Origin: a virus
Reading direction: 5' to 3' (one strand)
Virus record (IMG/VR): IMGVR_UViG_3300045988_170943
Location: 352,001-416,000 of that record
DNA length: 64,000 nucleotides
The notes beneath the pieces are model-generated. The model was not told where the DNA came from, did not search any database, and worked only from the letters and a program-made list of their open reading frames with translations. The position numbers were made by a program, and so were the translations under genes. Below are positions 1-64,000 of this stretch, in pieces (within the stretch, counting starts at the first letter, position 1; each line of letters opens with the position of its first letter).

Positions 1-73
1 GCGGACATGGCTCAGTTGGTAGAGCACCTGGTTCCCATCCAGGAGGTCGCGGGTTCGATCCCCGTTGTCCGCT
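1..73 (+). tRNA. tRNA-Gly (anticodon CCC)
   Basis: Cloverleaf by eye: acceptor gcggaca/tgtccgc, D-arm gctcagttggtagagc, anticodon stem cctgg/ccagg with loop ttCCCat, T-arm gcggg-ttcgatc-cccgt. CCA not encoded. Confidence 0.75.
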
Positions 74-74
74 C

Positions 75-159
75 GCTCAGGTGGCGGAATGGTATACGCG
101 CTGCCTTGAGGTGGCAGTGGGCTGTAAGGTCCATGCAGGTTCGACTCCTGTCCTGAGCA
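75..159 (+). tRNA. tRNA-Leu (anticodon GAG), type II with long variable arm
   Basis: Acceptor gctcagg/cctgagc, anticodon stem ctgcc/ggcag with loop ttGAGgt, 17-nt variable arm, T-arm gcagg-ttcgact-cctgt. Confidence 0.7.
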
Positions 160-165
160 CTTGAC

Positions 166-330
166 AAACCCCAGAAGTGTAGACTTTCTCTTACTTCTTG
201 TGGAATAGGAGAGGACCAGGGTTCGAGTCCCTGGCTGAGAAGGCGAGTCCTTCCAGTGGTGTATCGGGTTAGCACGTTAACGTCAGAGGGGGCCGCTTTT
301 TCTCTGGGGTTTGTCACACAACTCGCCTGA
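166..330 (+). ncRNA. candidate Y RNA (YrlA-like tRNA-like RNA) upstream of Ro60 gene
   Basis: Perfect T-arm mimic (caggg-ttcgagt-ccctg) flanked by an acceptor-like helix (cttctt.../...gagaag), but no D-arm or anticodon arm. A long-range helix pairs ccccaga (172-178) with tctgggg (~303-311). It lies between the tRNA array and the TROVE/vWA (Ro60) gene. Confidence 0.3.
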
Positions 331-604
331 ATCCTCTCACCATTATGTGATCATGTGGTGACACAAGTGAGGAGGGGGCACACTCACACTACGGAACATA
401 TGCTTCCTTGGTGTGGGTGTTTCTGGTTTCGTCGCCAGTTCAGGTACGAAGGCGCAGATGCGTAGTGGTAGGTTACTTCACATTGATTTACACTCAATCC
501 CTAAAACCTGCTGCGGCTGGTTCTCTGCGTCTATAATTTACGAAACGGACTCAACACCAGCCTGGGTCATGAAGCCATCATAGTCTCAAGGAAGGGTGAG
601 CAAA

Positions 605-2197
605 ATGGCAAGGATGAACACGAAGAGCGCTGCTGTAAAGAACAGTGCGTCTTCTCCAGTCAAGACCCGTAAGAGCGGTAAGCGAGTCGCTACGGCCGAA
701 GGTGGGGCCGGGTGGAAGCGCACCGCTAAGAGTGAGTTATTTCTTGCTGCGGTCACAGGCCTGAATGAGGACACGTTCTATGAGTCCGCTGAGAACCGTC
801 AAGAGCGTGTCGCCAAGTTGGTTGCGAAGGTCGCTAAGAATGGCGAGTGGATTCTCGGCCTAGTCGGGTGGCTCCGTCGTGACGCTGGTCTCAGGGCTGT
901 TCCTGTAATGGTTGCTGCTGAGGCTGCCCACTACCGTCTCAGCAAGGGCATGAACGGGCTCAACCGTGAGATTGTTCGTGCATCCATTGGACGCCTGGAT
1001 GAGACCAGTGAGTTCATTGCCTACTGGCTGGAGCGTTTCGGCCGCAAGATCCCGTCCGCTGTCAAGCGCGGTATCAGTGACGCCCTGAACGACCTACTCA
1101 ACGAGGGCTCATACCTGAAGTGGAGCGGTCGCGCATCCCGTGGATCCGTGTCCCTGGGCGACGTCATCAACCTCGTGCACGCTAAGCCGAAGGACAACCA
1201 CCAGTCAGCGCTCTACCAGGCCGTCCTTGACCGCCAGTACGGGGCAAAGGAGGACCTGACTGCACTGCCTGTCATGAAAGCCCGCCAGGACTTTCTGTCT
1301 ATGCCGGTAGACAAGCAGATCAAGGTCCTGTCTGGTAAGAAGGCTGACAGTGTGATCAAGTCAGCGCGCCTCACGCACGAGGTTATCTCCGGGTCTATTG
1401 GCAAGATTCCGGCCGAGGTATGGGAGAACCTGATCCCGCACATGGGGTACACCGCTTTGCGCATGAACCTCAGGCGAATCAGCGAATCCGGTGTCAGCCT
1501 TGACGTAATCGACGAGATCAACAAGGTACTCCGAGACAAGGAGAAGGTCGCCCACGCCAAGGTCATGCCAATTGACTTCCTTCGTGCCTACAGGAATGCT
1601 CCACTAGACTTCCATGCCGCACTCCAACGAGGCGCAAACGGGGTCCTGGACAACATTCCAGCACTCAAGGGACGCACACTAGTCCTACTGGATCGATCAG
1701 GCTCAATGGGAGACCACCTGTCCTCCAAGAGCCAGATCACCAGACAGGACGCAGCCAATGTCTTTGCGGCAGCCCTGGCGCTACGCTGCGAGGATGTTGA
1801 CGTGGTTGCTTTTGACAACGACAGCCAGAGGATCAGCATCACCTCCAAGGATTTGTTGAAGGTTGTTGAGAAGGATATGCCGGATTCTCGTGGTGGTACC
1901 TACACCGCACGAGCATTCAGGGAGCACTACAACAACCACGACAGGGTTATCGTCCTCACAGACGAGCAGACATCCATGTCCTCATACTGGACAGGTGGAG
2001 AGAGTCTTGACGGGGCTCTAGATGCTGGACTGAAGAAGGGTGCAACAGTGTTCACCTGGAACCTTGCTGGGTACACTGCCGCACACAACCAGTCCAAGGA
2101 TCGTCGCTGGACCTTTGGTGGGCTTACTGACAAGGGGTTCCAGATGATCCCGCTACTGGAGAGAGGTGTGTCTCAGTCCTGGCCCTGGGAGAACTGA
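605..2197 (+). CDS. rsr: Ro60/Rsr ortholog (TROVE domain plus C-terminal vWA domain with MIDAS motif DRSGSMGD)
   Basis: The translation has a TROVE-like N-terminal region and a vWA domain (LVLLDRSGSMGD ... VIVLTDEQT). RBS aggaagg lies 8 nt upstream of the ATG at 605. The ORF track starts at GTG 596. Confidence 0.8.
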   Translation: MARMNTKSAAVKNSASSPVKTRKSGKRVATAEGGAGWKRTAKSELFLAAVTGLNEDTFYESAENRQERVAKLVAKVAKNGEWILGLVGWLRRDAGLRAVPVMVAAEAAHYRLSKGMNGLNREIVRASIGRLDETSEFIAYWLERFGRKIPSAVKRGISDALNDLLNEGSYLKWSGRASRGSVSLGDVINLVHAKPKDNHQSALYQAVLDRQYGAKEDLTALPVMKARQDFLSMPVDKQIKVLSGKKADSVIKSARLTHEVISGSIGKIPAEVWENLIPHMGYTALRMNLRRISESGVSLDVIDEINKVLRDKEKVAHAKVMPIDFLRAYRNAPLDFHAALQRGANGVLDNIPALKGRTLVLLDRSGSMGDHLSSKSQITRQDAANVFAAALALRCEDVDVVAFDNDSQRISITSKDLLKVVEKDMPDSRGGTYTARAFREHYNNHDRVIVLTDEQTSMSSYWTGGESLDGALDAGLKKGATVFTWNLAGYTAAHNQSKDRRWTFGGLTDKGFQMIPLLERGVSQSWPWEN

Positions 2198-2350
2198 GAC
2201 AGAAACAGAACGTGACTGCTATCACATCACTGTCAGTTGACATCAGTCTTCTGCTGGTGGTAGAGTAGTCATCATCAAGCCGGTCGGAGAGAACAGGATG
2301 AGGCCAGGCGGGGAACCGAGCAACCCCTTGTTCTCTCTGACCGGTATCAA

Positions 2351-2434
2351 GCCGGAGTGGTGAAATGGTAGACACGCCAGGTTTAGGTCCTGGTGCCTTC
2401 GGGTGTGAGGGTTCGACTCCCTTCTCCGGTACCA
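2351..2434 (+). tRNA. tRNA-Leu (anticodon UAG), type II, CCA encoded
   Basis: Acceptor gccggag/ctccggt, anticodon stem ccagg/cctgg with loop ttTAGgt, variable arm tgccttcgggtgt, T-arm gaggg-ttcgact-ccctt, ends ...a-cca. Confidence 0.75.
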
Positions 2435-2510
2435 AGCGCAACATGTGCTCACAGAATCAGAGGCGTATGCGCTTGAATCACAACTACATAGCGTAAGATG
2501 TAGATTTCAT

Positions 2511-2593
2511 GCTGGATTGGCGTAACGGTAGACGCGCTCGCTTCAGGTGCGAGTGTCCGAAAGGATGTGAGGGTTCGACTCCCTCATCCAGTA
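2511..2593 (+). tRNA. tRNA-Leu (anticodon CAG), type II
   Basis: Acceptor gctggat/atccagt, anticodon stem ctcgc/gcgag with loop ttCAGgt, variable arm tgtccgaaaggatgt, T-arm gaggg-ttcgact-ccctc. Confidence 0.7.
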
Positions 2594-2896
2594 CGATGAT
2601 GAGACCACAGTCACACCAACAAGTGTTGACAAATGTTCACAAGGAACGCTACAATAGGTTTCGTCAAACAGACATGGGAACGAGCGGATCACTCGTTTGC
2701 TTTCGGTTGATCACCGAAAGACGTGCGTAAATCCTCGCACGGTTGTGTACATGGCGTCCGAAATCAAAGGGGGCGGTGGAAGGCCAGCAGGGCTGGTCAC
2801 AAGCCGTCCCTGGAGAAATAAGGGAAGAGGTTCGACTCCTCTTTACACAGCGATGGCAGCACCAACCAAAGGGGCCGCCACAACAATAAATACATC

Positions 2897-2969
2897 TCTC
2901 CGTTCGTCTAGCGGCCAAGGACACTGGACTTTCAATCCAGCGACGCGGGTTCAAATCCCGTACGGAGGA
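2897..2969 (+). tRNA. tRNA-Glu (anticodon UUC)
   Basis: Acceptor tctccgt/acggagg, D-arm gtctagcggccaaggac, anticodon stem ctgga/tccag with loop ctTTCaa, T-arm gcggg-ttcaaat-cccgt. Confidence 0.75.
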
Positions 2970-3046
2970 CCATCTCAACTCAATAGAGAACAACGCCCAC
3001 CAGAACTACTGCCACACAGGATGCTGGCAGCAAGGTGGGAAGCAAT

Positions 3047-3128
3047 GCCCTGGTGGTGGAATGGTAGACACGGCGGCCTCAAAAGTCGCTGCCGCAAGGC
3101 GTGAGGGTTCGACTCCCTCCTGGGGCAC
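3047..3128 (+). tRNA. atypical type II tRNA-like gene (Leu-like, possible anticodon CAA) with oversized anticodon loop
   Basis: Acceptor gccctgg/ctggggc has two wobble pairs. D-arm and T-arm (gaggg-ttcgact-ccctc) match the neighbouring Leu tRNAs. The anticodon region ggcgg-cctcaaaagtcg-ctgcc folds only with a 12-nt loop. Confidence 0.45.
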
Positions 3129-3260
3129 AATGATCCAAAACACAATTGTGAGGCACCATCACGAAAGTGATGCAAGCAACATGGATCAAACTTGACGAGG
3201 CCAACCTGAAGGTGCTACAATATAAGCACAAGATGAGAAAACTTGTCGAGAACAACATGA

Positions 3261-3332
3261 GCCTATGTAGTTCAATGGAAGAATACCACTCTCCTAAAGT
3301 GGGGGTTAAGGGTTCGAGTCCCTTCATAGGCA
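3261..3332 (+). tRNA. tRNA-Arg (anticodon CCU)
   Basis: Acceptor gcctatg/cataggc, anticodon stem ccact/agtgg with loop ctCCTaa, T-arm aaggg-ttcgagt-ccctt. Confidence 0.7.
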
Positions 3333-3382
3333 CTATCTTGACACTGAAACTCTGTGTAGTTTTGTGTCAGGATAAACACGAT

Positions 3383-3454
3383 GCCCCTGTAACTCAATGG
3401 ATAGAGTAGCAGCCTTCTAATCTGCATGTTGTCAGTTCGAGTCTGACCAGGGGT
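3383..3454 (+). tRNA. tRNA-Arg (anticodon UCU)
   Basis: Acceptor gcccctg/caggggt, D-arm actcaatggatagag, anticodon stem gcagc/tctgc (4 bp plus a mismatch) with loop ctTCTaa, T-arm gtcag-ttcgagt-ctgac. Confidence 0.6.
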
Positions 3455-3488
3455 ACTATTCAGAATGTGAGAGGTTCTGAAAATTCAT

Positions 3489-3581
3489 GCCCCCATAGCT
3501 CAGTTGGTTAGAGCAGCGGCCTTATACACCGTTTCGTGCCTGATATGCACAAGGTCCTGGGTTCGAGTCCCAGTGGGGGTA
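3489..3581 (+). tRNA. atypical 93-nt tRNA-like gene with ~20-nt insertion between D-arm and anticodon arm (possible anticodon GAU, Ile)
   Basis: Acceptor gccccca/tgggggt, canonical D-arm tagctcagttggttagagc and T-arm ctggg-ttcgagt-cccag. An extra gcggccttatacaccgtttc precedes the hairpin gtgc-ctGATat-gcac. Confidence 0.4.
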
Positions 3582-3624
3582 CTCGCATCACAAGCCATCT
3601 CAGTCCTGAACCGCAAGGAGCATC

Positions 3625-4176
3625 ATGTCTGACGACCTGACTGCTGAGCAACGCAAGTCTGATCTCAATGTAACCCTGAACGACCTGGTGGCTTCGTATC
3701 ACGGGCGAGTGTTTCGCGCCTCTGACCCTGTGCGCCTGTTGATCAGCCTGATCAAGAATGTTGGTGACTTCGCTGACTGTTGGGAAGAGTCTTCTCGTAA
3801 CCTTGATGACTATTCGCCACGGATTCAGTCCGCGTGCAAGAACCTGGTATACACATGCCTGAACATTACTGAGGCTGACGTTGAGATCGAGTACGACCTG
3901 CACAGTATCGTTGACTCGATTATGGACAAGTCTGACTTCTGGTGGCAAGAAGACATCATGGATGAGTACGAGTATGATCTTGCCATGCCCGCTGTTGACA
4001 GGGTGCAGAGCATGCTTGCATCAGTGGGTGATCTTGCGTCTGTGTGGCCGCACTGCGATCCGCACCCCCGCCCGGATGGCTATGACCTGATTGAGAGAAA
4101 GATGGACGCCCTGGAGTTCGTCATCTATCAGGCTGCATCTGCCCTGGTTGCTGTGCAGCGTGGGGCCCTGGGGTAG
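3625..4176 (+). CDS. hypothetical acidic protein
   Basis: 183-aa ORF with RBS aaggag 6 nt upstream. No recognisable motifs. Confidence 0.5.
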   Translation: MSDDLTAEQRKSDLNVTLNDLVASYHGRVFRASDPVRLLISLIKNVGDFADCWEESSRNLDDYSPRIQSACKNLVYTCLNITEADVEIEYDLHSIVDSIMDKSDFWWQEDIMDEYEYDLAMPAVDRVQSMLASVGDLASVWPHCDPHPRPDGYDLIERKMDALEFVIYQAASALVAVQRGALG

Positions 4177-4262
4177 CCCATGGAGCCTGAGCGAGTATAG
4201 GCCCTGACAACCTAGGTTACCTCCCACGTGCTCTGTTGTGATAAGCGCCACTTGATGCAGTG

Positions 4263-4292
4263 TTGACACAGCGGCCGCGCCTGTCATATACT
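4263..4292 (+). promoter_or_regulatory. sigma70-like promoter (TTGACA-18-TATACT) next to GTGAC..GTCAC palindromes
   Basis: ttgaca at 4263-4268 and tatact at 4287-4292. Inverted repeat gtgacactt-N9-aagtgtcac at 4347-4373 precedes tRNAs 4432 and 4597. Confidence 0.35.
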
Positions 4293-4431
4293 GTAGGTGA
4301 GTAAGGGGCCGGTAAGGACACAGTTACGATTGAACCTTTCAGGTCGCCTCCCACTGTGTGACACTTGATGCCATTAAGTGTCACCAAACCTCTTGTGGAT
4401 GACACTTAAACACTTAAGGTGCCACCACGTT

Positions 4432-4506
4432 GCCCGGCTAGTTTAGTGGTCAAAACGCTTCCTCGGTAAGGAAGAGATGCCAGTTCGATTCTGGTGCTGG
4501 GCTCCA
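4432..4506 (+). tRNA. tRNA-Thr (anticodon GGU), CCA encoded
   Basis: Acceptor gcccggc/gctgggc, anticodon stem cttcc/ggaag with loop tcGGTaa (C at position 33 is unusual), T-arm gccag-ttcgatt-ctggt, ends t-cca. Confidence 0.6.
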
Positions 4507-4596
4507 GTATCTCACCCCCATACACACCCCTGGCCCGCGCGGTCTCATGCCACCTCTTTCCGGGGTAGCAGGCTTTGTGTGGGGTAAAGGTACGCT

Positions 4597-4672
4597 GCCG
4601 GATTAGTTCAACTGGCTAGAACGGTCGTCTCGTAAGCGACAGGAGCGGGTTCGAGTCCCACATTCGGCTCCA
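4597..4672 (+). tRNA. tRNA-Thr (anticodon CGU), CCA encoded
   Basis: Acceptor gccggat/attcggc, D-arm gttcaactggctagaac, anticodon stem gtcgt/gcgac with loop ctCGTaa, T-arm gcggg-ttcgagt-cccac, ends t-cca. Confidence 0.7.
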
Positions 4673-4831
4673 CATTGTTCTCCCGGCCTCTTCATTGTGG
4701 AAGGGCCGGTTTTGTTGTTTCTTGTATTCTCGTGGGCGACATCGGGTTGCTGTTACTGTCTTGCCCGACCTAGCGAAAGTATCGTGTAGAGGCGTCTTGG
4801 GCGCTTAGGTCTTTGCCTGTCTGCTATTCCA

Positions 4832-5647
4832 GTGCGTAAAGCAAGCATGTGGACAGATGGGACACGCCTAGTTATGGATACTGTGAAGCCGGTCAGTTAC
4901 AACGTGACCACCCCAGACAGGTGTGATCTACCGGCATGGTACCTGCCACTGATGCCATACGCTCTGAAGGCGTGTTTTGTTGTATCCAAGCATGAGGACG
5001 TAGACTCGTCGTTCTACTATGTGACAGCACCCGACAGGAACCTCTGGGATCCGGTGTTCTCCACCCTCACTGAGACTGTGGACTTCCTGAGACGTTACGA
5101 CACTGGCTTCTACCTGGACAACTCCTGTGGCAGAAGGGAACAGGGGACCTTCCTGGACTGGTCGGATTATGGGCGCATCCAGGCTGTTCGCCACCGCACC
5201 GCATGGTTCACGCAACGTATTGCCTGCCAGTACGTTATCAACCCGGAGGACTATCGGGCGTCCAGTGACTTTGTAAGGAATCACCCAGCCTTATGGAGGC
5301 TGCGGGCACCATCCACAAGGATCAACACGGTCTCGGCTGTCTCACTCCCCACCGCTGACCCAATCCTCATCCATGAGACCAACGACGGGCTTCATACTGC
5401 GGGTATTACTGAGTTGGCTGCACTGGAGTCGGCGGTGATGCTGGGTAGTGGCCTGTGTGCCAGTGACATACCATCTGGGGTAGGTGTTACCGCTGAGGAT
5501 GCTGTGACAGGTCTAGCGGCAAACATGGCGGCCGTGTTCGACCATGAGGGTAACCTACAGAATGTAGTAGAGGCTCGACCTGTCCACCCCTCTGCTGCCA
5601 GCGGTTTGATGTCAGGATCACGCACAAGGCGACATCAAGTCGGGTAG
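4832..5647 (+). CDS. hypothetical protein
   Basis: 271-aa ORF. Start uncertain between GTG 4832 and ATG 4847. No motifs recognised. Confidence 0.4.
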   Translation: MRKASMWTDGTRLVMDTVKPVSYNVTTPDRCDLPAWYLPLMPYALKACFVVSKHEDVDSSFYYVTAPDRNLWDPVFSTLTETVDFLRRYDTGFYLDNSCGRREQGTFLDWSDYGRIQAVRHRTAWFTQRIACQYVINPEDYRASSDFVRNHPALWRLRAPSTRINTVSAVSLPTADPILIHETNDGLHTAGITELAALESAVMLGSGLCASDIPSGVGVTAEDAVTGLAANMAAVFDHEGNLQNVVEARPVHPSAASGLMSGSRTRRHQVG

Positions 5648-5688
5648 CGGGCGGGCGGTAACAGGAACAAACAAGGTAAGGGGCACAA

Positions 5689-6156
5689 GTGGACGCCAGA
5701 AGAAACGGGGTTATCACCTGGGACCAGATGTTCATGAGGTTCGCTCAGGTCGCTGCGCTGCGATCCAAAGACCCTAGCACACAGGTAGGTGCCTGTATCG
5801 CATCGCCCGATAACCGGGTTCTGTCCATCGGATACAACGGGGCACCAGCCGGGTTCGACGACGAGGACTTCCCCTGGGGTAGAGATGCGGAGGACCCCAT
5901 GTGCACAAAGTACCCGTATGTGGTTCACGCTGAGGCTAACGCCATCCTGAACTTCCGTGGGGCCAGGAGTGAGATTGCTGGTTCTCGACTCTATGTGACT
6001 CACTTCTGCTGCAACGAGTGCGCGAAGATGATCGCTCAGACGGACATTAGTGAGGTCATCTACCTGCACGATCATGCCATGTCGAATGGTCTCACCCCGG
6101 CGACACTCACGATCTTCAAGCGCAAAGGTGTCCAGTACAGGCAGATGCAGTCATAG
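5689..6156 (+). CDS. dCMP/cytidine deaminase (zinc-dependent CDA fold)
   Basis: Signature H-A-E (VVHAEANAI) and PC..C (CCNECAKMI) zinc-ligand motifs. RBS aaggtaagggg upstream. Confidence 0.75.
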   Translation: MDARRNGVITWDQMFMRFAQVAALRSKDPSTQVGACIASPDNRVLSIGYNGAPAGFDDEDFPWGRDAEDPMCTKYPYVVHAEANAILNFRGARSEIAGSRLYVTHFCCNECAKMIAQTDISEVIYLHDHAMSNGLTPATLTIFKRKGVQYRQMQS

Positions 6157-6263
6157 TTGAGACCATGCGGCAGGGTGGCTGCTGGGGCTCGGTATCTTCA
6201 CTGGTGGGGTTGCATTCAGGGTGTCGAGCCGACTTATGTGACAATAGTCACCTCAAGGGCAAG

Positions 6264-6293
6264 TTGACGCCCTAACGCCCCGCATGGTAGGAT
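6264..6293 (+). promoter_or_regulatory. sigma70-like promoter (TTGACG-18-TAGGAT) upstream of tRNA-Ser
   Basis: ttgacg at 6264-6269 and taggat at 6288-6293. Palindrome gtgacaatagtcac at 6238-6251 lies just upstream. Confidence 0.3.
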
Positions 6294-6367
6294 GTAGCCA
6301 CAACGTTGAGAACAGGGTTCTGGCACACTCAGGGCGCTGGGTGATATTCCTGCCTCAACTGAATAAT

Positions 6368-6452
6368 GGATGGTTGCCCGAGCGGCCAAAGGGGACAGCC
6401 TTGAAAACTGTAGTGCTGAAAGGCACCGGGGGTTCGAATCCCTCACCATCCG
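6368..6452 (+). tRNA. tRNA-Ser (anticodon UGA), type II
   Basis: Acceptor ggatggt/accatcc (perfect), Ser-type D-arm cccgagcggccaaaggg, anticodon loop cTTGAaaa, variable arm agtgctgaaaggcac, T-arm ggggg-ttcgaat-ccctc. Confidence 0.7.
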
Positions 6453-6504
6453 CGACCAGGTGAACCCCCACGGACGGGTTTGAGCCGGTGTCACAACCAA
6501 ATAT

Positions 6505-6577
6505 GCCGTTTTAGTTCAATTGGTAGAACGCCTGTCTTGTAAACAGGAGGTCATCGGTTCGATCCCGATAAGCGGCT
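6505..6577 (+). tRNA. tRNA-Thr (anticodon UGU)
   Basis: Acceptor gccgttt/aagcggc, D-arm gttcaattggtagaac, anticodon stem cctgt/acagg with loop ctTGTaa, T-arm atcgg-ttcgatc-ccgat. Confidence 0.75.
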
Positions 6578-6815
6578 CTAGGGCGCACGCTCTCTTTCCT
6601 TCCTTATAGTGTGCGCCCGCCCCCCTTTTTTGGTGTTTCCCCTGGTGTTAAAAGGTGGATAGACTCCCTGCACCCATAACCACCCACACCATATTATGTG
6701 TGATTGTTTTCTCAGTATGGTGCGAGAGTGGAAAAGACAACAGGGTCTTCCTTGTTGGATAAACTAGGTAGCAGCAAATGTCATCTACCACAGAAATCCA
6801 CTAGAGGAGAAACAC

Positions 6816-7355
6816 ATGGCGTCAGATCAGAGCCGCAAGGTTGAAGAGTTCTACAGGGCGTTCCAGCAGGAGCGGTACCTGCCTGACCCTGAAAGCAAGC
6901 CGTCACTAGAAGTCATGGGTGATAGTCGAGTTGACCTTAGGATGAGCCTGATCGTTGAGGAGTTCTGCGAGTTGATTGCAGCAGTCTACAACGAGAAGGC
7001 TGCACAGGAGATGGAGAACACCTGGTGGAACCTTTTCGACGATCATGTCATCACTGAGGAGAACCGCAACTATAATGTGGTTGCTGCCGCAGACGCCACC
7101 GGGGACCTCCGTTACGTCATTGAAGGGCTGGACCTGGAGGCCAATATTCCCTCCGAGGCTATCTTCAATGAGATCCATGTCTCCAACATGTCTAAACTTG
7201 ATGACGAAGGTAACCCGGTCATCTCGGACGGCACAAACAAACCCAAGGGGAAGATCCTCAAGGGTGACAACTACTTCGCGCCAGACCTCAAAGCCATCAT
7301 CGAAGGTCGTACCCCAGACCGCACCCCAGTAAAGTCCAAGAAGGAGAACGCATGA
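6816..7355 (+). CDS. MazG-like nucleotide pyrophosphohydrolase (all-alpha NTP-PPase)
   Basis: EExxEL-type motif (LIVEEFCELIAAV) and downstream D..GDL.YVIEGL. RBS ggagaa. Confidence 0.5.
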   Translation: MASDQSRKVEEFYRAFQQERYLPDPESKPSLEVMGDSRVDLRMSLIVEEFCELIAAVYNEKAAQEMENTWWNLFDDHVITEENRNYNVVAAADATGDLRYVIEGLDLEANIPSEAIFNEIHVSNMSKLDDEGNPVISDGTNKPKGKILKGDNYFAPDLKAIIEGRTPDRTPVKSKKENA

Positions 7356-8110
7356 GACTAGCCAGGAGCCATGGAACAAGGGTAAGAAAGACGATCCTTA
7401 CTGCCGCACTAGGCGTCCTCGTCGCTGGTCTCCTGTCCAGTTGCGGTGGGGCATCCAAGACTAACCCATCATCCACAGTCAGTGCGGGGGTAAACGCCAC
7501 CGCCATCGCAACCACAGGTTCAGGTGCACAGGCCCCAGGCGCGGTAAAGAACGACACCACTGGTGCGGCCCAGTTCGCCAAGTCCTACTATGAGGCATGG
7601 TTCACGTCCAGCAGTGACAGCACCTACAGTGAACTCAGCAACGCCCTGAACGAGGCCACCAAGGACATTGACCGAAACAAGGTCGTCCAGGATGACCCCA
7701 TGAGCGTGTTCAACGCCATGACCGAGGCGCAGCAGAAGAGCATCGCTGAGAAAACCACCCAGATCAACCCCATGTCCGACTACTACGACACTACGGGCAT
7801 GACCGATGCCGAGATCGCCATCCTCAACGTCATCGCCACCGGATTCTCCTCCGGCTACCACACGGACCAGAAGGTTACTGTGGCCGTCAATAAGGACAAG
7901 GTGACAGTAGACGGTAGCACCGGATCGGTCCCCTACACTGCTCTCACTGTGACCGTTGGAGACAAGAGCAACACGCCTACCGGCACCGACTTCACTCTGC
8001 CCCTGATCTACAAGGATGGCAAGTGGAAGGTTGACGGGAAGAAGTTCAGCGCCATGGTGATCAGCAACTACAACACCCACCAGTCCGCAACCGCCACACC
8101 AACACCATAA
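7352..8110 (+). CDS. secreted lipoprotein (lipobox LSSC)
   Basis: Signal peptide MRLARSHGTRVRKTILTAALGVLVAGLLSSCGG with Cys at +1. Start overlaps the upstream stop (ATGA). RBS aaggag. Confidence 0.55.
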   Translation: MRLARSHGTRVRKTILTAALGVLVAGLLSSCGGASKTNPSSTVSAGVNATAIATTGSGAQAPGAVKNDTTGAAQFAKSYYEAWFTSSSDSTYSELSNALNEATKDIDRNKVVQDDPMSVFNAMTEAQQKSIAEKTTQINPMSDYYDTTGMTDAEIAILNVIATGFSSGYHTDQKVTVAVNKDKVTVDGSTGSVPYTALTVTVGDKSNTPTGTDFTLPLIYKDGKWKVDGKKFSAMVISNYNTHQSATATPTP

Positions 8111-8163
8111 CAAACAGTCAGGTAGGTGTGACACTATTCACACAATACGGCCCCTCCCAGGAG

Positions 8164-8193
8164 TTGACATTCGGGAGGGGCTGTTGATATATT
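8164..8193 (+). promoter_or_regulatory. sigma70-like promoter of tmRNA (TTGACA-18-TATATT)
   Basis: ttgaca at 8164-8169 and tatatt at 8188-8193, 13 nt upstream of the predicted mature tmRNA 5' end. A GC-rich hairpin lies just upstream. Confidence 0.5.
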
Positions 8194-8206
8194 AGAGTCA
8201 CGCCTT

Positions 8207-8582
8207 GGGGCAGACAGGTATTCGACATGCGATGCTTGCTTGTGTTGAGTGCGAGCCACCCTTGAACCATGGGTGTCAAACAGGTTCAAACCAACAGTTG
8301 CCAACTCTGACAACTTCGCTCTCGCCGCCTGAGAGCCGCCTGAATCCCACAAGGTAAGGCCCTGCCGGGACTCAATTCAGGTGTTATCGCTAGGGGCTAT
8401 GGTCAAGCGCCTGTCACCTGGGTGCGGGCCGAGAAACTAAACAGGTGACAACCAGGGTTGTGGTAGTCATGCAGGACCATTCCAAACCTTACATGGTTGT
8501 AAAACACTAACGGATCCTGCTACGCTCGTAGAACTTAAAACAGGCACATTCTTGGACGAGGGTTCGATTCCCTCCTGCTCCA
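8207..8582 (+). ncRNA. ssrA: tmRNA (ssrA), tag peptide (A)ANSDNFALAA
   Basis: The 5' end ggggcagacaggtattcgac matches the tmRNA 5' consensus. It pairs with the 3' acceptor ctgctcc. The 3' tRNA-like domain is ggacgagggttcgattccctcctgctcca. An internal tag reading frame gcc aac tct gac aac ttc gct ctc gcc gcc tga runs 8300-8332. Confidence 0.75.
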
Positions 8583-8789
8583 CTATCCAACCGGGGTGCC
8601 GCCAGTGAGTGATGAAACTGGCGGCACCCCGGCTTCCTGCATATGCTCATGCCAATACCACATTAGGTGGCTACCCCTATCCCAGTGTGTCCATACGTTC
8701 TATCTCCTGTAGCAGTCGATACACTATGAGGTAGCACCTGCCATAACCGATGCGGTACCCCATCACGGCGCCCTACCCTGAGGAGAATC

Positions 8790-9980
8790 ATGCTTGACAA
8801 AATAAGAGAGACGGAGTTCTACCAGGAACTTGCAACCGTCATGAAGACTAACAGCACAATGCTGACTGGTTTCGCCGCGATCCTCATCATGGTGTCAGGG
8901 GTCTCTGTCGTTGACCACACTGAACGCTGGTGGGTACCTGTCGTATCCTTAACCGTATTCAGTCTCGTGGTGTTCCTGTTCATGAACTTCAGGGTCATCA
9001 TCAAGGCTATCGGGTCTACTGTCGCCACAGTTATGCTGTCGTCGTTCGCTTTCACAGGCGGGTCGCTGGCAGACCGCTTCGGACTGGGAGGGCTCGTCTG
9101 GGTTGGGATGATCTGGGCGTTGTTCTTCGGCACCCTGGCGTGGTCTTACGGGTTTCAGTCAGGCAGGTCCAGGTGGGCACCCATCATGCTGGCCCAGTTC
9201 GTGTCCTTCTCCGCCACCTACACCCTGATCATGGGGTCTATACCTGTCGCATGGTCCGCCCTGGCTGGTACGACCCTGGGGTTTGTGACGTTCATCGTTG
9301 GGTATACGGTGTTCGGTAGGACCAGGTTCCGAGCGAAGAGCACTCCAGTCAACTTCCTGGACGACGAACTGGCGGCCACCATCGTCGAGGGCGCTGAGAA
9401 CCTTGGCTGGGAGGCCACACCCATGCCAGGTAAGAGCGACACTGGGTCTGTGCTTGTGTGGAACGATGAACGCGCATACCTGCTGCACCCTATCAAGATG
9501 ACGACACCATTCGGCACCATCGGCAAAAGAAGCCAGTCCCTTTCATACCGGCGTAAAAGTATCACCCCATGGTTGAACCACCTGATCTACCACCGGATCC
9601 CGTTGTGGAGGTCCAGGGGCGCTGACATCACGCTCGTGCTAGTGGACCTGAACCGCCGCAACAGTGAATCCATGAAGGTGATTGCCCAGCCTGTGCCTGA
9701 CTCTAACCGGTTCGTGCCTGTGTGTGTGGCACCGATCAGCAGAAAACGTAGCCCCCAGAAGGTTGAACGTATGCTGAAGGACGTGGATTCAACCATGGGG
9801 CCCATGAAACGGCACCTAACAGGGAAGCAACTTAAGGCCCTCGCTGGCATCGGAGCCAAAGATGCCCCAACTGACGAGGCAGACGATGCTGACGAGGAGA
9901 CCACATCCATCACCAACACGACTAGCAGCGAAGACGACACCGGAACCATCGAACACTCGCTGACTAGGTTGGGGTCCTAG
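8790..9980 (+). CDS. integral membrane protein (N-terminal multi-TM region, cytoplasmic C-terminal domain)
   Basis: 396-aa ORF with several hydrophobic helices in the first ~190 aa. RBS gaggag. Confidence 0.45.
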   Translation: MLDKIRETEFYQELATVMKTNSTMLTGFAAILIMVSGVSVVDHTERWWVPVVSLTVFSLVVFLFMNFRVIIKAIGSTVATVMLSSFAFTGGSLADRFGLGGLVWVGMIWALFFGTLAWSYGFQSGRSRWAPIMLAQFVSFSATYTLIMGSIPVAWSALAGTTLGFVTFIVGYTVFGRTRFRAKSTPVNFLDDELAATIVEGAENLGWEATPMPGKSDTGSVLVWNDERAYLLHPIKMTTPFGTIGKRSQSLSYRRKSITPWLNHLIYHRIPLWRSRGADITLVLVDLNRRNSESMKVIAQPVPDSNRFVPVCVAPISRKRSPQKVERMLKDVDSTMGPMKRHLTGKQLKALAGIGAKDAPTDEADDADEETTSITNTTSSEDDTGTIEHSLTRLGS

Positions 9981-10100
9981 CGCACCCCAAAAGAACGCAA
10001 GTAGATGCCCATAGTGTCCCTGGCCTGGAGGTAGAATCCGCCCCAGGGCAACCCGACCCAGGTACCCCAATAGTCAAAACACAACAGCAGTGAGGTAGCC

Positions 10101-11597
10101 ATGCCAGCAGTCAAGGATCAGTTCGTCTCCCTGCACATGCACTCCGACTACTCCCTACTGGACGGCTACGCCAAGCCAGGAGAGTACATCAACAGGGCTA
10201 TCGAACTTGGGCAGCCAGCCATTGGGCTCACAGATCACGGGAACCTTCATGGCATCAAGCAGTTCATTGACCAAACCAGGGACGCTGGCCTCACCCCAGT
10301 ACCCGGTTCCGAGTTCTACATGGCCCCCATCAGTGATGACGGACCATACCCCAAGCATCCTGTCTACTACGGTGAGGGTGGCCGCAAGAACCCTGAGCAT
10401 GACGTGTCCGCTAACGGGACCTACCTGCACCTAACTGTCTGGGCTTACAATGACGCCGGTTTGAGTAACCTGAAGCGCCTGTCCACGCTCGCCTATGCCC
10501 CAGAACGCTACTACCGGAAACCACGCATCGGGTTTGACGACCTGGCGGACCACTCAGACGGACTCATCGTATCCACGGGCTGCCCCTCATCAGAGATCAG
10601 CACCAGGTTACTCATGGGACAGGAGCAAGCAGCCTATGAGTACGCTGGGCGCATGAAGGAAGTGTTCAAGGACCAACTGTTCATGGAGATCATGAACCAT
10701 AACATGAGCATCGACCTTGAACGCAAACTACTGCCTCAGCAGATGCGTCTAGCGAAACGACTCAACCTCCCCCTACTGGCAACCAACGACTGCCACTACG
10801 CCAACTCCGGGGACGCCCAGGGACACAGTGAGATGCTTTGCATCCAGTCAAAGTCCCTCATGAGTGACAAGACCTATGATCAGGGCGGTAAACGGTTCGC
10901 GTTCAACGGCGACCAGTACTACATGAAGTCCGGGGCACAGATGGCGGCACTGTTCCCTGAAGATGACTATCCCGGCGCCCTGTCGAACACGCTACTGATC
11001 GCAGAGATGGCCTCAGACATTAGGATGGTGTTCGACCCCCACCTGAGGCCCGTCCCGTTTGTCCCTGAGGGCACCACGGTAGAGAAGCATCTCCAGCAGA
11101 TGATCAACGACGGATACAAGGCCAAGTATGTGAACCGTGACTACCCAAGCGTGGAGGAGCGCAAACGTGTCCTGAGTGAAGCAAAACGACGCATTCGTGA
11201 AGAGTGGGAGGTCATCTACTCGTCCGCGTTTGACGGGTACATGTTGGTCGTGGAGGACTATCTGAGATATATCCGGGAGAATTACTCGGTGCGAGGCGAG
11301 AACGGGGAGATCCTTGCATCTCCGTTGGGGCCGGGCCGCGGCAGTGTCGGCGGGTGCATCATCGCATACCTGCTGGGCATCTCTGAGATCGACCCTATTG
11401 AGTATGATCTCCTGTTCGAGCGTTTCCTGTCTCCTGGGCGTGGCGCTGTCTGTCGGGTCACTTATGATGACGGCACTACCGAGGACCTTGTGGTGTCCGA
11501 AACCAGAACTGTGCTGGGTGATGATGGTCAGGAGGTAGGCAGATACATTCACCAGATCAACATTGGGGATAAGGTTGTCATTGAAGAGGAGCACTAA
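10101..11597 (+). CDS. dnaE: DNA polymerase III alpha (DnaE)-like N-terminal fragment: PHP domain, truncated before the catalytic PDxDxDF motif, ending in a Cys-initiated Hint-like tail
   Basis: N-terminus VSLHMHSDYSLLDG is the PHP signature. NDCHYAN, GPGRGSVGG and LLFERFLSPGR align to DnaE. Where E. coli DnaE continues VSMPDFDVDF, this ORF reads CRVTYDDGTTEDLVV... (48 aa) and then stops, adjacent to tnpB. Confidence 0.7.
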   Translation: MPAVKDQFVSLHMHSDYSLLDGYAKPGEYINRAIELGQPAIGLTDHGNLHGIKQFIDQTRDAGLTPVPGSEFYMAPISDDGPYPKHPVYYGEGGRKNPEHDVSANGTYLHLTVWAYNDAGLSNLKRLSTLAYAPERYYRKPRIGFDDLADHSDGLIVSTGCPSSEISTRLLMGQEQAAYEYAGRMKEVFKDQLFMEIMNHNMSIDLERKLLPQQMRLAKRLNLPLLATNDCHYANSGDAQGHSEMLCIQSKSLMSDKTYDQGGKRFAFNGDQYYMKSGAQMAALFPEDDYPGALSNTLLIAEMASDIRMVFDPHLRPVPFVPEGTTVEKHLQQMINDGYKAKYVNRDYPSVEERKRVLSEAKRRIREEWEVIYSSAFDGYMLVVEDYLRYIRENYSVRGENGEILASPLGPGRGSVGGCIIAYLLGISEIDPIEYDLLFERFLSPGRGAVCRVTYDDGTTEDLVVSETRTVLGDDGQEVGRYIHQINIGDKVVIEEEH

Positions 11598-13300
11598 AAC
11601 CATCTGAGTACGTATGTGCCACTTCATCTGAACACCTCCCCCTACCTCCTGGAGCAACCGGACCCGTGACTTCTCACGTGTTATTGTGGTTACCATATAG
11701 GGTATGACTATTCCTTAGGATAAACCACATCTACTGTATTTGCAACAGATAGGTCCCTTGTTGGAATTGTCGTGCCGCTGGTTGTCTGAAACCACTCCCT
11801 GTGGTCCACCGCAGAAACCCTAGACTCTGCGGGGCACATCCTTACACTCACCTCCCTCGACTGAAAAGATGGGCGAGTGTGGGTCTTCTTCTGGTTCTGG
11901 GGTGCTTTAGGAGTAGGCCTGTTCTTCGTGCCAGGATGCCTCAGTGGCTTCACACGGCACTTGGATCTTCTGATGCGCTTGGTCTTTGTGGCGTGCCGTC
12001 TCCGTGTCTGGCACGCCTTCTTGACATTCACTCGCTGAGCGATGTTCGCCGCCGCGTTCAAGTCACGATGATGAGTGATGCCACAGGCCGTACAGCGCGG
12101 CTGAGAATAGTCCTGCATGTCCAGGTCAGACTGACACACATGACACCTTCGGGATGTGTGCGCGGCGTTGACCTTCAAGACGCGCCCGCCGTCAGCCTCA
12201 ACCATATCCCGAGTACGCCTGTGGACCTCGCCACGAAACCAGCGGCCGAACTTCATGGTGTTCTTGATGTGAGACAAGTCCTCAAAGGAGACGATGGCAT
12301 TGTCATAACGCCAGGCCGCGTCTGTGATCTCCTGAGCAACGAGGATGCTCAGTTCCTTACGCCGGTTAGACAAGTGACCCCTGTGTGATGCGGCCTCCTC
12401 AGGGCGGTTCTTCCTCTGCAAAGAGGAAACCTGAACCTGAGCCCTCTTAATCTTATTGTTCAAGGACCTGGCACGCTGCCCTAGAAGAGACTGATCAACA
12501 ACCTTTCTGCCCTTGGTATCCCAGACGACGTAAGTGGCCGGGTTAGTCACACCAACATCCACGCCAATAACATAGCGGCTAGAAAACTCGGGACGTCCAG
12601 GATTGGTCTTGCCATGAAAGCCAAACATCACGCGATTCTGATTATCGACCCATATGTCCGGCACGCCAGTCTCACAACCCTTTTCCAGTAATTGGGGTGG
12701 CGTTGGGAAGTGAAGAGTAGTCCATTGGCCTTGAACGACTAGATCCAGGATGATCTTGTCTTCCTGGACATGAATCCTTCTGTACTGGTTGTTTGTTGCA
12801 GAAAGAGAAAGGCGAGGTTGCAGGTCTTTTGGTTTAGAATCCTTGACTGTTCTCTTCCACCCGGCCGAAACATAACCATTATGCGTCCCGTTAGTGGCAT
12901 TGACTCGGGCGGCCCAGGATCTCAGTGTCGAGACCACTCGCTCACGAAACAGCATCTCCAACCGTGAGGCCCCACTCCTGAACCGATTCTTCACCTCACT
13001 GGGAAGAAACAGGCCCATACGCCTACCAGCCTCAGCGGGCTTGAACCTGTCGAAGTAGGTCACCAGGGCAAGATTCTGCTCAGTCAACTCCCGCAGAGCA
13101 TACTCGGCAACCAGTTCAGCATCCGCTCTGATGCCGTCCAGGACCTCATCAAGGTTCAGAGGATCACCAGTCTTACTGAACGCAGCATATGGTGTCCTTG
13201 GGTACGTACGCGACACAGTAGTTCTAGACACCTGGTGAGCCTCCCCCAAGAACTTGACTGGTTGATGGTATGCGTGTATTATAGCACAATATTAGTGGAG
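11550..13300 (-). mobile_element. IS200/IS605-family TnpB-only element (IS1341-like), approximate ends
   Basis: A 513-aa TnpB occupies almost the whole interval. An AT-rich promoter lies at 13250-13440. The predicted right end and omega-RNA region overlaps the 3' end of the DnaE fragment. Boundaries not resolved. Confidence 0.45.
11708..13249 (-). CDS. tnpB: TnpB (IS605 OrfB family, RuvC-like RNA-guided nuclease) with C-terminal zinc finger
   Basis: C-terminal CHVCQ...CTACGITHHRDLNAAANIA (RuvC-III plus Zn finger), preceded by the D...G.N and E motifs typical of TnpB. Confidence 0.8.
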   Translation of the reverse strand: MGEAHQVSRTTVSRTYPRTPYAAFSKTGDPLNLDEVLDGIRADAELVAEYALRELTEQNLALVTYFDRFKPAEAGRRMGLFLPSEVKNRFRSGASRLEMLFRERVVSTLRSWAARVNATNGTHNGYVSAGWKRTVKDSKPKDLQPRLSLSATNNQYRRIHVQEDKIILDLVVQGQWTTLHFPTPPQLLEKGCETGVPDIWVDNQNRVMFGFHGKTNPGRPEFSSRYVIGVDVGVTNPATYVVWDTKGRKVVDQSLLGQRARSLNNKIKRAQVQVSSLQRKNRPEEAASHRGHLSNRRKELSILVAQEITDAAWRYDNAIVSFEDLSHIKNTMKFGRWFRGEVHRRTRDMVEADGGRVLKVNAAHTSRRCHVCQSDLDMQDYSQPRCTACGITHHRDLNAAANIAQRVNVKKACQTRRRHATKTKRIRRSKCRVKPLRHPGTKNRPTPKAPQNQKKTHTRPSFQSREVSVRMCPAESRVSAVDHREWFQTTSGTTIPTRDLSVANTVDVVYPKE

Positions 13301-13448
13301 AATACCAGTAGGAGTAAGGTTAACATAATAATGGTGAACTACAGTGGAATAGGCAGATACAGAACCTATGTCGCGCCTCCACACTAAGAGGACAGACTGG
13401 GATGACAGCATGTGGTGAAACCTTGTACAGGGTGGACGGAGAATACGG

Positions 13449-14537
13449 ATGGCAGATAGAAACAGTGGTAGCGACCCGAAGTTGGAACTCTACAAGCGGT
13501 ACCGGCCCAGCAGGTGGGATGAACTCGTTGGGCAGCAAAAGGTTGCTCACAGTATCCAGGCGGCACTAGCCGCAAATCGGGTCCCTACTGCCTATGGTTT
13601 CTTTGGCCCGCGTGGATGCGGTAAGACTAGCGCCGCATTCATCTTGGCGAAGTCCCTCAACTGCCTCAACATACAGGACGGCCAGAACCCTTGTAATGAG
13701 TGTGACGTGTGCCAGGCTATTGACGACCGCTCCCAGCCGGGCGTCCAGTACATCAGCATGGCGAACCATGGCAGTGTTGACCATATCCGGGAACTTATGC
13801 GTGACTCCAGTCAGGCGACCTACATCAACCGGGCTGTCATCATCATGGACGAGGTGCACAACATCAGCCGCAGCGCATTTGACTCGATGCTGACTACGAT
13901 AGAGGATGAGCACACTCCAGCCCTTATGATCTTCTGCTCCACTGAAGAGGACAAGATCCCCGACACTATCATCTCCCGGCTTCAGGCCCGCACCTTCCGG
14001 CTCGTGAACAGTGATGACATGATTGGTCTCGTATCCCGAATTCTGGACGAGGAGGATGTGTCTGTCAGTGACGAGGCCCTGCTGGAAGTGATTCAGCGTG
14101 GTCGCGGGTCTGTGCGTGACACCTTGTCTGTGTTGGAGGGCCTGATCGTTGGCGGGGACCTGTTGGAGCGTCCTGCCGGGCTGGGGATCCTGGAGGCGTT
14201 GGCTGCCCTGGACGTGCCTGGGTGCTTGAAGGCTGTGAAGGAAGGGTCGGATGCGGGCTACAGTGGACGAACTATGGCTGAGGGTTTGTTCTCGGACCTC
14301 GTGAGCGTCATACAGGCGGTTTCTGGTGTTCGAGGCGTCGTACCTCCAGTGCGGGATGTTCAGGGCTTCTATGACGCCATGGGCGGGTTGCGTGGCCTGT
14401 TCGCGGTGGAGCGCGAGGTGGGGGACGCTATCAATCGTATGTCCATTGGGGCGGACTCTCTGATCCTGTTCCAGATTGCTCTTTTCAACGCTTTGGATAA
14501 GTTGAGGGACATCAGAGATGGTGTAGGCAAGAAGTAG
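13449..14537 (+). CDS. DnaX-like (Pol III gamma/tau family) AAA+ clamp-loader subunit
   Basis: YRPSRWDELVGQ, P-loop GPRGCGKTS, zinc module C..C..C, sensor SRLQARTFRL, and a GS.RD motif. Confidence 0.7.
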   Translation: MADRNSGSDPKLELYKRYRPSRWDELVGQQKVAHSIQAALAANRVPTAYGFFGPRGCGKTSAAFILAKSLNCLNIQDGQNPCNECDVCQAIDDRSQPGVQYISMANHGSVDHIRELMRDSSQATYINRAVIIMDEVHNISRSAFDSMLTTIEDEHTPALMIFCSTEEDKIPDTIISRLQARTFRLVNSDDMIGLVSRILDEEDVSVSDEALLEVIQRGRGSVRDTLSVLEGLIVGGDLLERPAGLGILEALAALDVPGCLKAVKEGSDAGYSGRTMAEGLFSDLVSVIQAVSGVRGVVPPVRDVQGFYDAMGGLRGLFAVEREVGDAINRMSIGADSLILFQIALFNALDKLRDIRDGVGKK

Positions 14538-14590
14538 CGCCTGGAAGAAAACACCTGAGGTCAACATGTGTTGAGTTTTTGGGCATTAAG

Positions 14591-14640
14591 AACGGCGGCC
14601 ATATGTAGAAGTTAAAGCACCTCTACGGCCGCCGTTTTTC
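14591..14640 (+). terminator. rho-independent terminator
   Basis: 10-bp perfect stem aacggcggcc/ggccgccgtt with an internal helix, followed by TTTTT. Confidence 0.6.
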
Positions 14641-14820
14641 GTTGCTTAAGTGTCCTTGCGCACCAATATCAGAAACAATAGCCCTCCAGACGTTGTAACA
14701 GAAAGCCCTGACGCTCAACGGAACAGCCCCAGAAACGGGGTTGAACACAGGTCGTCATATGTGCTACAGTGACATGCTGCATGCCTGAAACCGTTGATAG
14801 AACTGTGAGGATTTAACTAC

Positions 14821-15360
14821 ATGACGTACGCACTCTCAATCGTCCTGGGTCTGGTGGCGTCCGGCCTGCTGGCTGCCATCTCATACTCGTCACGCAACAG
14901 GACGATAACGATCCTGTCTGCGGTCATGTCTGGTATCGTCTGCGGCCAGTACGTCCTGCTCAACCACCCCGGCGCGGCAGTCCTCAGCGCCATCTCCCTC
15001 GTCTTCTCTATCGCATCGCTCTCGCTCAGCAAATCCAGAGCATGGAGACCCAAGGTCGTGCTCGTTACCATGATCCTGTCAATGGTTACCGCCCAATGGA
15101 TCATCAACGGCGTCAGTGTTGGATATGAGACGTTACCACTGGTCGGGTCTGTGCTCATGGCGTCACTGATCTGCATTCACAACCGGGTTGCCATCAAGAC
15201 CATCCAGTTCATCGCTGGGATCGTGTGGATCATCTACCAGGTGCATGTCGGCGCGTGGGGTCAGATGCCAGGAGAGGTCATCTACTTCATCGCATGGTGG
15301 CTGTCAGTCGCACCCAGCAAGTCACGAACTCTAGGTCTGGCGGTCGCTTCTGGCCGCTAG
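14821..15360 (+). CDS. small polytopic membrane protein (possibly PnuC-like transporter)
   Basis: 179 aa, about 6 hydrophobic helices, Trp-rich C-terminus (IAWWLS). The assignment is weak. Confidence 0.35.
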   Translation: MTYALSIVLGLVASGLLAAISYSSRNRTITILSAVMSGIVCGQYVLLNHPGAAVLSAISLVFSIASLSLSKSRAWRPKVVLVTMILSMVTAQWIINGVSVGYETLPLVGSVLMASLICIHNRVAIKTIQFIAGIVWIIYQVHVGAWGQMPGEVIYFIAWWLSVAPSKSRTLGLAVASGR

Positions 15361-15534
15361 AGCCGGAGTGACGTGCCATCCGCATTCTGACACAACATAT
15401 AGTATGGTTGCATCACTGTAAACACCACAGGTAGTGCTTTCGTCCCTACCGTCCAAGAGTCTGTCACGTTAGATACTTACAAGAACCAAAAACGAGACAA
15501 GAACCAAGAAAGACAGCAGGAGGACTGCACAGGT

Positions 15535-17523
15535 ATGAACCTTACCAGCGTGATCGACAACTACTGCGGCCATGACGAGAAGATCATGGACGAGAACGCA
15601 AACAAGGACAGCAAGGTGTTCGCCACCCAGAGAGACCTTCTGGCCGGGGCAATCAGCAAAGAGTACGCACTAGAGAAACTACTCCCCAAGAACGTCGCCG
15701 AAGCACACAAAAAAGGATGGATACACTTCCACGACCTAGACTACGTACTCAATGCCTCCGGGGGCCTGTTCAACTGTATGCTGATCGACTTCCCCGGAAT
15801 GCTCGCCCACGGGTTCACGCTAGGCAACGCGGAGATCGAACCACCCAAGTCCCTCCACACCGCCGGAGAGGTCATCCCCCAAATCGTTGCCAACGTGTCC
15901 AGCAATATGTACGGAGGTGTCTCTGCACACAGGATAGACGAGTTCCTGGAACCATATGCCATCCTGTCCTACCGGAAACACCTCTGCCGTAACCTCGCCA
16001 GAGCCGCCCAGTACACGGGAGTCACCATCACCCCAACCCAGGTGGCTGCCCTCGCCGAGCACTACGTACAGGCGTGCCCACAGACAGACAACGAGTTCAA
16101 GAACGACACCCCAGCCACCACCCCTGTGCCACCAGGGCAGTCCCCCTTACCCCTGGCGGCACAGGACATAGCCGTCAAGGACGCCATCAGCGACACCGGT
16201 AAGGAAGTCGCAGACACGTGCCAGTCATTGGAGTACGAGTGCATGGCACTCTTCAGTGGAAACGGACAAACCCCATTTTTCACCTTTAACCTGGGGTTGG
16301 GGACCGGCAAGTGGGCGCGCGAGATCCAGAAACACATCCTCAAAGTCAGGATCGAAGGACTCGGCCCTGAGAAACGCACCGCCGTCTTCCCGAAACTTGT
16401 CTACACCCTCAAGGAAAGCCACAACCTAAAACCAGGTGACCCCAACTATGACATCAAGAGACTAGCCGTAGAATGCTCCACCAAACGCATCTACCCTGAC
16501 ATCCTCTCCTATGAGAAAGTCATGGAAATCTATGGCACCTTTGTCTCCCCCATGGGGTGCAGGTCATTCCTCAGTGACTACCGGGACAAGGACGGCAACC
16601 ACGTCACCTATGGTCGTCGAAACATTGGGGTCGTCTCCCTCAACCTCCCCAACATCGCCCTCACTGTGAACACTCCCGACGAGTTCATGACCCTACTTGA
16701 TCAGCGTATCCAGGCGGTCAAGGACGGCCTCATGTACCGTTACAACAGGCTCGCCAGCACCACAGCCAGAAACGCGCCCATCCTCTACCAGTACGGGGCG
16801 ACCGGCCACAGGCTTAACTCCGATGAAACCGTGCAACGAATCTTCAATGACGGTGAAGCCACAGCATCCATTGGGTACGTTGGCCTCCACGAGACAGCAA
16901 CAAGATTCTGGGGTAACGACTGGCAGGACAACCCTGAAGCCAAGAACTTCACCATCCAGGTCCTCCGCCGCCTCAACCACTGGAAGGAAAAGTGGGCAGA
17001 AGAGACCGGTATAGCGTTCTCCGTCTACAGCACCCCAGCAGAATCACTCATCTCACGGTTCGCGGAAATCGACAAGGCAACCTTCGGCAGCATCAAGGAC
17101 ATCACAGACAAAGGCTACTACACCAACTCCTTCCACCTGGACGTCCGCAAGCAAGTCACGCCGTTCGAAAAAATCGACTTCGAGGCAGACTACCCGCCAC
17201 TAGCCGCTGGAGGAAACATCTGCTACGTAGAACAGCCATCCCTCATCAAAAACCCCGACGCCCTAGAAGCCATCTGGGACTACATGCACGACCGGGTTCC
17301 GTTCTCCGGTGTCAACACCCCCATCAGCCGATGCTACAAGTGCAACCACGAAGGAGACTTCGACGCTGACGCACGCGGATTCTACTGCCCCCAGTGCGGA
17401 AACCGCGATCCCCAGCAGTGCGAAGTTGTGGAACGGCTCTGCGGCTACCTCGGATCCGTGTCCATGCGTAAACCCATCAGCGGTCGCGTCAAGGAAATGA
17501 AATCCAGAGTCAAACACCAGTAA
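15535..17523 (+). CDS. nrdD: anaerobic ribonucleoside-triphosphate reductase NrdD (class III RNR)
   Basis: C-terminal glycyl-radical motif RLCGYLGS, preceded by the zinc ribbon CYKCNHEG...YCPQCG. Length 662 aa. RBS aggagg. Confidence 0.85.
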   Translation: MNLTSVIDNYCGHDEKIMDENANKDSKVFATQRDLLAGAISKEYALEKLLPKNVAEAHKKGWIHFHDLDYVLNASGGLFNCMLIDFPGMLAHGFTLGNAEIEPPKSLHTAGEVIPQIVANVSSNMYGGVSAHRIDEFLEPYAILSYRKHLCRNLARAAQYTGVTITPTQVAALAEHYVQACPQTDNEFKNDTPATTPVPPGQSPLPLAAQDIAVKDAISDTGKEVADTCQSLEYECMALFSGNGQTPFFTFNLGLGTGKWAREIQKHILKVRIEGLGPEKRTAVFPKLVYTLKESHNLKPGDPNYDIKRLAVECSTKRIYPDILSYEKVMEIYGTFVSPMGCRSFLSDYRDKDGNHVTYGRRNIGVVSLNLPNIALTVNTPDEFMTLLDQRIQAVKDGLMYRYNRLASTTARNAPILYQYGATGHRLNSDETVQRIFNDGEATASIGYVGLHETATRFWGNDWQDNPEAKNFTIQVLRRLNHWKEKWAEETGIAFSVYSTPAESLISRFAEIDKATFGSIKDITDKGYYTNSFHLDVRKQVTPFEKIDFEADYPPLAAGGNICYVEQPSLIKNPDALEAIWDYMHDRVPFSGVNTPISRCYKCNHEGDFDADARGFYCPQCGNRDPQQCEVVERLCGYLGSVSMRKPISGRVKEMKSRVKHQ

Positions 17524-17547
17524 AGCCCCCGACACAGCAACACGCGA

Positions 17548-17600
17548 GTGCGCCCCACCAGAATGCTATCAGGTTTCTGGGTGGGGCGCACTTATTCTCT
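17548..17600. terminator. bidirectional hairpin terminator between convergent nrdD and HNH genes
   Basis: 12-bp stem gtgcgccccacc/ggtggggcgcac with a 19-nt loop, followed by ttattctct. Confidence 0.5.
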
Positions 17601-17618
17601 GATCTGCAAACCTATAAG

Positions 17619-18632
17619 TCACCTCAGGGACTCCCGCAACTTCATGATCTGACTGTTATAGACACCCCGAATACGCCCAGAGGACCTTCGGTCATAGCGC
17701 CCATCTTCCCCAACCTCAAACTGTTTCATGAACCTGTTAATGTAGTCAATAGACTTCGACACCTTCTTAACCTGCTCAGGAGTCATCTCCTTATACAGGG
17801 CAAACCGGCGGAAACTCTCAATCCTTGACAGAACCTCATCCTTCTTATCCTCAGGGACCCTGCTGGTAGACTGCACCCACTCGTTCAAGTCCTTGTTACG
17901 TCGCTCACTGTTGCAGCCAATACACGCCAGGGCCATATTCCCGTAGCGAGTTGTGCCAGGAGGCGGATTCTTCGGGGTCACTGGTGTCAAATGCTCCCCG
18001 GATGCTGCATGCTCATTACCAACACCCGACTGAAACGGCTTGTGGCAGTAGCAGCAGCGGCCACCAAAGAACATAACCGAGGCAACATACCGCTCACGGG
18101 TCATGTCGTTCATCGCAGACGTCAAGATTATCCTTTGAGGCTGATGACGCCTACCATCATTGCGCCACTCAATTGAGGCCGTCATAGACTTGACGTTAGT
18201 AGCAATGATCCTTGAGAACTCCTTCAAATCGACATCATCACCAAGGAACTCCCTCGTCCTCCTGGCGATTGGATCCTTACTTGACAAGAAAGCGTAAATG
18301 TTTCCCTCCGCTCTCTGAAAACGCCTCTGGAGCCTAGGATCATTCAGCCTGTCCTCAAACTTGCTGTAGAAGTCCCGGATAAACGAATAGTCCTCATGAG
18401 AAAACTGCTCCGCCACAGACTCAACCGACTCATGGAACTCCTTCCGAGTCATGCTTCTACCGTAGTACGAGGACACCATGCCAGGAGTCGGTGTCGCCTT
18501 CTTCAAGGCCACCTCAGTGCTCTGCTCGCCTTCTTGCCGAGCCTTGTTCGTCGATGTCGCCAACGCGCCATGAGCCTTCGCCAGAACCTCCTCATTGAAC
18601 GCCCGGATCGTCGCATCACTAGCGTCACTCAT
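17619..18632 (-). CDS. HNH endonuclease-domain protein (free-standing, homing-endonuclease-like)
   Basis: His-Me finger: CCYCHKPF ... EHLTP ... GNMALACIGCNSERRNK. Start placed at internal Met (MSDASD). Confidence 0.55.
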   Translation of the reverse strand: MSDASDATIRAFNEEVLAKAHGALATSTNKARQEGEQSTEVALKKATPTPGMVSSYYGRSMTRKEFHESVESVAEQFSHEDYSFIRDFYSKFEDRLNDPRLQRRFQRAEGNIYAFLSSKDPIARRTREFLGDDVDLKEFSRIIATNVKSMTASIEWRNDGRRHQPQRIILTSAMNDMTRERYVASVMFFGGRCCYCHKPFQSGVGNEHAASGEHLTPVTPKNPPPGTTRYGNMALACIGCNSERRNKDLNEWVQSTSRVPEDKKDEVLSRIESFRRFALYKEMTPEQVKKVSKSIDYINRFMKQFEVGEDGRYDRRSSGRIRGVYNSQIMKLRESLR

Positions 18633-18973
18633 AATGTGCTGGCCGTGCTTACAGCGGCCCTTACCTACATTCTCCGGTTTCGCCCTGCACAAAGACAAGG
18701 TACCATCAGCGTTCTGCCCAAAACGACGCTCAACAGCCACCACGAACCACACTCCCACAAAATCTCAAACCAGCAAACCCTATCACCCTAGGAATAAAGC
18801 CAGCACACTGTACACGACAGTAAACATTCCTACAGGACATATCTAAAACCACTTGTCCAGAACCAGCCGGACAACACTCCAACAAGCGCCCCTAAGAACG
18901 ACAGGCACCAGAAGACCCAGAGTGTCACCCTTCTCATGCCACAAACCTAGAGCAACGGGCGCAAGGAAGGCCC

Positions 18974-20758
18974 CTACCGGTCCTTACGCCACACAAACGA
19001 GCGCACACCACAATCGAACACCTGCACATACCCCTCCATCTGAAGCACGTCAGCATTCGACACCCTAGAACCATCCTCACGAAACCTCGGATAACGCTCA
19101 CCCACCTCAAACCCCAACAGACGATCCGCACCCACACGCCTTGCAGCAGAATCTCGCACATACGCCGGACCCTCACCACCCACCACACGCACCCACATCG
19201 AGTTAGGCCGCCCCGTACGCTCAGCAACCCAACCCGCAAACATTGACTCCGTACGCCCAGTCCCCGTCGCCAAATCCACATACGACACCACCGACACCGG
19301 GTCCACCTCACGGAAAAACACGCTGTCACACCGGCTGAAACCACCCTGCACATGCCACCCCAGCCGCGAACACGACCGAATAGCCTCCCACTCCACATTA
19401 GACCTGAACCGGGCAGGACCATACGACTGCACATGCACCAAATCCCCCCTATAGGTCAGACCCACACAGAACGTCTGACCATTCGCCGCCCCCAACAAGT
19501 GATTCTCCCGGAAAAACCGGTTCGCATCCGCCTGAGACAACGACACAACCTCACACTCACGAGCCCCAACCGAATACGGGCAAACCCCCAACTTCGCCGC
19601 CACCATAGACGCAAAAATACCCTCATCCATCCAGTCAAAATACTGCATCAACGTCACCCCCGCAGACTCCGCCACAAGTGCACGCTCCTGATGGTGACGA
19701 GGCTCAACCGGCAGATGCCTCTTGCGTCCGCACGAACCAGACTCCACAAACTCTGTACACCTGCCCGTCGCATGAGCAAACGACACCGTACTATTATGCG
19801 AGAACGACGGGTTGACATCCACCAACACACCCCCACACCCAAGATCAGCACACCACACGCCGCCACCATCACCAGCAGACCCGAACGCCACCTCAGTATC
19901 AAACCGGTGCCCAGTGACCTCCTCCAAGCGGGCCTTCCACCCCAGATTCACCTTAGACACGCGCCCACCACTAGCAGCAGCACGCTTTTGAACCTCAGGC
20001 AACTGGAAGATGTTCTCAACCCCATACCTCTCCAACATCGTCACCCGGTTACGCTCCGCAAACCCAGGCGCAGTGAACACACACTCAGAACCATACCGCT
20101 CCAACACAGTAGCACGCCCCCTAGCCTGAACCTCTTTGCTCATCATCGGGCTGCGCACCCCAAACCGCTCCATGAACGTCCGCTCACGCTTAGCACGCAC
20201 CTCAGGAGACAACGAAGGATTCGTCACCCCATAGTGAGCCATCAAAGTCTCAGCCTTCTTCGCCTTCACCTCCTCCACCTGAGACACGTTCTTAACACCA
20301 TACCGCTCCATCACCGTCGCATCATGCTTACGCTGACGATCCTCATAGTCAATGAGCCCCCTGGAACACGCCTTCGAGCACGACAAGGAAGGCTGATACA
20401 CATCCACCTCAAACTCCTTCCCGCACACCACACAAGTACGATAATGCGGGCCAGGACAGTACTTCGCCGTACTCCGGTCAGCAGTGAACTCACGACCACA
20501 CCCATCAAACTGGCAAACACACTCCACCACAGGACGATGCGCACGATAATACACGCCAGAACACTTCTTAGAACAGAACCGCAAAATCTTGACCCCAGGC
20601 TTCCGCTGCAACACCTGCCCACCACAAACCTCACACTCAGTATAGTGCGGGCCAGGACAGAACCGGTTAGTCCTCATCTTCGGAGTGAACTCTTTACCAC
20701 AGAACTCACACTGGCGTACAGGCAGATCGACCACGGAACACACCCCAAAATCAACCAA
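18974..20758 (-). CDS. zinc-ribbon-repeat protein with tandem ERYGV-type repeats (putative homing-endonuclease-associated DNA-binding protein)
   Basis: Three copies of C..C-(~17)-C..C (CEFCGKEF...CEVCG) and at least five ~33-aa repeats (MERYGVKNVSQVEEVKAKK...). No catalytic motif recognised. Confidence 0.45.
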   Translation of the reverse strand: MVDFGVCSVVDLPVRQCEFCGKEFTPKMRTNRFCPGPHYTECEVCGGQVLQRKPGVKILRFCSKKCSGVYYRAHRPVVECVCQFDGCGREFTADRSTAKYCPGPHYRTCVVCGKEFEVDVYQPSLSCSKACSRGLIDYEDRQRKHDATVMERYGVKNVSQVEEVKAKKAETLMAHYGVTNPSLSPEVRAKRERTFMERFGVRSPMMSKEVQARGRATVLERYGSECVFTAPGFAERNRVTMLERYGVENIFQLPEVQKRAAASGGRVSKVNLGWKARLEEVTGHRFDTEVAFGSAGDGGGVWCADLGCGGVLVDVNPSFSHNSTVSFAHATGRCTEFVESGSCGRKRHLPVEPRHHQERALVAESAGVTLMQYFDWMDEGIFASMVAAKLGVCPYSVGARECEVVSLSQADANRFFRENHLLGAANGQTFCVGLTYRGDLVHVQSYGPARFRSNVEWEAIRSCSRLGWHVQGGFSRCDSVFFREVDPVSVVSYVDLATGTGRTESMFAGWVAERTGRPNSMWVRVVGGEGPAYVRDSAARRVGADRLLGFEVGERYPRFREDGSRVSNADVLQMEGYVQVFDCGVRSFVWRKDR

Positions 20759-20860
20759 CAGAAACTACCCAAGTATATCCGCGCACACCCCGGAAGTCAA
20801 GGGATATTCCACCGCAGACACCTCACCTACCACACCAAGACGGAAGAGGCAACACAACCA

Positions 20861-20980
20861 ATGCGCGTCACCTCCATCAAAAAGATAGACCCCAAGCCAT
20901 CACGCTGCATCGAAGTCACCGGAGAAGACCGACTTTTCGCAGCAGGAGGCCAAAACGGCCACTCCATCGTCTCCCACAAC
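20861..20980 (+). other. split intein C-terminal fragment (IntC, 40 aa) with Cys at block F position 4
   Basis: IEVTGEDRLFAA and SIVSHN with +1 Ser parallel gp41-1 (IDIEVSGNHLFYANDILTHN) and Npu DnaE IntC. F-block RCIEV resembles the WCLEV and QCIQV of the two class 3 inteins in this window. Confidence 0.6.
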
Positions 20981-21955
20981 AGCGTTACACAGCGCATCAT
21001 CATTAACAGCGTCATCATGCGCCCCGACAGGTGGCGACTCCTCGGCATCGACCTGAAAAAAGTCGAGTTATCGCGCTACCGCAAATACAGTAACGTCGTC
21101 CTCGGAGTAGCCACCGAGATGGAGGATGCCGTAACAATCCTCAAGTTCGCGCATCAGACCATGATGAAGCGTTACTCAGAGATGGAACAGTTGGGAATCA
21201 ACAACTTCGTCAACCTCCCTGAGCCTGGTTTTTCTCTCATGATCCTAGCCGACGAGATCGGTGAGCTCTTCGGGGCGTCTGGTAATAAATCCGATGAAGG
21301 CAAGGCTAAGGACGCGATGGCTAGCGAGTGTCAGTTCATCGCCGGATCTATTCTTCGTCTAGGCCGTGCTGCGGGTGTTCACATGATTCAGGCTACGCAG
21401 CGCCCTGACGCGAAGTTGATCCCTGGTGAGTCTAAGGCTAACCTGGCAGTTCGCATCAACTGTGGCCGCACAGATTCGACAGCCTCCAGCATGATTCTAG
21501 ACAATAGTGAGGGGACTCGCGTACGCGGCTACCCTCGTGGTCGCTTGTGGTTGCAGATTAATGGCGTGGGGAATCATGCTCAGGGGTTTTGGGCTGATGA
21601 GGACTGGTTGGATGAGTGGTTGGCGTCTAAGGGGCTGAATGCTGATGGTTCGCCTGTGGGTTCTGGGGGGCAGTCTCGTCTTGCTCATTTGGCGAATATG
21701 GGCGATTTTGATGGGACGGATTTGGATACTCAGTCGGGTGTGGATAATGCGTCTGTGATTGAGCGTATTCGTGAGGAGGATGAGTGGGGGTTTGATGATG
21801 AGGAGGGTGAGAGTGATCCTGCTCCAGCGTATGATGATGGCCCTATGGGGCGGCCTGAGTTGGGGTCTGTTGGTAAGGGTAGGGGGGATGCTGTGCGTGG
21901 TGATGGGGAGTGGGATCCGTTGATGCAGTTTGTTGCGGGCGAGAATAATGCCTGA
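20861..21955 (+). CDS. FtsK/SpoIIIE-family ATPase C-terminal half with N-terminal split-intein C-fragment (IntC); Walker A half absent from window
   Basis: Residues 41 onward align to FtsK immediately after the P-loop: IDLKKVEL; Walker B FSLMILADEIG; GVHMIQATQRP; arginine-finger region. The first 40 aa, MRVTSIKKIDPKPSRCIEVTGEDRLFAAGGQNGHSIVSHN followed by S, match IntC of split inteins (blocks F and G, terminal HN). Confidence 0.65.
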   Translation: MRVTSIKKIDPKPSRCIEVTGEDRLFAAGGQNGHSIVSHNSVTQRIIINSVIMRPDRWRLLGIDLKKVELSRYRKYSNVVLGVATEMEDAVTILKFAHQTMMKRYSEMEQLGINNFVNLPEPGFSLMILADEIGELFGASGNKSDEGKAKDAMASECQFIAGSILRLGRAAGVHMIQATQRPDAKLIPGESKANLAVRINCGRTDSTASSMILDNSEGTRVRGYPRGRLWLQINGVGNHAQGFWADEDWLDEWLASKGLNADGSPVGSGGQSRLAHLANMGDFDGTDLDTQSGVDNASVIERIREEDEWGFDDEEGESDPAPAYDDGPMGRPELGSVGKGRGDAVRGDGEWDPLMQFVAGENNA

Positions 21956-22191
21956 GTTATTTGTGGTGGTCTAGAGCTTTGCCTGAGGTAGTGCCTGTCG
22001 GCTTGTGGGGCGTGTTCTATAGGCTGGCGGGCGCCTTCCTTTCGCCTTGAGTGTGTAGGGTGCGTCTTCTGGGGTGTAGGTGCGCGCGGCTGCCATCAAG
22101 GGTCGCGGGGTGTCTGTGATTCTGGCCAGGGGTTGGGGTGTTTGTGTGTCTGGTGGCGGTTTTCCTTCCCCTTTGCTTGTGTTGCTCCTTG

Positions 22192-22220
22192 TTGACTTTG
22201 TGGTGGTTTGATGGTAGTGT
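22192..22220 (+). promoter_or_regulatory. sigma70-like promoter (TTGACT-17-TAGTGT)
   Basis: Located in the GT-rich intergenic region upstream of the Cas4-like gene. Confidence 0.35.
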
Positions 22221-22287
22221 GTTGGGCGGTTTAGTGTAGTGTGCGCCCTGTCTTGGCGTGCTGGCTTGGAGGTTTGTGGTGTCTGAG

Positions 22288-24243
22288 ATGTTGCAGGGGC
22301 CGTTGTTTGAGCAGGGTCTTGTTGCGATGACTGATGCGGGTCTGCGTATTGAGGATGAGGAGATCAGTGCGGCGTTTGACCGTAAGTCGTTGAGCCCGTC
22401 ACTGGTGTCGTCTGTTGTGGATGAGAATGCGTGTATGGCTCGTATGCTGGCTTCGTCGTTTGTGGTTGATCGACTGGTGACGCCTCCGGTGGATACGGAT
22501 GCGTCTAGGGGGTCGATGTTTCATAAGGTGATGGAGGAGTTTTTCTCTCTTCCTCCTGAGGGGCGCACGAATGAGGGTATGAATCAGGCGTTCCGGGAGG
22601 TGTTGGCGTCGGATAAGTTCAGGGACCTTGGGGGCATCCCGGATGCGCGGGACTGGCTTGTGCGGGCTGTTCAGGGCTATTTCAAGATGGGGTCTAAGCC
22701 TGATAGGGTGCGGGTGGCTGAACTGGATGTGGGGCATGGTGCGCGCCCTGGCCTTGAGGTTTTTGTGAAGGGGCAGATTGGTGCAGCGTCTCGCCCTACT
22801 TTGGGGTTTGTTGACCGCGTGACTGTGGACCCTAGGGATGGTAAGTCTTTGGTGGTGGAAGACTATAAGGGGCTGGCTCTGGATACTCCGATCCCTACTC
22901 CTTATGGCTGGTCAACAATGGGAAGTCTCAGGGTGGGGGATTTTGTGTTGGGGACGACTGGGGCCTGTAGGGTGACGGTGAAGTCGAGTGTGCATTATGG
23001 TCGGCCTTGCTTCCGGGTGGGGACTGCTGATGGTGGGGCCTTGGTGGCGGATAATGTGCACTTGTGGTATGTGGCTCTCGTTCCGCCGGGAGGTTTTGGT
23101 GGTGGCGTGGTTGAGTATGCGGTCATCAGCACTGAGCGTATGGCTGAGTTTGTGCGTGCAGGATACCTGGTGTTTGTTCCTTCCCCTGACCCGTGGGAGC
23201 CTAAGGCTACTGTTGGCGGTGGCACTGTGAACAGTGTTAGTGGCGGCAGTGTTGACGGTGGGCGCTCTGTGGGGTTCTACTATGGCATGTCGCTGGGGCT
23301 CATGGACAGTGGTAACCTTGACCGGTATATTCAGGCTCACGGCAGTGCGGGCGGCGAGTTCTCCATGATTGAGGTGGCGGACCGTGCACTGGCTGGCACC
23401 ATGGATAACATTTTCGTGATCCCAGCCAATATACGGCGGGACATCATTGACGGCATTATTCACGTGTCCACCATAGAGGCGCCAGCGGACACTCCAGCAG
23501 GGTTGCGTGGTTTCAGGTGGCTGCGGTTCAATGAGTCACCTGACGGGCCTAAGGCTATTTCCACGATCCTTCTTGATCTCATGTACTTGTCTGGGATGTC
23601 CCCCATGCGCGTATTCGACCGCTCCCTAGATGACGGTAGGGGTGTGACTGAGATTGTGGTACGGGACGACCTGTACGCGCACCCACTAGGCATGGAACCT
23701 GGCTGGTGCATGGATGATGGCCTGGACGGTGGCTGGCGTGAGATCACCGTGGTTGAGGCTGTTGACTCTGTGCCCACCCAGTGCATCCAGGTGGACTCCC
23801 CCGACAGCCTCTATCTTGCTGGGCGCACCATGATCACCACACACAACACGGGCAAGGTGAAGAGGTGGAAACCAAACACGAAGGGCGACAAGGGTCTGGC
23901 TGAGCAGCGGCAGCAGACCATCTACTCAATGCTTCTGGAACAGCACGGATTCGAGGTGTCAGCAGCCAGACTCATCTACCCCGTCTATGGCGAGATCGTG
24001 AACGTCAACAAGAATGACGAATGGCTACGCAACCGGGTCGTGGAAGACATTGAACGGGCCGACGTCCTCATGAAGGCGTGCCGGGACGAGAACCTGTTCG
24101 AGTACTCACCATCATTCCTTTGCGCATGGTGCCCGCTAGCAAAACTGTGCCCCGTCGCAGACATCAAAGGCGGAAAATGCCAGGTAGCCTTCCAGAAGCA
24201 GCCAGAGCCAGAACAACTACTTGCGGGGATCAAGATTCGATGA
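22288..24243 (+). CDS. Cas4/RecB-family PD-(D/E)XK nuclease with 4Fe-4S cysteines, interrupted by a class 3 intein
   Basis: Exteins carry GFVDRVTVD (motif II), VVEDYK-TGK (motif III, restored after removing the insert), QQTIY (Q..Y) and C-terminal CAWCPLAKLCP plus an N-terminal Cys. Start is probably ATG 22288 (RBS ggagg). The ORF track starts at GTG 22258. Confidence 0.65.
   Translation: MLQGPLFEQGLVAMTDAGLRIEDEEISAAFDRKSLSPSLVSSVVDENACMARMLASSFVVDRLVTPPVDTDASRGSMFHKVMEEFFSLPPEGRTNEGMNQAFREVLASDKFRDLGGIPDARDWLVRAVQGYFKMGSKPDRVRVAELDVGHGARPGLEVFVKGQIGAASRPTLGFVDRVTVDPRDGKSLVVEDYKGLALDTPIPTPYGWSTMGSLRVGDFVLGTTGACRVTVKSSVHYGRPCFRVGTADGGALVADNVHLWYVALVPPGGFGGGVVEYAVISTERMAEFVRAGYLVFVPSPDPWEPKATVGGGTVNSVSGGSVDGGRSVGFYYGMSLGLMDSGNLDRYIQAHGSAGGEFSMIEVADRALAGTMDNIFVIPANIRRDIIDGIIHVSTIEAPADTPAGLRGFRWLRFNESPDGPKAISTILLDLMYLSGMSPMRVFDRSLDDGRGVTEIVVRDDLYAHPLGMEPGWCMDDGLDGGWREITVVEAVDSVPTQCIQVDSPDSLYLAGRTMITTHNTGKVKRWKPNTKGDKGLAEQRQQTIYSMLLEQHGFEVSAARLIYPVYGEIVNVNKNDEWLRNRVVEDIERADVLMKACRDENLFEYSPSFLCAWCPLAKLCPVADIKGGKCQVAFQKQPEPEQLLAGIKIR
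22870..23847 (+). other. class 3 intein (326 aa, WCT signature, Gly at position 1)
   Basis: Block A GLALDTPI; block B ADNVHLW (Trp at B12); block F TQCIQVDSPDSLYLAG (Cys at F4); block G MITTHN with +1 Thr (Thr at G5). Confidence 0.65.
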
Positions 24244-24836
24244 GGAAAGCAAAAACAGTTGAAGTGCCAGACCGTGAACTCACCTTCGACGAGTTTGAGA
24301 AACTACGCAAGCACGCCCTGAACTCGGCCACCTGGTATGTGGACAGGTACCAGTGGTCCAGGAACAGGGTCAGACAGCGGCTCGCCGAGAAGGGCTACAC
24401 CACGGAACCAGTCACCTACCGGGACCCAGGTGGCACCACCCACACGTGCGACATCATTGAGGAGACCCTGGCTGCGCTACCCTCCAAAGGTGTCCTGGAT
24501 GACACTGACATCGCATCAAGCCGGGTCTGGTCACTCATGGACTCGGGGAAGAGCGCGCGATTCGTCACCACAAGGCTCAGACAGCGCGGATTCATGGACT
24601 CCGACATTCAGGCCGCCATCAACGACTACCTGGGCCACAACCCAGGCCACGATGAGGATGTTGTGGACCGTGCCGCCACGAAGTACGTCAACCGGTCGGC
24701 TTTCCGGGGTGAGCCTGACATGTACAGGCGGGCCCAAAAACTGAAAGCCCACATGATGTCCAAGAGTATCGACCTGGACAGTGTTGACACCTGGATCGCA
24801 GAGCACCCAGAGTACTTCACAGAGGACAACAACTAG
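24240..24836 (+). CDS. recX: RecX-like regulatory protein
   Basis: Repeated helical RecX motifs (L..KG..dD..fA......G..I...L..KGi). ATGA start/stop overlap with the upstream gene. Confidence 0.5.
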   Translation: MRKAKTVEVPDRELTFDEFEKLRKHALNSATWYVDRYQWSRNRVRQRLAEKGYTTEPVTYRDPGGTTHTCDIIEETLAALPSKGVLDDTDIASSRVWSLMDSGKSARFVTTRLRQRGFMDSDIQAAINDYLGHNPGHDEDVVDRAATKYVNRSAFRGEPDMYRRAQKLKAHMMSKSIDLDSVDTWIAEHPEYFTEDNN

Positions 24837-25089
24837 AACAAGGAAGCGGCCGCACCCACCCCGCCTACTCTCCTGTGTAGTGGGCCATAGTGCGTCACTT
24901 ACGCTGTCACCCCCACCCTGCCATGTGCGCCCCAACACCCCGGTTCTGCGGCCTGTGAACCTGCTGGCTGATAATGCCCACACCAGGCACTCTAAAACCC
25001 AGCGGGGGTTCCGCTACCCCTGCTGTCGGTAGAATCCGCACGCTGACAAAGAAATACACCCACAGGGGAAGGGATTGAACACTCGCTGA

Positions 25090-26619
25090 CTAGGTTGGAG
25101 ATCCTCTAGAATCTAGGGTTTCCCTCACCATCATCAGCGTCGCCTCGGTTTTTCTTTCCGAGGTACCAGTGTGTCCCTGGATTCCACTCAGGGCAGTGAC
25201 CGGTTTCGACTGTCGCGTAACAGTCGAACTTCGCTCTAGCGCCCTCTGGCGAAGCAGAGAACGCATTCTATCACGGTTTCTCGTGCTTGAGATAGCACGC
25301 AAGGCAATCTCTCTAGATGCCGAGATGTCACGATCCAGTGAGAAACCACAGGTAGTGCAGGTACCGACCCTACTCTTCGAGTTGTTCGATACCTTACCAC
25401 CGCAGCGAGAGCAGGTCTTTGAGGTGTTCTTGGCGCTCACCTTGGTTACTTTAATCCCGTAGCGCTTAGCAGTTTTCTCTATCCTGTGCTGTATCTCAGC
25501 ATGAGGCCACCTACCACCCAAAGCGTCAAGCCAGGACAGGTTCTCCAGAGACAGATGAGCATCGCTCTTATTAGCGATTTCCACTACCTGGCTGGCGATA
25601 CACTGACTGATCTCATGCTTTATCCTGGTAGCCTTAGCACCGACTCGCTTCGCCTCAGTCCTGAGAATCTGAGCACGCTGGGCTCGGTTGTATCTCTCAC
25701 AGAGGTCCGCTCGTTCGTACAGATGAGCAGATAAATCACGACGTTTCTTCTCTGCCCTAACTAGAGAACCGAGCCACCTCTTGTAACTAACGTAATACGG
25801 AGCAGACCTGTACTTAGCCTCAGGATCTATGACGGTAGTGACGAACGGCTCTACCTTACCCAGGTCAACGCCTACAATCTTGTTGGTGTCTCGCTGATGC
25901 ACCTTGCGCTCGATAGCGATGTCAAAGACAACCTGGCCCTTGTCGTTCAGTCTGATAGTTGGGCGACATACCTTACCATCACCAAAGCGTGACTCATTAT
26001 CTGGAAGTCTGAAGTAGAGTCTAGTAAGACCGTTACTTGGCGTCTTGACCTGAACGATGACACTCAACGGATCGCTGTCGTCTCGAACTGCCTTAGGTGC
26101 GAAGTAGGTGTCACACACAGCCAGGTTCAGTTTGGCGTTCACTCCAGGTAGAGACGCCTTCCTCTCGCCTTTGACGTGATAGCGCCTCAGGTGAGCGCGG
26201 ATCATTCCACTGGTCGGCTGCGGAGCATCAGGATAAGCGACCTTGTAGCAGGAGAGGATCTTTTCTGGCTTGGTCTCCTTAGGGTGAGTGTTCATTACCT
26301 GAAACAGGCCAACTGAGACAGCATAAGACTCTAGAGCGCCAACTATATTGGTGATCAGCATCTCATTCATGTTGTGCTTCTGAAACTCAAAGTCGTAACG
26401 ACTAAGGCGTTTACGACCCCAGGAGTTCAGAGAACCGGTCGGCCTGCCACCCCGTAGAACTTTCACTGCCAGGTCATGAAACTCTGAACCGGCAAGCACC
26501 TCCTGCTCAGCCTGAGCCATCCAAGCAACCATCTGAGCCAGATCAGCACTCACTGAGTCAGCGTCAACTCCATCGTCAGTGGTGAACCTGTGCCTAGTCA
26601 CAGCGTCATAGTACTTCAC
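25090..26619 (-). CDS. tnpB: TnpB (IS605 OrfB family) second, divergent copy
   Basis: VGVDLG (RuvC-I) and SKTCSRCGG...CTTCGFSLDRDISASREIALRA (RuvC-III plus zinc finger). Confidence 0.8.
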   Translation of the reverse strand: MKYYDAVTRHRFTTDDGVDADSVSADLAQMVAWMAQAEQEVLAGSEFHDLAVKVLRGGRPTGSLNSWGRKRLSRYDFEFQKHNMNEMLITNIVGALESYAVSVGLFQVMNTHPKETKPEKILSCYKVAYPDAPQPTSGMIRAHLRRYHVKGERKASLPGVNAKLNLAVCDTYFAPKAVRDDSDPLSVIVQVKTPSNGLTRLYFRLPDNESRFGDGKVCRPTIRLNDKGQVVFDIAIERKVHQRDTNKIVGVDLGKVEPFVTTVIDPEAKYRSAPYYVSYKRWLGSLVRAEKKRRDLSAHLYERADLCERYNRAQRAQILRTEAKRVGAKATRIKHEISQCIASQVVEIANKSDAHLSLENLSWLDALGGRWPHAEIQHRIEKTAKRYGIKVTKVSAKNTSKTCSRCGGKVSNNSKSRVGTCTTCGFSLDRDISASREIALRAISSTRNRDRMRSLLRQRALERSSTVTRQSKPVTALSGIQGHTGTSERKTEATLMMVRETLDSRGSPT

Positions 26620-26762
26620 AGGTTCACCTCCCTTGGGTTGACTAGCATAGATGTGTGTATTGTAACATAGAGTGAGCGATGCTACAAGTCAAGGAATTAG
26701 CGCGACTGCGGGCGACGGTCAGCGTTTTCAATGGCCACTATTCCCAGCAAGTGACCCTTCCA

Positions 26763-27650
26763 CTACTTGAGTTGCGGCACCCCAAACCATGCCATGTGGC
26801 CGACAGACACGAGAATCACCAGCATCAGGATCCCAGTCACAAGCCACTTCTCTGCGTCTCCTCCCGCCTCCATCTTCGTAAACCGTGTCGTCCACCAGAA
26901 CTTGCCAAACAGGATCGCCGACAAGGGGAAGAACAGAGGGTCACCATAGGTGGTGAATGCGTCCCCAATGTCGTGGATGAGCATACCGGCGAACAGGGAT
27001 ATACCAAGCCACCTGAAGTCAGTGACACCAGATGAGATGATCAAAGACCCTGTACCAACAGCACACAGGGCAACGAGCATGACTGCACCCACAATGGGAG
27101 TCTTCTTCATCTTGTCAGTTTGCTTCTTCAGCAAAGTGGAGACAGTCAGGATCACAAGGACGGTGGACAGGAACCAGGCAAACAGCACCCCATAGGTTAA
27201 CTTCCCGACACCAGGGACGTTAACCATGCTAGATGCTTTTGTCGCCAAGTACACGAGGTAGGAGACGACCGCCGCGAGGAATGGCGTGTGCCAGACTCCA
27301 CGGTGAGGGTTCGGGTCGGGGTCGTCACGCCTAGTGCGGATCACTGTCTGAAGTATCTTAGAGGACCAACGGAAGAACAGGCTCAGGACGTTACCAAGGA
27401 TACCTAGGTCATTGATGGCTCTGGCGCTCGTATTGTCCAGGTCGGGGACGAGTGTAGCCCCAATCGTGCACAGGAACGCTAACGTAAGGATGGCGACGCT
27501 ACCAGTTCCGAGGGTGGAGACTAGACTGGTGGGCGCGAATGCGAGGATAGCGGCCATGGCAGCCAGGCCACTGAGAGCGTGTGTAAAACCCATAAACCCG
27601 TGGTCGTTGCAGTGGTTTCGGGTTCTAAGTGCCTGAGTCCAGCATTCCAT
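26763..27650 (-). CDS. polytopic membrane protein (possibly membrane-bound metal-dependent hydrolase family)
   Basis: 295 aa with about 7 hydrophobic segments. The hydrolase guess rests only on scattered His and Asp residues. Confidence 0.35.
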   Translation of the reverse strand: MECWTQALRTRNHCNDHGFMGFTHALSGLAAMAAILAFAPTSLVSTLGTGSVAILTLAFLCTIGATLVPDLDNTSARAINDLGILGNVLSLFFRWSSKILQTVIRTRRDDPDPNPHRGVWHTPFLAAVVSYLVYLATKASSMVNVPGVGKLTYGVLFAWFLSTVLVILTVSTLLKKQTDKMKKTPIVGAVMLVALCAVGTGSLIISSGVTDFRWLGISLFAGMLIHDIGDAFTTYGDPLFFPLSAILFGKFWWTTRFTKMEAGGDAEKWLVTGILMLVILVSVGHMAWFGVPQLK

Positions 27651-27821
27651 TGGTGGCTCATTCCTGTTGTCGTAAGAAAAGTGTTTACTGGCGGGAATAT
27701 CTTGGGGGATTCCCTTCTCACTCTGTTCTCAGTGCCCACCCTGTACCTGTAGAAGGGAGGGTGGGCACTGAATGTGCGTTCGTGAGTCACATGTGTCTAT
27801 GGGTGCGTGACTCATGGACAC

Positions 27822-30335
27822 CTACTTGGAGGCGCCCAACATGATCTTCTCGCCGATCTCGGTGCCGCGTGCTGACCTCTTCGCCACCTCCGGCAGGGCA
27901 ACAACCATGTGGGTCCCCGTGGTCTTGCATGCGACTGGGGCTGGTCCAGTGTAGGCGACGGAGAGGTGATCCTCACCCTTGCGGAACAACTGGGCTGCGA
28001 CTCCCTGCCCGCCGCGACCCTTCCTGGGGATGTCAGCCAGTAGGGTTTGTTTAACACTGGCCCCAGTGCTGGTAACCACCATGTTACCATCCTCATCTGG
28101 GTTACGTAGCCAGTTGAAGTGGATCACCCTATCTTCATTGCCCTTCAACTGGACACCCTTGACTCCACCGGCCTTTGACCCGGTTGGGTTCACTGCTGCG
28201 GCGTCAAACAAGAGAACATTGCCGCCACTGGTCACCATGGAGAACAGGGTACCGCCCGTATCTTGGTCAACCCACCTGGACCCAACAATCTCGTCACCGT
28301 CCTTCAGGGAGATCACAGGGAACTCGTCGAAACTGGTGGGAAAGTCGGTGCGGGCGACCTTCACCACGCCCCCCTTAGTGCCTATCGCCAGCCCCACCTC
28401 ACCATCACCTGACTGCACCTTACTGATGCCGACAACACGCACACCAGTCGGGGCCTTTACACCTAGTTTCTCCGAAGTGGTGGGTGCGTCATCGGTCAGA
28501 TAATTCACTGGGATCTTGTGGCCAGTGCCATCACTGTGAACAATCACGAAACTATCCTGACTCATCACCTGGATCTGGTCCAGGATCGGCGTATACTGTA
28601 CCTTCCTCGGGCCGTCACCATAGGTGAAGGCATCCATGGTACGGGTCAGGGTGCCATCCTGGAACAAAGTCACGTAACAAGGAGTGTTACTGGAGGCTGC
28701 TTTAATCTCCTGTCGGACTGCCTGACGGTCCTCCTTGAACTGGTCTTTCGTGATCCCGTTGATGACGGTACGCCTGGGGCTGCTGATGATTTTCTTCACC
28801 GCCACCAGGTCGGCCTCCACCACCCGATCCAATTCGGCCGGGTCTTCAAGGATCTGCTCCATGCGTGCCCGCTCCTTCACAAGGTCGCTCTTCTCTCGCT
28901 GGATGGCAATAGAGTCCGACCGTGTGAGCCGCCTAAGCCTCATCGACAGAATGAAATCAGCCTGACCAGCGTCAATGCGGAACGCCTTCATCAACTTACG
29001 TCTGGCTACATCCGTGTCCTTCGACTCACGAATGATGGCGACGGCCTTGTCAATGTCGATCAGGACTGCGAGGATGCCGTCAAGGCGGTGCAGGCGGGCG
29101 TCAATCTGGGTGATTCGGTGGCGGCTTCTCGCAGCAGTGCAGTCACGACGGAGATCCACAAAGTTCCGCAGCATTTCTAGGACACTGATACGCTGCGGGA
29201 CGGACTGGTTGATGACTGTGCAGTTCACGGAGAACGACGTCTGAAGGTCCGTCTCATTGAACAGTTCGTTTAACAGGGCCTTGTAGTTGCCCCCCTTCGT
29301 GGTAGTAACAACGAACCTGAGACCGTGACGTTTATCGGACAGATCCTTCGCCTCAGACAGGTTCCTGGCGACCACTGGGTTCGCTTTCGTCGTCTCCTTG
29401 TGTTTCTTCCCGTTCCGGGTGACCTCCCGCACCCTGTCAACCCGAATCTGGTTGATCTTTTCCAGCACGGACTCCGCAGACACCATGTAAGGCAACTCAA
29501 AGAAACTGATCTCGGTGCGTCCTCTGGGTAGTTGCTCCACCTTGTAACGGGCACGCGTCAGGAACGACCCCCTGCCCGTGGTGTAGTAGTCGCGTATCCC
29601 GTCCACACCGATCACTTCACCACCAGTGGGCAGATCCGGGCCGGGCATGATCTTCATGAGTTCATCCACCCCCAGGTCCGGGTTATGTAGAGTGGCGATA
29701 GCGGCATCGATTACCTCGTCAGGGTTATGGGCCGGGATCTTGGACGCGAAACCCACAGCAATACCAACAGTGCCGTTCACCAGGTCGTTCGGCCACCTGA
29801 CAGGAAGAATCTTCGGGATCTGCTCAGTGCCATCATAGTTGGGGATCATCTCGACAGCCCCCTCCCCGGCCTCCTTGAGAAGTTCCATCGCCGCCTTCGT
29901 GAGCCTGGCCTCCCAGTACCGGGGTGCGGCAGGCTGGTCCCCATAGGTGTGGCCCACGGACCCGGATTTGTCGATCAGGGGCACCCTCAATGAGAATGTC
30001 TGCGCCATACGCGCCAAGGCGTCCGAGATAGAGGAGTCACCATGCGGGTGGAACCGGCCCATGGTACTGCCCACGATCCTAGATGCCTTCGTGAACCCTG
30101 ACGTGGGCAGGTTGTTGTTCGTGAACATGTCCCACAGGATACGCCGGTTCACTGGCTTCAGGCCGTCCGCCTCCAGTAGGGCGCGGTGGAACACGGCGTA
30201 CTGGCCGTAAACAATGTACTCGCTCTTCAGCCACCTGTGCGCCGGAGTACGGTTGATCTGTGCGGCGATCTTGTCAATGACAGCGGGGTTGATCATACTA
30301 CCTTGGCCTTCTTCACCGTTGTTAGAATTGGTCAT
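27822..30335 (-). CDS. gyrA: type II topoisomerase A subunit (GyrA/ParC-like) with C-terminal beta-pinwheel
   Basis: RILWDM, SRIVGSTMGRFHPHGDSSISDALARMAQTFSLRVPLID and the active-site Tyr in AAPRYWEARL. Start uncertain (30296, 30335 or 30404). No GyrB partner within the window. Confidence 0.75.
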   Translation of the reverse strand: MTNSNNGEEGQGSMINPAVIDKIAAQINRTPAHRWLKSEYIVYGQYAVFHRALLEADGLKPVNRRILWDMFTNNNLPTSGFTKASRIVGSTMGRFHPHGDSSISDALARMAQTFSLRVPLIDKSGSVGHTYGDQPAAPRYWEARLTKAAMELLKEAGEGAVEMIPNYDGTEQIPKILPVRWPNDLVNGTVGIAVGFASKIPAHNPDEVIDAAIATLHNPDLGVDELMKIMPGPDLPTGGEVIGVDGIRDYYTTGRGSFLTRARYKVEQLPRGRTEISFFELPYMVSAESVLEKINQIRVDRVREVTRNGKKHKETTKANPVVARNLSEAKDLSDKRHGLRFVVTTTKGGNYKALLNELFNETDLQTSFSVNCTVINQSVPQRISVLEMLRNFVDLRRDCTAARSRHRITQIDARLHRLDGILAVLIDIDKAVAIIRESKDTDVARRKLMKAFRIDAGQADFILSMRLRRLTRSDSIAIQREKSDLVKERARMEQILEDPAELDRVVEADLVAVKKIISSPRRTVINGITKDQFKEDRQAVRQEIKAASSNTPCYVTLFQDGTLTRTMDAFTYGDGPRKVQYTPILDQIQVMSQDSFVIVHSDGTGHKIPVNYLTDDAPTTSEKLGVKAPTGVRVVGISKVQSGDGEVGLAIGTKGGVVKVARTDFPTSFDEFPVISLKDGDEIVGSRWVDQDTGGTLFSMVTSGGNVLLFDAAAVNPTGSKAGGVKGVQLKGNEDRVIHFNWLRNPDEDGNMVVTSTGASVKQTLLADIPRKGRGGQGVAAQLFRKGEDHLSVAYTGPAPVACKTTGTHMVVALPEVAKRSARGTEIGEKIMLGASK

Positions 30336-30384
30336 AGGATACATTACCCTATGACCAATTCTCTTATCTGGTGGGGCGGTAGTA

Positions 30385-30894
30385 GTGACATACCACATCA
30401 ACAACGATCACGAGGTAGGCGAGTGCAGTGCAAAGAACCTTACTGACTGCCCGTTCTACAACCCTGTCCTGGGGGACGCGAACCACTATACGACCGAAGA
30501 GCAAGCCAATGAGGCCGCTGAACTTCTCCGCGCCGGGAAGTACCCCATGTTCAGCATCCAGAGCACAAGGTCCATCAAGAACCAGGACAAGATCCTGAAC
30601 ACACTTAACACCCTTAATATTGTACTTAAAGACGGGAAGATGTCGCTCGTCACCAGTGAAACCGACATCATCAGCAAGTGGTTCAATGGCAACAGCGAGA
30701 ACTACAGGAGATTCCTCAACATGAGCAACAGCAGTGACCTTAAGCCCATTGCGCAACGGGATATCGCCAAGATGCTCACCAGCGGCCTGAATGTTCGTAT
30801 CGTAGACAGCCTGGACGAGGCAGAAGATACTAAGGATGGGGAAAGTGACGTGGTTCTTCTGTCCGAGAAGACGGCAGGTATGAGCATCACCTGA
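30385..30894 (+). CDS. hypothetical protein, locally lower-GC gene
   Basis: 169-aa ORF with Asn/Lys/Ile-rich composition, visibly more AT-rich than its neighbours. Confidence 0.35.
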   Translation: MTYHINNDHEVGECSAKNLTDCPFYNPVLGDANHYTTEEQANEAAELLRAGKYPMFSIQSTRSIKNQDKILNTLNTLNIVLKDGKMSLVTSETDIISKWFNGNSENYRRFLNMSNSSDLKPIAQRDIAKMLTSGLNVRIVDSLDEAEDTKDGESDVVLLSEKTAGMSIT

Positions 30895-30953
30895 CATCCT
30901 CCCGCACACAAAACCCCTAGATGATCCTGTGTGTGGGAGGTAGAATAGGGGCC

Positions 30954-32348
30954 ATGAGTAACGGACCCAAGTATGTGTGCACAGTCTGCGGCCGAGGATA
31001 CCCGAAACAACCCATTGGAGGGTGTCGCCAGTGCGGAGGGGAAGACACTGTACATCTCGCATCAGAGATGAACACCCAGGAGAAGGCTAAGTCCGGCAGG
31101 TCTGGGCTCAAGTCTTCCGCTGCCGTCAAACCCACCAGCAGAGCACAGACACTCACCAGCATACGGGCAACACCTGTAGACCGGATCGTGACCGGTATCA
31201 GCGAACTCGACCGGGTACTGGGCGGCGGGTTCGTGGAGGGTGAGGTTATTCTCTTGTCTGGCGCACCAGGAGCAGGCAAGTCCACCCTCACTCTCAGGGT
31301 TGCAGACATGCTCGCCAACCAAGGGATGCGGGTACTGTACACCTCCGGTGAGGAATCAGAGCAGCAGATCGGGCTACGTGCCACCCGCATGAACGTCACC
31401 TCCGACCAGATCAGGGTCGTCTCGGAGACGAACCTGGAGACAGTACTGGGACACATTGAGGTTGAGGACCCTGACGTCCTTATTATTGACTCACTACAAA
31501 CTGTTGCCAGTTCTGAGATCAGTGGCTCAGTTGGCTCCGTCCAGCAGTCCAAGGAAGCCGCCCACACGCTCACCCGCGTCGCCAAGCAGAAAAGCATCAT
31601 CGCCATACTCATCTCCCAGGTCGTGAAATCAGGCGATTTCAGTGGTTCTGAGTCCATCCAGCATATTGTTGACGCCACCATCATGCTGGAGTCCAGCCCA
31701 GACACACCCTTGAAGTTCCTCAGGGCTACTAAGAACCGGTTCGGAGACACCACAGAGGTAGGCGTGTTCCAGCACTCTGAGACCGGCCTGGAAGAAGTCA
31801 AGGACCCATCCGGCGTCCTCATGGGCGATCAAGATGAGAAGATCGTGTCCGGCACATCCCTCACATTCACCAGTGAAGGTATACGGCAGATCCCTGTCGA
31901 GGTGCAGGCACTCGTCTCCAACTCTAACCTGCCCACGCCAAGACGCCAGTTCAACGGTATTCAGTTCAACCGGGGCCAGATCGTGTGCGCGATCCTTGAC
32001 AAGTTCTGCCGGGCAGGCTTGTACGACCGTGATGTCTTCATCAACACGGTCAGCGGCATCAAGGTCAACGACCCATTGGCTGATCTGTCGATAGCGGCAG
32101 CCGTCCTGTCCTCCATTCACGGCACCGTCCTGGGGGAGAGGGTCGCTTTCGTTGGGGAGCTTTCCCTCACTGGTCAGGTCAGGGGTACCCACATGATCGA
32201 GGCGAAAGTTCGAGAGGCCGCACGCATGGGATTTGACACTGTTGTTATCCCGAAGACGGCAGCCAAGACGATACGACACAAAGGCATCAAAATCCGGGGC
32301 GTGTCACTTGTCTACGAAATCCAGGAAATGTTCAAGAGACAGAGGTAA
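30954..32348 (+). CDS. radA: RadA/Sms DNA repair protein (zinc finger, RecA-like ATPase, Lon-like C-terminal domain)
   Basis: YVCTVCG...CRQCG; Walker A GAPGAGKSTL; KNRFG motif; C-terminal Lon-protease-like region. Confidence 0.8.
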   Translation: MSNGPKYVCTVCGRGYPKQPIGGCRQCGGEDTVHLASEMNTQEKAKSGRSGLKSSAAVKPTSRAQTLTSIRATPVDRIVTGISELDRVLGGGFVEGEVILLSGAPGAGKSTLTLRVADMLANQGMRVLYTSGEESEQQIGLRATRMNVTSDQIRVVSETNLETVLGHIEVEDPDVLIIDSLQTVASSEISGSVGSVQQSKEAAHTLTRVAKQKSIIAILISQVVKSGDFSGSESIQHIVDATIMLESSPDTPLKFLRATKNRFGDTTEVGVFQHSETGLEEVKDPSGVLMGDQDEKIVSGTSLTFTSEGIRQIPVEVQALVSNSNLPTPRRQFNGIQFNRGQIVCAILDKFCRAGLYDRDVFINTVSGIKVNDPLADLSIAAAVLSSIHGTVLGERVAFVGELSLTGQVRGTHMIEAKVREAARMGFDTVVIPKTAAKTIRHKGIKIRGVSLVYEIQEMFKRQR

Positions 32349-32423
32349 CAAAACAGCGGACGGCAAGATATTCCCGACTCAACCACCCACAGGTTCTTTT
32401 CTACCACGGAGAGGCACAGGCAC

Positions 32424-33149
32424 ATGGCTACACCAACAGGACACAATGAGCCAGGCCGCCCACCAGCGAACAGGGTACGCCCCAGGATAAACGCTCCTCA
32501 GTCGGCGGGCGTGCCACTCATACGCCCTCGCCCAGTATCCATCGGAGGCAACCTCAGGCCCTCAGATGGAGTGCCTGCCCGCACACAAGTCCCACAACGC
32601 GAATCTGCACCCAACCATACTCCAGCCGTGCGGCCTCCACAAGCCGGAGACCAGCCACACGTACCCGTTGCACCTCGGGAACGTGCCCGCCGCAACCCCC
32701 GGCAAGAGCAAGCACCACAACATCCCAGGCCACGGAGATCAGTCAGTACCCCACCACGTAAGATACAGGAGCCCCACCAGCAGGCCGAAGATGACAGGTG
32801 GGTCGTTGACAAGAAGACCGGTGTCAAATACAAGGCTATGCACCAGACCACGGCAGCCGAGTTGAAGGATATGAAACGCGCCCTCAGGAACGGGATCCAC
32901 GGCGTCTCAGATGCAGACATTCTCCCGCGCGAGGAAGAGTTCGAGGGTATTGACGCCTTCAGCGGTAGCGGCATGGACAAGGCGGCCAAGACACTCCTGG
33001 CCCACCTTCAGGTTCCCCCAAGCCAGGAGGAGATAGAGCGTATGCGCAAGGAGTACGCAGCCAGACAGAAGAAGGCCGCAGAGGAGTACAAGGATATACA
33101 GGGGCAGATCACCAAGACCCGTGGCGACGACGAGACCACGTACTTCTAA
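32424..33149 (+). CDS. hypothetical protein with Pro-rich N-terminus
   Basis: 241-aa ORF. No motifs recognised. Confidence 0.3.
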   Translation: MATPTGHNEPGRPPANRVRPRINAPQSAGVPLIRPRPVSIGGNLRPSDGVPARTQVPQRESAPNHTPAVRPPQAGDQPHVPVAPRERARRNPRQEQAPQHPRPRRSVSTPPRKIQEPHQQAEDDRWVVDKKTGVKYKAMHQTTAAELKDMKRALRNGIHGVSDADILPREEEFEGIDAFSGSGMDKAAKTLLAHLQVPPSQEEIERMRKEYAARQKKAAEEYKDIQGQITKTRGDDETTYF

Positions 33150-33250
33150 ACCTCCCCCAGGTATAGAAACAAACCAAAGACCACTAAACACTACCACAGG
33201 GCACTCGGCGACACTTTGCGCCCTGAAACAAGACAACGGGAGATAAACCA

Positions 33251-33445
33251 GTGCTAAAGTTCATTGGCAAGATGTTCATAGGTGGAATCATCATTGGTGT
33301 TCTCCTAGCCATCCTCAGTTTCTTCGACTATAACCCACTCGCCCTCCTCGGCTGGATCTGGAACAGCATCATCGTGCCGTTCGTCACATGGGTCGCTAAC
33401 CTGACCCGCAACACAGACTGGATTCGTGAGATCTTCCAGAGATAG
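33251..33445 (+). CDS. small membrane protein
   Basis: 64 aa with two hydrophobic helices. GTG start. Confidence 0.3.
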   Translation: MLKFIGKMFIGGIIIGVLLAILSFFDYNPLALLGWIWNSIIVPFVTWVANLTRNTDWIREIFQR

Positions 33446-33593
33446 AGCACCCTAACCACAACCCCTGTACGCATCCGCCTTTCGGCCTGTTCTCAACGAT
33501 CTTCTGAGGGCAGGCCGACATGCTTCATGATAGAATATGTGCGAGAGCAAGAACATCAAGGGCAGCAAGCCCACGCGCACCGAGGAGCCGCAC

Positions 33594-34568
33594 ATGAGCG
33601 ACCAACTCTTCACCAAAGCCCCCTTCATCAGCCATGACGGCCCGGACGCCCAAGGGGTGCGGGCGGAGGTCAAAGTATATACTGGGCACTCAACCATCAA
33701 GGAGTTCGAGGACGGGGAGAAGAGTCTCAAGATCAGTTTCCTGAACCCGAAGTCCAAGTACCTGACTAACGGGTACCTGTGGAAGCGAGACGAGAAACTA
33801 GTCGAGATATTTCAGCGGGCACAGCAAGATGAGACCCCGCTGTGGTTCCGTATCGAGCAGCCAAGGAAGGACGGAATTGACCGGTCTACCCCTATCTCCG
33901 AACTTCTCCCGCCAGGAGACACTAAGGCCGCCCGCGATAACTCTCACCGTCGTGTCGCCGCACTGAAGATCAACGAGGGTGACGAATGGACGTTCAGTTC
34001 TATGGCTCTAACAAACCCGGCCGAAGATCCAGTGGTGGACGGAGTATACAGTGCTCTGAACTACACACCCCCTGCCTCAACTTCCGCTCCAGCAGCCAGC
34101 GACCGGTATGCGTCACAACGTCTTGAGAACCCCCCATATATGACGCTCAACCCGGACGGTACGATCAACCCTGGCGGCCCGCTCGTTGCGTCACTACTGA
34201 GTCTCGCTAACTTCTTGTTCGAGTGGAACCGCGATCATGACGACATATCCTTAAACGAGGGTCAGGTCCGGTATTTGTCCTGCAAGATGCTTGAAATTGC
34301 GAATAGATTGCAACTGATGATCTACCGTGGCGCGATGGTCAAGCCAGACTACTCAATCGGATCCCACACGCGCGCTAAAGCAGCCATTTACGACACAATC
34401 CGTAACTACCATCCGATCACAGCAGAGTCCCTGAAAAGCAAGGATTCGGTTGCTGAGTGGCTACAAAATGTTGAGGAAACAGCAGGAGAATGTTTCGTCT
34501 GGGCTATGAGTATGGCTGAGACGTTCCACCCCAACGCCAGCCATAGCGAAAGCCGCAGCGAGTTGTAA
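33594..34568 (+). CDS. hypothetical protein
   Basis: Start placed at MSDQLFTK, which has a strong RBS gaggag. The ORF track extends to 33537. Confidence 0.45.
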   Translation: MSDQLFTKAPFISHDGPDAQGVRAEVKVYTGHSTIKEFEDGEKSLKISFLNPKSKYLTNGYLWKRDEKLVEIFQRAQQDETPLWFRIEQPRKDGIDRSTPISELLPPGDTKAARDNSHRRVAALKINEGDEWTFSSMALTNPAEDPVVDGVYSALNYTPPASTSAPAASDRYASQRLENPPYMTLNPDGTINPGGPLVASLLSLANFLFEWNRDHDDISLNEGQVRYLSCKMLEIANRLQLMIYRGAMVKPDYSIGSHTRAKAAIYDTIRNYHPITAESLKSKDSVAEWLQNVEETAGECFVWAMSMAETFHPNASHSESRSEL

Positions 34569-34584
34569 ACGTTATCAACTCGGG

Positions 34585-34630
34585 GCGCCCCAGAAAGTTT
34601 TATCGGACTTTCTGGGGCGCTCTTAGTTTT
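34585..34630 (+). terminator. rho-independent terminator
   Basis: 14-bp stem gcgccccagaaagt/actttctggggcgc, followed by tcttagtttt. Confidence 0.6.
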
Positions 34631-34724
34631 GCCGTAAAACGCCCGATATTGGCAGGCGACTTTACTGGCACAACTGATGACGATATAGAAAACCGCGGCA
34701 TCAGAACGTTTCTAGGTGATGTAA

Positions 34725-35027
34725 ATGACATTCGTTGACAACATTCGTACCGTCTTCTCTGCTGATGTTGCGGACGATCCAGATCGTGGTGACTTGGTTC
34801 AGACAATCATCATCACGGCAGGTTTCGCTCTTGCTGGATACCTGATGATTAGCTGGATTTCAACCGCTATCCTCAACAAGGGTGCAGACATTGCCTCCTG
34901 TATCGAGGGCTCCAGTTCGTCGGCTGGCGCTAAGGCTAACAGTGCCGCTTGCGCTAAGAACCACGCATCCGAGAAGTCGAACTCCTTCAGTAAGTCTGAC
35001 GGTTACAAGGGCCGCTACGGGAACTGA
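34725..35027 (+). CDS. small membrane protein, possible Flp/Tad-type pilin-like subunit
   Basis: 100 aa. A charged leader is followed by the hydrophobic segment DLVQTIIITAGFALAGYLMISWISTAI. It sits directly upstream of the Tad-like secretion genes. Confidence 0.3.
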   Translation: MTFVDNIRTVFSADVADDPDRGDLVQTIIITAGFALAGYLMISWISTAILNKGADIASCIEGSSSSAGAKANSAACAKNHASEKSNSFSKSDGYKGRYGN

Positions 35028-35238
35028 CCTAAGCGAACCCGAACTCATCGACTACACAAGAGGGGCACCTGGTTGGTTTTACTGCCACCAGGTGCCCCTC
35101 TTGTTGCAGCAACCTCTCAATAAACACTGTGTCAGCACACCTTCAAAGCACATTAAACAACCAGATATAGAAATAGCCCCTGGGTTTTCGCTGATATTCC
35201 GCCGGTATTCCTGATGTTTTCGCAAGTAGAGGACCGGC

Positions 35239-36147
35239 ATGAACATAGATAATCCAGTGACGCTATCTGTCCTGTTCACACTTTTTGTCGGCCTCATCGT
35301 GTATGACCGTCTCATCCCTAAATCAGGTAGACGGTTCTCTGACGGCACTGGTGACGCTTCCAGGCGCAATCCCTTCCTGAAGTTCGTCACTGCTATGGGT
35401 GACGACATCTACGCGGCCATGCCAGCCTCTCTTGACAAGGGAAGGGAACAGAGACAGTACCCCAGGATCGAGTCGCTACTGAAACGATCCGGCAACCCGT
35501 GGGGGCTGACCCCCAGGGAGTTCGTGTCACTGAAGTTCGTTGCCGGAATCCTCGGGTTTGTCATCAGTTGGCCACTATGGCTGGGACTGAACGCCATGAC
35601 CGGACTCCCATGGTGGGTCGTCGTCATTGTCGTACCAGCGTTCTGCTACATGATCCCCACCATCAAGCACACTGAACTGGCGAAGACACGAGACCTGGAG
35701 TTCAAACGACAGTTGCCAGAGGCCCTGGACCTCATCACCATTACCCTGTCCGGTGGTAGTACTCTATCCCAGGCAATCCGTGACGTCATCCCCACTATGC
35801 AGAAAGGTATCCTCAAGGGTGAGTTCATCAACATGGTGCGTATCATGGACGCTGGAGGTACACTCAAGGAGGCTCTAGACGAGTTCGCCAACCGCGCCCC
35901 CAGTGATGGGATCCTGACATTCGTGCGTTCCGTCCAGTCGGCCGCCGAGGTCAACGCGCCCATGAACGAGATTCTTGAGGCCCGAGCCGAGGCGTCTAGG
36001 CAGGAGTTCTTCGCCCTCGTGCATGAGAAGGCAGCCCAGTTGGAGTCCAAGATCTGGATCATCCTGTCGCCAACCATGCTACCGGCCCTCATCATCATCT
36101 CTGTGGCCCCGTCCGTCAACGCTATCATCGAGATGCTAGGACAGTAA
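35239..36147 (+). CDS. TadC/GspF-domain inner-membrane platform protein
   Basis: N-terminal TM, cytoplasmic GspF-like domain (LDLITITLSGGSTLSQAIRDV...), C-terminal TMs. Confidence 0.5.
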   Translation: MNIDNPVTLSVLFTLFVGLIVYDRLIPKSGRRFSDGTGDASRRNPFLKFVTAMGDDIYAAMPASLDKGREQRQYPRIESLLKRSGNPWGLTPREFVSLKFVAGILGFVISWPLWLGLNAMTGLPWWVVVIVVPAFCYMIPTIKHTELAKTRDLEFKRQLPEALDLITITLSGGSTLSQAIRDVIPTMQKGILKGEFINMVRIMDAGGTLKEALDEFANRAPSDGILTFVRSVQSAAEVNAPMNEILEARAEASRQEFFALVHEKAAQLESKIWIILSPTMLPALIIISVAPSVNAIIEMLGQ

Positions 36148-36216
36148 GACACCACGCCAACCCCACAAAGACTGCAACAACCAGCACAAGGCTACACCAC
36201 TACCACAGGAGCCCAG

Positions 36217-37935
36217 TTGTCACTCATCAGCACACCACTCACCAGCACCAGCAGGCCGGATGCTGGGCGAGCCTCCATGCCTGGCCGACAGCGCATCACC
36301 CGCCCCACAGGAATGGGCCCAAAGCCAGCATTCTTCGCCCAATCTTCAGCGGACATGGCAGACGCCAGCGACCGCATGTTCAGTGACCTCATAGCCGACG
36401 ACGAACTCACCACCAGCCACAACCCCACACAGTACACGACCGGCAACGACCCATACTCCCGCACTCTGGACGCATTTGACAACCGACGCAAGCAAATCAT
36501 CCAGGAAGACCCCTCAGGCGGCATCAAGACCTACTGGTTCATGACAACACGCGACCTCATGGACGCCCCAGCAGACTTCTTTGACAAGTATGCGCCAGCA
36601 GTCGAGGCCGGGATCACATTCGTGCGCAACCGACTCACCGACACCGGCCAGTCCGACCTCGTGAGACAGGCACAGGACCACCCCACAGACGAGAGCAAAC
36701 AGAACCAAGCATTCTACGCAGTGCACTCGCTCGCCTCCGAGTCCCTGGCGAACTCCTCCTGGAGAAACATCCACCGGTCCATCGTCATCAGCCTCATCAT
36801 CGCAGAAGTCATCGGTTTCGGTGTCCTTGACCCACTATGGCGCGACAGCACAGTCACCGAGATCATGTGCAACGGCCCCAAGGACGTGCAGGTCGAGATC
36901 GCCGGTGAGGTCTACAAGGTGCCCTGCCTGACATTCCGGGACAGCAACCACCTCAACGACCTCATTGAACGCCTGTACCGCTCCATTGGTAAAGTCCTGT
37001 CCCAGTCCACCCCTAGAGTCAAGGGGCGCCTACACGACAAGTCCAGAATGTTCGCCGTCCACACATCAGTAGCCCCCGACGGCCCGAACCTCAACATCAG
37101 GCGACACCCCGAAGGTTTCTGGACCCCTGAGGCCATGGTGCATCGCGGGGCGGCCAGCCAGGAAATGATGACCTACATTGGGAACCTCATCCACAAGGGC
37201 GCATCCTGTTTCGTCGTCGGATCCACGTCGTCCGGTAAGACATCCATGTTGAACGCCTTCACCGGGTTCTACGCACCGAACGCCAGGATCCTCACCCTTG
37301 AGGACAACCTGGAGATGAAACCCAACCCGAAAAAGTTCCTCGCTGCCGCCATGGAATGCCGTATCCCCAGCACGACAGACAGTGCGACAGCAGGAACCAG
37401 CATGCGTGACCTCGTGCACGCAGCCATGCAGATGCGACCCAACGCCATCATCGTGGGTGAGGTCACTGACAGCGCCGCCTATGACCTCTGCCAAGCCCTC
37501 AACACCGGCCACATGGGCATGAGCACGTTCCACGCTAACTCATCCCAACTATCCATCACCCGTATCTGCTCTCTCGTATCCCAGTCCGGCCTAACCACCA
37601 TCGAGGGAGCCACAGACCTCGTTGCGGCCGCCTTCGACTTCATCGTCAACGTCCGCCACTTCCCTGTGGACGGCTCCCGCCGCATCGTATCCGTCGATGA
37701 GGTCGGTATGGAACCCATCGAGATCAACGGCCGCCTCACCCTCCCAGTACGCCAGTTGTGGAGGTTCGTTGACGAAGGCACCAACCACGAAGGGAAAGTC
37801 ACAGGCCACTGGGAGCAGGTTGGAGACATCTCCCCTGAGCGCAGACACGCGAAGATGCTTGACCTGGAACGGGACCTGACATGGCCACAGTTGAAGGACC
37901 TGAGCAGCCTACCTGAAGGAGCACTAGAAGCATGA
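36217..37935 (+). CDS. CpaF/TadA-type secretion ATPase (VirB11/GspE superfamily)
   Basis: Walker A GSTSSGKTS, ILTLEDNLEM, an Asp box, a His box (TGHMGMSTFHANS) and IIVGEV. TTG start with RBS aggag. Gln/Pro-rich N-terminal extension. Confidence 0.7.
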   Translation: MSLISTPLTSTSRPDAGRASMPGRQRITRPTGMGPKPAFFAQSSADMADASDRMFSDLIADDELTTSHNPTQYTTGNDPYSRTLDAFDNRRKQIIQEDPSGGIKTYWFMTTRDLMDAPADFFDKYAPAVEAGITFVRNRLTDTGQSDLVRQAQDHPTDESKQNQAFYAVHSLASESLANSSWRNIHRSIVISLIIAEVIGFGVLDPLWRDSTVTEIMCNGPKDVQVEIAGEVYKVPCLTFRDSNHLNDLIERLYRSIGKVLSQSTPRVKGRLHDKSRMFAVHTSVAPDGPNLNIRRHPEGFWTPEAMVHRGAASQEMMTYIGNLIHKGASCFVVGSTSSGKTSMLNAFTGFYAPNARILTLEDNLEMKPNPKKFLAAAMECRIPSTTDSATAGTSMRDLVHAAMQMRPNAIIVGEVTDSAAYDLCQALNTGHMGMSTFHANSSQLSITRICSLVSQSGLTTIEGATDLVAAAFDFIVNVRHFPVDGSRRIVSVDEVGMEPIEINGRLTLPVRQLWRFVDEGTNHEGKVTGHWEQVGDISPERRHAKMLDLERDLTWPQLKDLSSLPEGALEA

Positions 37936-38891
37936 CCATCTCAACTATCTTCCCCTACCTGGTGGCGTTGGGCCTGACCACCTCCATCGGCATCATCGGG
38001 CTCATCGTCTATCTCGTGTGGCGCACCAGCCACAACGATGAAGAGTACGACTCCCAGTTGGCTGAACTTCTCAGCGACGACGTGGAAAGCGAACTGGGCA
38101 ACTCCTCCACGAACGTCACCTACTGGTCCAGATGGTGTGACTACTGGTCCCAGACGCTCCGTGGTGCGGGCGTGGACCGGTACTCCGTTGACGCCACCAC
38201 AGCGGGCCGAGATGTCACCGTACTTCTGGCTACGATTGGTGTGATTGTCGGCGTCATCGCCAACAACATAATCCTGGGGGTGATCGCCACCGTCGTGGCT
38301 GGTACGGGGCTCTCCATGCTCATGAGGTACCGCTACAACAACAAGAACGAGGATCTGAACTTGCAGATCCCTGGGTTCCTGTACTCCCTGAAGGCAAACA
38401 TCCAGGCTGCGGACACGAACGAGCGGGCACTGCTGAAAATCATCCCGTCCATCCCTTCCCCCTTGTATGATGACCTGAAGGTTGCTGAGTCAGTTCTCCA
38501 GTCTGGTGACACGTTCAAGGAGGCGATGGAGACAATGAGCGCGAAAACCACGTCCAGGGATCTTCAGTTCCTCTGCGCGTGCATGATCCAGGCGTCCGCC
38601 AGCGGCTCTAGCATGGTCACCCAGATTGACAGCATCCAAAGGGTCCTTGAATCTCGTCGTAAAGTATCCGATGAGATCAACCGGTCTGTGAAAGCGGTAC
38701 AGCCAGCCATCTGGCTCGCCTCCGTCATTATCCCAGCCCTGTTCCTGGGCTCTTACTTCAGTGACTCTGCCGCACAGGGTTTCTGGTTCGTAACCCCCAT
38801 GTCATGGGCGGCGCTAGCCTTAACGGCCATCCTGTACGCTATTGGCCTGGTGATGACGAAGCGGCAGGTTGACAAGATCAGAAACATGTGA
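37932..38891 (+). CDS. TadB/GspF-domain inner-membrane platform protein (second copy)
   Basis: N-terminal TMs, central GspF-like domain, C-terminal TMs. Start overlaps the CpaF stop. Confidence 0.5.
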   Translation: MTISTIFPYLVALGLTTSIGIIGLIVYLVWRTSHNDEEYDSQLAELLSDDVESELGNSSTNVTYWSRWCDYWSQTLRGAGVDRYSVDATTAGRDVTVLLATIGVIVGVIANNIILGVIATVVAGTGLSMLMRYRYNNKNEDLNLQIPGFLYSLKANIQAADTNERALLKIIPSIPSPLYDDLKVAESVLQSGDTFKEAMETMSAKTTSRDLQFLCACMIQASASGSSMVTQIDSIQRVLESRRKVSDEINRSVKAVQPAIWLASVIIPALFLGSYFSDSAAQGFWFVTPMSWAALALTAILYAIGLVMTKRQVDKIRNM

Positions 38892-39086
38892 CCTACCCCC
38901 AGCCATCAACATGTGTTGAACCTGAGTGGTTAATACAAACACCTCAGCCGTTGCTCTTACAGACAAGGCTGGGGTGTTTCTGTTGCCTCTTTGTAGGCAG
39001 AATAAGGGCGTCGATATGTGTGCGCACGACATCACGTGCACAACTCTACAGACATGCGAACTTCACACTAAAGAACGGACACAACT

Positions 39087-39704
39087 ATGACAACAGGTGT
39101 TGGCAAAAACAGGGTAGGGACCCACAGGAGACTGGAGTTCACCGTGGGACAGAAAAGCATCTTCAACACCAACATGAACATCAAGCACTACATGCAGAAA
39201 GCAAAACTGGTTGACACTATCCGCGCCATGGGAGCCAAAGCCGGTGCAGAAGCACACCCAGACAGAGAGACGGTAGAAGCCAGGCTTGATGCGTTACGAC
39301 AGGAGCGACGCCTCGCTGCACGTAAGACCAGCACCATGAAGAAAATGATGAAACGAGGCGCCAGTCAGGAGGAGATCGACAAGGAGATGCAGGAGATTAC
39401 CGAGTCCCTGTCGCCCTCCAAGCCCAGTAGTCGCATCCAGGCAACCCCACTATTCACCACATTCAAGATAACCATGACCGTCCACCCGCCGACACGCAGA
39501 CGACTGGACCCACCCAACCTGTCCCCCACCCTCAAAGCCCTCGTAGACGGGCTCACAGACGCCTGCTGGTGGGACGACGACGACTACCGGCACCTTGTTG
39601 AGACCTCATTCCGTTACGGCGGCCTATCTGGTACCCCCGGAGAGTGGAGAATCGTCCTGGACGTGGAAGAAGTAGACCCCAGCGGATACGTCACCAGCAA
39701 CTAG
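39087..39704 (+). CDS. RusA-like Holliday-junction resolvase domain protein
   Basis: C-terminal half aligns with RusA: RRRLDPPNL..LKALVDGLTDACWWDDDDY versus [29 protein letters not shown]. Confidence 0.45.
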   Translation: MTTGVGKNRVGTHRRLEFTVGQKSIFNTNMNIKHYMQKAKLVDTIRAMGAKAGAEAHPDRETVEARLDALRQERRLAARKTSTMKKMMKRGASQEEIDKEMQEITESLSPSKPSSRIQATPLFTTFKITMTVHPPTRRRLDPPNLSPTLKALVDGLTDACWWDDDDYRHLVETSFRYGGLSGTPGEWRIVLDVEEVDPSGYVTSN

Positions 39705-39857
39705 AGTCAAAACACCTACCCCAAGAAACAGGGATGCAACCCACCCACACTTCCAAGGCAGGGGATAGATTATCGACTGCTGCCAGACGGAAGGATATTG
39801 AAAACCTATGAGAAACTACCACGATTCGCTTACTAGATGTGACGAAAGAAGGTCGCC

Positions 39858-40313
39858 ATGGGTGGAATAGTCGTCGCAAACTTCACGAACATGTTCAAGC
39901 GACGCATCCTTCTGTACTCGCTCGGTGATCTTAGGCTCAACGCCCCCATATCCCTGAAGAAGGTCGGATACATCATCTTCTTCATTGTCATATACACGGC
40001 ACCCATCATCTACTTCAACGGGATCGTGCTCAAACCATGGTTCCTGTTACTAGTGTTTGTGCCGCCGCTCCTCCTAGGTAACTACGCGGCCGAACCGATC
40101 TGGGCAGGAAGAAACCTCCTGGACTTCACCACAGTGTACATAAAGTTCGCCACCTCCCCAAAGTACTGGTGCGACCTGAAAGCATGCGACGACCTCATGG
40201 TCAACCAGAAGGACAAGAGTGGTACCAGTGAGCCAGTCCACTACGAGATCTGGGTAAGCCGACGTCGCGAGATCGCTGAACTGAAAGCACTCTACGCCGA
40301 AGAGAACCTGTAA
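39858..40313 (+). CDS. small membrane protein
   Basis: 151 aa with two hydrophobic segments. Confidence 0.3.
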   Translation: MGGIVVANFTNMFKRRILLYSLGDLRLNAPISLKKVGYIIFFIVIYTAPIIYFNGIVLKPWFLLLVFVPPLLLGNYAAEPIWAGRNLLDFTTVYIKFATSPKYWCDLKACDDLMVNQKDKSGTSEPVHYEIWVSRRREIAELKALYAEENL

Positions 40314-40380
40314 TAGCCTCCAGGGGTCTCAAAACTTTCATCGCACACTACCACACTGACTGCATGGAGCAAACACTTAC

Positions 40381-41586
40381 ATGGCATACAAGTATAACTC
40401 ATCACTGTTTCTGGGCGAGACGCTTGGGGGAAAACCCAGCCCAGTGTTCTTCGATCCGCACACATGCATCCTGAATAACCGACCGCCCACGACAGTCATC
40501 ACAGGCGGCCCTGGCTCCGGAAAGACCTACATGCTGTTGAACCTGGTGGCCCAGTCTGCCATCCTCGGCAAGGCGTGCGTCTTTTTGGACCCTAAAGGTG
40601 ACGCCCTCGGTCTTCAGGCGCTTTCCAAGGATCTCGGCAACCTGAAGTTCTGGAACCTCGCCGGACGAGGACAGAAAGGCATCCTAGACCCGTTCCAGAT
40701 GCCCATTGATCATGAGAGCCAGCGGCTCGAACTCATCATCAATACTGTGGAGATGTTCGTCGGAAACATCACTGAAGACCAGAGAACAAGGCTCGGAGCC
40801 ATCGTTGAAGACGTCATGCGCGAGCAGGTACCATCCCTGCTGCGTGTCGTTGAAGTCATGATCATGCACCGAGAGAGAGACGTCCGTAACCTTGGGAACC
40901 GGCTGAGCCTGATCTCAAAGATGAAGTTCGCCAACTTGTGCTTCGCCCCTGGCCGTAAGGGATTCAAGCCGCTCAGCCTGGACAGTGGTGTCACCATCGT
41001 CACCATGCCCGGCCTGAAACTCACAGTAGACAGCAAGGACGGCATGTCGGGTGAGGAGCGAATCTCAGCCACCATATTCTTCCTTCTGACCAGCATGATC
41101 AACGGGATGCTCTACTCCTCTGACGTGTCTATGCGCAAGATCCTGATCATCGACGAGGCGTGGGCAATCGCTGGTAACTCTGCTGGGTCCAAGGTCATTA
41201 AGGCGGTAGCAAAACTGGGGCGATCCAAGAACATGGCTGTCATACTCGCCAGCCAGAACCAGAGTGACCTCATGGGGGAGGACATTGATACCACCATATC
41301 CACACGATTCGCGTTCGCTACCGACTACAAGGAGGCCGCGAACATCACAAAGGCTATGCGACTCCCCACAGGGCAAGGGTTCGAACAAATCCTGACCTCT
41401 CTGAGCCCGGGCGAGTGCCTGATGGAGGAGAGTACCAGCGATGATGGGCGCAGTCGTTACTCCACAATGAAAGCCGTTGTCATCTCCCCCAGGTGGGACG
41501 AGGCTTTCAGAACCAACCCTGAAGACGTGCGCGCAAGAGAAAAGAAGAGACGCAAACAGGCGGCAGCAAAAAAGAATCCTACCTAA
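40381..41586 (+). CDS. P-loop NTPase, VirB4/HerA (DUF87)-like
   Basis: Walker A GGPGSGKTY and Walker B ILIIDEAWAI, about 400 aa. Confidence 0.45.
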   Translation: MAYKYNSSLFLGETLGGKPSPVFFDPHTCILNNRPPTTVITGGPGSGKTYMLLNLVAQSAILGKACVFLDPKGDALGLQALSKDLGNLKFWNLAGRGQKGILDPFQMPIDHESQRLELIINTVEMFVGNITEDQRTRLGAIVEDVMREQVPSLLRVVEVMIMHRERDVRNLGNRLSLISKMKFANLCFAPGRKGFKPLSLDSGVTIVTMPGLKLTVDSKDGMSGEERISATIFFLLTSMINGMLYSSDVSMRKILIIDEAWAIAGNSAGSKVIKAVAKLGRSKNMAVILASQNQSDLMGEDIDTTISTRFAFATDYKEAANITKAMRLPTGQGFEQILTSLSPGECLMEESTSDDGRSRYSTMKAVVISPRWDEAFRTNPEDVRAREKKRRKQAAAKKNPT

Positions 41587-41612
41587 AAATAGGATCGACA
41601 TAACTGCTACAC

Positions 41613-41652
41613 AATCCTGAGGAATCCCCGATATTCCTCAGGATTTTATTTC
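41613..41652 (+). terminator. rho-independent terminator
   Basis: 13-bp stem aatcctgaggaat/attcctcaggatt with loop ccccgat, followed by ttttattt. Confidence 0.6.
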
Positions 41653-41677
41653 GCCTGACACAGAAGGAAGCGCCCCG

Positions 41678-42523
41678 ATGGCCGCAATCAGCAAAGTGAA
41701 CAGAAGGAAGAAGACTAACCGTTTTCTCACTGGAATGGTAGTCGTCGTACTAGCGCTCATACTGGTCGGCTCATCCATGATCATGCGTAAGTTCTTCGAG
41801 ACAGAAACCTACTACACGTTGAAACAGGACATCCCAGCACACACCCAGATCACCCCGGACATGCTGGAGCCAAAACAAGCACCCACCGGGTCTATCCCCT
41901 TCGAAAATTTAGTCACCCTCGCAAAAGTCCAATCAGACGACCCTAAGGATGCAGTATTCTCCTCAGTTGCCCTCAAGGCCGGGGACATGGTGCCAAATTC
42001 AGTCGTTACCACCGGAAGTGAAGACCTCAAAAAGCAAATCCCTGAGGGCTGGGTCATCACCAACTTCAGTGTCAGCGCAGACAACGCCGTCGGCGGGCGC
42101 ATCAAGAACGGTTCATACTTTGACATCCTTGTCGCCACATCAGATGGCGCATTCTACCCGTTCCTCAACGTGAAGGCCCTCGACACCACTGTTGACCTGT
42201 CCAACGCCTCCTCATCTGACGCTGTTGATACTGAGGAGGCGCACGCCGGGCAGACCACGCAGTACACGGTTGGGCTCACACCGGAGAACGCATCCAAACT
42301 CCAGTCCATCATGAGCCAGTACAACGGCAACGTCAAACTGGTTCTGTCCAATGGTGTCAGCGACCCTGCCACTCACCAGCCGACAGGATCATTCGCCGGT
42401 AACGCCCCCGCCCCACTGTCAGTCAGCCCTGACACCGACAATGGCGGCCAGGCCCCAGCATCCCAGCAGCAGGAAAAGCCCTCCGCGTCAGGGAATCAAG
42501 ACCAGCGGGCCGAGAACAAGTAA
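41678..42523 (+). CDS. CpaB/RcpC-like pilus assembly protein (N-terminal TM plus SAF-like domain)
   Basis: Membrane anchor after a K/R-rich start. Domain with GGRIKNGSYFDILVATSDG, like the CpaB beta-clip. Confidence 0.5.
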   Translation: MAAISKVNRRKKTNRFLTGMVVVVLALILVGSSMIMRKFFETETYYTLKQDIPAHTQITPDMLEPKQAPTGSIPFENLVTLAKVQSDDPKDAVFSSVALKAGDMVPNSVVTTGSEDLKKQIPEGWVITNFSVSADNAVGGRIKNGSYFDILVATSDGAFYPFLNVKALDTTVDLSNASSSDAVDTEEAHAGQTTQYTVGLTPENASKLQSIMSQYNGNVKLVLSNGVSDPATHQPTGSFAGNAPAPLSVSPDTDNGGQAPASQQQEKPSASGNQDQRAENK

Positions 42524-42547
42524 CTAGGGATCTCCTGAGTCGATATA

Positions 42548-42597
42548 GTAAGGGTACCGAAAGTTGCAAAACAATCGGTACCCTTACACTTTTCTAC
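42548..42597 (+). terminator. hairpin terminator
   Basis: 12-bp stem gtaagggtaccg/cggtacccttac, followed by acttttct. Confidence 0.45.
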
Positions 42598-42649
42598 CAC
42601 CAAATGTCAACACCCCAATAGTGTTGATCGTTGAAAGCAAGGGATACTA

Positions 42650-44077
42650 TTGGCTACTAGTATTATGCGCCCAAGAGCCATGTTTGTTGGACCAGAGCAG
42701 GTCTCAAACGTCATCAGGGACCACGCATGCCCCGACTGGGACTGGTACCGGGTAGACACACTACAGGACGTTATAGCGGGATCACGAGACGGCGACGACT
42801 ACTCCGACATCAACATGATCATTCTTGTTGACAGAATGTTCGAGAAGGAGTTCAACCCGGAACGCGAGTTCGAGACCATCGTCGCCTCATTCGGCACCAG
42901 CAAAATCGTAACTATCCTCCAATACAACAGCAGTCTCCAGTACAACATTGAGAACTCAGTGGCCGCCTATGCGAAAGACAAGGGGATCGGCGATGTCTCC
43001 ATGAACTTCGTTGGAGCGGACTACGAATCGGCCATACCCCGCATCATCCACAACTACGTCAACGACCCCTATGCTGACGACTGGAACAAGGCAGTCATCA
43101 GCAACCGTGTCACCATCGACGAGAACGGCCAGGTTGTCAGCATCGCAGCCGACGAAACTACCGGTGAGGAGTGGGACGACGGCAGCAACTACTTCGAGGA
43201 GCAGGTAGACGACACCCAGTACCTCGGCCAGATCATCGCCGTCACCTCCAGCAAAGGCGGGTCAGGTAAGTCCACCGTCGCCGTCACTCTAGCCTCCTAC
43301 CTGGCACACTCGTCCATGAGGTCAGTGGAGACCGGGGCGGTTGACAGGCCCCTGAAAGTCGCTATCCTCGACCTAGACATTGAAGACGGCCAGATCGGGT
43401 TCATTGCGGGCAGCATCCAGCCGACCATCCTGAACATGCGCACCCGGGGTATCTCGCAAGCCGCGTTTGAGGACACTGTTATCAAGAGCAAGCGGCTTGG
43501 TGTTGACCTCATCCTAGCCCCCAAGCGGCCACGCTCCAGTGCTGACACGCCACCTCAGTTCTACCGCGAGGTGATCGACTTCCTCAAGCAGCGGTACGAT
43601 TACGTGATTCTGGACACTTCTGTACGCTACATGGATCCCCTTCTGGAGCAGGTGGCGTACCCCATGGCTGACGCCATAGTTTTTGTTACCGACATTGTGA
43701 TCCAGTCCGTGATGTCTATGACACGGTGGGTGCAGGAGGTGACCTGGCCGGTAGAGAAGAACGGCATGGGGATCCCGGCATCCAAGATCGGTCTCGTGGT
43801 CAATAAGGCCATCGCTGATGTGCACATGAACGGGACTCGTATCGCTAAAGCCGCTCCGGGCGTCGCCGTCGTTTCTGTGATCCCCAATAATGCGAAACTG
43901 ATGGCTCACGCCGCTAACCTTCAGGCAATGCAGGTTGTTTTGAATCATCCAGAGATCCGCAAGTCATACAAGCGAATAGCAGATGCCATCATGGGTAAAC
44001 GTTACGACAAGCACCTAGTGGATACCACCAAGGGCGAACGCTACAAGTTAAGTGACGACTTCAAGGTCACCACATAA
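42650..44077 (+). CDS. CpaE/TadZ-like ParA/MinD-family ATPase with N-terminal receiver-like domain
   Basis: Deviant Walker A IAVTSSKGGSGKSTVAV with a ParA-like fold. The N-terminal ~180 aa resemble a pseudo-receiver. TTG start is uncertain. Confidence 0.55.
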   Translation: MATSIMRPRAMFVGPEQVSNVIRDHACPDWDWYRVDTLQDVIAGSRDGDDYSDINMIILVDRMFEKEFNPEREFETIVASFGTSKIVTILQYNSSLQYNIENSVAAYAKDKGIGDVSMNFVGADYESAIPRIIHNYVNDPYADDWNKAVISNRVTIDENGQVVSIAADETTGEEWDDGSNYFEEQVDDTQYLGQIIAVTSSKGGSGKSTVAVTLASYLAHSSMRSVETGAVDRPLKVAILDLDIEDGQIGFIAGSIQPTILNMRTRGISQAAFEDTVIKSKRLGVDLILAPKRPRSSADTPPQFYREVIDFLKQRYDYVILDTSVRYMDPLLEQVAYPMADAIVFVTDIVIQSVMSMTRWVQEVTWPVEKNGMGIPASKIGLVVNKAIADVHMNGTRIAKAAPGVAVVSVIPNNAKLMAHAANLQAMQVVLNHPEIRKSYKRIADAIMGKRYDKHLVDTTKGERYKLSDDFKVTT

Positions 44078-44461
44078 TAGAAGTAGCGCAACATGTAAGA
44101 CCTTCCCGCCCCTTTAGTGTGCGGCCTGGAACTCTCTTCTGCTGGCATGGTGCCTGTCTGGTGAAGATACCATGCGAAGCGGCAAGTAATGTTGCCTTGT
44201 GTGTTGAGGTGAACATGCGGCAGGAGAGCCAGCCAGGGCTGTAGTGAGGGGTTAGGGAACATGAAGGGTCTGGCCGGGATGCCTAGTGGTAGGGGCTCCC
44301 GGCCAGACCTGTTTCTTCGTGTAACAAGGTGCTAAATGTTGAGGCTTCGCTGATTGTGTGCCTTAAACTAGAGCGTTATCACACAACGGCTTGTGCTGTT
44401 TTCTGTTGCGTTGGTGTGCTCAACTTAGACGCCATGTCATGATCGCACCCCAAGGTAGACG

Positions 44462-44508
44462 AGTACTGCCTGCAATTACACTTCAATGCCGTCATTGCAG
44501 GCAGTACT
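44462..44508. terminator. bidirectional hairpin between convergent cpaE-like and pilT-like genes
   Basis: Perfect 15-bp inverted repeat agtactgcctgcaat/attgcaggcagtact with a 17-nt loop. Confidence 0.45.
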
Positions 44509-44523
44509 TCAGCCAGGACCGGC

Positions 44524-47385
44524 CTATGCGATAGTGATCTTGTCCTTACCCAGTAGACCCTTGAAGTATACGAGGTCGGCGGCGTGCCTCATACCCTCCT
44601 CCACAGTGCACCTCCCCTGCTCTACAGCATTAACGATCTGCCGCTCAATAGTCAGGTCATTGTCGCGCATATAGTCCTCAATGCCGTGGTCGTCGCCCGC
44701 GCCGATCATTTCCTGTACTTCACGAGTAATCTCAAGGACAGAGAACAGGGCGAACCGGCTCTTACCGTCAACAGTCTTCAAGAGTTCCTGGTTAGCGAGC
44801 CCACGAATGTTTGTCTGAAGCGTTGACAGTATACGCCTCTGATCCTCACCATCATACAGCGACTTGATACGGTTCAACGTGACGGCAGGCGTGTTTGAGT
44901 GGATCGTCGTCATCGTGAGGTGCCCTGACTCGGCTGCACGAAGAAACTCGTCAACCTCTTCCTGGTCTCGAACCTCACCCACCAGAATCGTGTCCGGGTC
45001 CTCACGCATAGCAGCCTTCAGCGCGTTCGAGAACGAGTGTGTGTCACTGCCCACCTCACGTGGAGTCAGCAAAGTAATGCCATCGTCAGGGTAGATGTAC
45101 TCGATGGGCTTCTCAATAGTGACGATCCTCTGGTTACTGTTCTTCTGAAGGTTACGGATCAGAGATGCGAACGTTGTCGTGTTATGGGTTGGCACATAGT
45201 CCCTTGTGCACAGGAACAGGTGTGACGGGGAGTCCACCTCAAGGCACCAGAACTCCGACTGGGAGGCGTGCACCTCCTCCATGTACTCGATCTCAACAAT
45301 GTTCCCCCCGTCTATTGTGGCGCTTGCGTGCGAGCCTCTAAAGTCATCGTTCAGGTAATCCCGCACACCAGTAATGCTCAAACGGTCACCCATAGTCTCA
45401 GTGGCGTGCATCCCCAGTGAGCGAGCCACACGAGCCACACCCTCCCTGTGCTCATCATCCGGGATGCTGACTGTCGTGTCGCTGGAGTCTGCTGGCCCCT
45501 GAACCAGTAGTGCCCCCAACAGCATCAGCCGATCCGACACGCTCCAGGAGACCGCCTCAGCAAGAACCTCACGTACCCCATCCTGCCCCTCTGTAAGGCC
45601 CGTGACAGCGGCCGCAAGCGCCACTGGCAACACGGTAGGGGCGGGGGGCTCAGGTACCTCCACAGGCCCCCTGAGTCCCCTGATAACGGGGTTGTAGCCG
45701 AACCTCTGGCACACCTCGAACATTTGCTGCGTCGTCACCGTGCGCGGCCCCTCAACGCGGCCCATCAGTGATTCCTGGGAGTGCAACTCCAGCAGGTGGG
45801 CGCACGACTTACCGACCAGGATCCCGTCACCAGTGTCACGGAACGTCCGAGAAAGAACACCAGCCACCATGTCTGCCATGTCGCCCGTGAGCCCAGCCCG
45901 GCGGGTGATCTCGTGGGCAGGCAGCCGTTCACCGTCTCTGGCAGCAACAACCATGTCCAGGAGGGCAGCAACAGACCTCTTCGGCAGGATGATACGGCAG
46001 TAATTGTCACAAGGGAACTCCGCGACCCACAGGTGGTTCCCCCCAGCCAGGACAGTCTCACTAAGGCCACGGAACTTGATGTGGAAGAACCTCTCCGACC
46101 CTCCGGGGTGCTTTCTCACCACTTTGCATGTGCTGCCGTTCTCGTCATACACGATGTCACCGACCTGCACGTCCCCAAGCCTGATGAACCCGCCAGGATA
46201 GTTCGGGCCAGGTATCAACGTGTCCTCGTGAAGATCCTTACCGGAGCCAGTAATACCCCCCAGGATGATGCCGCCCTTACCGAACTTCGTCCACTCAATC
46301 AGGCGCGGGTCCACGTTCAGTTCCTCAGGAGACGGGATGACATCACTGATGATACGGAACGTCATAGCATTGTGCCCAAGAGTGCGCGCAACATTCAACC
46401 TGGTGCGCCTCCCCGCGTGCATACTGGAACGCAACTCATAAGAGGTGTCCAGTTCCCAGTGCTCATGATAGTCAGTCTGGTTATCCTTGGTGACAATGTC
46501 CATGAAGATACGGCTCGTGACATCATAGGGGATAGGCCCGAACTTCTCGTCGCGCACAATGTCTCCATTGACCCTGTACGCGATACGCTTGTCTGGGTCG
46601 ATATGGACGTCAGAAGCACCCATGTCGATACCTTGTGCGATTACGGCGTCGATGTCGAAGCCTTTAAACGGATCCTCTTCCGCCTCCTCCTCTTCAATGC
46701 CGATCCCGTCTATGACGTCAAGAACCCCATCCAATGGGTCATCGTCATAATCGTCGTCATAGTCCTCATCATCGTACCCGGCGTAAGGGTCCTCATACTC
46801 TGGATACTCATCATCCATAGGGGAGAACGGGTCCTCATCCTCCCCGTCAACACTCCCCTCACTGGTGTCGCCCGCGTCCATGTTGTCACTGTCAGCAGCA
46901 ATGTCTGCACTGACGGCAACATAGTCTGCGTCACCATAGAGATCACCGTCACCACTACTTGCAGACAGGCCGCTAGCAGCCCCCAGGGCCTCAGGAGCAC
47001 TACCTGCACTGTACTCAGAAACACCAAAATCTGTGACCGGTTCATCACCGTCAGCACCCAAACTAGCGTTCACAGGATCATCATAGTCGCCGTCGAGCAC
47101 GCCATCATACTCAACACCTTCGTCGCTATCGCCCCACAGGCGCTCACTGTACCCATTATCTGGAACCTGGGTGGGCGCGTTCATATAGTCGGCGTCAACA
47201 GGTGTCGTTACCACGTCATCCTCGCCCGGCTCATCATAGCCGCCAGGAATAGTAGTCTCCTCCATGTGCGGCTGCGTGACCGGGGCGGCATGACCGGGCA
47301 CATACTCATCATCCCCGTCACCCTGAAGGAACGGGTTGTAGTCCTCATCCCAGGCCTCAGCAGTAAGGTCAATACGGTCAGACAT
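44524..47385 (-). CDS. PilT/PilU-like secretion ATPase with acidic N-terminal extension, interrupted in its P-loop by a class 3 intein
   Basis: Exteins carry ASDVHIDP...RVNGDI (PilT N-terminus), GGITGSGK joined to TTTFASLI (Walker A restored), RIVTIEKPIEY, EDPDTILVGEVRD and AAESGHLTMTTIHSN. An Asp/Glu-rich N-terminal region of about 250 aa precedes these. Confidence 0.7.
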   Translation of the reverse strand: MSDRIDLTAEAWDEDYNPFLQGDGDDEYVPGHAAPVTQPHMEETTIPGGYDEPGEDDVVTTPVDADYMNAPTQVPDNGYSERLWGDSDEGVEYDGVLDGDYDDPVNASLGADGDEPVTDFGVSEYSAGSAPEALGAASGLSASSGDGDLYGDADYVAVSADIAADSDNMDAGDTSEGSVDGEDEDPFSPMDDEYPEYEDPYAGYDDEDYDDDYDDDPLDGVLDVIDGIGIEEEEAEEDPFKGFDIDAVIAQGIDMGASDVHIDPDKRIAYRVNGDIVRDEKFGPIPYDVTSRIFMDIVTKDNQTDYHEHWELDTSYELRSSMHAGRRTRLNVARTLGHNAMTFRIISDVIPSPEELNVDPRLIEWTKFGKGGIILGGITGSGKDLHEDTLIPGPNYPGGFIRLGDVQVGDIVYDENGSTCKVVRKHPGGSERFFHIKFRGLSETVLAGGNHLWVAEFPCDNYCRIILPKRSVAALLDMVVAARDGERLPAHEITRRAGLTGDMADMVAGVLSRTFRDTGDGILVGKSCAHLLELHSQESLMGRVEGPRTVTTQQMFEVCQRFGYNPVIRGLRGPVEVPEPPAPTVLPVALAAAVTGLTEGQDGVREVLAEAVSWSVSDRLMLLGALLVQGPADSSDTTVSIPDDEHREGVARVARSLGMHATETMGDRLSITGVRDYLNDDFRGSHASATIDGGNIVEIEYMEEVHASQSEFWCLEVDSPSHLFLCTRDYVPTHNTTTFASLIRNLQKNSNQRIVTIEKPIEYIYPDDGITLLTPREVGSDTHSFSNALKAAMREDPDTILVGEVRDQEEVDEFLRAAESGHLTMTTIHSNTPAVTLNRIKSLYDGEDQRRILSTLQTNIRGLANQELLKTVDGKSRFALFSVLEITREVQEMIGAGDDHGIEDYMRDNDLTIERQIVNAVEQGRCTVEEGMRHAADLVYFKGLLGKDKITIA
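45181..46236 (-). other. class 3 intein (352 aa, WCT signature, Asp at position 1, large central insert)
   Basis: Block A DLHEDTLI (GAT codon verified on the reverse complement); block B GGNHLW (Trp at B12); block F EFWCLEVDSPSHLFLC (Cys at F4); block G YVPTHN with +1 Thr (Thr at G5). A central ~200 aa may be a degenerate endonuclease. Confidence 0.65.
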
Positions 47386-47658
47386 GCGATGTTACTCTCT
47401 TCCAAGAGGGGTGGTAGCGGTAGCCAGGGAACGCGAACGACGGTACATCCAGCAACAGAATCATACCAATAAAACGTAAATCTCTGGTCTGAAGGAATAT
47501 CCCGGGACGAAGCCACAACTACACTAACACGCGAGAAACAGGCCAGCCAGTACCCCGCACAGCAGAGCCCACACACGTATTCACCTCCCAGAGAGACCGC
47601 CCCAAAGCCTGTAATCGCAAAAGTATGGTAAGCACCACGTTAGGGCACTGTCCCTCCC

Positions 47659-50070
47659 CTACACGGCGACCTGAGTCAGTTCCAAAGGCTTACCATCCAT
47701 ACCCATAATGCGCTCAACCTTCACCGCATCCCTGAGGAAGGCCGCCCCCGACTTGAAGAACCCCCTGTCCCGAGGATTAGGTTCACGCTTCGCCCGGTTC
47801 TCAAACTCTACAGCCACAGACTCCACACACTCACTGATGAACCTGCCCAAAGAGTCAGACACCACCAGGTAGCGGACCTCCCCATACGCGAACCACCCCG
47901 ACCAGGCATAGTTTCTGAGCACCTTCTTCAACGCGCTACCCTGTTTACGAGTCAACTCGATCTCATATGCGATAGACCTAGCCCGACCATTCTTGTCCCG
48001 CACATCATAACGCATAATAAGGTCTGGCTGATGGTACGACGAGTACTTATCCTTCTCATCATCCTTCGCGCACGGTACCCACAGCATCGGATACTTCTCC
48101 ATGATGCCGTCACGTAACCCACTCGACAAGTCCTGGTATGCGTCAAGCATCTGCTCACGATACCTCACCAGACGTTCATCTCTCGACAAGGTGACACCAG
48201 AGCAGTTGCGCTCCATCCACCGCTCATTCACAAAGAACGCGGGCATAAACCCATGCAACTTACACTCGCGGGCAACAGTGTACGAAACCATAGCATTATG
48301 TGCGCCACGCTCAGTCATACGCGCACCCTTACGGGCACTACGCACCTTAATGTTGTCAAAATCCACGCCAGACCTGTTATCCCGGAGCACCTGAAGACCC
48401 TTGCTCTTCAACCGGTAAATACTCTTACCACCAAGGAACACGGTATCACTGATAATCAGGCCCATCTCCGCCAAACCAAGAAGACGCTTCGGCGCAGACT
48501 TCGGAGCCTTCAAACCCAGAATCGTCTGCACACTCCTAGCAGTAGCGGAACCAGACACAGCAATCAGTTCCAGCACCAACAAATCCTTCTGAGTGATCTT
48601 TGACCGATGATACTTCTTTCTCGGATTCCGCTTCTTCCTACCTGAGACAGTCTCGCCACGACGCTGCCTGTGCCGCAGATCCGCCTCCTGAGCCTTACTA
48701 CGCACAGGGAACTTCACATCAGGAGCGAACTCCTGCCGCATGTACTCGCCAGTGTCAGAAGGAAGCGGCTGCAACCCCTGACCAGGCTTCTTCGGCGGAG
48801 GACGGTACCCCTTCATAAACGGCTTATTCTCAGGATTCAGGATATGCGGGTCAGTGACACCAACCAGATTCGGGTCAACTGGTTTCTTAGGTCGAGGCCG
48901 CTTAGGCTTCTGATACTGAACCACATACTTGCGATCCTCCAACACGTTCACATCATCAGTACCCAGACCAGCAGGCTCAGGACGCGACTCGCCACCACTG
49001 AGAGACAAGCCCCCGCCAGTAGACACACCGCCGGATCGCCCCCCGTCGTTTACTCCACTACGAGATTGCGCACCATTAGCATCTCCTCGACCACTACTGT
49101 CACGACGGAACCCACCCGAACCAAGACCAGCACCCACAGTGAGACCAGCAGTTACAGCAGGTTCCTGTGGGCTTCCCTGAACGCCACCACGACCATCACC
49201 CGCGCCACTGCCCGCAGCGCGCACACGACCCGAACCTTGCACCTCACCATCAGGAGAAACGGGCCGCCTATCAGACGTTGAGCGGCCACCCGAGGCTACA
49301 CTACCAGTGGGACGACGGCCTTCCCCCAACTGCGGGCGACCACCGCCCTGAACCCCACCTACTGGCCTCTCATGATGTATAGCAGGCCTCGAAGCGCCTT
49401 CGCCCCCACCCGAGGTGCCCACGCCAGCACCATTACCAGCAGTCCCATGAGGAGCAGTGCGACGCTCAGGGTAAGAGTGACGAGAACTTCCCCCGTCCCC
49501 TACAACACCACCCTGAGCCCTCACGGGGCGGGCACCGCCAGCAGGAGATGCAGGGCGAGAGCCACCTCCCATGCCAGAGGTAACACCCTGCCTGACAACA
49601 GGTCCACCACCAGCCATACGACTTCCGCCACCCTGTGACTGTCGGACACCCATTGGGGCGACACCACCATGCGGTAGATCGCGGCCACGCACACTGTCAC
49701 CCTTCACCACACCACGGGCGCTGTCGTTACCCCCAGGGTTGGACCTACCAAGAGACCCCACACCCCTAGGATGACCGCCTCCCCCACGCGACGGCACCAC
49801 ACCAACACCAGCCCCAGTAGGTCGCCCAGCGCCTCTTGCGTCACCCTGTGGCCGGGTGGGGGAAGCCTCGTCGTCACTGAGCAGGTCACTCATCATGTCA
49901 TCGAGAAGATCATGCTCCACCTCAGCAGGCACGCCAACAGTACTACGTGCCGGGCCGCCATTAGTGCCAGAGACAGTCGGGCGCATGGGGCGGCTCACCC
50001 GGCTACGGTCACGGAAACTATTACGTGCGCCATCACGGCCAGGCTCATCAGTCACAAGCACACCCTCCAA
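47659..50070 (-). CDS. DNA-binding protein with ~430-aa Gly/Arg/Pro/Ser-rich disordered N-terminus and a C-terminal wHTH plus replication-relaxation-like domain
   Basis: C-terminal ~370 aa are well-composed (LLVLELIAVSGSATARSVQTIL...). The N-terminal low-complexity part could be over-called. Confidence 0.35.
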   Translation of the reverse strand: MEGVLVTDEPGRDGARNSFRDRSRVSRPMRPTVSGTNGGPARSTVGVPAEVEHDLLDDMMSDLLSDDEASPTRPQGDARGAGRPTGAGVGVVPSRGGGGHPRGVGSLGRSNPGGNDSARGVVKGDSVRGRDLPHGGVAPMGVRQSQGGGSRMAGGGPVVRQGVTSGMGGGSRPASPAGGARPVRAQGGVVGDGGSSRHSYPERRTAPHGTAGNGAGVGTSGGGEGASRPAIHHERPVGGVQGGGRPQLGEGRRPTGSVASGGRSTSDRRPVSPDGEVQGSGRVRAAGSGAGDGRGGVQGSPQEPAVTAGLTVGAGLGSGGFRRDSSGRGDANGAQSRSGVNDGGRSGGVSTGGGLSLSGGESRPEPAGLGTDDVNVLEDRKYVVQYQKPKRPRPKKPVDPNLVGVTDPHILNPENKPFMKGYRPPPKKPGQGLQPLPSDTGEYMRQEFAPDVKFPVRSKAQEADLRHRQRRGETVSGRKKRNPRKKYHRSKITQKDLLVLELIAVSGSATARSVQTILGLKAPKSAPKRLLGLAEMGLIISDTVFLGGKSIYRLKSKGLQVLRDNRSGVDFDNIKVRSARKGARMTERGAHNAMVSYTVARECKLHGFMPAFFVNERWMERNCSGVTLSRDERLVRYREQMLDAYQDLSSGLRDGIMEKYPMLWVPCAKDDEKDKYSSYHQPDLIMRYDVRDKNGRARSIAYEIELTRKQGSALKKVLRNYAWSGWFAYGEVRYLVVSDSLGRFISECVESVAVEFENRAKREPNPRDRGFFKSGAAFLRDAVKVERIMGMDGKPLELTQVAV

Positions 50071-50361
50071 GAGTTAAGAAAACAAGCGGGCAACAATCCA
50101 GACATTCTACACTATATTACCCCAAAACGCCAGCGGCACAAGAAAAGAAGCCCAAGCGACGACACCGCGACCCAACATCACGTACACTCCCGGTCACAAG
50201 AAAACCAAACCCATAGCACCCAGCCACGCACCATACAGAACCCGTAAAGGAACCCACCCCTGTGCCCCATATCACACGGCACTGGCTTGACCAATGACGA
50301 TCACGCGGCATACGATCAGGCCAGATCCAAACAAGCCAACCCCAAGCAAGGAAGTTACGCC

Positions 50362-50784
50362 ATGTGTAGCACAGACAACTACGACCTCATGATCCTCAAG
50401 ATGTCCCAGTACTTCATGCGTCGAGCACGTGGCAAGTCCTACCGGGTGCCAGACGAACTGAGCCTGATTTGCATGAAGGAAGACAACCCTGAAGAATGGG
50501 GCGACCTGATCCACGACCTCATCAACGAGGCACACCCATTCACTGACGAAGACGGAACATGGACCACCACCCACATGGGTAAGGAGGTCACCCACACCAT
50601 CGGCTCCGACGAGGTTATGGCTGCCGCACGCTACGCACGAACCATGCTGGAGATGGCAAACCGGGGAGACTACGCCCTCCTCCACCTCACGTCCGACACC
50701 TTGAGCAAGGCGCTGGACGACCTGTACAAGAAAGGCCGCCAGGACGCCCGCACAGCCCTAGCAGCAGAACAGGGACTCATCTAA
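50362..50784 (+). CDS. hypothetical protein
   Basis: Start placed at MCSTDNYD. Normal composition. Confidence 0.35.
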   Translation: MCSTDNYDLMILKMSQYFMRRARGKSYRVPDELSLICMKEDNPEEWGDLIHDLINEAHPFTDEDGTWTTTHMGKEVTHTIGSDEVMAAARYARTMLEMANRGDYALLHLTSDTLSKALDDLYKKGRQDARTALAAEQGLI

Positions 50785-50973
50785 AAGAACCAAACGAAAA
50801 CACACAGGCCCACATACCAGGTGAAACCACTAACCCCCGGCATGCGGGCCACAAGTATGTTCAAGAACCAGCAGGAACACAAACACCACACCTCACACCA
50901 TGGGTGACACGCCAAGGCACTGCGCAACCAAGGCCACCTGCCCGCACAAAACGATGGGGCGCACAGTTAACGC

Positions 50974-51381
50974 CTAGAGTGGAAAAGACTCAGAAATCCT
51001 CATCCAGGTACATGTTTCCAAGTACATGTGACCCACCCCGTCATTGAAGTGCTTCACCCTGAGCATACGAGACTCACAAGACGGGACGCGGATCAGCACC
51101 TCACCATACACTACACCAGCAGGGTCGGGGTTAAACAGGAGTGTGTCACACAAGATCCCCTCCAGACGATCAGGGAGACTCCCGCTATAGTCCGCAAAGG
51201 AGAAGCGGACAGCAACCACCCCGTCGTCAACCTCCACAATACAGAGGTTCGTCCCATTCGGGTTAACCTCATTCACCCGCCCCACAAGCCACTCAGCACG
51301 CTTCACAGCCTCACTCTCAGGTAACCCAGACACGTACCCATCAACCGACACTGGACGGTCAATCAACTCAACACTTCCCAT
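50974..51381 (-). CDS. hypothetical protein
   Basis: Start placed at MGSVELIDRP (cat at 51379-51381). Normal codon usage. Confidence 0.4.
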   Translation of the reverse strand: MGSVELIDRPVSVDGYVSGLPESEAVKRAEWLVGRVNEVNPNGTNLCIVEVDDGVVAVRFSFADYSGSLPDRLEGILCDTLLFNPDPAGVVYGEVLIRVPSCESRMLRVKHFNDGVGHMYLETCTWMRISESFPL

Positions 51382-51399
51382 AACAGTGTCTCCCTTCCA

Positions 51400-52660
51400 G
51401 ACGGAACCCAGTCCGTCCCAGGCAATCTCTTGCTTCGCTGGCAGTCCACTCGATCTACAGCACACCACCACCCACCAATATACAGGACAATACACCCAGA
51501 ACACAACCACCCCAGACCATGCCATACCACCCCTGGCAAACCCGACCGCCAGTGGCACACAAACAGCCCCAGGAAGACGCCCTCTGAGCAAGGCCACCCC
51601 ATGCACTCACACCAACCCGAGCACAAACCAGGCGGCAGGAGCCACGAGAAAAACCAGGCTCACCTACAAGCCCCGCACGCACAACACCAAACATGCCCAC
51701 CACCCAGAGTGGGAACATGCGCCTAACCCCCTGACGCCACCTCCCCGTGTTCCCATGCCCCTGTAAGAGTGAACCAGACAAACGTTACCGCTACTATCAT
51801 TGTTTACGACTAATCCGCACCCCCAAGAAACAAGCCACGCCCACACCAATTGAAACACCATGCTCACCCCATAGTTTCACGCTTGCCGCAACCAACCGGA
51901 ACACCATCAGCACAGAAAAGCGGCAGAGACGAAAACGGACGCAAGCCACAACAGCCACCGACCAGGAAAGGGGTCTAAACCCCTGTGCCGCAACACCCCA
52001 TATACACACCACCCAGCACCATTCCCCCAAACAGAGTAAACAGGGGTAAGAACACGACCCAGGATCGCAAGAAGCCGCATCCGGTAACCCAATCACGGTC
52101 ACGGCCCCACCCTATAGAGATCGACACCGAACCCGCCTCATGAGAATCACCCCCCTTGCGGCCACCTCAAAACAAACACAGGCCACGCACACGAACCCCA
52201 CTCAACACGACAATACACCACCATACGCCATCACAAGAACATCAGGCAATAGTCCCGCACATGAACGCCCACCCCAAAGGCGACACAAATAACCAACCAG
52301 CACGCATGACAAGAACACTTGACACCCAGCCAGGAAGACATCACATACATCCAAACAAGCCCGCAAACACACAAGACGAAGCAGCACCAAGACACAACAC
52401 GCAGACATGCGCAAAGACAAGCACACTTTACACACCTACCACATACCTGCACACCTCTCAAAAGGCATAGTCACCCAGGCAGCACACCGCCCCGCACAAA
52501 CAATAGACACACACCCAGAAACAGGCACACAACAAACCCCAAGACCAACCCCCAAAACACCCATACACCCAGAACGCACAACCAAAAACCACAAAACCGC
52601 GCCATTCCAACGAAAAGTCCCAATAACATGTGAAGAAGGGGTTTCCTATACGGGTACCAA
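51400..52660. repeat. low-complexity C/A-rich (on + strand) arm of a skewed ORF-poor region
   Basis: The + strand is almost devoid of G and T (cacaccaaccc... style) for about 1.26 kb. All frames are open because stop codons are depleted. Confidence 0.7.
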
Positions 52661-53085
52661 ACCCCAAAATTTCCGCCAAGCAAAACCCACCCACTTGGTG
52701 TCTCGCGCTGCTGTCGCTGTTGTGGTGCTCGTCTCTGTCGTGTTTGTTGGTGGGTTTGTGCTTGCCTGCACGGGCGTTCGCTGGGGCTCTCTGTGCAGGG
52801 TGGGGGTTGGTCTTGGGGTTGGGTGTGGTGGTGTGCGCTTACTGTCGTGATGAAGAGGCAGTGAGCGTGAGTGTGCGCATACTGTTTGGCTGTGTGGTGG
52901 ATGGGTGTGCGCACATAGTGTCTGGGCGACTACTGCGCAACAGGGGGCCAAACAGCCACAGGGGGTAAGGGGTTCAAGACAAAGGAGGAGGACGTAACCG
53001 TGCGCGTGGGGGTTGGGGGACTATTAACCCCTGACGGGTGCATAGGCGTGTGGCGGTACCTGGAGTGGTCACCTGCTACCTACCG

Positions 53086-53368
53086 GCTGCGTTCACTGCG
53101 TTCACTTCGCCTGGTTCCGGCATCGTGTTGGTTTGGGTTGTGGGTGGAGTCCTGGGTTGGGTTGTGGTTCTTGTGAGCAGTGTGTGGACAGTGTGGTGGC
53201 AGGTGTGCGCACATGGTGGCGGCATGGGGTGTGCGTGTGGGGTGGAGTGAAGCGTCAGCGGAGCGGAACCCCCTCCTGGGGTGAGAGAGTGTGCGTGTGC
53301 GGCACCCATAGGGGTGGTGGGGGGTTTGGTGAGCAAAGGCGGGGCAGAGTGAACGCAGTGAACGCAGC
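53086..53368. repeat. inverted-repeat pair (gctgcgttcactgcgttcact ... agtgaacgcagtgaacgcagc) flanking ~240 bp
   Basis: Exact ~21-nt reverse-complementary copies at 53086-53106 and 53348-53368. The motif family gtgaRgcgtcagcgRa recurs at 53253, 53528, 53583 and 53775. Confidence 0.6.
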
Positions 53369-54600
53369 CCCCTTCTTGGGGTGCTGGTGGATTCTTTGGG
53401 AGGGAGTGTGGGCCCGGACTGGTACCCAAGGCAGAGGGGAGCCCTGGCGGGGCGGCCCCTTGGTGTGCGGTCAGGGTGTCAACAGGGGGGGCATGCGTGG
53501 GTGTGCGCACGGTAGCCTCATGGGGGCGTGTGAGCGTCAGCGAGCGCGCGGCCTGGGGTCGGGTGGAGCGGGACCGGAGGGTGTAGTGAAGCGTCAGCGG
53601 AGCGGAGCCCGTAGTGTTCCGTGGGGGAGGCCCTGGTGTTGTTATCGGTTGGGGACAGACCTGTTGGCATGTGATCCCTGGGCGGGGTCTCCTGGTGGGC
53701 CCGGGGTGTGGGTGCCTTGCCTAGGGGTGCAGGGTGGTGTGGTAAGGGATGCAGAGTTGAGCATGGGGTGGGTTGAGTGAGCGTCAGCGAACGAAACCCC
53801 TAAGGTGAGTGTGGTAGCGTGGGGTGGGTGGAGGCCTGTGGGGCTGGTAGGTGAGCACGTGGGGTGAAGTGAATGGAGTATTCGGGTAGCGAGGAGAGCC
53901 TGGGTGTGTTGGGTGGCTGGGTGTCAGTGGGGTTGGGGGGCGACCTTCTGTAGGCATGGGTATAGGGTGTGGGTGTCTGGTGGTGTTGTCTGTGGGGGTG
54001 AGTGGTTGAGGTTGGGTTGGGTCTTTGGGGTGTTGGTGGTGTGAGGGTGGCTGGTGTTGGGGGTTGTGTGTGGGGTGGGACTGGTTGGGGGTGTATTTTT
54101 TTGTTTGGGGTGTGGGGTGTGGGTTTCACTGGGGCGCTTGGGGTGGGGTGTTATTTGTGTGTGATGTCCGCCTGGGGTTTGGGTGGGGAGGTTGTTGAAG
54201 CGTATTTGGGTGCGGCCTGTTTTGGTGGTGGTGAGGTAGGTGCCTTGGTTGATGCTGTTGATTCGTTTGCTGGTGAGGGGTTTGGGTGGTTGTGGCAGGC
54301 GTGTTTTGGGTGAAGTGGGTCATAGTGGGGTGGTCTGGGGTTTTGGTGGTGCCAGTATTGGGGGTGGGACGGCAATAGTGGGGTGTGGGGTTCTTGCTGC
54401 GTGTGTTGTGTTCTTGCTGGGGCGGGTGGTGTGGTTCTGGCCGCGAGTGCTGTGGTTGTCTGTGTTCGCATGTCTTGGGGTGTCGTGTGGCATGGTTCAC
54501 TCGTCTGGGGGTTGTGTTGGTGTGGTGGTCTGGGTTAGGGTTGGGTCAACAGGCCGGGAGGCAGAGGGCCCCTGGCATGAACCCGAGAAAGGGGATTAGG

Positions 54601-54954
54601 ATGTTTGATCTGCACGCTGCTGAGGCTCAGGTTCGTGAGGCTGCTGAGGCTGTTCGTACGATTGTTGGTATGCCTGTCACACAGGTGGATGTCCATCAGG
54701 TACTTCAGGTGGAGGAGAATGTTGCCACTCAGGTGGTGATTACTGGGCGGTACACGAAGGATGTTTTTGTTAGCGGCGCTGTCTTTGGGTACGGGAACCC
54801 GGTTCTGGTGGGGCGGCAGGTTGACCGGGTTGAGGAGTCGTCGGTTTTTGCGGGTGGTGCCTTTTACTGGTCTGTGAAGGCTTTTGATGCTCAGGGGGAT
54901 CTTGTTTTTGAGATTTCTGGTGAGGGTGTTGACTGGGAGGTGCGTTCTCGCTGA
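54601..54954 (+). CDS. hypothetical protein (T-ending codon usage)
   Basis: 118 aa from MFDLHAAEAQ. Well-composed protein inside the GT-rich arm. Confidence 0.4.
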   Translation: MFDLHAAEAQVREAAEAVRTIVGMPVTQVDVHQVLQVEENVATQVVITGRYTKDVFVSGAVFGYGNPVLVGRQVDRVEESSVFAGGAFYWSVKAFDAQGDLVFEISGEGVDWEVRSR

Positions 54955-55264
54955 GTCTCTGGGTTTTGGTTGGGGCCTACTGGGGTGTTGGATCCTGGTG
55001 GGTCCCAGTCTTTGTTGTCTGTTGGGGTGCTTGCTTGTTGTGTGGTGTTGGGCTGTCTGGTTAATTTGGGTGGGGTGTGTGTTGCTGTGCTCCTTCGGTC
55101 TGGTGCTGTGTTGGGTTATGGTGCGGCCTGGGATCTGGGGCTGTGCTCGTGGAGGTGTGTGGTGTACTTCATGTTTTTGGTGGTGTTGTGGTAGGTGGCT
55201 GGTGGTGTAGTGTTGAGCCGGTGCCGGGCCAGTCGGGCCGGGCAATGAACCTTGGGAGGGCTCT

Positions 55265-55720
55265 GTGATGTGTGTGTCTGATGATGTGGCTGTTGGGGTT
55301 GCGTCTGGTGTGGTTGGGGGTGTGCCTTCTGGGGGTGTGGTTTTTGATCCTGCTGACGTTGGTGGGGGTAACACGGCTGTGAGGGGCGCCTATTCTGTTG
55401 TTCGTCGTTGGCTGCCCTGGTATGCCAGTGTCAGTGGCCGGTGGGGTGGTGATTGGTGTGTTCTTCGTTCTGACGTGGGGAAGGATGAGGGGGTGGACAA
55501 CTCTGCTTCTGTTACTGTTGCCAGCCGGTGGGATGGTCGGGTGTTTCACTGGGATGTTGTTGCTGTGCACCGTGGTTGTGAGGCTTGTTGTTCTGGGTCG
55601 GGTGACTGGCATGCTATGCGGGTTGCTGTCTTTGGCACGGTGAACAGGGCGGTGGTGGCCTACTTGTCGTCACCCTTGGATTTTGATTGTGATGAGTGTC
55701 GGGAGGCTGGCTGGGTGTGA
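55265..55720 (+). CDS. hypothetical protein (GT-rich codons)
   Basis: 151-aa ORF with a diverse amino-acid composition, but an artefact of stop depletion cannot be excluded. Confidence 0.25.
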   Translation: MMCVSDDVAVGVASGVVGGVPSGGVVFDPADVGGGNTAVRGAYSVVRRWLPWYASVSGRWGGDWCVLRSDVGKDEGVDNSASVTVASRWDGRVFHWDVVAVHRGCEACCSGSGDWHAMRVAVFGTVNRAVVAYLSSPLDFDCDECREAGWV

Positions 55721-56883
55721 CCGGCCAGGGGGTGGTCTCTTGTGGTGGCGGGGCTGCCTCTAGCCTGCTTGTTGGTTGGGTGTGTTGGGTGCTTCCAGGT
55801 TGGGTGGGGTGGTCTTGGTGTGCTGTGTTAGGGTTGTGAGGTGGGGTTGGTTGGGGTAGATGGTAGGGACGCCATATGGTGGGGTGGTTGGGTGGTTTCA
55901 TGCTGGTGTGCGGCCTTGGGGTTTGAGTGCCTTGTTGCTTGCTGTGGGTTTCCCCTGTCCTCTGGGTCTTGTTGGGGTGCGGCCTCTGTGTGTGGGTGGT
56001 TTTCCTGGGGCTGGTGGCGGGTTGGGTCTGATGCCTGTTGGTCGGGCTGGTTGAGTTGCGTGTCTGTGTCGTGGGGTGGTTTCCTATGGCGTTGGCTGTC
56101 TGGCTTTGCCTGCCCGGTTGGAGGTCTCCTTGTGGGGCGTCTCCTTGGAGTGGTGGCGGGTTGTTCCTTGTTGGCCTCAGGTGGTGTGTGTGAAGGTGGG
56201 TGTCACTCAGGTTGTGTGAAGGCGCGAAGATGTGCCACCCAGGGTGCGGGTATTGGGGTCCGCACCCTGGGTGGTTTTGTTTGCCTGTGCTTTTCTTCTT
56301 TGGCCTGTCCGTCTGGTGCGTGCTGGGGCTTCCTGGGCTTGCTGGGTGCCTGAGTGTGGGACCCTTGTCTGGGCTCGTGGTGGATAGTGGGGACACCAGG
56401 ATAGGGGTTGGGTGGCGATTTCGTGGAGGGTGTGGTAGCCCGTGTCTTGTTTCTGGTGCATGTTAATGATGTCGTTCACTTGGGCCGCAAGAACTTGGTG
56501 TCGTCTTCTTGTGGTCTTGGCTGTTGTGGGTGGGGGTGAGGGCTTCGCTGTCTTCTTTGTTGCGTGGGGTGTCCTCGGAGAGGGGGCTGGTGATCTGGAC
56601 TAGGGGTGGGTGCGGCCTCGATGGCGTGGGTGGTAGTTGGCGGCCGGGTCGGAGAGGGTGGCGCAGCCTGAGATTCTGTGGCGGGTCAGGTTCTCGTTCT
56701 GGTTTGTTGGGTGGGGTACTGTTGCTCTGGGTTCAGGAGGTCGCGCATGTCCTGGTTGGTGGATTGGATGCGGTAGGCGGCGCCTGGGTGGTGGCCATGG
56801 TTGCTCACCCCTCTTTTGTGGGTCTGGGTGATGTGGGGCTTGTTTGTCTTGTGGCCTGGCGGCGGTGTTGGGGTCTGGTGGGG

Positions 56884-57240
56884 TTAGAACAGGGTGACGG
56901 ATAGGGTGTCATAGCCTTCGCCCATGATCGTGAGAGGGCGGTCACGGATGTCGTCTCCGCGGATCCAGATCTCCCACAGGGTGTCCGTGCCTGCCTCGGA
57001 CTCGTACCAGCAGCAGTTGGGTTCGCCAATGGTGAGCCCTTCCAGGTTGGTGGTGGTCTTGAAGACTACACCCTCGATCAGCAAGCGGCGTCCTGGGGTG
57101 GTGTCGATGACGATGTTGTTCCACCCGTCAGGGCGTGTCTCCCATGTGGCGGTCTCGATGGTCTGGCCCTTGACCTCTTTGAGGATCTGGGTGGCGGCCA
57201 GTACCTTGTCGTGGCCTTGGTGGCTGTTGGTGCTGAGCAT
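56884..57240 (-). CDS. hypothetical protein
   Basis: 118 aa on the minus strand. Local composition is normal, unlike the flanks. Confidence 0.4.
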   Translation of the reverse strand: MLSTNSHQGHDKVLAATQILKEVKGQTIETATWETRPDGWNNIVIDTTPGRRLLIEGVVFKTTTNLEGLTIGEPNCCWYESEAGTDTLWEIWIRGDDIRDRPLTIMGEGYDTLSVTLF

Positions 57241-58531
57241 GGCTGCCTCCCTACAGGTTGACGGGTCTGGTTCTGTCTTGTAGTGGCTCGCGCCCTGTCG
57301 GCGGAGCCCTTATCTGTGGTTACAGCATAGGCGTGTGCTGGGTGTGTCCGCAACCCTTGGGCGTGTGAACTGGGGCACAGTCAGTGCGGGTGTGCTTGTG
57401 GTCTGTTGGGGCTTCTTGGGGTTTGTTCTGTTCTGCTGGGGTGGATCCATGGGTGTGGGTGCTCGGTTGGGAGTGCTTGGGCACTGGGGTGGGTGCGTGG
57501 TTGGTTCGGCCCGACTTTCTGTCTTGTGGTCGTTGGTCGCCTGCCTGAACTGCTGCCCGTGGAGGGGTGTGCTGCTGGTGCGGTGGTCTGGGGTTGCGTG
57601 TACGGGATGCGGAGGGGTGGGGTGCCTGTTGTGTGCGAAACCTGGGTGAGGCTGGGACTTTTCGTTGTTATTCCAGTGGTAAAGTCCGTGCAGGCAAGGT
57701 CGTGTACTCTCGTTCGTTCCTGTTGTCGGGGTCGCCTTGTCTGCTCCTCCCTGAATCTGTCCCGCTGAGTGTCTGGTGGTGTCCCTTGTTTGGGGCTTGT
57801 TTTGTTGTGGTAGTAGGGGAAGGTGGCTGTGGGTGGGCTGGTCGTCCAGGTGGATGGGCCCGTGCAGGCAAGGGGGTTTTGAACGTACACCATATGAAAA
57901 AGAGATCTTGTATTACCAGGGAACGCTGCACGGGGTACCCGCCATTGTCACCTGACAGTTCCTCATCGTTTGTGTCCGCTGACTTGTGGGGGCGGGGCGT
58001 GTTGCTGGTTGAGGGTGTGATCGGGTTGGTGGTCTGTTTGGGTGTGGCTGCGACTGGTGGAGGGGTGACGCTGGGTGGGTTGCCTCAGCCTGCTGCTGGG
58101 GGTGGGGGTGGCGGAGAACCCTCTGGAAGAGCGTGTAAGCCACGCTGAGGCGTTTTTGGGGATGTACTGGTACCCTGGATAGGGTGCGGTGGCTCTAGGC
58201 CGTTAGGGGCGCTGTGACGACTCCTTGGGTGCTTGTCGCTCACATGTCCTGCCTTGCCCTTTACTTTCCGGCTGGGCTGGAGGTACGTATGGGGGTGTGG
58301 GGCTTAGGTTGTCCAGTGAATGGGTGGGGAGGGGTGGTAGAGGTAGGGCCGTGCTTGCTTTGGCCGGGTGTTTGTTTATGTGGGTGTTCTTCTGGGTGGG
58401 CATATTGTGTTAGGGGTGAATGGATTCTGTCACCCTGTCCACGGTTTGTCCTCGTTTCAGGGTTGACGGCCGGGGAGTGAGGGTGTTAAGGTTGTGAGAA
58501 TTCCTGATTTGGATGAGAGTGAGAGCAAGGT

Positions 58532-59320
58532 ATGAGTGAGCGACTTGGTGGGGAGCCATCGGATCTGTTGGGGGAGTCTGGTGTGCCTGTTTCAGTGCCC
58601 CGTCCTGAATCGGCAGCCATAGTGGATGCTGTGCCTGCTGGTGGTTCCGCTGTTGCGGGTTCTTTTGTGTCTCGTGTGGCTCCGCTTCGGGAGGATGGGG
58701 AGGTTCTGCCTCTGCCGACGGTTGAGGGTGGTTTCAGGACGGTGCTGGCTGATCCGCCGTGGCGTTTCCGGAACCGTACTGGGAAGGTGGCCCCTGAGCA
58801 CCGTCGTCTGGACAGGTACTCCACCATGACGTTGGAGGACATCAAGGGTATCCCTGTGGATGGTGTGACTGCTGAAAATGCGCACTGCTATCTGTGGGTG
58901 CCGAACGCTCTGCTTCCTGAGGGGCTGGAGGTTTTGCGGGCCTGGGGGTTCCGGTACGTGTCGAACCTGGTGTGGGCGAAGCGGCGTAAGGATGGTGGTC
59001 CGGATGGTCGTGGGGTGGGGTTCTACTTCAGGAACGTCACTGAACTGATTCTTTTCGGGGTCAAGGGGTCTATGAGGACGCTATCTCCGGCCCGTAGTCA
59101 GGTGAACATGATCGAGACCCGAAAGAGGGAGCACTCGCGTAAGCCGGATGAGCAGTACCCGTTGATTGAGGCGTGTTCTCCGGGACCCTATCTGGAGATG
59201 TTTGCCCGCTATGGTCGCCCTGGCTGGGTGGCGTGGGGGGATGAGTCCGCGGATGATGTCACCCCCAGGGGTGGTGTGCACAGGGGGTACGCGGGTGGGG
59301 AGATCGTTCCCAGAGTGTGA
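58532..59320 (+). CDS. MT-A70-family N6-adenine DNA methyltransferase
   Basis: DPPW catalytic motif (VLADPPWRF) and an MT-A70-like core (CYLWVPNALL, RYVSNLVWAK). Confidence 0.7.
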   Translation: MSERLGGEPSDLLGESGVPVSVPRPESAAIVDAVPAGGSAVAGSFVSRVAPLREDGEVLPLPTVEGGFRTVLADPPWRFRNRTGKVAPEHRRLDRYSTMTLEDIKGIPVDGVTAENAHCYLWVPNALLPEGLEVLRAWGFRYVSNLVWAKRRKDGGPDGRGVGFYFRNVTELILFGVKGSMRTLSPARSQVNMIETRKREHSRKPDEQYPLIEACSPGPYLEMFARYGRPGWVAWGDESADDVTPRGGVHRGYAGGEIVPRV

Positions 59321-59655
59321 GACAGGACTGTAGGTGGTGGGGCTGGTTGCCTGGGGTGGCGTGCCCTCTGAGTGCGGGATGCGGCTGCCAGGGGTGCAGG
59401 GTGGTGTGGGGTCGGGTGCTTGCTGGGTGTGGTGGGTCTCAGGGTAGGTTGGGTCCAGTGTGGGCTGCGCCCGGTGTGCTTGGTGCCAGCATGTTGGCGT
59501 GGGTGGCATTGTTGGGACTTGTTGCGAGGGTGGCGGCTAGTGCTGCATGTGGCCCAGTTCACTCACACTGGGGTTGCGTGGTGCTGGTGGCTGGGGTACG
59601 CTTGAGTCATCAGCCGGAGGGAAGAGCCTGACGGCGTGACCTTAGAGGAGTCAAA

Positions 59656-60183
59656 ATGACTGAGTGCGGAGACGTTAAGGGTTTCACCTGCCCTGGCGAT
59701 GAGCGCAATGCCCGCGTATTCGTGGAGGTAATTGAGGGTCTACTGAAGGGGGCAGTGATTGACTCTATCAAGACCTGCTTCCGTAAGAACATGACTGTCC
59801 TCACGGAGAACCTTACTGAGGATGACGAGACGGATGACGTCATTGTCATCGAGGGTCGGAAGTATGGTGAGCCTTTTACGCTGAGTATTGTTGGGGTGTC
59901 ATTCCCTATCCATGACACCACTACATGTTTCAAGATTGTGGAGGCGTCTAACTCACTGGGGGAGGTCAAGGGCGTATCCATCATGGATCCGTCGCACGAG
60001 TTCTACAACGACTGGGAGTTTTCTCTTTTTTACACTATTTTGATTAGTCGTGGGTGCGAGGGGGACGTTAAGATCCTGGTCGATGTAAGTGGTGACGGAC
60101 AGTTGTCTCTCCCCTTCATGGTGTACAATAAGACTCACATGTCGTTCTTCAACGGGGAGGTCAGTACCTGGGAGATCGAGTAG
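59656..60183 (+). CDS. hypothetical protein
   Basis: 175-aa ORF with normal composition. Confidence 0.4.
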   Translation: MTECGDVKGFTCPGDERNARVFVEVIEGLLKGAVIDSIKTCFRKNMTVLTENLTEDDETDDVIVIEGRKYGEPFTLSIVGVSFPIHDTTTCFKIVEASNSLGEVKGVSIMDPSHEFYNDWEFSLFYTILISRGCEGDVKILVDVSGDGQLSLPFMVYNKTHMSFFNGEVSTWEIE

Positions 60184-61173
60184 TCATAGCCGCCTTTGTA
60201 GCAGACGGGACCAGTCTCAACCAGGGGGCTGGTCCCGTCTGCTATCTGTGTGTGCATGGTTTAGTGGTGCCACTGAAGTCCTTCCCGCTCTCACCCGAAG
60301 GGGTCCCTTGGTTGTTCTGAGACGTTGGACGCACTGGTACCTCTGTCATCTACTTCTTCTGCTGGTGCCGTTGAGGTCTCACACTTTCTTAGCCCTGCCT
60401 TTCGGGGCCCCTGCTGACGACCTTTTGGTAGGTGGCAGGCTACTGAGCCCGAGCACACCTGTAGCGGGGCGGAAACGGATGCGCGTATTCTGTACTGGTG
60501 TCGTTTCCTCCCTGAGGGCATGTGCGCCTGGCCTCGGGTTTCTTTTTCGCTAGGACTGCCTTTTCTACTCTTCACAGGTGGATCCTTCTAGAGTGGAAAC
60601 GACGCTTCCGCAGTGCGGTTTCTTGGTGTGCCTGCCGTCATCTTTTGTCAAGGGGTGTGCATGTTCACGGCAACTGAGTGTATCTGGCATTACCCCGCCC
60701 GCGCCTGTGATACTAGGTGAGTCTAAGGCTGCCGGAAGTCGGGTACTGGGTGGTTGTGTCGCTCTCGGGTGGGTTGAAGTGCTTTTCGGTGAGTGCGTTT
60801 CTGGCTAGTACGTCAGGGGTGGGTGGCTTCTGTCAGCAATGCTTCTGCCTGTCTCACAAGGGGGACGCCAGAATAGGGTCGCTGCTCGTGTTCTTGCCGC
60901 CACCGTCGCTCACAGTGTATGCGCGTGGATCCTGTCTGCACCCTGTACTGCGGCCAGGGGAGGAACGTGTAGGTGGGCAGAGAGATGCTGGAGGTGCTGC
61001 TACAGGGGCGTCATGTTAGATGCGGTTGCTCGGGCGATGCATGTTCACGACACACTGGCTCTGGATCGTGCGCATGAGACTAAGGGCAAGATGGTGGCAC
61101 GCTGATCATAAAGCACTGGTGGGGCCAGCCGGGAGAGGATCCCAGCCAGCCCCACCAGGGGATGGATTGGTTG

Positions 61174-61533
61174 TCAGATACCTGAGGCCAGGCCCTTACA
61201 TCCGATGATGGCTCCCTTGTCATCGCGGACAACGCGGTCCGGCGATACGAAATCGGTGCGTCCGACACTGACAGCGTAGTCCGCGAGCGCCTTGGACACG
61301 ATGTACAGCACTCCGTCCTCCTGGGGAGGAAGCGACTGCCCATCAACGAGTTCGTCGAGGAACTTAAAGCCCCCCGACAAGGGAATGCTGACCCCGTCCA
61401 CGTCAATCTGGCTTGAGGTTCCCTTGAAGGTCTTAAGACGAGGGGCCTCAGCGGCAGGCTTGATGGTCTTGAGGACGTTTCCGTCCTCATCCATGAAGTT
61501 GACGTTGTGGGGGGTGAGGTTAACGAGTTCCAT
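61174..61533 (-). CDS. hypothetical protein
   Basis: Start placed at MELVNLTPHN (cat at 61531-61533). The ORF-track N-terminal extension looks non-coding. Confidence 0.4.
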   Translation of the reverse strand: MELVNLTPHNVNFMDEDGNVLKTIKPAAEAPRLKTFKGTSSQIDVDGVSIPLSGGFKFLDELVDGQSLPPQEDGVLYIVSKALADYAVSVGRTDFVSPDRVVRDDKGAIIGCKGLASGI

Positions 61534-61828
61534 TGTAATCTCCTTGGGGTTTGTGCCGTTGCCCCTTTGGCTCTGGCGATGACTTAACCTTAGCGCGTCT
61601 GTTGGGTGTAACGCAACCCGGTTTGGTGTGATCTGGCGCACACGGGTTTCTGCTTGCTGATGGGTCGTAGTGGGGTGCCCTGAGGGGCGGATAGCGGTAA
61701 CCCCATCAGAGAGACGAACCCGCTCCCCTGGTGGGGTTTTGTGGCTGCTCTGGTGGGGTCTTGACGTAGCAGGGTGTGTGTTAGTCGTGTTCTGGCGTGC
61801 CCACGCGACTAGCACAACGCACCTTGTG

Positions 61829-62248
61829 TCAAGGTCGCTTTACAATGCTGGTGCTCATGGCGGCTGCCAGCGCCTCCAGTACCTTGGTGGTGTCGTAATC
61901 GCCTAGTTCCAGGTGGGCGACAACCTCAGCAATGGTGTACATGGGGGACAGGTGCACGCCGACACCGCCCCAGTTCTGGTCGTTGGTGATTTCGACGACC
62001 ACTCCTCCGGGGGTGTAGATGAGAAGGGACCTGCCCTCATGGTCCCATGCGAAGATCTGTGCCGTGTCGTCAGGTGAACTGATCGTGCGGGCTACGGCGG
62101 GCAGGCTGTCACCGGCCATCTCTTCGTCGTTGAGCAAACGGCAGATCTGACTCTCAAGGGCCTCCAGGGTGTCGATGTCTGCTCCTAGGCGGGCGTTGGA
62201 CACCTCGGGGCTGATGGATAGTGCTTCCCACTGGATCCTCTGGCTCAT
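61829..62248 (-). CDS. hypothetical protein
   Basis: Start placed at MSQRIQWE (cat at 62246-62248). The upstream extension is low-complexity. Confidence 0.35.
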   Translation of the reverse strand: MSQRIQWEALSISPEVSNARLGADIDTLEALESQICRLLNDEEMAGDSLPAVARTISSPDDTAQIFAWDHEGRSLLIYTPGGVVVEITNDQNWGGVGVHLSPMYTIAEVVAHLELGDYDTTKVLEALAAAMSTSIVKRP

Positions 62249-62712
62249 GATGACACCTTCCTTGTCTTGTTTGCGGCTTGGTTTCTCTAAGGAGTATTCA
62301 ACCATGCTTGTTGCTGTGTCGCCACTCAAGAACGTGTGATGTGAGTCCCTTATCCCCTTATTGGGCTTGCACCAGGGGCGGCAGGCTGGTTCAAGGCGGG
62401 CCTGTGCGTTGGCGTGGTTGGTTTTCTCATCCATCTGAGCACCCTGTCCTGTTCTTGTGTTTCTAGTACTGGTGCAATGGTGTCCCCAGTGATTGAGGTG
62501 CTTTCGTCTGCCGCACTGGGTGAGGGGTGCCTCTGGGGGTGTTAGTGTGAGGCAAGGCTGGGGCGTGGTCTTGGTGGTGCGGTCCGCCATGGTTCTCCTG
62601 TTGCGTCAGGTGCTTTTCTCGTGTATCATGTCGGTAGTGGTGTGTCCGCCTGTGCCTGTGGCGGGGCGGTTAAGAATGACCCACACCTGAACTCTATGAA
62701 GGAGAAGAATGC

Positions 62713-63381
62713 GTGTGTGCGTCTGAGAAGGTTGATGACGTGCCGACCCTGGATTCTGATGGGCCTCGCCCTACTGGGGTGGAGGCTGTCAGGCGTGTCC
62801 TTGCTGGCCTGGGTGTGCCCGATAGCGTCACCCCTTTCACTGTCACCCCTGAGGTGCCGGAGTCTGGTGTTTTCGTGATGGCTGCCGTCGTCATGAAATC
62901 AGTGGGGGCGGTAGAGTCAGATCTTGCTGTCGCTGTCGTCTGCTACCTGAGGGACGGCCAGGAGACGGCCAGTGACATGTACATCCAGGTCCTAGCCGGG
63001 GAGGATCCGCTGGTGGTGTCCTTCCCGAGGGTGTGGAGCGAGACCCTGGACAGTGCGGGAGTCAGTGCCCTGGAGGCCGCTAGTGTCGTCCTGGACATTA
63101 AGACACTCTTCCCTGGTTGCGAGGGCGACAGCAGTGGTCTTACGGTCCCGGTGGAGGGTGAGGGTTCCTTCATCCTGGCTGTGCGTGGAGGCCCTGAGGC
63201 TGGGCGCGTGGATGTCATCTTTCGCCATGGTTGGGAGCATGCTGAGACGATAGTGGACGCCCTGGGCAGAGATCGTGTCCTGTCTGTGATCCCTCAGGGT
63301 GACTGGTGGGCTGAAGTCCTGTGTACTCGGGTTCTCACAGTCGGCGATTTCAAAGCCCCAGTGTTCGTGAAGAAGGCTTGA
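62713..63381 (+). CDS. hypothetical acidic protein
   Basis: 222-aa ORF with T-ending codon usage. Confidence 0.4.
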   Translation: MCASEKVDDVPTLDSDGPRPTGVEAVRRVLAGLGVPDSVTPFTVTPEVPESGVFVMAAVVMKSVGAVESDLAVAVVCYLRDGQETASDMYIQVLAGEDPLVVSFPRVWSETLDSAGVSALEAASVVLDIKTLFPGCEGDSSGLTVPVEGEGSFILAVRGGPEAGRVDVIFRHGWEHAETIVDALGRDRVLSVIPQGDWWAEVLCTRVLTVGDFKAPVFVKKA

Positions 63382-63478
63382 CGACTATAGGTTCATCTGT
63401 TATGGTATATTCAATGTGAAGGTCTATCTACCTGATATTGGTGTACACCACAGGTAAGCATTACAGGAGGGGTTTGTT

Positions 63479-64000
63479 GTGGGTTGGGTTCGGGTGAAGA
63501 AGGCTGCTGAGATTCTTCGGATGTCTCCAGAGACGGTTCGTCAGTGGTCTAATACTGGGAAGATTGAGTGTCAGAGGTCGGCTGCGGGTCAGCGTGTCTT
63601 TGATGAGGACTACCTGAGGTCTCTGGTTGATCCTGATTCGGAGGTGTCCTCGCCGCAGTGCGTTTTCTATGTTCGTTCATCCAGTGGTCAGGACACTCCT
63701 ATGGAGACTCAGAGGAAGGCTCTGGAGGCGGCATATGGTAAGCCGGTGAAGGTTTTCAGTGACAAGGCGTCAGGGCTGAACGAGCGGCGTAGAGGTCTTA
63801 CTTCCCTGCTGAACTGGGTGAATGAGCATCATGGTACGACTGTCTGTGTGACGGCTAAGGATCGTCTGACACGGTTTGGTTTCACGTATCTGGAGATGCT
63901 TATTCAGGACCGTGGTGGTAAGGTGGTTGTTCTGGATGATGAGGCATTCAAGGAGCCTCATGAGGCTTTGATGGGTGACTTTATGGCTCTGCTTGCGTCT
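63479..64000 (+). CDS. tnpA: IS607-family serine recombinase TnpA (MerR-like HTH plus resolvase catalytic domain), partial; runs off window
   Basis: GTG start. N-terminal HTH (VKKAAEILRMSPETVRQWSNTGKIECQR) then resolvase motifs (VFYVRSSSGQDT with catalytic Ser, ...DRLTRF). No stop codon before 64000. Confidence 0.6.
   Translation, partial: MGWVRVKKAAEILRMSPETVRQWSNTGKIECQRSAAGQRVFDEDYLRSLVDPDSEVSSPQCVFYVRSSSGQDTPMETQRKALEAAYGKPVKVFSDKASGLNERRRGLTSLLNWVNEHHGTTVCVTAKDRLTRFGFTYLEMLIQDRGGKVVVLDDEAFKEPHEALMGDFMALLAS

What the first reader, a model, noticed from the sequence alone, without database searches (positions are those of the whole stretch)
160..2197. Ro60/Rsr gene embedded in the tRNA array with a tRNA-like non-tRNA element upstream (candidate Y RNA)
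A TROVE plus vWA protein (Ro60) is unusual cargo. Bacterial and phage Ro60 genes are typically accompanied by Y RNAs whose effector domain mimics tRNA. Immediately upstream (about 166-330) there is a perfect T-arm and acceptor-like helix with no D or anticodon arms, inside a larger helix. A further hairpin lies at 341-385, and a TATAAT box at 527-532.
Basis: partly seen in the sequence, partly recalled or inferred. Interest (0 to 1): 0.6.

Follow-up and report, generated by a model that had tools for sequence, protein, structure and literature searches.

The report
Phage Ro60 with tRNA-like Y RNAs
A giant phage from human-associated metagenomes carries a Ro60 RNA-binding protein gene preceded by two small structured RNA genes, one a tRNA look-alike; they belong to the 'Y RNA' partners already known for bacterial and phage Ro60, so the pairing is real but expected, although the standard RNA database models miss it.

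Summary
The core of the finding holds. Window 605-2197 encodes a Ro60 protein (TROVE plus vWA) inside a tRNA array.

Directly upstream, 162-316 is a conserved structured RNA. It has a 14-bp terminal stem, an internal loop, a second stem, and a permuted tRNA-like domain in the order extra hairpin, T arm, closed acceptor-like hairpin, D-like arm.

Rfam's YrlA, Y_RNA and tRNA models find nothing there. However, a covariance model built only from distant Ro-adjacent elements in other phages hits 162-316 full length (58.6 bits, E=1.8e-11).

Both elements share a signature: AGAWGYGUAG, then UUACUUC, then YUUUUCUC at the 3' end. Combined with a T loop, this signature occurs in 34 IMG/VR stretches. 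At least 30 of these lie beside a Ro gene on the same strand.

The layout matches Mycobacterium smegmatis YrlA plus YrlB upstream of rsr. I therefore call these a new member of a known kind.

The 341-385 hairpin is weak and not conserved. The TATAAT box lies at 532-537, not 527-532.

A conserved mini SRP-like RNA at 2277-2350 is the most unusual thing noticed alongside.

The parts
75..160 (+). tRNA-Leu(GAG). Its 3' end lies 1-2 nt before the first Y-like RNA, and no CCA is encoded.
   Evidence: ARAGORN; Rfam tRNA 54.8 bits; 3' flank read. The same abutment is seen in all 11 related contigs.
162..316 (+). Y RNA 1 (YrlA-type): terminal stem, internal loop, second stem and a permuted tRNA-like domain.
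   Evidence: Model R1, built from distant phages only, gives 58.6 bits, E=1.8e-11, full length, at 165-313. In the window clade 96% of cells are paired and 12 pairs show double changes. RNAalifold result.
162..175 (+). 5' strand of terminal stem P1. It pairs with 303-316 (14 bp).
   Evidence: Read from sequence and structure evaluation. Four of 12 pairs show compensatory changes between the two clade subgroups (helix 1).
173..182 (+). 5' signature AGAAGUGUAG. This is a variant of the family's GAUGCG(A/U)AG and is the inferred Ro-contact strand.
   Evidence: Pattern searches; aligned to the R1 consensus cGAUGCGaAGA.
191..197 (+). UUACUUC, a motif invariant across the family.
   Evidence: Invariant columns in A3.
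194..214 (+). Extra ('variable-arm-like') hairpin, 6 bp.
   Evidence: Helix 3: 100% paired, 2 pairs with double changes.
216..234 (+). T arm with UUCGAGU loop.
   Evidence: T-loop matched by several models. Helix 4, with 2 compensatory pairs. Family T arm.
235..256 (+). Closed acceptor-like hairpin (8 bp with one bulged A, loop CGAGU).
   Evidence: Manual pairing checked. The equivalent 7-bp helix in the family has all 7 pairs covarying (helix 3).
259..275 (+). D-like arm GUGU-AUCGGGUUA-GCAC.
   Evidence: helix 7. It aligns to the canonical GUAGCUCA..GAGC D arm of the family model.
277..287 (+). Conserved single-stranded UUAACGUCAGA following the D arm.
   Evidence: Invariant UAACGUCAGA in the clade. 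Distant relatives carry CUACGUCAG or CUACGU at the same place.
294..304 (+). 3' signature CGCUUUUUCUC, opposite the 5' signature.
   Evidence: Invariant in the clade. The same motif is seen in BRock-like phages. It matches the R1 consensus cuuuUUCUC.
303..316 (+). 3' strand of terminal stem P1.
   Evidence: As for 162-175.
325..379 (+). It is probably not a functional unit.
   Evidence: z=-1.7 in the window and z=-0.4 for the L003 counterpart. Sequence and length are not conserved.
450..532 (+). Y RNA 2 (YrlB-like). It has the same stem/internal-loop module (CAGAUGCGUAG at 455-465, UUACUUC at 473-479, GGCUGGUUCUC at 515-525) but no tRNA-like domain.
   Evidence: R1 gives 40.6 bits, E=1.8e-7, with both model ends matched, at 448-534. 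99.6% of cells are paired against 35-51% in slid controls. Fold z=-3.2.
532..537 (+). TATAAT, immediately 3' of Y RNA 2. It is either a possible -10 (TANNNT is kept in relatives) or part of a U-rich tail.
548..568 (+). Small conserved hairpin in the leader of the Ro gene.
   Evidence: RNAalifold, 6 pairs.
605..2197 (+). Ro60 (Rsr) orthologue, 530 aa, with an AAGGAAGGG ribosome-binding site at 588-596.

Best explanation
Window 162-316 and 450-532 are two Y RNA genes of the bacterial YrlA/YrlB type, and they serve the phage-encoded Ro60 protein (605-2197).

Proposed mechanism:
1. Both RNAs are transcribed with the tRNA array. Y RNA 1 starts 1-2 nt after tRNA-Leu(GAG), so the host tRNA 3'-end processing nuclease would set its 5' end.
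2. Ro60 binds the module the two RNAs share. That module is a terminal helix closed by AGA/UCU, with the conserved internal loop 5'-(A/U)G(U/C)GUAG over 3'-CGCUUUUUC or GGCUGGUUC.
3. Y RNA 1 additionally presents a tRNA-shaped domain (T arm, closed acceptor stem, D arm, no anticodon arm). Y RNA 2 is a plain stem-loop.
4. By analogy with Deinococcus, Salmonella and Thermus phage phiLo, the RNAs gate Ro60's cavity and tether it to a host exoribonuclease such as PNPase, redirecting RNA surveillance or decay during infection.

What is shown and what is inferred:
- Shown here: the Ro60 gene, the conserved structures, family membership, and the tight genomic linkage to Ro.
- Inferred: transcription, processing, Ro binding and the PNPase link.
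For: 1. Ro60 identity: Pfam TROVE and vWA_Ro60; phiLo Ro60 structures at E=2.5e-32; MIDAS motif.
2. Conservation with covariation in 11 related contigs. For element 1, 96.1% of cells are paired against about 50% when partners are slid, 12 pairs have double changes, and 0-1 of 500 shuffles reach the observed values. For element 2, 99.6% are paired.
3. Architecture equals the Rfam YrlA consensus order: stem, loop, stem, T, acceptor hairpin, D, stem.
4. Model R1 was built from 17 Ro-adjacent elements of other phages. Where I measured it, their Ro proteins are at most about 40% identical to the window's. No window-clade sequence was used. R1 hits 165-313 at 58.6 bits, E=1.8e-11, and 448-534 at 40.6 bits, E=1.8e-7, both end to end. 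The family alignment itself has 19 of 23 pairs covarying.
5. Linkage to Ro:
- The three-part signature matches 34 stretches in all of IMG/VR. Of these, 29 have Ro on the same strand in the fetched DNA, and 28 lie 150-870 nt upstream of it. One more is on a contig already known to carry Ro.
- In bacterial genomes, 8 of 18 matches lie beside rsr, including in Thermomonospora catenispora.
6. Bridge to the curated family. Neville's copy of the signature is the 5' extension of a full-length Rfam YrlA match (44 bits). Other relatives score 31-52 bits.
7. Published precedents:
- M. smegmatis YrlA (about 147 nt) and YrlB are both upstream of rsr and cut from one precursor. The published primers show ..GAUGUGAG.. 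and ..UUACCACUUCUAAUGG.. in YrlA (PMC4201824).
- phiLo Ro60 binds two Y-like RNAs encoded upstream of its gene and forms complexes with host PNPase (PMC12135203).
Against: - There are no expression, end-mapping or binding data.
- Rfam YrlA and Y_RNA give no hit at E<=10.
- The published Rsr-contact motif GNCGAAN0-1G, with its CGAA core, is not present literally. The window has GUGUAG and GCGUAG.
- For the window's own sequence, the minimum-energy fold (-69.4 kcal/mol) differs from the family-consistent fold (-56.9) in the 3' half.
- Two close relatives carry G instead of A at T-loop position 58.
- Element 2 has only two pairs with double changes, so its structure rests mainly on conservation and the model match.
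- No PNPase, RtcB or other known partner was seen in the 64-kb window.
Confidence: 0.8

Rival explanations
1. The two elements are not free-standing Y RNAs. They are cis-acting parts of the Ro60 mRNA leader. Ro60 binds its own leader and autoregulates translation or stability, and the tRNA-like part only provides a processing site.
For: Element 2 ends only 72 nt before the Ro start codon. No clear terminator or promoter separates it from the gene. A conserved small hairpin (548-568) and the ribosome-binding site follow directly. All elements are on the same strand as Ro and almost always upstream of it.
Against: In Atuin-like phages the homologous elements lie downstream of Ro, packed between tRNA genes (L021 3897-4333; L156). 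A third copy in this clade lies about 3 kb upstream, beyond another gene. In M. smegmatis and phiLo the equivalent upstream RNAs are discrete Ro-bound species. In the 88% subgroup, a T-run after element 2 looks like a terminator tail.
Confidence: 0.12
2. Element 1 is a decayed or rearranged tRNA gene (pseudogene) left in the array, with no function of its own.
For: It lies in a tRNA array, has a perfect T arm, and sits next to a tRNA-Leu with a long variable arm.
Against: - Arm order is permuted (T, then acceptor, then D) and there is no anticodon arm.
- ARAGORN and Rfam tRNA do not call it.
- All helices are kept by compensatory changes across the clade.
- It matches a family found beside Ro genes in unrelated phages and bacteria.
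Confidence: 0.02
3. The tRNA-like RNA works independently of Ro60. It could be a substrate or decoy for tRNA-acting enzymes such as RNase P, the phage's nucleotidyltransferase, modification enzymes or host anticodon nucleases. On this view Ro is merely a neighbour.
For: A PolyA_pol-family (CCA-adding-like) nucleotidyltransferase gene lies just upstream of the array in the source contig. M. smegmatis YrlA is cut by RNase P and receives CCA. L111 and L153 carry the signature with no Ro gene in the fetched flank.
Against: The same stem/loop signature is shared with element 2, which has no tRNA-like domain. Its only constant neighbour across distant genomes is Ro. The nucleotidyltransferase is also explained by the 9 of 13 phage tRNAs that lack an encoded CCA.
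Confidence: 0.06

Closest known systems
Mycobacterium smegmatis YrlA and YrlB (Chen et al. 2014, PMC4201824)
   Same: There are two RNAs upstream of the Ro60 gene on the same strand. The first is about 150 nt with a T arm, closed acceptor stem and D arm. The second is a shorter stem-loop between it and the gene. The 5' strand motif is related (published primers give GAUGUGAG ... UUACCACUUC, against the window's AGAAGUGUAG ... UUACUUC).
   Different: The host is a roughly 400-kb phage and the genes are embedded in a tRNA array. There is an extra hairpin between the second stem and the T arm, and a 9-nt conserved single strand after the D arm. The D arm is non-canonical. [quoted passage not shown]
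Rfam RF02553 YrlA (Salmonella-type consensus)
   Same: Same order of elements: P1, AUGC-containing internal loop, P2, T arm, acceptor hairpin, D arm.
   Different: There is no hit at all for the window element. The variable region is a 21-nt hairpin instead of 4 nt. The CGAA core reads GUGUA or GCGUA.
Thermus phage phiLo Ro60 with Yrl1/Yrl2 (PMC12135203)
   Same: A phage-encoded Ro60 (E=2.5e-32 to the window protein) with two Y-like RNAs encoded upstream of it. Each has a 5'-3' stem flanking an internal bulge.
   Different: The phiLo RNAs were picked by a CGAA motif and are not described as tRNA-like. I made no sequence-level comparison of the RNAs.
[quoted passage not shown] 2014)
   Same: Phage Ro60 plus an adjacent YrlA-like RNA, found by iterative covariance searches.
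   Different: A different phage lineage. The window has no megablast match in 50,697 phage records, and the best Ro identity to any deposited phage is 39%.
Deinococcus radiodurans Yrn1/Yrn2 and metazoan Y RNAs
   Same: Terminal helix with a conserved bulge or loop bound by Ro60. More than one Y RNA per genome. In Deinococcus the RNA tethers Ro to PNPase.
   Different: Rfam Y_RNA gives no hit. By eye the 5' strand resembles human Y1/Y4, but this similarity is not above background in the window.

Membership tests
YrlA-type bacterial/phage Y RNA | Encoded next to a Ro60/Rsr gene | tested here: met
   The element ends 289 nt upstream of the Ro start codon on the same strand. Its homologues are Ro-adjacent in at least 30 of 34 IMG/VR matches.
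YrlA-type bacterial/phage Y RNA | 5' and 3' ends pair into a stem carrying the conserved Ro-contact motif GNCGAAN0-1G (CGAA core) | tested here: inconclusive
   The stem is present and covaries. The literal motif is absent: the window has AGAAGUGUAG and CAGAUGCGUAG. The family position alternates GCGAAG and GCGUAG, so this is a variant of the motif rather than a match.
YrlA-type bacterial/phage Y RNA | tRNA-like domain with T arm, closed acceptor-like stem and D arm, in that order, and no anticodon arm | tested here: met
   T arm 216-234, acceptor hairpin 235-256, D-like arm 259-275. Family helices covary.
YrlA-type bacterial/phage Y RNA | Score at or above the Rfam RF02553 gathering threshold (69 bits) | tested here: not met
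   No match even at E<=10 on a 481-nt slice. Related phage and bacterial elements reach 31-52 bits.
YrlA-type bacterial/phage Y RNA | Significant match to a covariance model of independently chosen Ro-adjacent elements | tested here: met
   R1: 58.6 bits, E=1.8e-11, model positions 1-144.
YrlA-type bacterial/phage Y RNA | Stable RNA bound by Ro60, carrying tRNA-type modifications | not testable with these tools
   Requires RNA-seq or northern blots, Ro immunoprecipitation and modification mapping.
YrlB-like second Y RNA | Shorter stem-loop with the same Ro-contact module, lying between YrlA and the Ro gene | tested here: met
   Window 450-532: R1 gives 40.6 bits with both ends matched and the tRNA-like block skipped. 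Structure. The class recurs in BRock, Neville, L016 and L019.
Ro60 / Rsr protein | TROVE domain followed by a vWA domain with a MIDAS motif | tested here: met
   Pfam TROVE 4e-9 and vWA_Ro60 1.8e-6, both above their cut-offs. DRSGS...GGT...TDE present. phiLo Ro60 9KOP at E=2.5e-32.
Ro60 / Rsr protein | Ring-shaped HEAT-repeat fold | not tested
   No structure prediction was run. This is inferred from sequence homology to a solved Ro60.
tRNA (gene or pseudogene) | Cloverleaf in the standard order with an anticodon arm | tested here: not met
   No ARAGORN call. No Rfam tRNA match at E<=10. The order of arms is permuted.
Metazoan-type Y RNA (Rfam RF00019) | Match to the Y_RNA model | tested here: not met
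   No hit at E<=10. Local alignment to human Y1/Y4 5' ends is not above background.

The most novel reading that the evidence does not exclude
Y RNA 1 is not only a Ro60 tether. Like M. smegmatis YrlA, it would be cut by RNase P in its acceptor loop. It would then be CCA-tailed by the phage's own nucleotidyltransferase, encoded just upstream of the array. The resulting two-piece, anticodon-less tRNA mimic, held by Ro60, would act as a decoy or sensor against host tRNA-targeting defences, or as quality control for the phage's own tRNA, tmRNA and SRP-like RNA island. The phage would then carry a self-contained 'RNA island' in which Ro60 and its Y RNAs are the surveillance arm.
Probability: 0.1. 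Interest if true: 0.75.

Novelty: new member of a known kind. Interest (0 to 1): 0.4.

Why it matters
Ro60 with Y RNAs is a conserved RNA-surveillance particle whose role in phages is still unclear. The only phage example studied biochemically, in the literature I found, is Thermus phage phiLo in 2025.

This locus adds a lineage of roughly 200-420-kb phages from human-associated samples in which Ro60, two to three Y RNAs, a tRNA array, a tmRNA and a nucleotidyltransferase are clustered.

In practical terms:
- The curated Rfam models miss these RNAs entirely.
- A simple three-part signature, or a small covariance model, recovers them. It also reveals tandem arrays of two to six Y RNA genes beside Ro in many actinophages, some apparently mis-annotated as tRNAs.
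- This gives a ready set of candidates for experiments on what phage Ro60 does.

Tried and rejected
- Rfam YrlA and Y_RNA on the element found nothing at E<=10. These models are not sensitive enough here. This does not count as evidence of absence.
- The Rfam YrlA 26-bit hit at 3424-3517 and the R1 30-bit hit at 3290-3433 are adjacent-tRNA artefacts. Both are local matches to the T/D part only.
- A megablast search against deposited phages found no match.
- The 5' strand of element 2 looks like human Y1/Y4 by eye. The human sequences were verified in papers. However, a local-alignment scan of the whole window gives equal scores at unrelated places, so I do not claim it.
- The 325-379 hairpin as a functional element: weak and not conserved.
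- TATAAT as a sigma-70 promoter: no acceptable -35, not conserved as such, and not called by the scan. A bare TANNNT -10 cannot be excluded.
- The other UUACUUC sites in the window (38753 and 63798) lie in coding sequence and are chance matches.
- The two-part motif alone is too loose for a whole-collection scan. 90 of its 120 hits had no Ro gene in the fetched flank and most look like chance matches. Adding the T loop made it specific.
- No supplementary sequence files were held for Chen et al. 2014, so I could not align directly to their phage YrlA set.
Full report
**What is in the window**

The first 8.6 kb of the window is a tRNA island. It holds 13 tRNA genes and a tmRNA, all on the + strand (Rfam agrees).

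Between tRNA-Leu(GAG) (75-160) and tRNA-Leu(UAG) (2351-2434) lies one long ORF. It runs 605-2197 from its ATG, with an AAGGAAGGG ribosome-binding site 8 nt upstream.
- Its product matches Pfam TROVE (4e-9) and the Ro60-specific vWA domain (1.8e-6), both above the curated cut-offs.
- It matches the solved Ro60 of Thermus phage phiLo (9KOP, 9L5Y) at E=2.5e-32.
- It keeps a DRSGS MIDAS motif.
- Deposited phages share at most 39% identity with it (Streptomyces phage BRock, Arthrobacter phage Atuin, Gordonia phages). All of these are annotated 'Ro-like RNA binding protein'.
- There is no nucleotide-level match to any deposited phage.
- The exact protein is found on a 418,686-bp metagenomic contig. 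Close relatives (87-94% identity) sit on 92-398-kb IMG/VR contigs. The source is therefore a jumbo phage.

**Element 1 (162-316)**

- a second stem (182-191 with 285-294);
- an extra hairpin (194-214);
- a D-like arm (259-275, GUGU-AUCGGGUUA-GCAC, with the GG typical of D loops);
- a conserved single strand, UUAACGUCAGA (277-287).

The order is: stem, stem, extra hairpin, T arm, closed acceptor stem, D arm, stem. This is a circularly permuted tRNA body without an anticodon arm, and it is the layout of the Rfam YrlA consensus.

**Conservation and covariation in the clade**

All 11 related contigs carry the element at the same place, 1-3 nt after the tRNA-Leu.

The two subgroups (94% and 87-88% Ro identity) differ so much here that blastn does not link them. 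Even so, every helix is maintained.
- RNAalifold predicts 45 pairs, 11 with compensatory double changes.
- In my count, 96.1% of cells pair, against 40-53% when partners are slid by 1-3 columns.
- 12 pairs have double changes, and 0-1 of 500 shuffles reach the observed values.

One caveat applies. For the window's own sequence, the minimum-energy fold (-69.4 kcal/mol) differs in the 3' half from the family-consistent fold (-56.9). In the 88% subgroup the minimum-energy fold is itself the T / acceptor / D structure.

**The suggested Rfam test fails, but a family-specific test succeeds**

Rfam YrlA, Y_RNA and tRNA give nothing at 140-620 even at E<=10. In more distant Ro-carrying phages, however, sub-threshold YrlA hits (31-47 bits against a gathering score of 69) lie beside the Ro gene.

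While reading those loci I found a shared signature: GAUGCG(A/U)AG, then 3-25 nt, then (G)UUACUUC. On the 3' side there is a U-rich ..UUUUCU(A/C).. followed by the complement of the 5' flank.
- The window's element 1 carries the variant AGAAGUGUAG ... UUACUUC ... CGCUUUUUCUC.
- In Gordonia phage Neville, one copy of the signature is the 5' extension of a full-length Rfam YrlA match. This ties the signature to the curated family.

Association with Ro was tested three ways:
- The two-part motif alone is too loose.
- With a T loop added, the pattern matches only 34 stretches in all of IMG/VR. Of these, 29 have Ro on the same strand within the fetched DNA. In 28 the pattern lies 150-870 nt upstream, and in one it lies downstream. 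One further stretch is on a contig already known to carry Ro. Two have too little flank to judge, and two have no Ro nearby.
- In 185,579 bacterial and archaeal species genomes the pattern matches 18 stretches. Eight lie beside a detectable Ro gene, including in the cultured actinomycete Thermomonospora catenispora. The module is therefore not phage-specific.

I then aligned 17 such elements from other phages. Where I measured it, their Ro proteins are at most about 40% identical to the window's, and no sequence from the window's clade was included.
- In that MAFFT alignment the terminal stem, T arm, acceptor hairpin and D arm are 92.9% paired.
- 19 of 23 pairs show double changes, and no shuffle out of 500 reaches any of the measures.
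- The covariance model built from it (R1) hits window 165-313 at 58.6 bits, E=1.8e-11, over the whole model.
- R1 also hits window 448-534 at 40.6 bits, E=1.8e-7.
- The next hit (30.5 bits) is a local match across two adjacent tRNAs.

**Element 2 (450-532)**

- Lower stem: 450-458 with 524-532.
- 5' motif: the same CAGAUGCGUAG (455-465).
- Upper stem: 465-473 with 506-514.
- UUACUUC lies at the start of the apical region (473-479).
- 3' motif: GGCUGGUUCUC (515-525).
- There is no tRNA-like block.
- It is 99.6% paired across nine relatives, against 35-51% in slid controls. Only two pairs show double changes.

Short elements of the same class, GUUACUUCA..AUUG.., recur in BRock, Neville and several IMG/VR phages.

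A third such element lies about 3 kb upstream of Ro in the source lineage, beyond the window's 5' end.

The hairpin spans about 325-379, is weak (z=-1.7), and has no conserved counterpart.

TATAAT is at 532-537, directly after element 2. Relatives have TAAAAT or T-rich TANNNT there, and the promoter scan does not call it. It may be a minimal -10 for the Ro mRNA, or part of a U-rich tail. I cannot decide between these.

**Context**

Y RNA 1 begins 1-2 nt after tRNA-Leu. In other phages the Y-like elements are packed head to tail with each other and with tRNAs.
- BRock has four, from 1420 to 1913, starting at the end of tRNA-Asn.
- Atuin has three that exactly fill the gap between two tRNAs.

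Nine of the 13 phage tRNAs lack an encoded CCA. In the source contig, the gene just upstream of the array is a PolyA_pol-family nucleotidyltransferase.

I saw no PNPase, RtcB or RNA ligase among the larger ORFs of the window.

**How it most likely works**

Shown here:
- a Ro60 gene;
- two conserved structured RNAs sharing one stem/internal-loop module;
- membership of a family whose only constant neighbour is Ro60.

Inferred from published work:
- In M. smegmatis, YrlA (about 147 nt, tRNA-like) and YrlB are both encoded upstream of rsr, cut from one precursor and bound by Rsr. YrlA is cleaved by RNase P and receives CCA (PMC4201824).
- In Deinococcus and Salmonella, Y RNA tethers Rsr to PNPase (same paper).
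- phiLo Ro60 binds two upstream-encoded Y-like RNAs and forms complexes with host PNPase (PMC12135203).

I therefore propose the following. The array transcript is processed by host tRNA-processing nucleases. Phage Ro60 binds the shared module of both RNAs. The particle then redirects a host exoribonuclease or RNA quality control during infection. The role of the tRNA-like domain is unknown even in the model systems.

**Comparison and novelty**

The locus is a member of the YrlA/YrlB kind. It passes on adjacency, architecture and an independent covariance model. It fails the Rfam threshold and the literal GNCGAA motif. Its peculiarities are:
- an extra hairpin in place of the 4-nt variable region;
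- a divergent D arm;
- a conserved 9-11-nt strand after the D arm;
- residence in a jumbo-phage tRNA island.

Y-like RNAs next to phage Ro60 have been reported before, in mycobacteriophages, CcrColossus, Bacillus phage G and phiLo. I therefore rate this as a new member of a known kind, of moderate interest.

**Side observation**

Just downstream of Ro, 2277-2350 is a 74-nt hairpin scoring 37.1 bits against Bacteria_small_SRP (threshold 40), with the whole model matched. It keeps the domain IV signature GGCCAGG-CGG-GGAA-CCG-AGCAACC.
- It is almost invariant in eight relatives. The changes are confined to the GNRA loop (GGAA, GAAA, GUAA) and one C-to-U that keeps pairing.
- It is preceded by a conserved TTGACA-18-TAGAGT promoter-like site.
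- It abuts the next tRNA.
- It occurs only in this clade's 11 contigs in IMG/VR.
- I found no paper describing a phage-encoded SRP RNA gene.

Noticed in passing
window 2277-2350 (+), with promoter-like site 2237-2266: A 74-nt hairpin matches Bacteria_small_SRP end to end at 37.1 bits (threshold 40). It keeps the Ffh-binding domain IV motifs and a GNRA loop.
- It is nearly invariant in 8 relatives; only the GNRA loop varies (GGAA, GAAA, GUAA).
- It is preceded by a conserved TTGACA-18-TAGAGT site (TATAGT in some relatives).
- It ends exactly at the 5' end of tRNA-Leu(UAG).
- It is found only in this clade's 11 IMG/VR contigs and has no match in deposited phages.
- I found no literature on phage-encoded SRP RNA.
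This may be a phage-encoded mini 4.5S RNA.
   Followed up: partly
L178 710-2170 (+); same contig as the window's Ro gene, just beyond the window's 5' end: A PolyA_pol head-domain nucleotidyltransferase (CCA-adding-enzyme-like, Pfam 1.7e-19) is encoded immediately upstream of tRNA-Gly and tRNA-Leu. Nine of the 13 tRNAs in the window lack an encoded CCA.
   Followed up: partly
L127 5888-5969 (-); L068 2018-2101 (+); also L047 at 3036 and L142, L147, L149: A third short Y-like element (GAGAUGYGUAG...GUUACUUCA...UUUUCUCU) lies about 3 kb upstream of Ro, beyond the nucleotidyltransferase gene. This is outside the window.
   Followed up: partly
L020 (BRock) 1420-1913; L021 (Atuin) 3897-4333; L134 3468-4146; L145 9989-10816: Many actinophage Ro loci carry tandem arrays of three to six Y-like RNA genes. 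They are packed head to tail with 0-10 nt spacers and abut tRNA genes. None is annotated in the deposited records I looked at.
   Followed up: partly
L024 (Streptomyces phage Frankenweenie) 1745-1835; L023 (Gordonia phage VanLee) 1704-1775: The features annotated as a 91-nt tRNA-Pro and as tRNA-Arg(tct) overlap strong matches to the Y RNA model (57.9 and 79.8 bits). They lie just upstream of Ro and are probably YrlA-type RNAs mis-annotated as tRNAs.
   Followed up: no
L111 907-1046; L153 (four elements): Full Y-like elements with canonical D arms occur here with no detectable Ro gene in the fetched flank. They are possible exceptions to the Ro linkage, or the Ro gene is too divergent or too distant to detect.
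   Followed up: no
L160, L162, L165, L166, L170, L172 (Acetatifactor / Lachnospiraceae MAGs): The three-part signature also occurs in Firmicutes MAGs. Only two of these show weak (24-27% identity) Ro-like matches nearby.
   Followed up: no
window 10101-13249: The DNA polymerase III alpha ORF (PHP domain plus the start of the NTPase domain, 498 aa) stops short. It is followed on the opposite strand by a TnpB/Cas12f-like ORF (11708-13249). A second TnpB-like ORF lies at 25090-26619. This may be a transposon-interrupted or split polymerase gene.
   Followed up: no
window 8207-8585: A phage-encoded tmRNA (Rfam 106 bits; tag peptide ANSDNFALAA) lies in the same RNA island as the tRNAs, the Y RNAs and the SRP-like RNA.
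   Followed up: no
L020 (BRock) 4079-4242: A sub-threshold Rfam manA RNA match (49.7 bits against 55.2) lies between two tRNA-Lys genes downstream of Ro. It overlaps an annotated 'collagen triple helix' CDS.
   Followed up: no
window 3424-3517 and 3290-3433: Weak YrlA-like matches here (Rfam 26 bits; R1 30.5 bits) span two neighbouring tRNA-Arg/Ile genes. These are the dimeric-tRNA artefact that Chen et al. warn about, not Y RNAs.
   Followed up: yes

Follow-up and report, generated by a model that had tools for sequence, protein, structure and literature searches.

Organisation of the dnaE-N locus

The window (the whole 64-kb stretch of DNA analysed) carries a complete plus-strand gene at positions 10101–11597, dnaE-N, which encodes 498 amino acids followed by a stop codon and which we assign as the N-terminal half of a two-gene DNA polymerase III (Pol III) alpha subunit. 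Downstream lie the left part of the native dnaE-N/dnaX spacer (11598–11701), a 1.65-kb insertion sequence (IS) with tnpB as its only gene (11702–13348, minus strand), the right part of the spacer (13349–13448) and, at 13449–14537 on the plus strand, a dnaX-like gene for a clamp-loader AAA+ protein, identified by Pfam matches to DNA_pol3_delta2 (E 1e-28), AAA and DNAX_ATPase_lid and by a match to the clamp-loader family PHROG 5846. A contig of 418,686 bp in ENA (ERZ27262911:k119_16908) is 100% identical to the window; blastn of positions 10101–13300 against phage records gave zero matches.

The DnaE-N protein comprises a PHP domain (residues 11–200; 10131–10700, plus strand; Pfam PF02811, E 1e-37) and the palm's N-terminal part, which extends from the nucleotide-binding GPGRGS motif to LLFERFL (11088–11444, plus strand) and is recognised by PF07733 and PHROG 405. 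Residues 330–448 correspond to positions 2–99 of the 260 positions of the Pfam DNA_pol3_alpha profile (PF07733), and the protein covers positions 41–439 of the 1190 of the full-length polymerase profile PHROG 405. Nine positions that we assign as metal ligands of the type seen in PHP domains of Pol III alpha are all present, and these residues (H12, H14, D21, H46, E71, H110, C161, D230 and H232) show no or almost no variation among 72 family members. The palm segment is followed, after ...LLFERFLSPGRGAV, by a 48-aa acidic tail, CRVTYDDG...IGDKVVIEEEH (residues 451–498; 11451–11594, plus strand), and then by the stop codon.

The AlphaFold2 (AF2) model of DnaE-N has a mean pLDDT of 90.7, and the nearest solved structures are those of Mycobacterium tuberculosis DnaE1 (5LEW and 7PU7; E 1e-83, 36% identity, Foldseek E 1e-35), whose PHP domain aligns along its length with that of the phage protein. 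However, DnaE1 is a single chain of 1,184 aa, and the alignment stops exactly at its PDIDI strand, where the phage tail begins. Among the matches listed, all 120 of 120 homologues share the end point and the conserved tail of DnaE-N; they are 470–580 aa in size, longer only where inteins are inserted, and are found on contigs of up to 727 kb. The 498-aa reading frame is an intact, native N-terminal subunit gene and not a truncated product.

The initial annotation, made from the DNA alone, had correctly described the PHP/palm reading frame, the 48-aa extension that ends it, a tnpB gene next to it on the opposite strand and a DnaX-like gene thereafter. It had also proposed that the tail is a Cys-initiated, Hint-like segment, and that the gene is either one part of a split dnaE joined by an intein or an intein-containing dnaE that insertion of the IS disrupted.

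A TnpB element in the dnaE-N/dnaX spacer

The tnpB gene is called in public records as a 507-aa product (11708–13231, minus strand; Pfam Cas12f1-like_TNB, PF07282, E 6e-14; PHROG 506, transposase), but its reading frame reaches further, to a TTG at 13249 (11708–13249); its 3′ end lies 110 bp beyond the stop codon of dnaE-N. TnpB shows the RuvC-like motifs GVDVG (229), FEDLS (322) and RDLNAA (395) and two CxxC motifs (369 and 386). This RuvC D-E-D plus zinc ribbon composition, the presence of TnpB as the only protein (no tnpA was found in the element), the precise presence/absence polymorphism described below and a structured 3′ end resemble tnpB-only (IS1341-like) members of the IS200/IS605 family. 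The element differs from these in that its TnpB has diverged strongly (no more than 27.6% identity to the TnpBs of phage records) and in that a 5-bp repeat, ATAGG, occurs on both flanks (11697–11701 and 13349–13353). Owing to this repeat, the ends of the element are ambiguous by 5 bp; the ATAGG pair could represent a target duplication or a sequence shared by end and target. The 3′ region at 11702–11960 has a folding z-score of −2.97. An Rfam scan of the window at the gathering threshold returned only tRNAs and a tmRNA, with no family matched in this 3′ region, and neither a TAM nor an omega-RNA could be defined for the element.

Comparison with relatives that lack the element placed the insertion at 11702–13348, which carries out the mapping of the IS ends that had been suggested. 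In four genomes (L001, L008, L009 and L010; 90.5–98.8% nucleotide identity to the window across aligned segments), the IS is missing at exactly this site: the same 498-aa gene end is followed by a spacer collinear with the left and right parts of the one in the window, and this leads straight to dnaX. The filled site is found in three assemblies; L143 and L144 contain the element in 100% identical form. The left spacer also includes a hairpin at 11665–11678 that resembles a terminator by consensus match only. The TnpB element is an unrelated, recent insertion in the dnaE-N/dnaX spacer that changed neither coding sequence.

This bears on the proposal that the IS truncated a full-length or intein-containing dnaE and that the tail is debris derived from the IS or from an intein. 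The closeness of the element to the end of dnaE-N is compatible with such an event. However, the IS starts 104 bp past the stop codon and is clear of the tail, contrary to the suggestion that its right end or omega-RNA region overlaps it; the tail is highly conserved across a large family; and the four IS-free genomes, which encode the identical product with its tail, refute a disruption. We consider the probability of a truncation by the IS to be practically nil.

In relatives, a separate gene encodes the catalytic half

Pfam searches with 28 of the larger ORFs of the window and a six-frame motif scan detected no DnaE C-half within the 64 kb, in agreement with the initial annotation. Judging from the genomes of relatives, a separate dnaE-C gene exists and is placed about 170 kb away: in IMGVR_UViG_3300008363_000089 and 3300007825_000031, whose N-halves are 98%-identical to that of the window, the two halves lie 169.8 kb apart on the same contig and the same strand. 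The gene order dnaE-N/dnaX/dnaE-C was found in L005 and 12 IMG/VR loci, and dnaX is situated between the two halves in most relatives.

The C-half matches positions 100–260 of PF07733, complementing positions 2–99 in the N-half, and positions 441–1065 of PHROG 405, compared with 41–439 in the N-half. It is dnaE-C, as seen in the relatives and not in the window, that carries the catalytic Asp triad (D19, D21 and D182 in the numbering of P0121), which is invariant; the fingers and the HhH domain (PF17657 and PF14579) were detected on the partner in L005 and L080. The retention of all nine PHP ligand positions, of the GS motif and of the Asp residues indicates that both halves are under purifying selection.

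The dnaE-C product begins with a basic head of about 14 aa (consensus M..KKIxxIxVIkPGSxPDVDSDF), which leads directly into PDxDxDF. Across 120 partner N-termini and L080, the junction reads ...VI(K/R)PGS(N/P)PD(V/I)D(S/T)DF, with a Pro preceding the catalytic Asp. The net charge of the head is on average +2.9 and is positive in 93%. When the C-half was modelled alone with AF2, the conserved head was disordered (pLDDT below 50 for residues 1–6 and 8–17) and the rest was mostly confident. The tail and the head are both confined to split forms; in unsplit phage DnaEs, the chain passes through the junction without an insert.

A joining of the two halves at the RNA level, by a trans-splicing intron, ribosomal bypass or frameshift, would be conceivable from L078, in which dnaE-N and dnaE-C overlap in different frames (ATGAAGAAAATTAA), and from the introns known in phage polymerase genes (PMC7824862). 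Nevertheless, a whole dnaX gene in most relatives and 170 kb in the clade of the window separate the halves, the halves each keep a conserved stop or start context of their own, and the Rfam scan recovered nothing but the tRNAs and the tmRNA in the window, which makes such a joining very improbable.

The acidic tail lacks intein hallmarks

The tail ranks among the most conserved segments of the large DnaE-N family, in which it is about 45–48 aa long. In 121 sequences, S18 of the tail is invariant, and Y7, D9, G10, E13, Y34, H36, L38, G41 and D42 are nearly so. Its net charge averages −8.4 and is negative in 100% of the family members. AF2 predicts a beta meander of four short strands (450–454, 460–464, 468–472 and 478–482) with a pLDDT of about 80–86. 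On the basis of its conservation, predicted fold and charge, we propose that the tail is a docking element.

Several features might instead point to a split intein, in which the tail would be a short IntN and the partner would carry an IntC, with ligation by protein trans-splicing in the manner of cyanobacterial DnaE or of the fractured genes discussed below. The window and four relatives carry Cys as the first tail residue, the break falls at a conserved catalytic motif that is a typical intein homing site, the dnaE-N/dnaE-C family is rich in inteins, and an acidic N-part facing a basic C-part is reminiscent of split inteins. However, the position of this Cys is occupied by Tyr in 106 of the 121 sequences, with Phe in 6, Cys in 5, Ala in 3 and Leu in 1. 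The TxxH motif of intein block B is missing from the tail; in the best hhalign register, Ser18 and Lys/Arg21 stand in its place. On the partner side, HN plus Cys, Ser or Thr was not found in the head of any of the 120 N-termini or of L080, including the Cys-bearing clade, and the head instead ends in ...PGS(N/P)PD. Tail and head together amount to about 60 aa, compared with 88–105 aa for IntN plus 33–54 aa for IntC (PMC2677866).

The comparison with Hint profiles, named beforehand as the test of the Hint-like reading, came out negative. Pfam searches with the tail at E ≤ 10 yielded no Hint or intein match but only sub-threshold hits to Tudor and DrmE_C, and hhalign of the tail profile against 42 real inteins of the same protein family reached probabilities of only 7.9% and 2.6%. 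A phmmer search of the tail alone against 1.84 billion representatives, which has low sensitivity for a single sequence of 50 aa, retrieved no Hint proteins; it gave 10 matches only, of which three were DnaE-N C-terminal tails and several others were Ig-like repeat proteins sharing a common VTYDDGTT hairpin motif. Real inteins do occur in split-DnaE proteins, at four sites other than the break; they have the canonical form, C...HN with C or S next, and the dnaE-C of the closest relatives of the window bears two of them, away from the break.

We conclude that a split intein at this break is highly improbable. What stands of the split-dnaE proposal is a partner located elsewhere in the genome, and a search for a distal reading frame indeed led, in relatives, to one whose short basic head runs into PDxDxDF; what finds no support is the IntN and its trans-splicing, and with it the expected IntC-like start. 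Similarly, the same protein was found in genomes without the IS, as had been envisaged for a native short product, but a distal dnaE-C exists alongside it.

A related view holds that the tail and head are a decayed ancient split intein, or the remains of another gene-fracturing mobile element, that lost splicing and kept the association as a non-splicing clamp. In addition to the charge complementarity already mentioned, the tail profile aligns weakly with the intein block-B region (score 18.7, P = 0.004; reversed controls 10.6–14.3, P 0.07–0.2), which leaves room for a remote Hint ancestry. Furthermore, the PDxD site is broken by a homing-endonuclease-like ORF in the unrelated phage L061, and L074 has an ORF of this type at the junction. 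On the other hand, the block-B alignment misses the intein N-terminus, the hhalign probabilities are as low as given above, the first hairpin of the tail is closest to Ig-like repeat proteins rather than to Hint proteins, and tail and head combined are far smaller than a Hint fold. We regard this origin as distinctly unlikely.

A BLAST alignment to the DnaE of Streptomyces phage Nanodon had also raised the idea that the tail is a degenerate duplicate of the segment past the break; it was dropped because the comparison of the tail profile with the N-terminus of the C-half gave an hhalign probability of 0.1%.

Comparison with known split polymerases

The same split is already present in GenBank. 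In Cellulophaga phage phiST (KC821604.1; also in phi13:1 and phi19:2), gp044 and gp045 are both annotated as 'DNA polymerase III alpha subunit', and DnaE is likewise divided into two genes with the break just before PDIDTDF. A tail homologous to that of DnaE-N, YKLTLEDGS...FIHDIIEGDDL, closes the phiST N-half, and a short head, MKIINIEQNTAPKLVNGTLPDIDTDF, opens the C-half. In this 78-kb phage, whose host belongs to the Bacteroidota, the halves are adjacent, 1 nt apart, whereas in the lineage of the window dnaX stands between them in most relatives, and the distance is about 170 kb in the clade of the window. Our literature search found no paper on the phiST split and, for a dnaE split of the window type, only the minimal version of Iyer et al. 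and the split-intein literature.

Group 2.2 jumbo phages have a 'minimal' Pol III alpha whose catalytic module is divided between the products of two distant genes, an N-terminal protein that binds NTP and a C-terminal one that binds Mg2+ and the template; together they are presumed to restore the enzyme (Iyer et al. 2021, PMC7824862). The break in the window family also falls between the NTP-binding (GS motif) and Mg2+-binding (PDxDxD) parts. However, the group 2.2 version lacks PHP and other accessory domains and occurs alongside a family B polymerase, whereas the window family is full-size and DnaE1-like, with an apparently intact PHP domain as well as fingers and HhH. The split DnaE of cyanobacteria (Ssp and Npu DnaE-n/DnaE-c) is similarly encoded by two distant genes whose products must meet, but it has another insertion site and is joined by covalent splicing through an IntN of about 100–123 aa (Cys1, TxxH) and an IntC of about 36 aa (HN plus Cys), features of which none was found in the window family. 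'Fractured genes' are phage-like genes of DNA metabolism, including dnaE, that are broken in two with another gene in between; they carry complete split inteins with all catalytic residues, and the gene in between encodes a free-standing homing endonuclease (Dassa et al. 2009, PMC2677866). In the window family, by contrast, the intein is absent and the intervening gene encodes a clamp loader.

A probable two-subunit Pol III alpha

Taken together, the results show a native gene, an IS that is incidental to it, an existing partner and an absence of intein hallmarks. We consider it highly likely that these phages encode Pol III alpha natively in two genes, with the N-subunit in the window and the C-subunit elsewhere, whose products assemble non-covalently and unspliced. 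According to this model, the N-subunit would supply the PHP domain and the nucleotide-binding half of the palm, with the break in the loop just ahead of the catalytic PDxDxD strand, and the C-subunit, expected to start with M..K..VVGMEIISPGSPPDIDSDF and encoded beyond the window, would contribute the catalytic aspartates, the fingers and the HhH domain. We infer that the two polypeptides remain unspliced and most likely associate non-covalently into one polymerase by means of the tail and head: the acidic beta-strand tail that ends the N-half probably takes hold of the basic head of the C-half, which would bring the PDxDxD strand beside the GS motif. A more far-reaching version, namely that tail and head form a dedicated non-splicing heterodimerisation module, possibly a decayed split-intein remnant, that builds Pol III alpha from polypeptides whose genes lie up to 170 kb from each other, is put forward tentatively; we rate it unlikely.

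The two-gene arrangement shows that the palm of Pol III alpha can be interrupted between the half that binds nucleotide and the half that binds metal. If docking of tail and head holds true, it would provide a small natural module by which a split enzyme is reassembled without splicing; under the more far-reaching version, huge phages would possess a naturally split, self-assembling polymerase together with a new, compact protein–protein clamp. Confirmed docking would also offer a concrete system for asking what leads phages to break their replication genes at catalytic motifs time and again. Genes of about 490 aa that appear as 'truncated DnaE' in huge-phage contigs should not be annotated as pseudogenes, casualties of an IS or hosts of a split intein; each specifies one of the two halves of a conserved polymerase, and its counterpart is to be looked for at another place in the genome. 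The two-gene dnaE family is large and includes phages of about 420 kb from the human mouth.

The N-terminal half and its family

The dnaE-N gene (10101-11597, plus strand) encodes a 498-aa protein with a PHP domain at residues 11-200 (Pfam, E 1e-37); residues 330-448 match the Pol III alpha NTPase/palm model over the first 99 of its 260 positions (Pfam, E 5e-23). Its AF2 model is confident (pLDDT 90.7), with M. tuberculosis DnaE1 as the closest solved relative. The translated ORF ends as the initial annotation had read it, with ...LLFERFLSPGRGAV followed by a 48-aa tail (residues 451-498; CRVTYDDGTTEDLVVSETRTVLGDDGQEVGRYIHQINIGDKVVIEEEH) and the stop codon. The statement that no DnaE C-terminal half follows also holds for the 64-kb window, in which neither Pfam, applied to 28 of the larger ORFs, nor six-frame motif scans for PDxDxD, HxxG and KMDFLG detected one; the next gene after the TnpB ORF is DnaX/clamp-loader-like (13449-14537; Pfam).

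All 120 listed homologues comprise PHP and the first palm part and share the same end point, at sizes of about 470-580 aa that are exceeded only where inteins are inserted, and their contigs reach 727 kb. The short form of DnaE is native, one member of a large family. The tail is among the best conserved segments of the 121 family sequences: Ser18 (tail numbering) is invariant, and Y7, D9, G10, E13, Y34, H36, L38, G41 and D42 are near-invariant. Across both halves of the enzyme, all nine PHP ligand positions, GPGRGS, PDxDxD and the third Asp are near- or fully invariant, a pattern indicating clear purifying selection on both.

The partner gene

In the related locus L005, dnaE-N (487 aa) is followed by a dnaX-like gene (358 aa) and a 909-aa gene encoding the remaining palm, fingers and HhH, and this N-dnaX-C order is found in 12 IMG/VR loci. 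The dnaE-C family numbers at least 120 members. Its proteins begin with a short, conserved head (M..KKIxxIxVI(K/R)PGSxPDVDSDF), and in 105 of 120 the motif with the catalytic Asp starts at residue 17-20. Judged by their coverage of Pfam PF07733 (N-half 2-99, C-half 100-260) and PHROG 405 (41-439 and 441-1065), the two halves are exactly complementary. L074 and L078 are near-identical phages with differing junctions: in L078, dnaE-N and dnaE-C overlap in different frames, the junction (3983-4011) being a simple overlap (ATGAAGAAAATTAA), and in L074 a HEG-like ORF of 271 aa, joined to the opening residues of dnaE-C, occupies the junction (2732-3547).

In eight IMG/VR loci, the 4 kb preceding the C-half contained no N-half. 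Two of these, IMGVR_UViG_3300008363_000089 and 3300007825_000031, also carry a 98%-identical N-half, and here 169.8 kb separate dnaE-N from dnaE-C, both on one strand. Their C-half (L080) opens MSKVTKRVVGMEIISPGSPPDIDSDF; over 90 almost identical variants of it occur, on contigs as long as 424 kb. A split dnaE with a distant partner, as initially proposed, is therefore what relatives of the window contain, but most probably not one joined by a trans-splicing intein.

Inteins and the break point

Known natural split inteins have Cys1, a TxxH motif and a C-terminal Asn plus nucleophile, and their IntN and IntC parts measure 88-105 aa and 33-54 aa, respectively (PMC2677866). The first tail residue is instead usually Tyr (106/121; Phe 6/121, Cys only 5/121, the window among these five), TxxH is absent from the tail, the dnaE-C head of about 14 aa leads into Pro-Asp, and tail and head together span about 60 aa. 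The initial annotation, which described the tail as Cys-initiated and Hint-like, had named failure to match any Hint profile as an outcome that would count against it; Pfam returned no Hint or intein match to the tail at E ≤ 10, and the same scan does pick up real inteins in L080. As positive controls, 42 genuine inteins were extracted from four other sites in the dnaE-N and dnaE-C families; each begins with Cys, and almost every one has a terminal HN, with Ser or Cys as the next residue. Against these, hhalign with a 121-sequence tail profile gave probabilities of 7.9% and 2.6% (P 0.004; reversed-sequence controls scored lower, P 0.07-0.2) and placed the tail on the intein block-B region, not the intein N-terminus. 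A very remote relationship between tail and inteins is therefore conceivable, though not supported. Among 1.84 billion representatives, phmmer matched the tail to DnaE-N protein tails and to Ig-like repeat proteins, which share a VTYDDGTT hairpin with it, and to no Hint proteins. With Tyr mostly at position 1, no TxxH, so short a head and no Hint match, the split-intein mechanism is very unlikely.

The split DnaE has at least four conserved sites that carry genuine inteins (family proteins P0010-P0225; L080 3980-8002). The N-half site is GRG|C..HN|SVGGS; those of the C-half are H(A/P)|C..HN|CG, TYGL|C...THN|CVYQEQ and FNK|C...SHN|SHS. The last two are both present, in canonical form, in L080, which represents the window's closest relatives. 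In L061 (IMGVR_UViG_3300045988_149468, 453-4869), an unrelated AT-rich phage, the interruption of DnaE falls exactly within the catalytic motif (...SKSLPD* / 333-aa GIY-YIG-like ORF / VDTNV...), which suggests an insertion hotspot for mobile elements at PDxD.

The TnpB element

The TnpB ORF (11708-13249, minus strand; Cas12f1-like TNB domain, E 6e-14) is the only protein encoded by the IS and has RuvC-like D/E/D motifs and two CxxC pairs. Four relatives with 90.5-98.8% nucleotide identity to the window over aligned segments, L001 (a 4.5-kb ENA contig) and L008, L009 and L010 (IMG/VR contigs), carry the same dnaE-N gene, its spacer leading straight into dnaX with no IS. The two alignment blocks join at a 5-bp ATAGG, which flanks the inserted block (11702-13348) at 11697-11701 and 13349-13353; the IS therefore begins 104 bp past the dnaE-N stop codon. 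The tail is neither overlapped by the IS, whose right end and omega-RNA had been thought to extend into it, nor derived from it. Since the same gene exists without the IS, disruption of dnaE by insertion also falls away, and the presence of the IS is incidental to the short DnaE.

Folding of the IS 3' end exceeds that of shuffles (z = -2.97), and its TnpB shares no more than 27.6% identity with TnpBs in phage records. A second TnpB (509 aa; 25090-26619, minus strand) is only 24% identical to it and thus belongs to a different element. In L145 (ENA ERZ28663546 scaffold_4, 257,388 bp), from the same strain, the assembly stops 121 bp inside the IS, a hint that this sample contains repeated or polymorphic copies of it.

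Proposed assembly and known systems

Unsplit phage DnaEs (35-38% identity) have no insert at the break point, so tail and head are features of the split forms alone. All members have a negatively charged tail (mean -8.4), and 93% have a basic head (mean +2.9). In the AF2 model the tail forms four short strands at a pLDDT of about 80-86; with the C-half modelled by itself, the conserved head stays disordered (pLDDT < 50 at residues 1-6 and 8-17). We propose a probable assembly in which the acidic beta-strand tail of the N-half would capture the basic head of the C-half, bringing the catalytic strand alongside the palm's nucleotide-binding half and yielding a non-covalent two-subunit Pol III alpha.

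Group 2.2 jumbo phages encode a minimal Pol III alpha split into distantly encoded proteins (Iyer et al. 2021, PMC7824862). The boundary between NTP-binding and Mg-binding parts is the same there; however, the enzyme described here is full-size and PHP-bearing. This design, with a homologous tail, also occurs in Cellulophaga phage phiST, a cultured phage whose halves are two adjacent genes, each bearing the annotation 'DNA polymerase III alpha subunit', and PHROGs already includes half-length families. Literature searches found no published discussion of the split, the tail and head or the 170-kb separation. The initial observation is real save for the IS overlap and the Hint likeness, and of its explanations the split dnaE is right, the intein mechanism and IS disruption are not.

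Source phage and other window content

Contigs up to 418,686 bp match the window at 100% identity over the compared stretch (10000-14597), one of them labelled human oral metagenome, and 98%-identical relatives in IMG/VR are viral contigs of 201-394 kb; on these grounds the element is a huge phage of the human mouth. The window also holds NrdD, GyrA and, within 1-8585, an array of 13 tRNA genes, a tmRNA (8207-8583; tag ANSDNFALAA) and a Ro60/TROVE-vWA gene (596-2197). On this huge-phage contig, genes at 35239-47385 form a cluster similar to a Tad/Flp pilus or type II/IV secretion system; it includes two T2SSE ATPases (36217-37935; 44524-47385, minus strand), an AAA_10/TraG-like ATPase (40381-41586), a ParA/MinD-like ATPase (42650-44077), two T2SSF (TadB/C-like) genes and RcpC/CpaB. 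At about 53000-60000, strand composition switches strongly (GC skew +0.25 to +0.54, AT skew to -0.64), with no tandem repeats to account for it; the skew is the reverse of that in plus-strand gene blocks and probably marks a minus-strand gene block. Adjoining nrdD is a 379-aa ORF (17619-18758, minus strand) that weakly matches an HNH endonuclease (E 0.007) and could encode a homing endonuclease of the free-standing type.

Follow-up and report, generated by a model that had tools for sequence, protein, structure and literature searches.

The window analysed here is a stretch of 64,000 nucleotides from a viral genome (IMG/VR record IMGVR_UViG_3300045988_170943, positions 352,001 to 416,000), and the gene of interest is an ORF on its plus strand, 20861..21955, that encodes a protein of 364 aa with the N-terminus MRVTSIKKIDPKPSRCIEVTGEDRLFAAGGQNGHSIVSHN/SVTQRIII; slashes within sequences mark splice junctions. 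The first 40 residues have the features of an intein C-fragment (IntC), the remainder those of an ATPase, and upstream, on the other strand, there are two endonuclease-like genes. The features are as follows.

15535..17523: NrdD gene, beyond the endonuclease-like genes on the side far from the IntC gene
17619..18758, minus strand: second endonuclease-like gene, HNH type, free-standing, 379 aa, matching HNH PHROGs
18974..20758, minus strand: endonuclease-like gene, free-standing, 594 aa by longest ORF, matching DUF7487 and phrog_3339
20759..20860, no strand: divergent intergenic region of 102 bp between the endonuclease-like and IntC genes
20861..20980, plus strand: predicted IntC, 40 codons with blocks F and G and its own ATG at 20861
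20906-20908, plus strand: Cys16 (block F4)
20975-20977, plus strand: His39
20978-20980, plus strand: Asn40
20981-20983, plus strand: Ser41, the predicted +1 nucleophile and Walker A Ser
20981..21955, plus strand: C-extein, FtsK/TcpA-like ATPase by PF01580, PDB and BLASTP matches, from Walker A Ser41 to the stop codon
about 21239-21256, plus strand: Walker B LMILADE (D131 E132)
21392-21409, plus strand: ATQRPD (residues 178-183)
21991..22034, plus strand: terminator-like hairpin just 3' of the stop codon, a pattern match only

The two upstream genes are homing-endonuclease-like, as the preliminary description of the locus had noted. The nearer one, 18974..20758, matches Pfam DUF7487 (2.9e-22) and phrog_3339, labelled 'homing endonuclease' (1.5e-47), and contains repeats of Zn-ribbon and of DUF7487 'KYGV' type, as well as a C-terminal domain common to phage homing endonucleases. 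It keeps the same divergent position in relatives of 56-65% identity (L005, L007/L008) and is absent in L376. A PDB search found no solved homologue of this protein, and for that reason it is not tied to the Vsr-like I-Bth0305I family. The farther gene, 17619..18758, matches HNH PHROGs down to 2.8e-10, with Pfam HNH below its cut-off (0.0074) and a weak match to the HNH domains of Cas9. In the intergenic region a sigma-70-like sequence at 20800-20772 on the minus strand, a consensus match only, faces the endonuclease-like gene, and the purine-rich stretch GGAAGAGG precedes the IntC ATG.

On the evidence of a profile match together with the Walker B and downstream motifs, the C-extein is assigned to the FtsK/SpoIIIE (FtsK-HerA) ATPases. 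Pfam PF01580 (FtsK_SpoIIIE) matched with an E of 2e-12 and a score of 47.4 bits, against a curated cut-off of 24, and the match starts at residue 41, which corresponds to profile position 53, immediately beyond the P-loop. The PHROGs label of the ORF is FtsK/SpoIIIE-like, and in a PDB search the best solved relatives of the extein were the TcpA coupling protein (6o1x and 6o1z, 9e-13) and FtsK (2ius, 3e-12). After ATQRPD the C-extein ends in an acidic tail that is poorly conserved. Of the Walker A motif, GxxGxGK[ST], the final Ser alone is encoded in the ORF, and a regular-expression search found no G..G.GK in 20861..21955 nor contiguously upstream in frame, in agreement with the initial account of an FtsK-family ATPase that has Walker B and ATQRP and lacks Walker A. 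The Walker A of the split ATPase would be complete only after splicing.

The 40-residue leader had been read as an intein C-fragment and, judged by its sequence, is a genuine intein (Hint) C-terminal splicing region: it carries blocks F and G in the pattern ...SRCIEV..DRLFAAGG...IVSHN/S, with Cys16, His39-Asn40 and Ser41, and is matched by intein profiles. An HMM of 105 family leaders matches the C-end of the complete intein in a PD-(D/E)XK nuclease of the window (22258..24243, 1e-7) and, at 6e-3, that of the complete intein in a PilT-like ATPase (44524..47385). Against solved structures, the leaders-only profile spans end to end the last 36 residues of the M. chimaera DnaB1 intein (6rix, 3.6e-4) and of the M. 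smegmatis DnaBi1 intein (6bs8, 7.6e-4), and the E against solved class 3 DnaB inteins becomes 3.8e-9 once the C-ends of unsplit allelic inteins join the leader profile. The profile check proposed at the outset is therefore significant with the family profile, the window leader as a single sequence giving an E of 0.18 against the PDB, which is not significant. The IntC heads its own ORF, and neither this ORF nor the frame that precedes it contains an N-terminal splicing region. The notion that the leader is an ordinary N-terminal domain was considered and rejected.

The leader recurs throughout the family. A leader ending [ST]HN/[STC] stands at the N-terminus of 110 of the 120 best homologues, none of the 110 having a Walker A; the only Walker A among the 120 is that of P0095, a distant, unsplit protein that reads GPAGAGKS followed by IVERS. 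Many of the leader-bearing homologues lie on contigs of 300-680 kb, and at least 110 clusters, with identities as low as about 50%, have an intact homologue ORF. At least 10 assemblies of this phage that were made independently (ENA, Logan, IMG/VR) have the identical layout; they are of ~390-424 kb and come from human oral metagenomes. Contigs of the phage include ENA ERZ28634345 scaffold_4 (423,643 bp) and IMGVR_UViG_3300008363_000089; no close relative was found among GenBank phages (INPHARED). Within the family, the leader shows 58-59% identity, the ATPase core 64-72% and the tail 26-37%. Given that the leader is nearly as conserved as the core, that the Cys at F4 is invariant and that the tail drifts, purifying selection appears to act on a working splicing element.

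The Cys at block F4 (motif C2:4) is present in 102/102 family leaders and lines up with the corresponding Cys in 6bs8 and 6rix. This residue groups the leader with the class 3 inteins, to which its closest solved relatives and unsplit alleles also belong, so that the suggestion, first made from Cys F4, that it could be of class 3 type is supported by its sequence. At block G5 the window protein has Ser38 (SHN) in place of the Thr in the WCT triplet of class 3 inteins; among the 105 family leaders this position is Thr in 58 and Ser in 47, and deviations at block G5 occur in 4.6% of class 3 inteins (PMC7891396). By homology, the missing N-fragment (IntN) would be expected to have a non-nucleophilic residue at position 1 and a Trp at block B12. 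The closest solved structures, the class 3 DnaB mini-inteins 6bs8 and 6own, and 6rix and 6riy, have a similar C-end, ...P.RCVEVDNP.HLYLAG..MVPTHN, but differ in that they are uninterrupted, splice in cis and reside in a helicase.

The position of the intein within the complete ATPase is indicated by relatives in which the gene is not split. These unsplit alleles, together with the 'middle pieces' discussed below, came from an exhaustive HMMER search with a profile that included the FtsK columns of P0086, and they are FtsK-like proteins of 1,200-1,800 aa (P0121, P0123, P0134, P0138 and others) that carry a full intein at GK/S. In P0121 and P0134 the arrangement is GTTGSGK/intein/SVTQR, with the break coming after the Walker A K and before its S. 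The pattern on the N-side of the unsplit proteins is ...FPH.L.AGTTGSGK/[LM]...GW.T.G...GD...HLW...LAGLIDADG and that on the C-side is P.RC[IL].VDS..R.FL.G....THN/SV.QR; the first residue of the allelic inteins is L, A, M, R, Q, E, K or N, and they have the HLW motif. In BLASTP alignments, window residues 3-255 are colinear with residues 894-1147 of P0134, through the C-terminal splice junction (45% identity, 9e-73), and residues 3-193 with residues 856-1041 of P0121, a protein from a 311-kb contig carrying WhiB, through ...THN/SV.QR. Given this colinearity and the unsplit alleles, the leader corresponds to the C-terminal ~38 residues of a class 3 intein located at GK/S. The preliminary description had placed the start of the extein one residue after the P-loop, and this requires correction, as the unsplit alleles put the junction inside Walker A. 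By the same alignments, the split falls at the place that the endonuclease domain occupies in the unsplit alleles.

The unsplit class 3 proteins are thus alike to the window gene in extein family (45-47% identity), in insertion point and in the homologous C-end of the intein, and differ from it in being one polypeptide with a predicted membrane-spanning N-domain and an intact intein with endonuclease. Their N-extein comprises an N-domain for which several hydrophobic, probably membrane-spanning, segments are predicted. TcpA-like coupling proteins are membrane-anchored at the N-terminus, and the hydrophobic N-domain of the unsplit relatives fits a protein of that type.

A partner for the window gene was sought with three HMMs over six frames, representing IntN (17 family inteins), the N-extein (unsplit relatives) and whole allelic N-halves. 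Across the window these matched only in the N-parts of two complete inteins and found no orphan IntN; weak matches at 54379-54951 and 41621-42520 were inspected as candidate IntN and rejected as not being Hint regions. Regular expressions for G..G.GK and [AG]....GK, coupled with an open frame, found no N-half in the window, and Pfam FtsK_SpoIIIE matched one of the 58 window ORFs, with no second FtsK piece. The earlier observation that the window holds no N-extein or IntN partner is in this way borne out. Nor was the N-half found in the 6-9 kb past either window end on a contig of the same phage of 418,686 bp (ENA ERZ27262911 k119_16908, where the window corresponds to about 280.8-344.8 kb), the sequence searched for it in the same genome amounting to about 79 kb including the window, nor, with the HMMs in six frames, at any distance up to 10 kb from the gene in those related loci that were retrieved. 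Protein-database searches with the allelic N-halves gave, among the matches listed, only bacterial FtsK fragments and unrelated proteins. In IMG/VR, patterns for the N-half, IntN, P-loop and N-extein gave no contig bearing a C-half among the matches listed, the nuclease intein aside, and a scan for the DUF7487 family, aimed at paralogue loci in the same contigs, likewise gave none among the matches listed. The failure of the database searches to recover the N-half is weak negative evidence. Given that no partner lies in the window, in the about 79 kb of this genome or in the 10 kb around the gene in relatives, the halves appear to be unlinked, the N-half lying, in window coordinates, at a distance of over 20 kb upstream or over 42 kb downstream. 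As the IntN partner was not found in these searches, trans-splicing is something that we infer.

Taken with the insertion site and the conservation of the leader, it is considered likely that the ORF is the C-half of a naturally split class 3-type FtsK/TcpA-like translocase gene, the N-half of which lies elsewhere in the genome. The best explanation further holds that the translocase is membrane-associated and belongs to a ~400-kb phage from human oral metagenomes. The window product probably needs protein splicing to a separately encoded front part; the existence of that N-half, its splicing and the class 3 chemistry are all what we infer, the mechanism from the sequence and from the established chemistry of class 3 inteins. 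In the ancestor, Walker A (GxxGxGK/S) would have housed a class 3 intein that carried a LAGLIDADG endonuclease, and in the phage clade this intein would have been broken at the former endonuclease domain, leaving a 40-aa IntC on the C-extein. The missing N-half would comprise the N-terminal domain, beta-1 and GxxGxGK, followed by IntN with blocks A and B. Upon association of IntC and IntN into a Hint fold, Cys16 (F4) would attack the N-terminal splice junction to form a branched thioester, and the N-extein would be transferred to the hydroxyl of Ser41. Cyclisation of Asn40 would then release the intein and an O-to-N shift would yield ...GK-S-VTQR..., a complete P-loop and an active ATPase existing only at this point.

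Given that no partner was found in the sequence searched, and that mobile genes surround the locus (two endonuclease-like genes, with TnpB nearby), it could be argued that the ORF is a decaying relic, its N-half lost in a rearrangement of the locus by the endonuclease genes and the IntC-led remainder non-functional. This is improbable for two reasons: first, the ORF is intact throughout the clusters described above, across the same range of identity. Second, the leader and its catalytic residues are kept almost like the core while the tail drifts, and a relic would not retain Cys16, the His-Asn pair and Ser+1. A different scenario is that there is no splicing, and that the intein pieces dock non-covalently or the C-half acts as a P-loop-less subunit or regulator. 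There are known phage enzymes whose fragments are joined by domains that stem from mobile elements (T4-like NrdA, PMC3045599), and the leaders of some family members (P0103, P0106) end TRN/S, with the penultimate His lost. Nevertheless, there is little to recommend this scenario, given that little or no variation is seen in the Cys at F4, the terminal Asn or the +1 Ser, and that nucleotide binding would hardly be compatible with a non-covalent nick in Walker A that adds about 140 residues.

The absence of a dedicated N-half from the sequence searched also raises the possibility that the partner is not dedicated, and that the C-half is joined to a host FtsK precursor or to a phage P-loop protein such as the PilT-like product of 44524..47385. 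Actinobacterial FtsK fragments with class 3 inteins at GK/ALALDTP... were recovered, and the PilT-like ATPase of the window has a complete intein at GSGK/...THN/T. Such pairing is very unlikely, however: the candidate inteins are complete, so that cis-splicing, as is established intein behaviour, should pre-empt an external IntC, and a chimeric core from proteins of ~30% identity would be unlikely to fold. Finally, the plus frame is open upstream to 19352, but the notion that a sequencing or assembly artefact or a missed frameshift hides an uninterrupted gene is effectively refuted, since that frame is antisense to the intact 594-aa endonuclease-like gene and has no Walker A or Hint motifs, and since many assemblies made independently, as well as distant relatives, show this same structure.

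That the window gene is one half of a split class 3-type gene is supported, by analogy, by relatives in which the gene lies in three or more dispersed pieces. Many relatives carry a 'middle piece' in which a first IntC (IntC1) is followed by extein to ...SGVK and then by a second N-fragment (IntN2), which has Ala as its first residue and the block B Trp. The partner of the middle piece has a second C-fragment (IntC2, ...YCISVDSP.KQFL...THN/T, with Cys at F4) followed by the rest of the ATPase. To go by their motifs, the SGVK/T pieces make up complete natural pairs whose sequences show class 3 features. Both halves of this sister split intein lie 5.6-8 kb apart in three loci (L029, L376 and L378), with genes for NrdD, gyrase, a nuclease or TnpB between them, and given this spacing and the unrelated nature of the intervening genes, scattered split-intein pieces appear to be normal in the clade. 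In L029 and L050 the FtsK-like gene is in at least four pieces, and a 4-aa extein, CGGP, stands between two inteins in the P-loop (CGGP+TGGGKS). It is tentatively suggested, as a reading less likely than not, that in the huge phages of the clade a membrane-anchored FtsK/TcpA-like translocase is put together from between two and at least four polypeptides encoded at unlinked loci, joined in series by trans-splicing through class 3-type split inteins that are orthogonal to one another. Under the same tentative suggestion, given that the P-loop would exist only after ligation, separate expression could control when and where the motor is active.

Natural split inteins have been known since 1998, and in the Ssp and Npu DnaE systems the halves of an essential enzyme, encoded at distant loci, are trans-spliced, the split being ancient and clade-fixed. 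The apparently unlinked window halves resemble the dispersed cyanobacterial dnaE-n and dnaE-c; the DnaE split intein is of class 1 (Cys1), cellular and not known to adjoin an endonuclease gene. The gp41-1, gp41-8, NrdJ-1 and IMPDH-1 inteins likewise begin with a nucleophile and are of class 1. Fractured genes carrying these last four split inteins were described by Dassa et al. 2009 (PMC2677866), and their IntC, of about 40 aa and ending HN/S, is like that of the window. The preliminary description had matched the locus to this fractured-gene architecture, and the match is partial: endonuclease-like genes do adjoin the split point, but whereas in fractured genes the N-half, endonuclease gene and C-half are adjacent (PMC2677866), in the window NrdD, and not the N-half, lies beyond the endonuclease-like genes. 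Furthermore, the nearer of these is of DUF7487 type and is not tied to the Vsr-like family. Given that the halves are apparently unlinked, the window gene is not a classic fractured gene.

The initial remark that there is no known natural example of a class 3 split intein is superseded by AceL NrdHF, the first to be reported (Hoffmann et al. 2020, PMC7891396), before which no split intein had been found among 1,701 class 3 inteins in nr (PMC7891396). AceL NrdHF is like the window IntC in its phage-like metagenomic source, its break at the endonuclease insertion point and its block F Cys (PMC7891396), as well as in a short IntC (48 aa, against 40 aa here) and an adjoining free-standing endonuclease gene. 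It differs in that its extein is an RNR beta subunit, its halves flank one GIY-YIG gene on a 12-kb contig, and it has an atypical MCT triplet without two conserved His, whereas the window IntC has an FtsK/TcpA-like extein, the typical class 3 RC[IL]xV ... [TS]HN and a partner that is not at the locus, its splicing being predicted. The literature already documents split inteins, fractured genes and a single natural split intein of class 3 (PMC2677866, PMC7891396), and the novelty here lies in the FtsK-like extein, in a sequence of canonical class 3 type, in fixation across the clade, in the apparently unlinked halves and in the multi-piece relatives. A literature search found no papers on split inteins in FtsK-like genes or in huge phages.

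If the halves splice, class 3 split inteins would be a large natural family, and AceL NrdHF would no longer stand alone; the family would have a conserved canonical class 3 sequence and several split sites in one gene. It may then also offer protein engineers orthogonal ligation tools that use an internal Cys instead of a Cys1 nucleophile. An essential-looking translocase of phages of ~400-680 kb, from human oral and other metagenomes, would in that case need post-translational assembly from distant loci, and one may then ask if the phages just tolerate the split or make regulatory use of it.

Some further observations concern the surroundings of the gene. A search for repeated 14-mers returned tRNA arms only. 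TnpB genes lie near the locus, and the TnpB copies are strongly divergent. The window also contains Tcp-like and Tad-like genes, namely those for TcpE, an AAA_10 ATPase, T2SSE/F and RcpC.

Elsewhere in the window, complete class 3-like inteins interrupt two further genes.

44524-47385, minus strand: PilT/T2SSE-like ATPase of 953 aa with a complete class 3-like intein
22258-24243, plus strand: PD-(D/E)XK (Cas4-like) nuclease interrupted by a class 3-like intein

The intein of the PilT/T2SSE-like ATPase (GITGSGK/DLHEDTLIP...HLW...FWCLEV...THN/TTTF, a slash marking each splice junction) occupies the Walker A position that is also interrupted in the split FtsK/TcpA-like ATPase, and class 3-like inteins are also present at the P-loop GK/ sites of many unrelated viral contigs. 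The nuclease intein reads YKG/LALDTPIPTP...HLW...QCIQVDSPDSLYLAG..THN/T, and its C-terminal end is the nearest relative, within the window, of the IntC leader of the split ATPase.

Comparison with related loci identified ATPase genes in three or more pieces. A 419,707-bp IMG/VR contig, represented by loci L050 and L029, carries the homologous gene in at least four pieces with three distinct split sites, and in loci L376 and L378 the gene is in three.

L050, 6138-7040 and 10001-10957: ATPase gene pieces
L029, 866-1825 and 10016-11068: ATPase gene pieces
L376, 10001-10813 and 17132-17887: three-piece ATPase gene
L378, 297-1091 and 6693-7343: three-piece ATPase gene

Within the P-loop of the L050/L029 gene, two inteins are separated by a 4-aa extein, CGGP, and one intein of this contig is atypically split, having a short IntN and placing block B (HLW) inside an 87-aa IntC. 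In this contig, every IntC-led piece follows large endonuclease-like genes that are encoded on the other strand. At SGVK/T, a second split-intein site further along the same gene, the two intein halves are separated by 5.6-6.3 kb in L376 and L378. The L376 gap holds called Rce1-like, TnpB, nuclease and GyrB genes, none of them endonuclease-like.

Other split points were also observed. A more distant FtsK-like gene on a 290-kb viral contig (L037, 9875-10783) is headed by a different IntC, ...PDGTIFHN/SGKSV, and its split point in the P-loop precedes that of the window gene by two residues. On an unrelated 33.7-kb viral contig (L222), the ORF at 4554-5162 ends with a P-loop (SSAQVGK) and a class 3-like IntN (ALALDTPLPTPTGWTTMG...), its stop codon falling 29 residues past block B, and probably represents a further natural split intein of class 3 type. 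Some leaders of the family (P0103, P0106) have Arg in place of the penultimate His, ending TRN/S instead of [ST]HN/S, and their splicing may be altered or absent.

The phage genome also encodes a pilus- and conjugation-like cluster, comprising two T2SSF proteins, a T2SSE/CpaF-like ATPase, TcpE, RcpC/CpaB and a ParA/CpaE-like protein, which, together with the TcpA-like match of the split ATPase, hints at a DNA-transfer apparatus.

35239-44077, plus strand: Tad/Flp-pilus-like and Tcp-conjugation-like gene cluster
40381-41586, plus strand: AAA_10 (VirB4-like) ATPase within this cluster

A second candidate split gene is DnaE, whose neighbour in the window is one of several divergent TnpB genes (approximately 26% mutual identity) found here and in L290, immediately to the right.

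10101-11597, plus strand: DnaE N-terminal part, PHP domain and start of the pol III alpha domain
11708-13249, minus strand: TnpB (Cas12f1-like), the gene following DnaE
25090-26619, minus strand: TnpB (Cas12f1-like)
L290, 6940-9112: TnpB (Cas12f1-like) with a serine resolvase (IS607-like) partner

Given that the remainder of DnaE was not found in the window, that DnaE of L376 is two ORFs flanking a clamp-loader gene, and that no intein signal was seen at DnaE, a further replication gene may be split here.

Composition skews at 16000-24000 and 50000-62000 are very strong and switch strand (GC skew -0.34 to +0.50; AT skew as low as -0.59), and give rise to long antisense ORFs that are spurious, 19352..21955 being one. 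The left end of the window contains RNA genes.

1-8583: 13 tRNA genes and a tmRNA
8207-8583: the tmRNA, tag ANSDNFALAA

Immediately to the left, in the same genome, L372 encodes Ro60/TROVE, a CCA-adding enzyme and GIY-YIG endonucleases.
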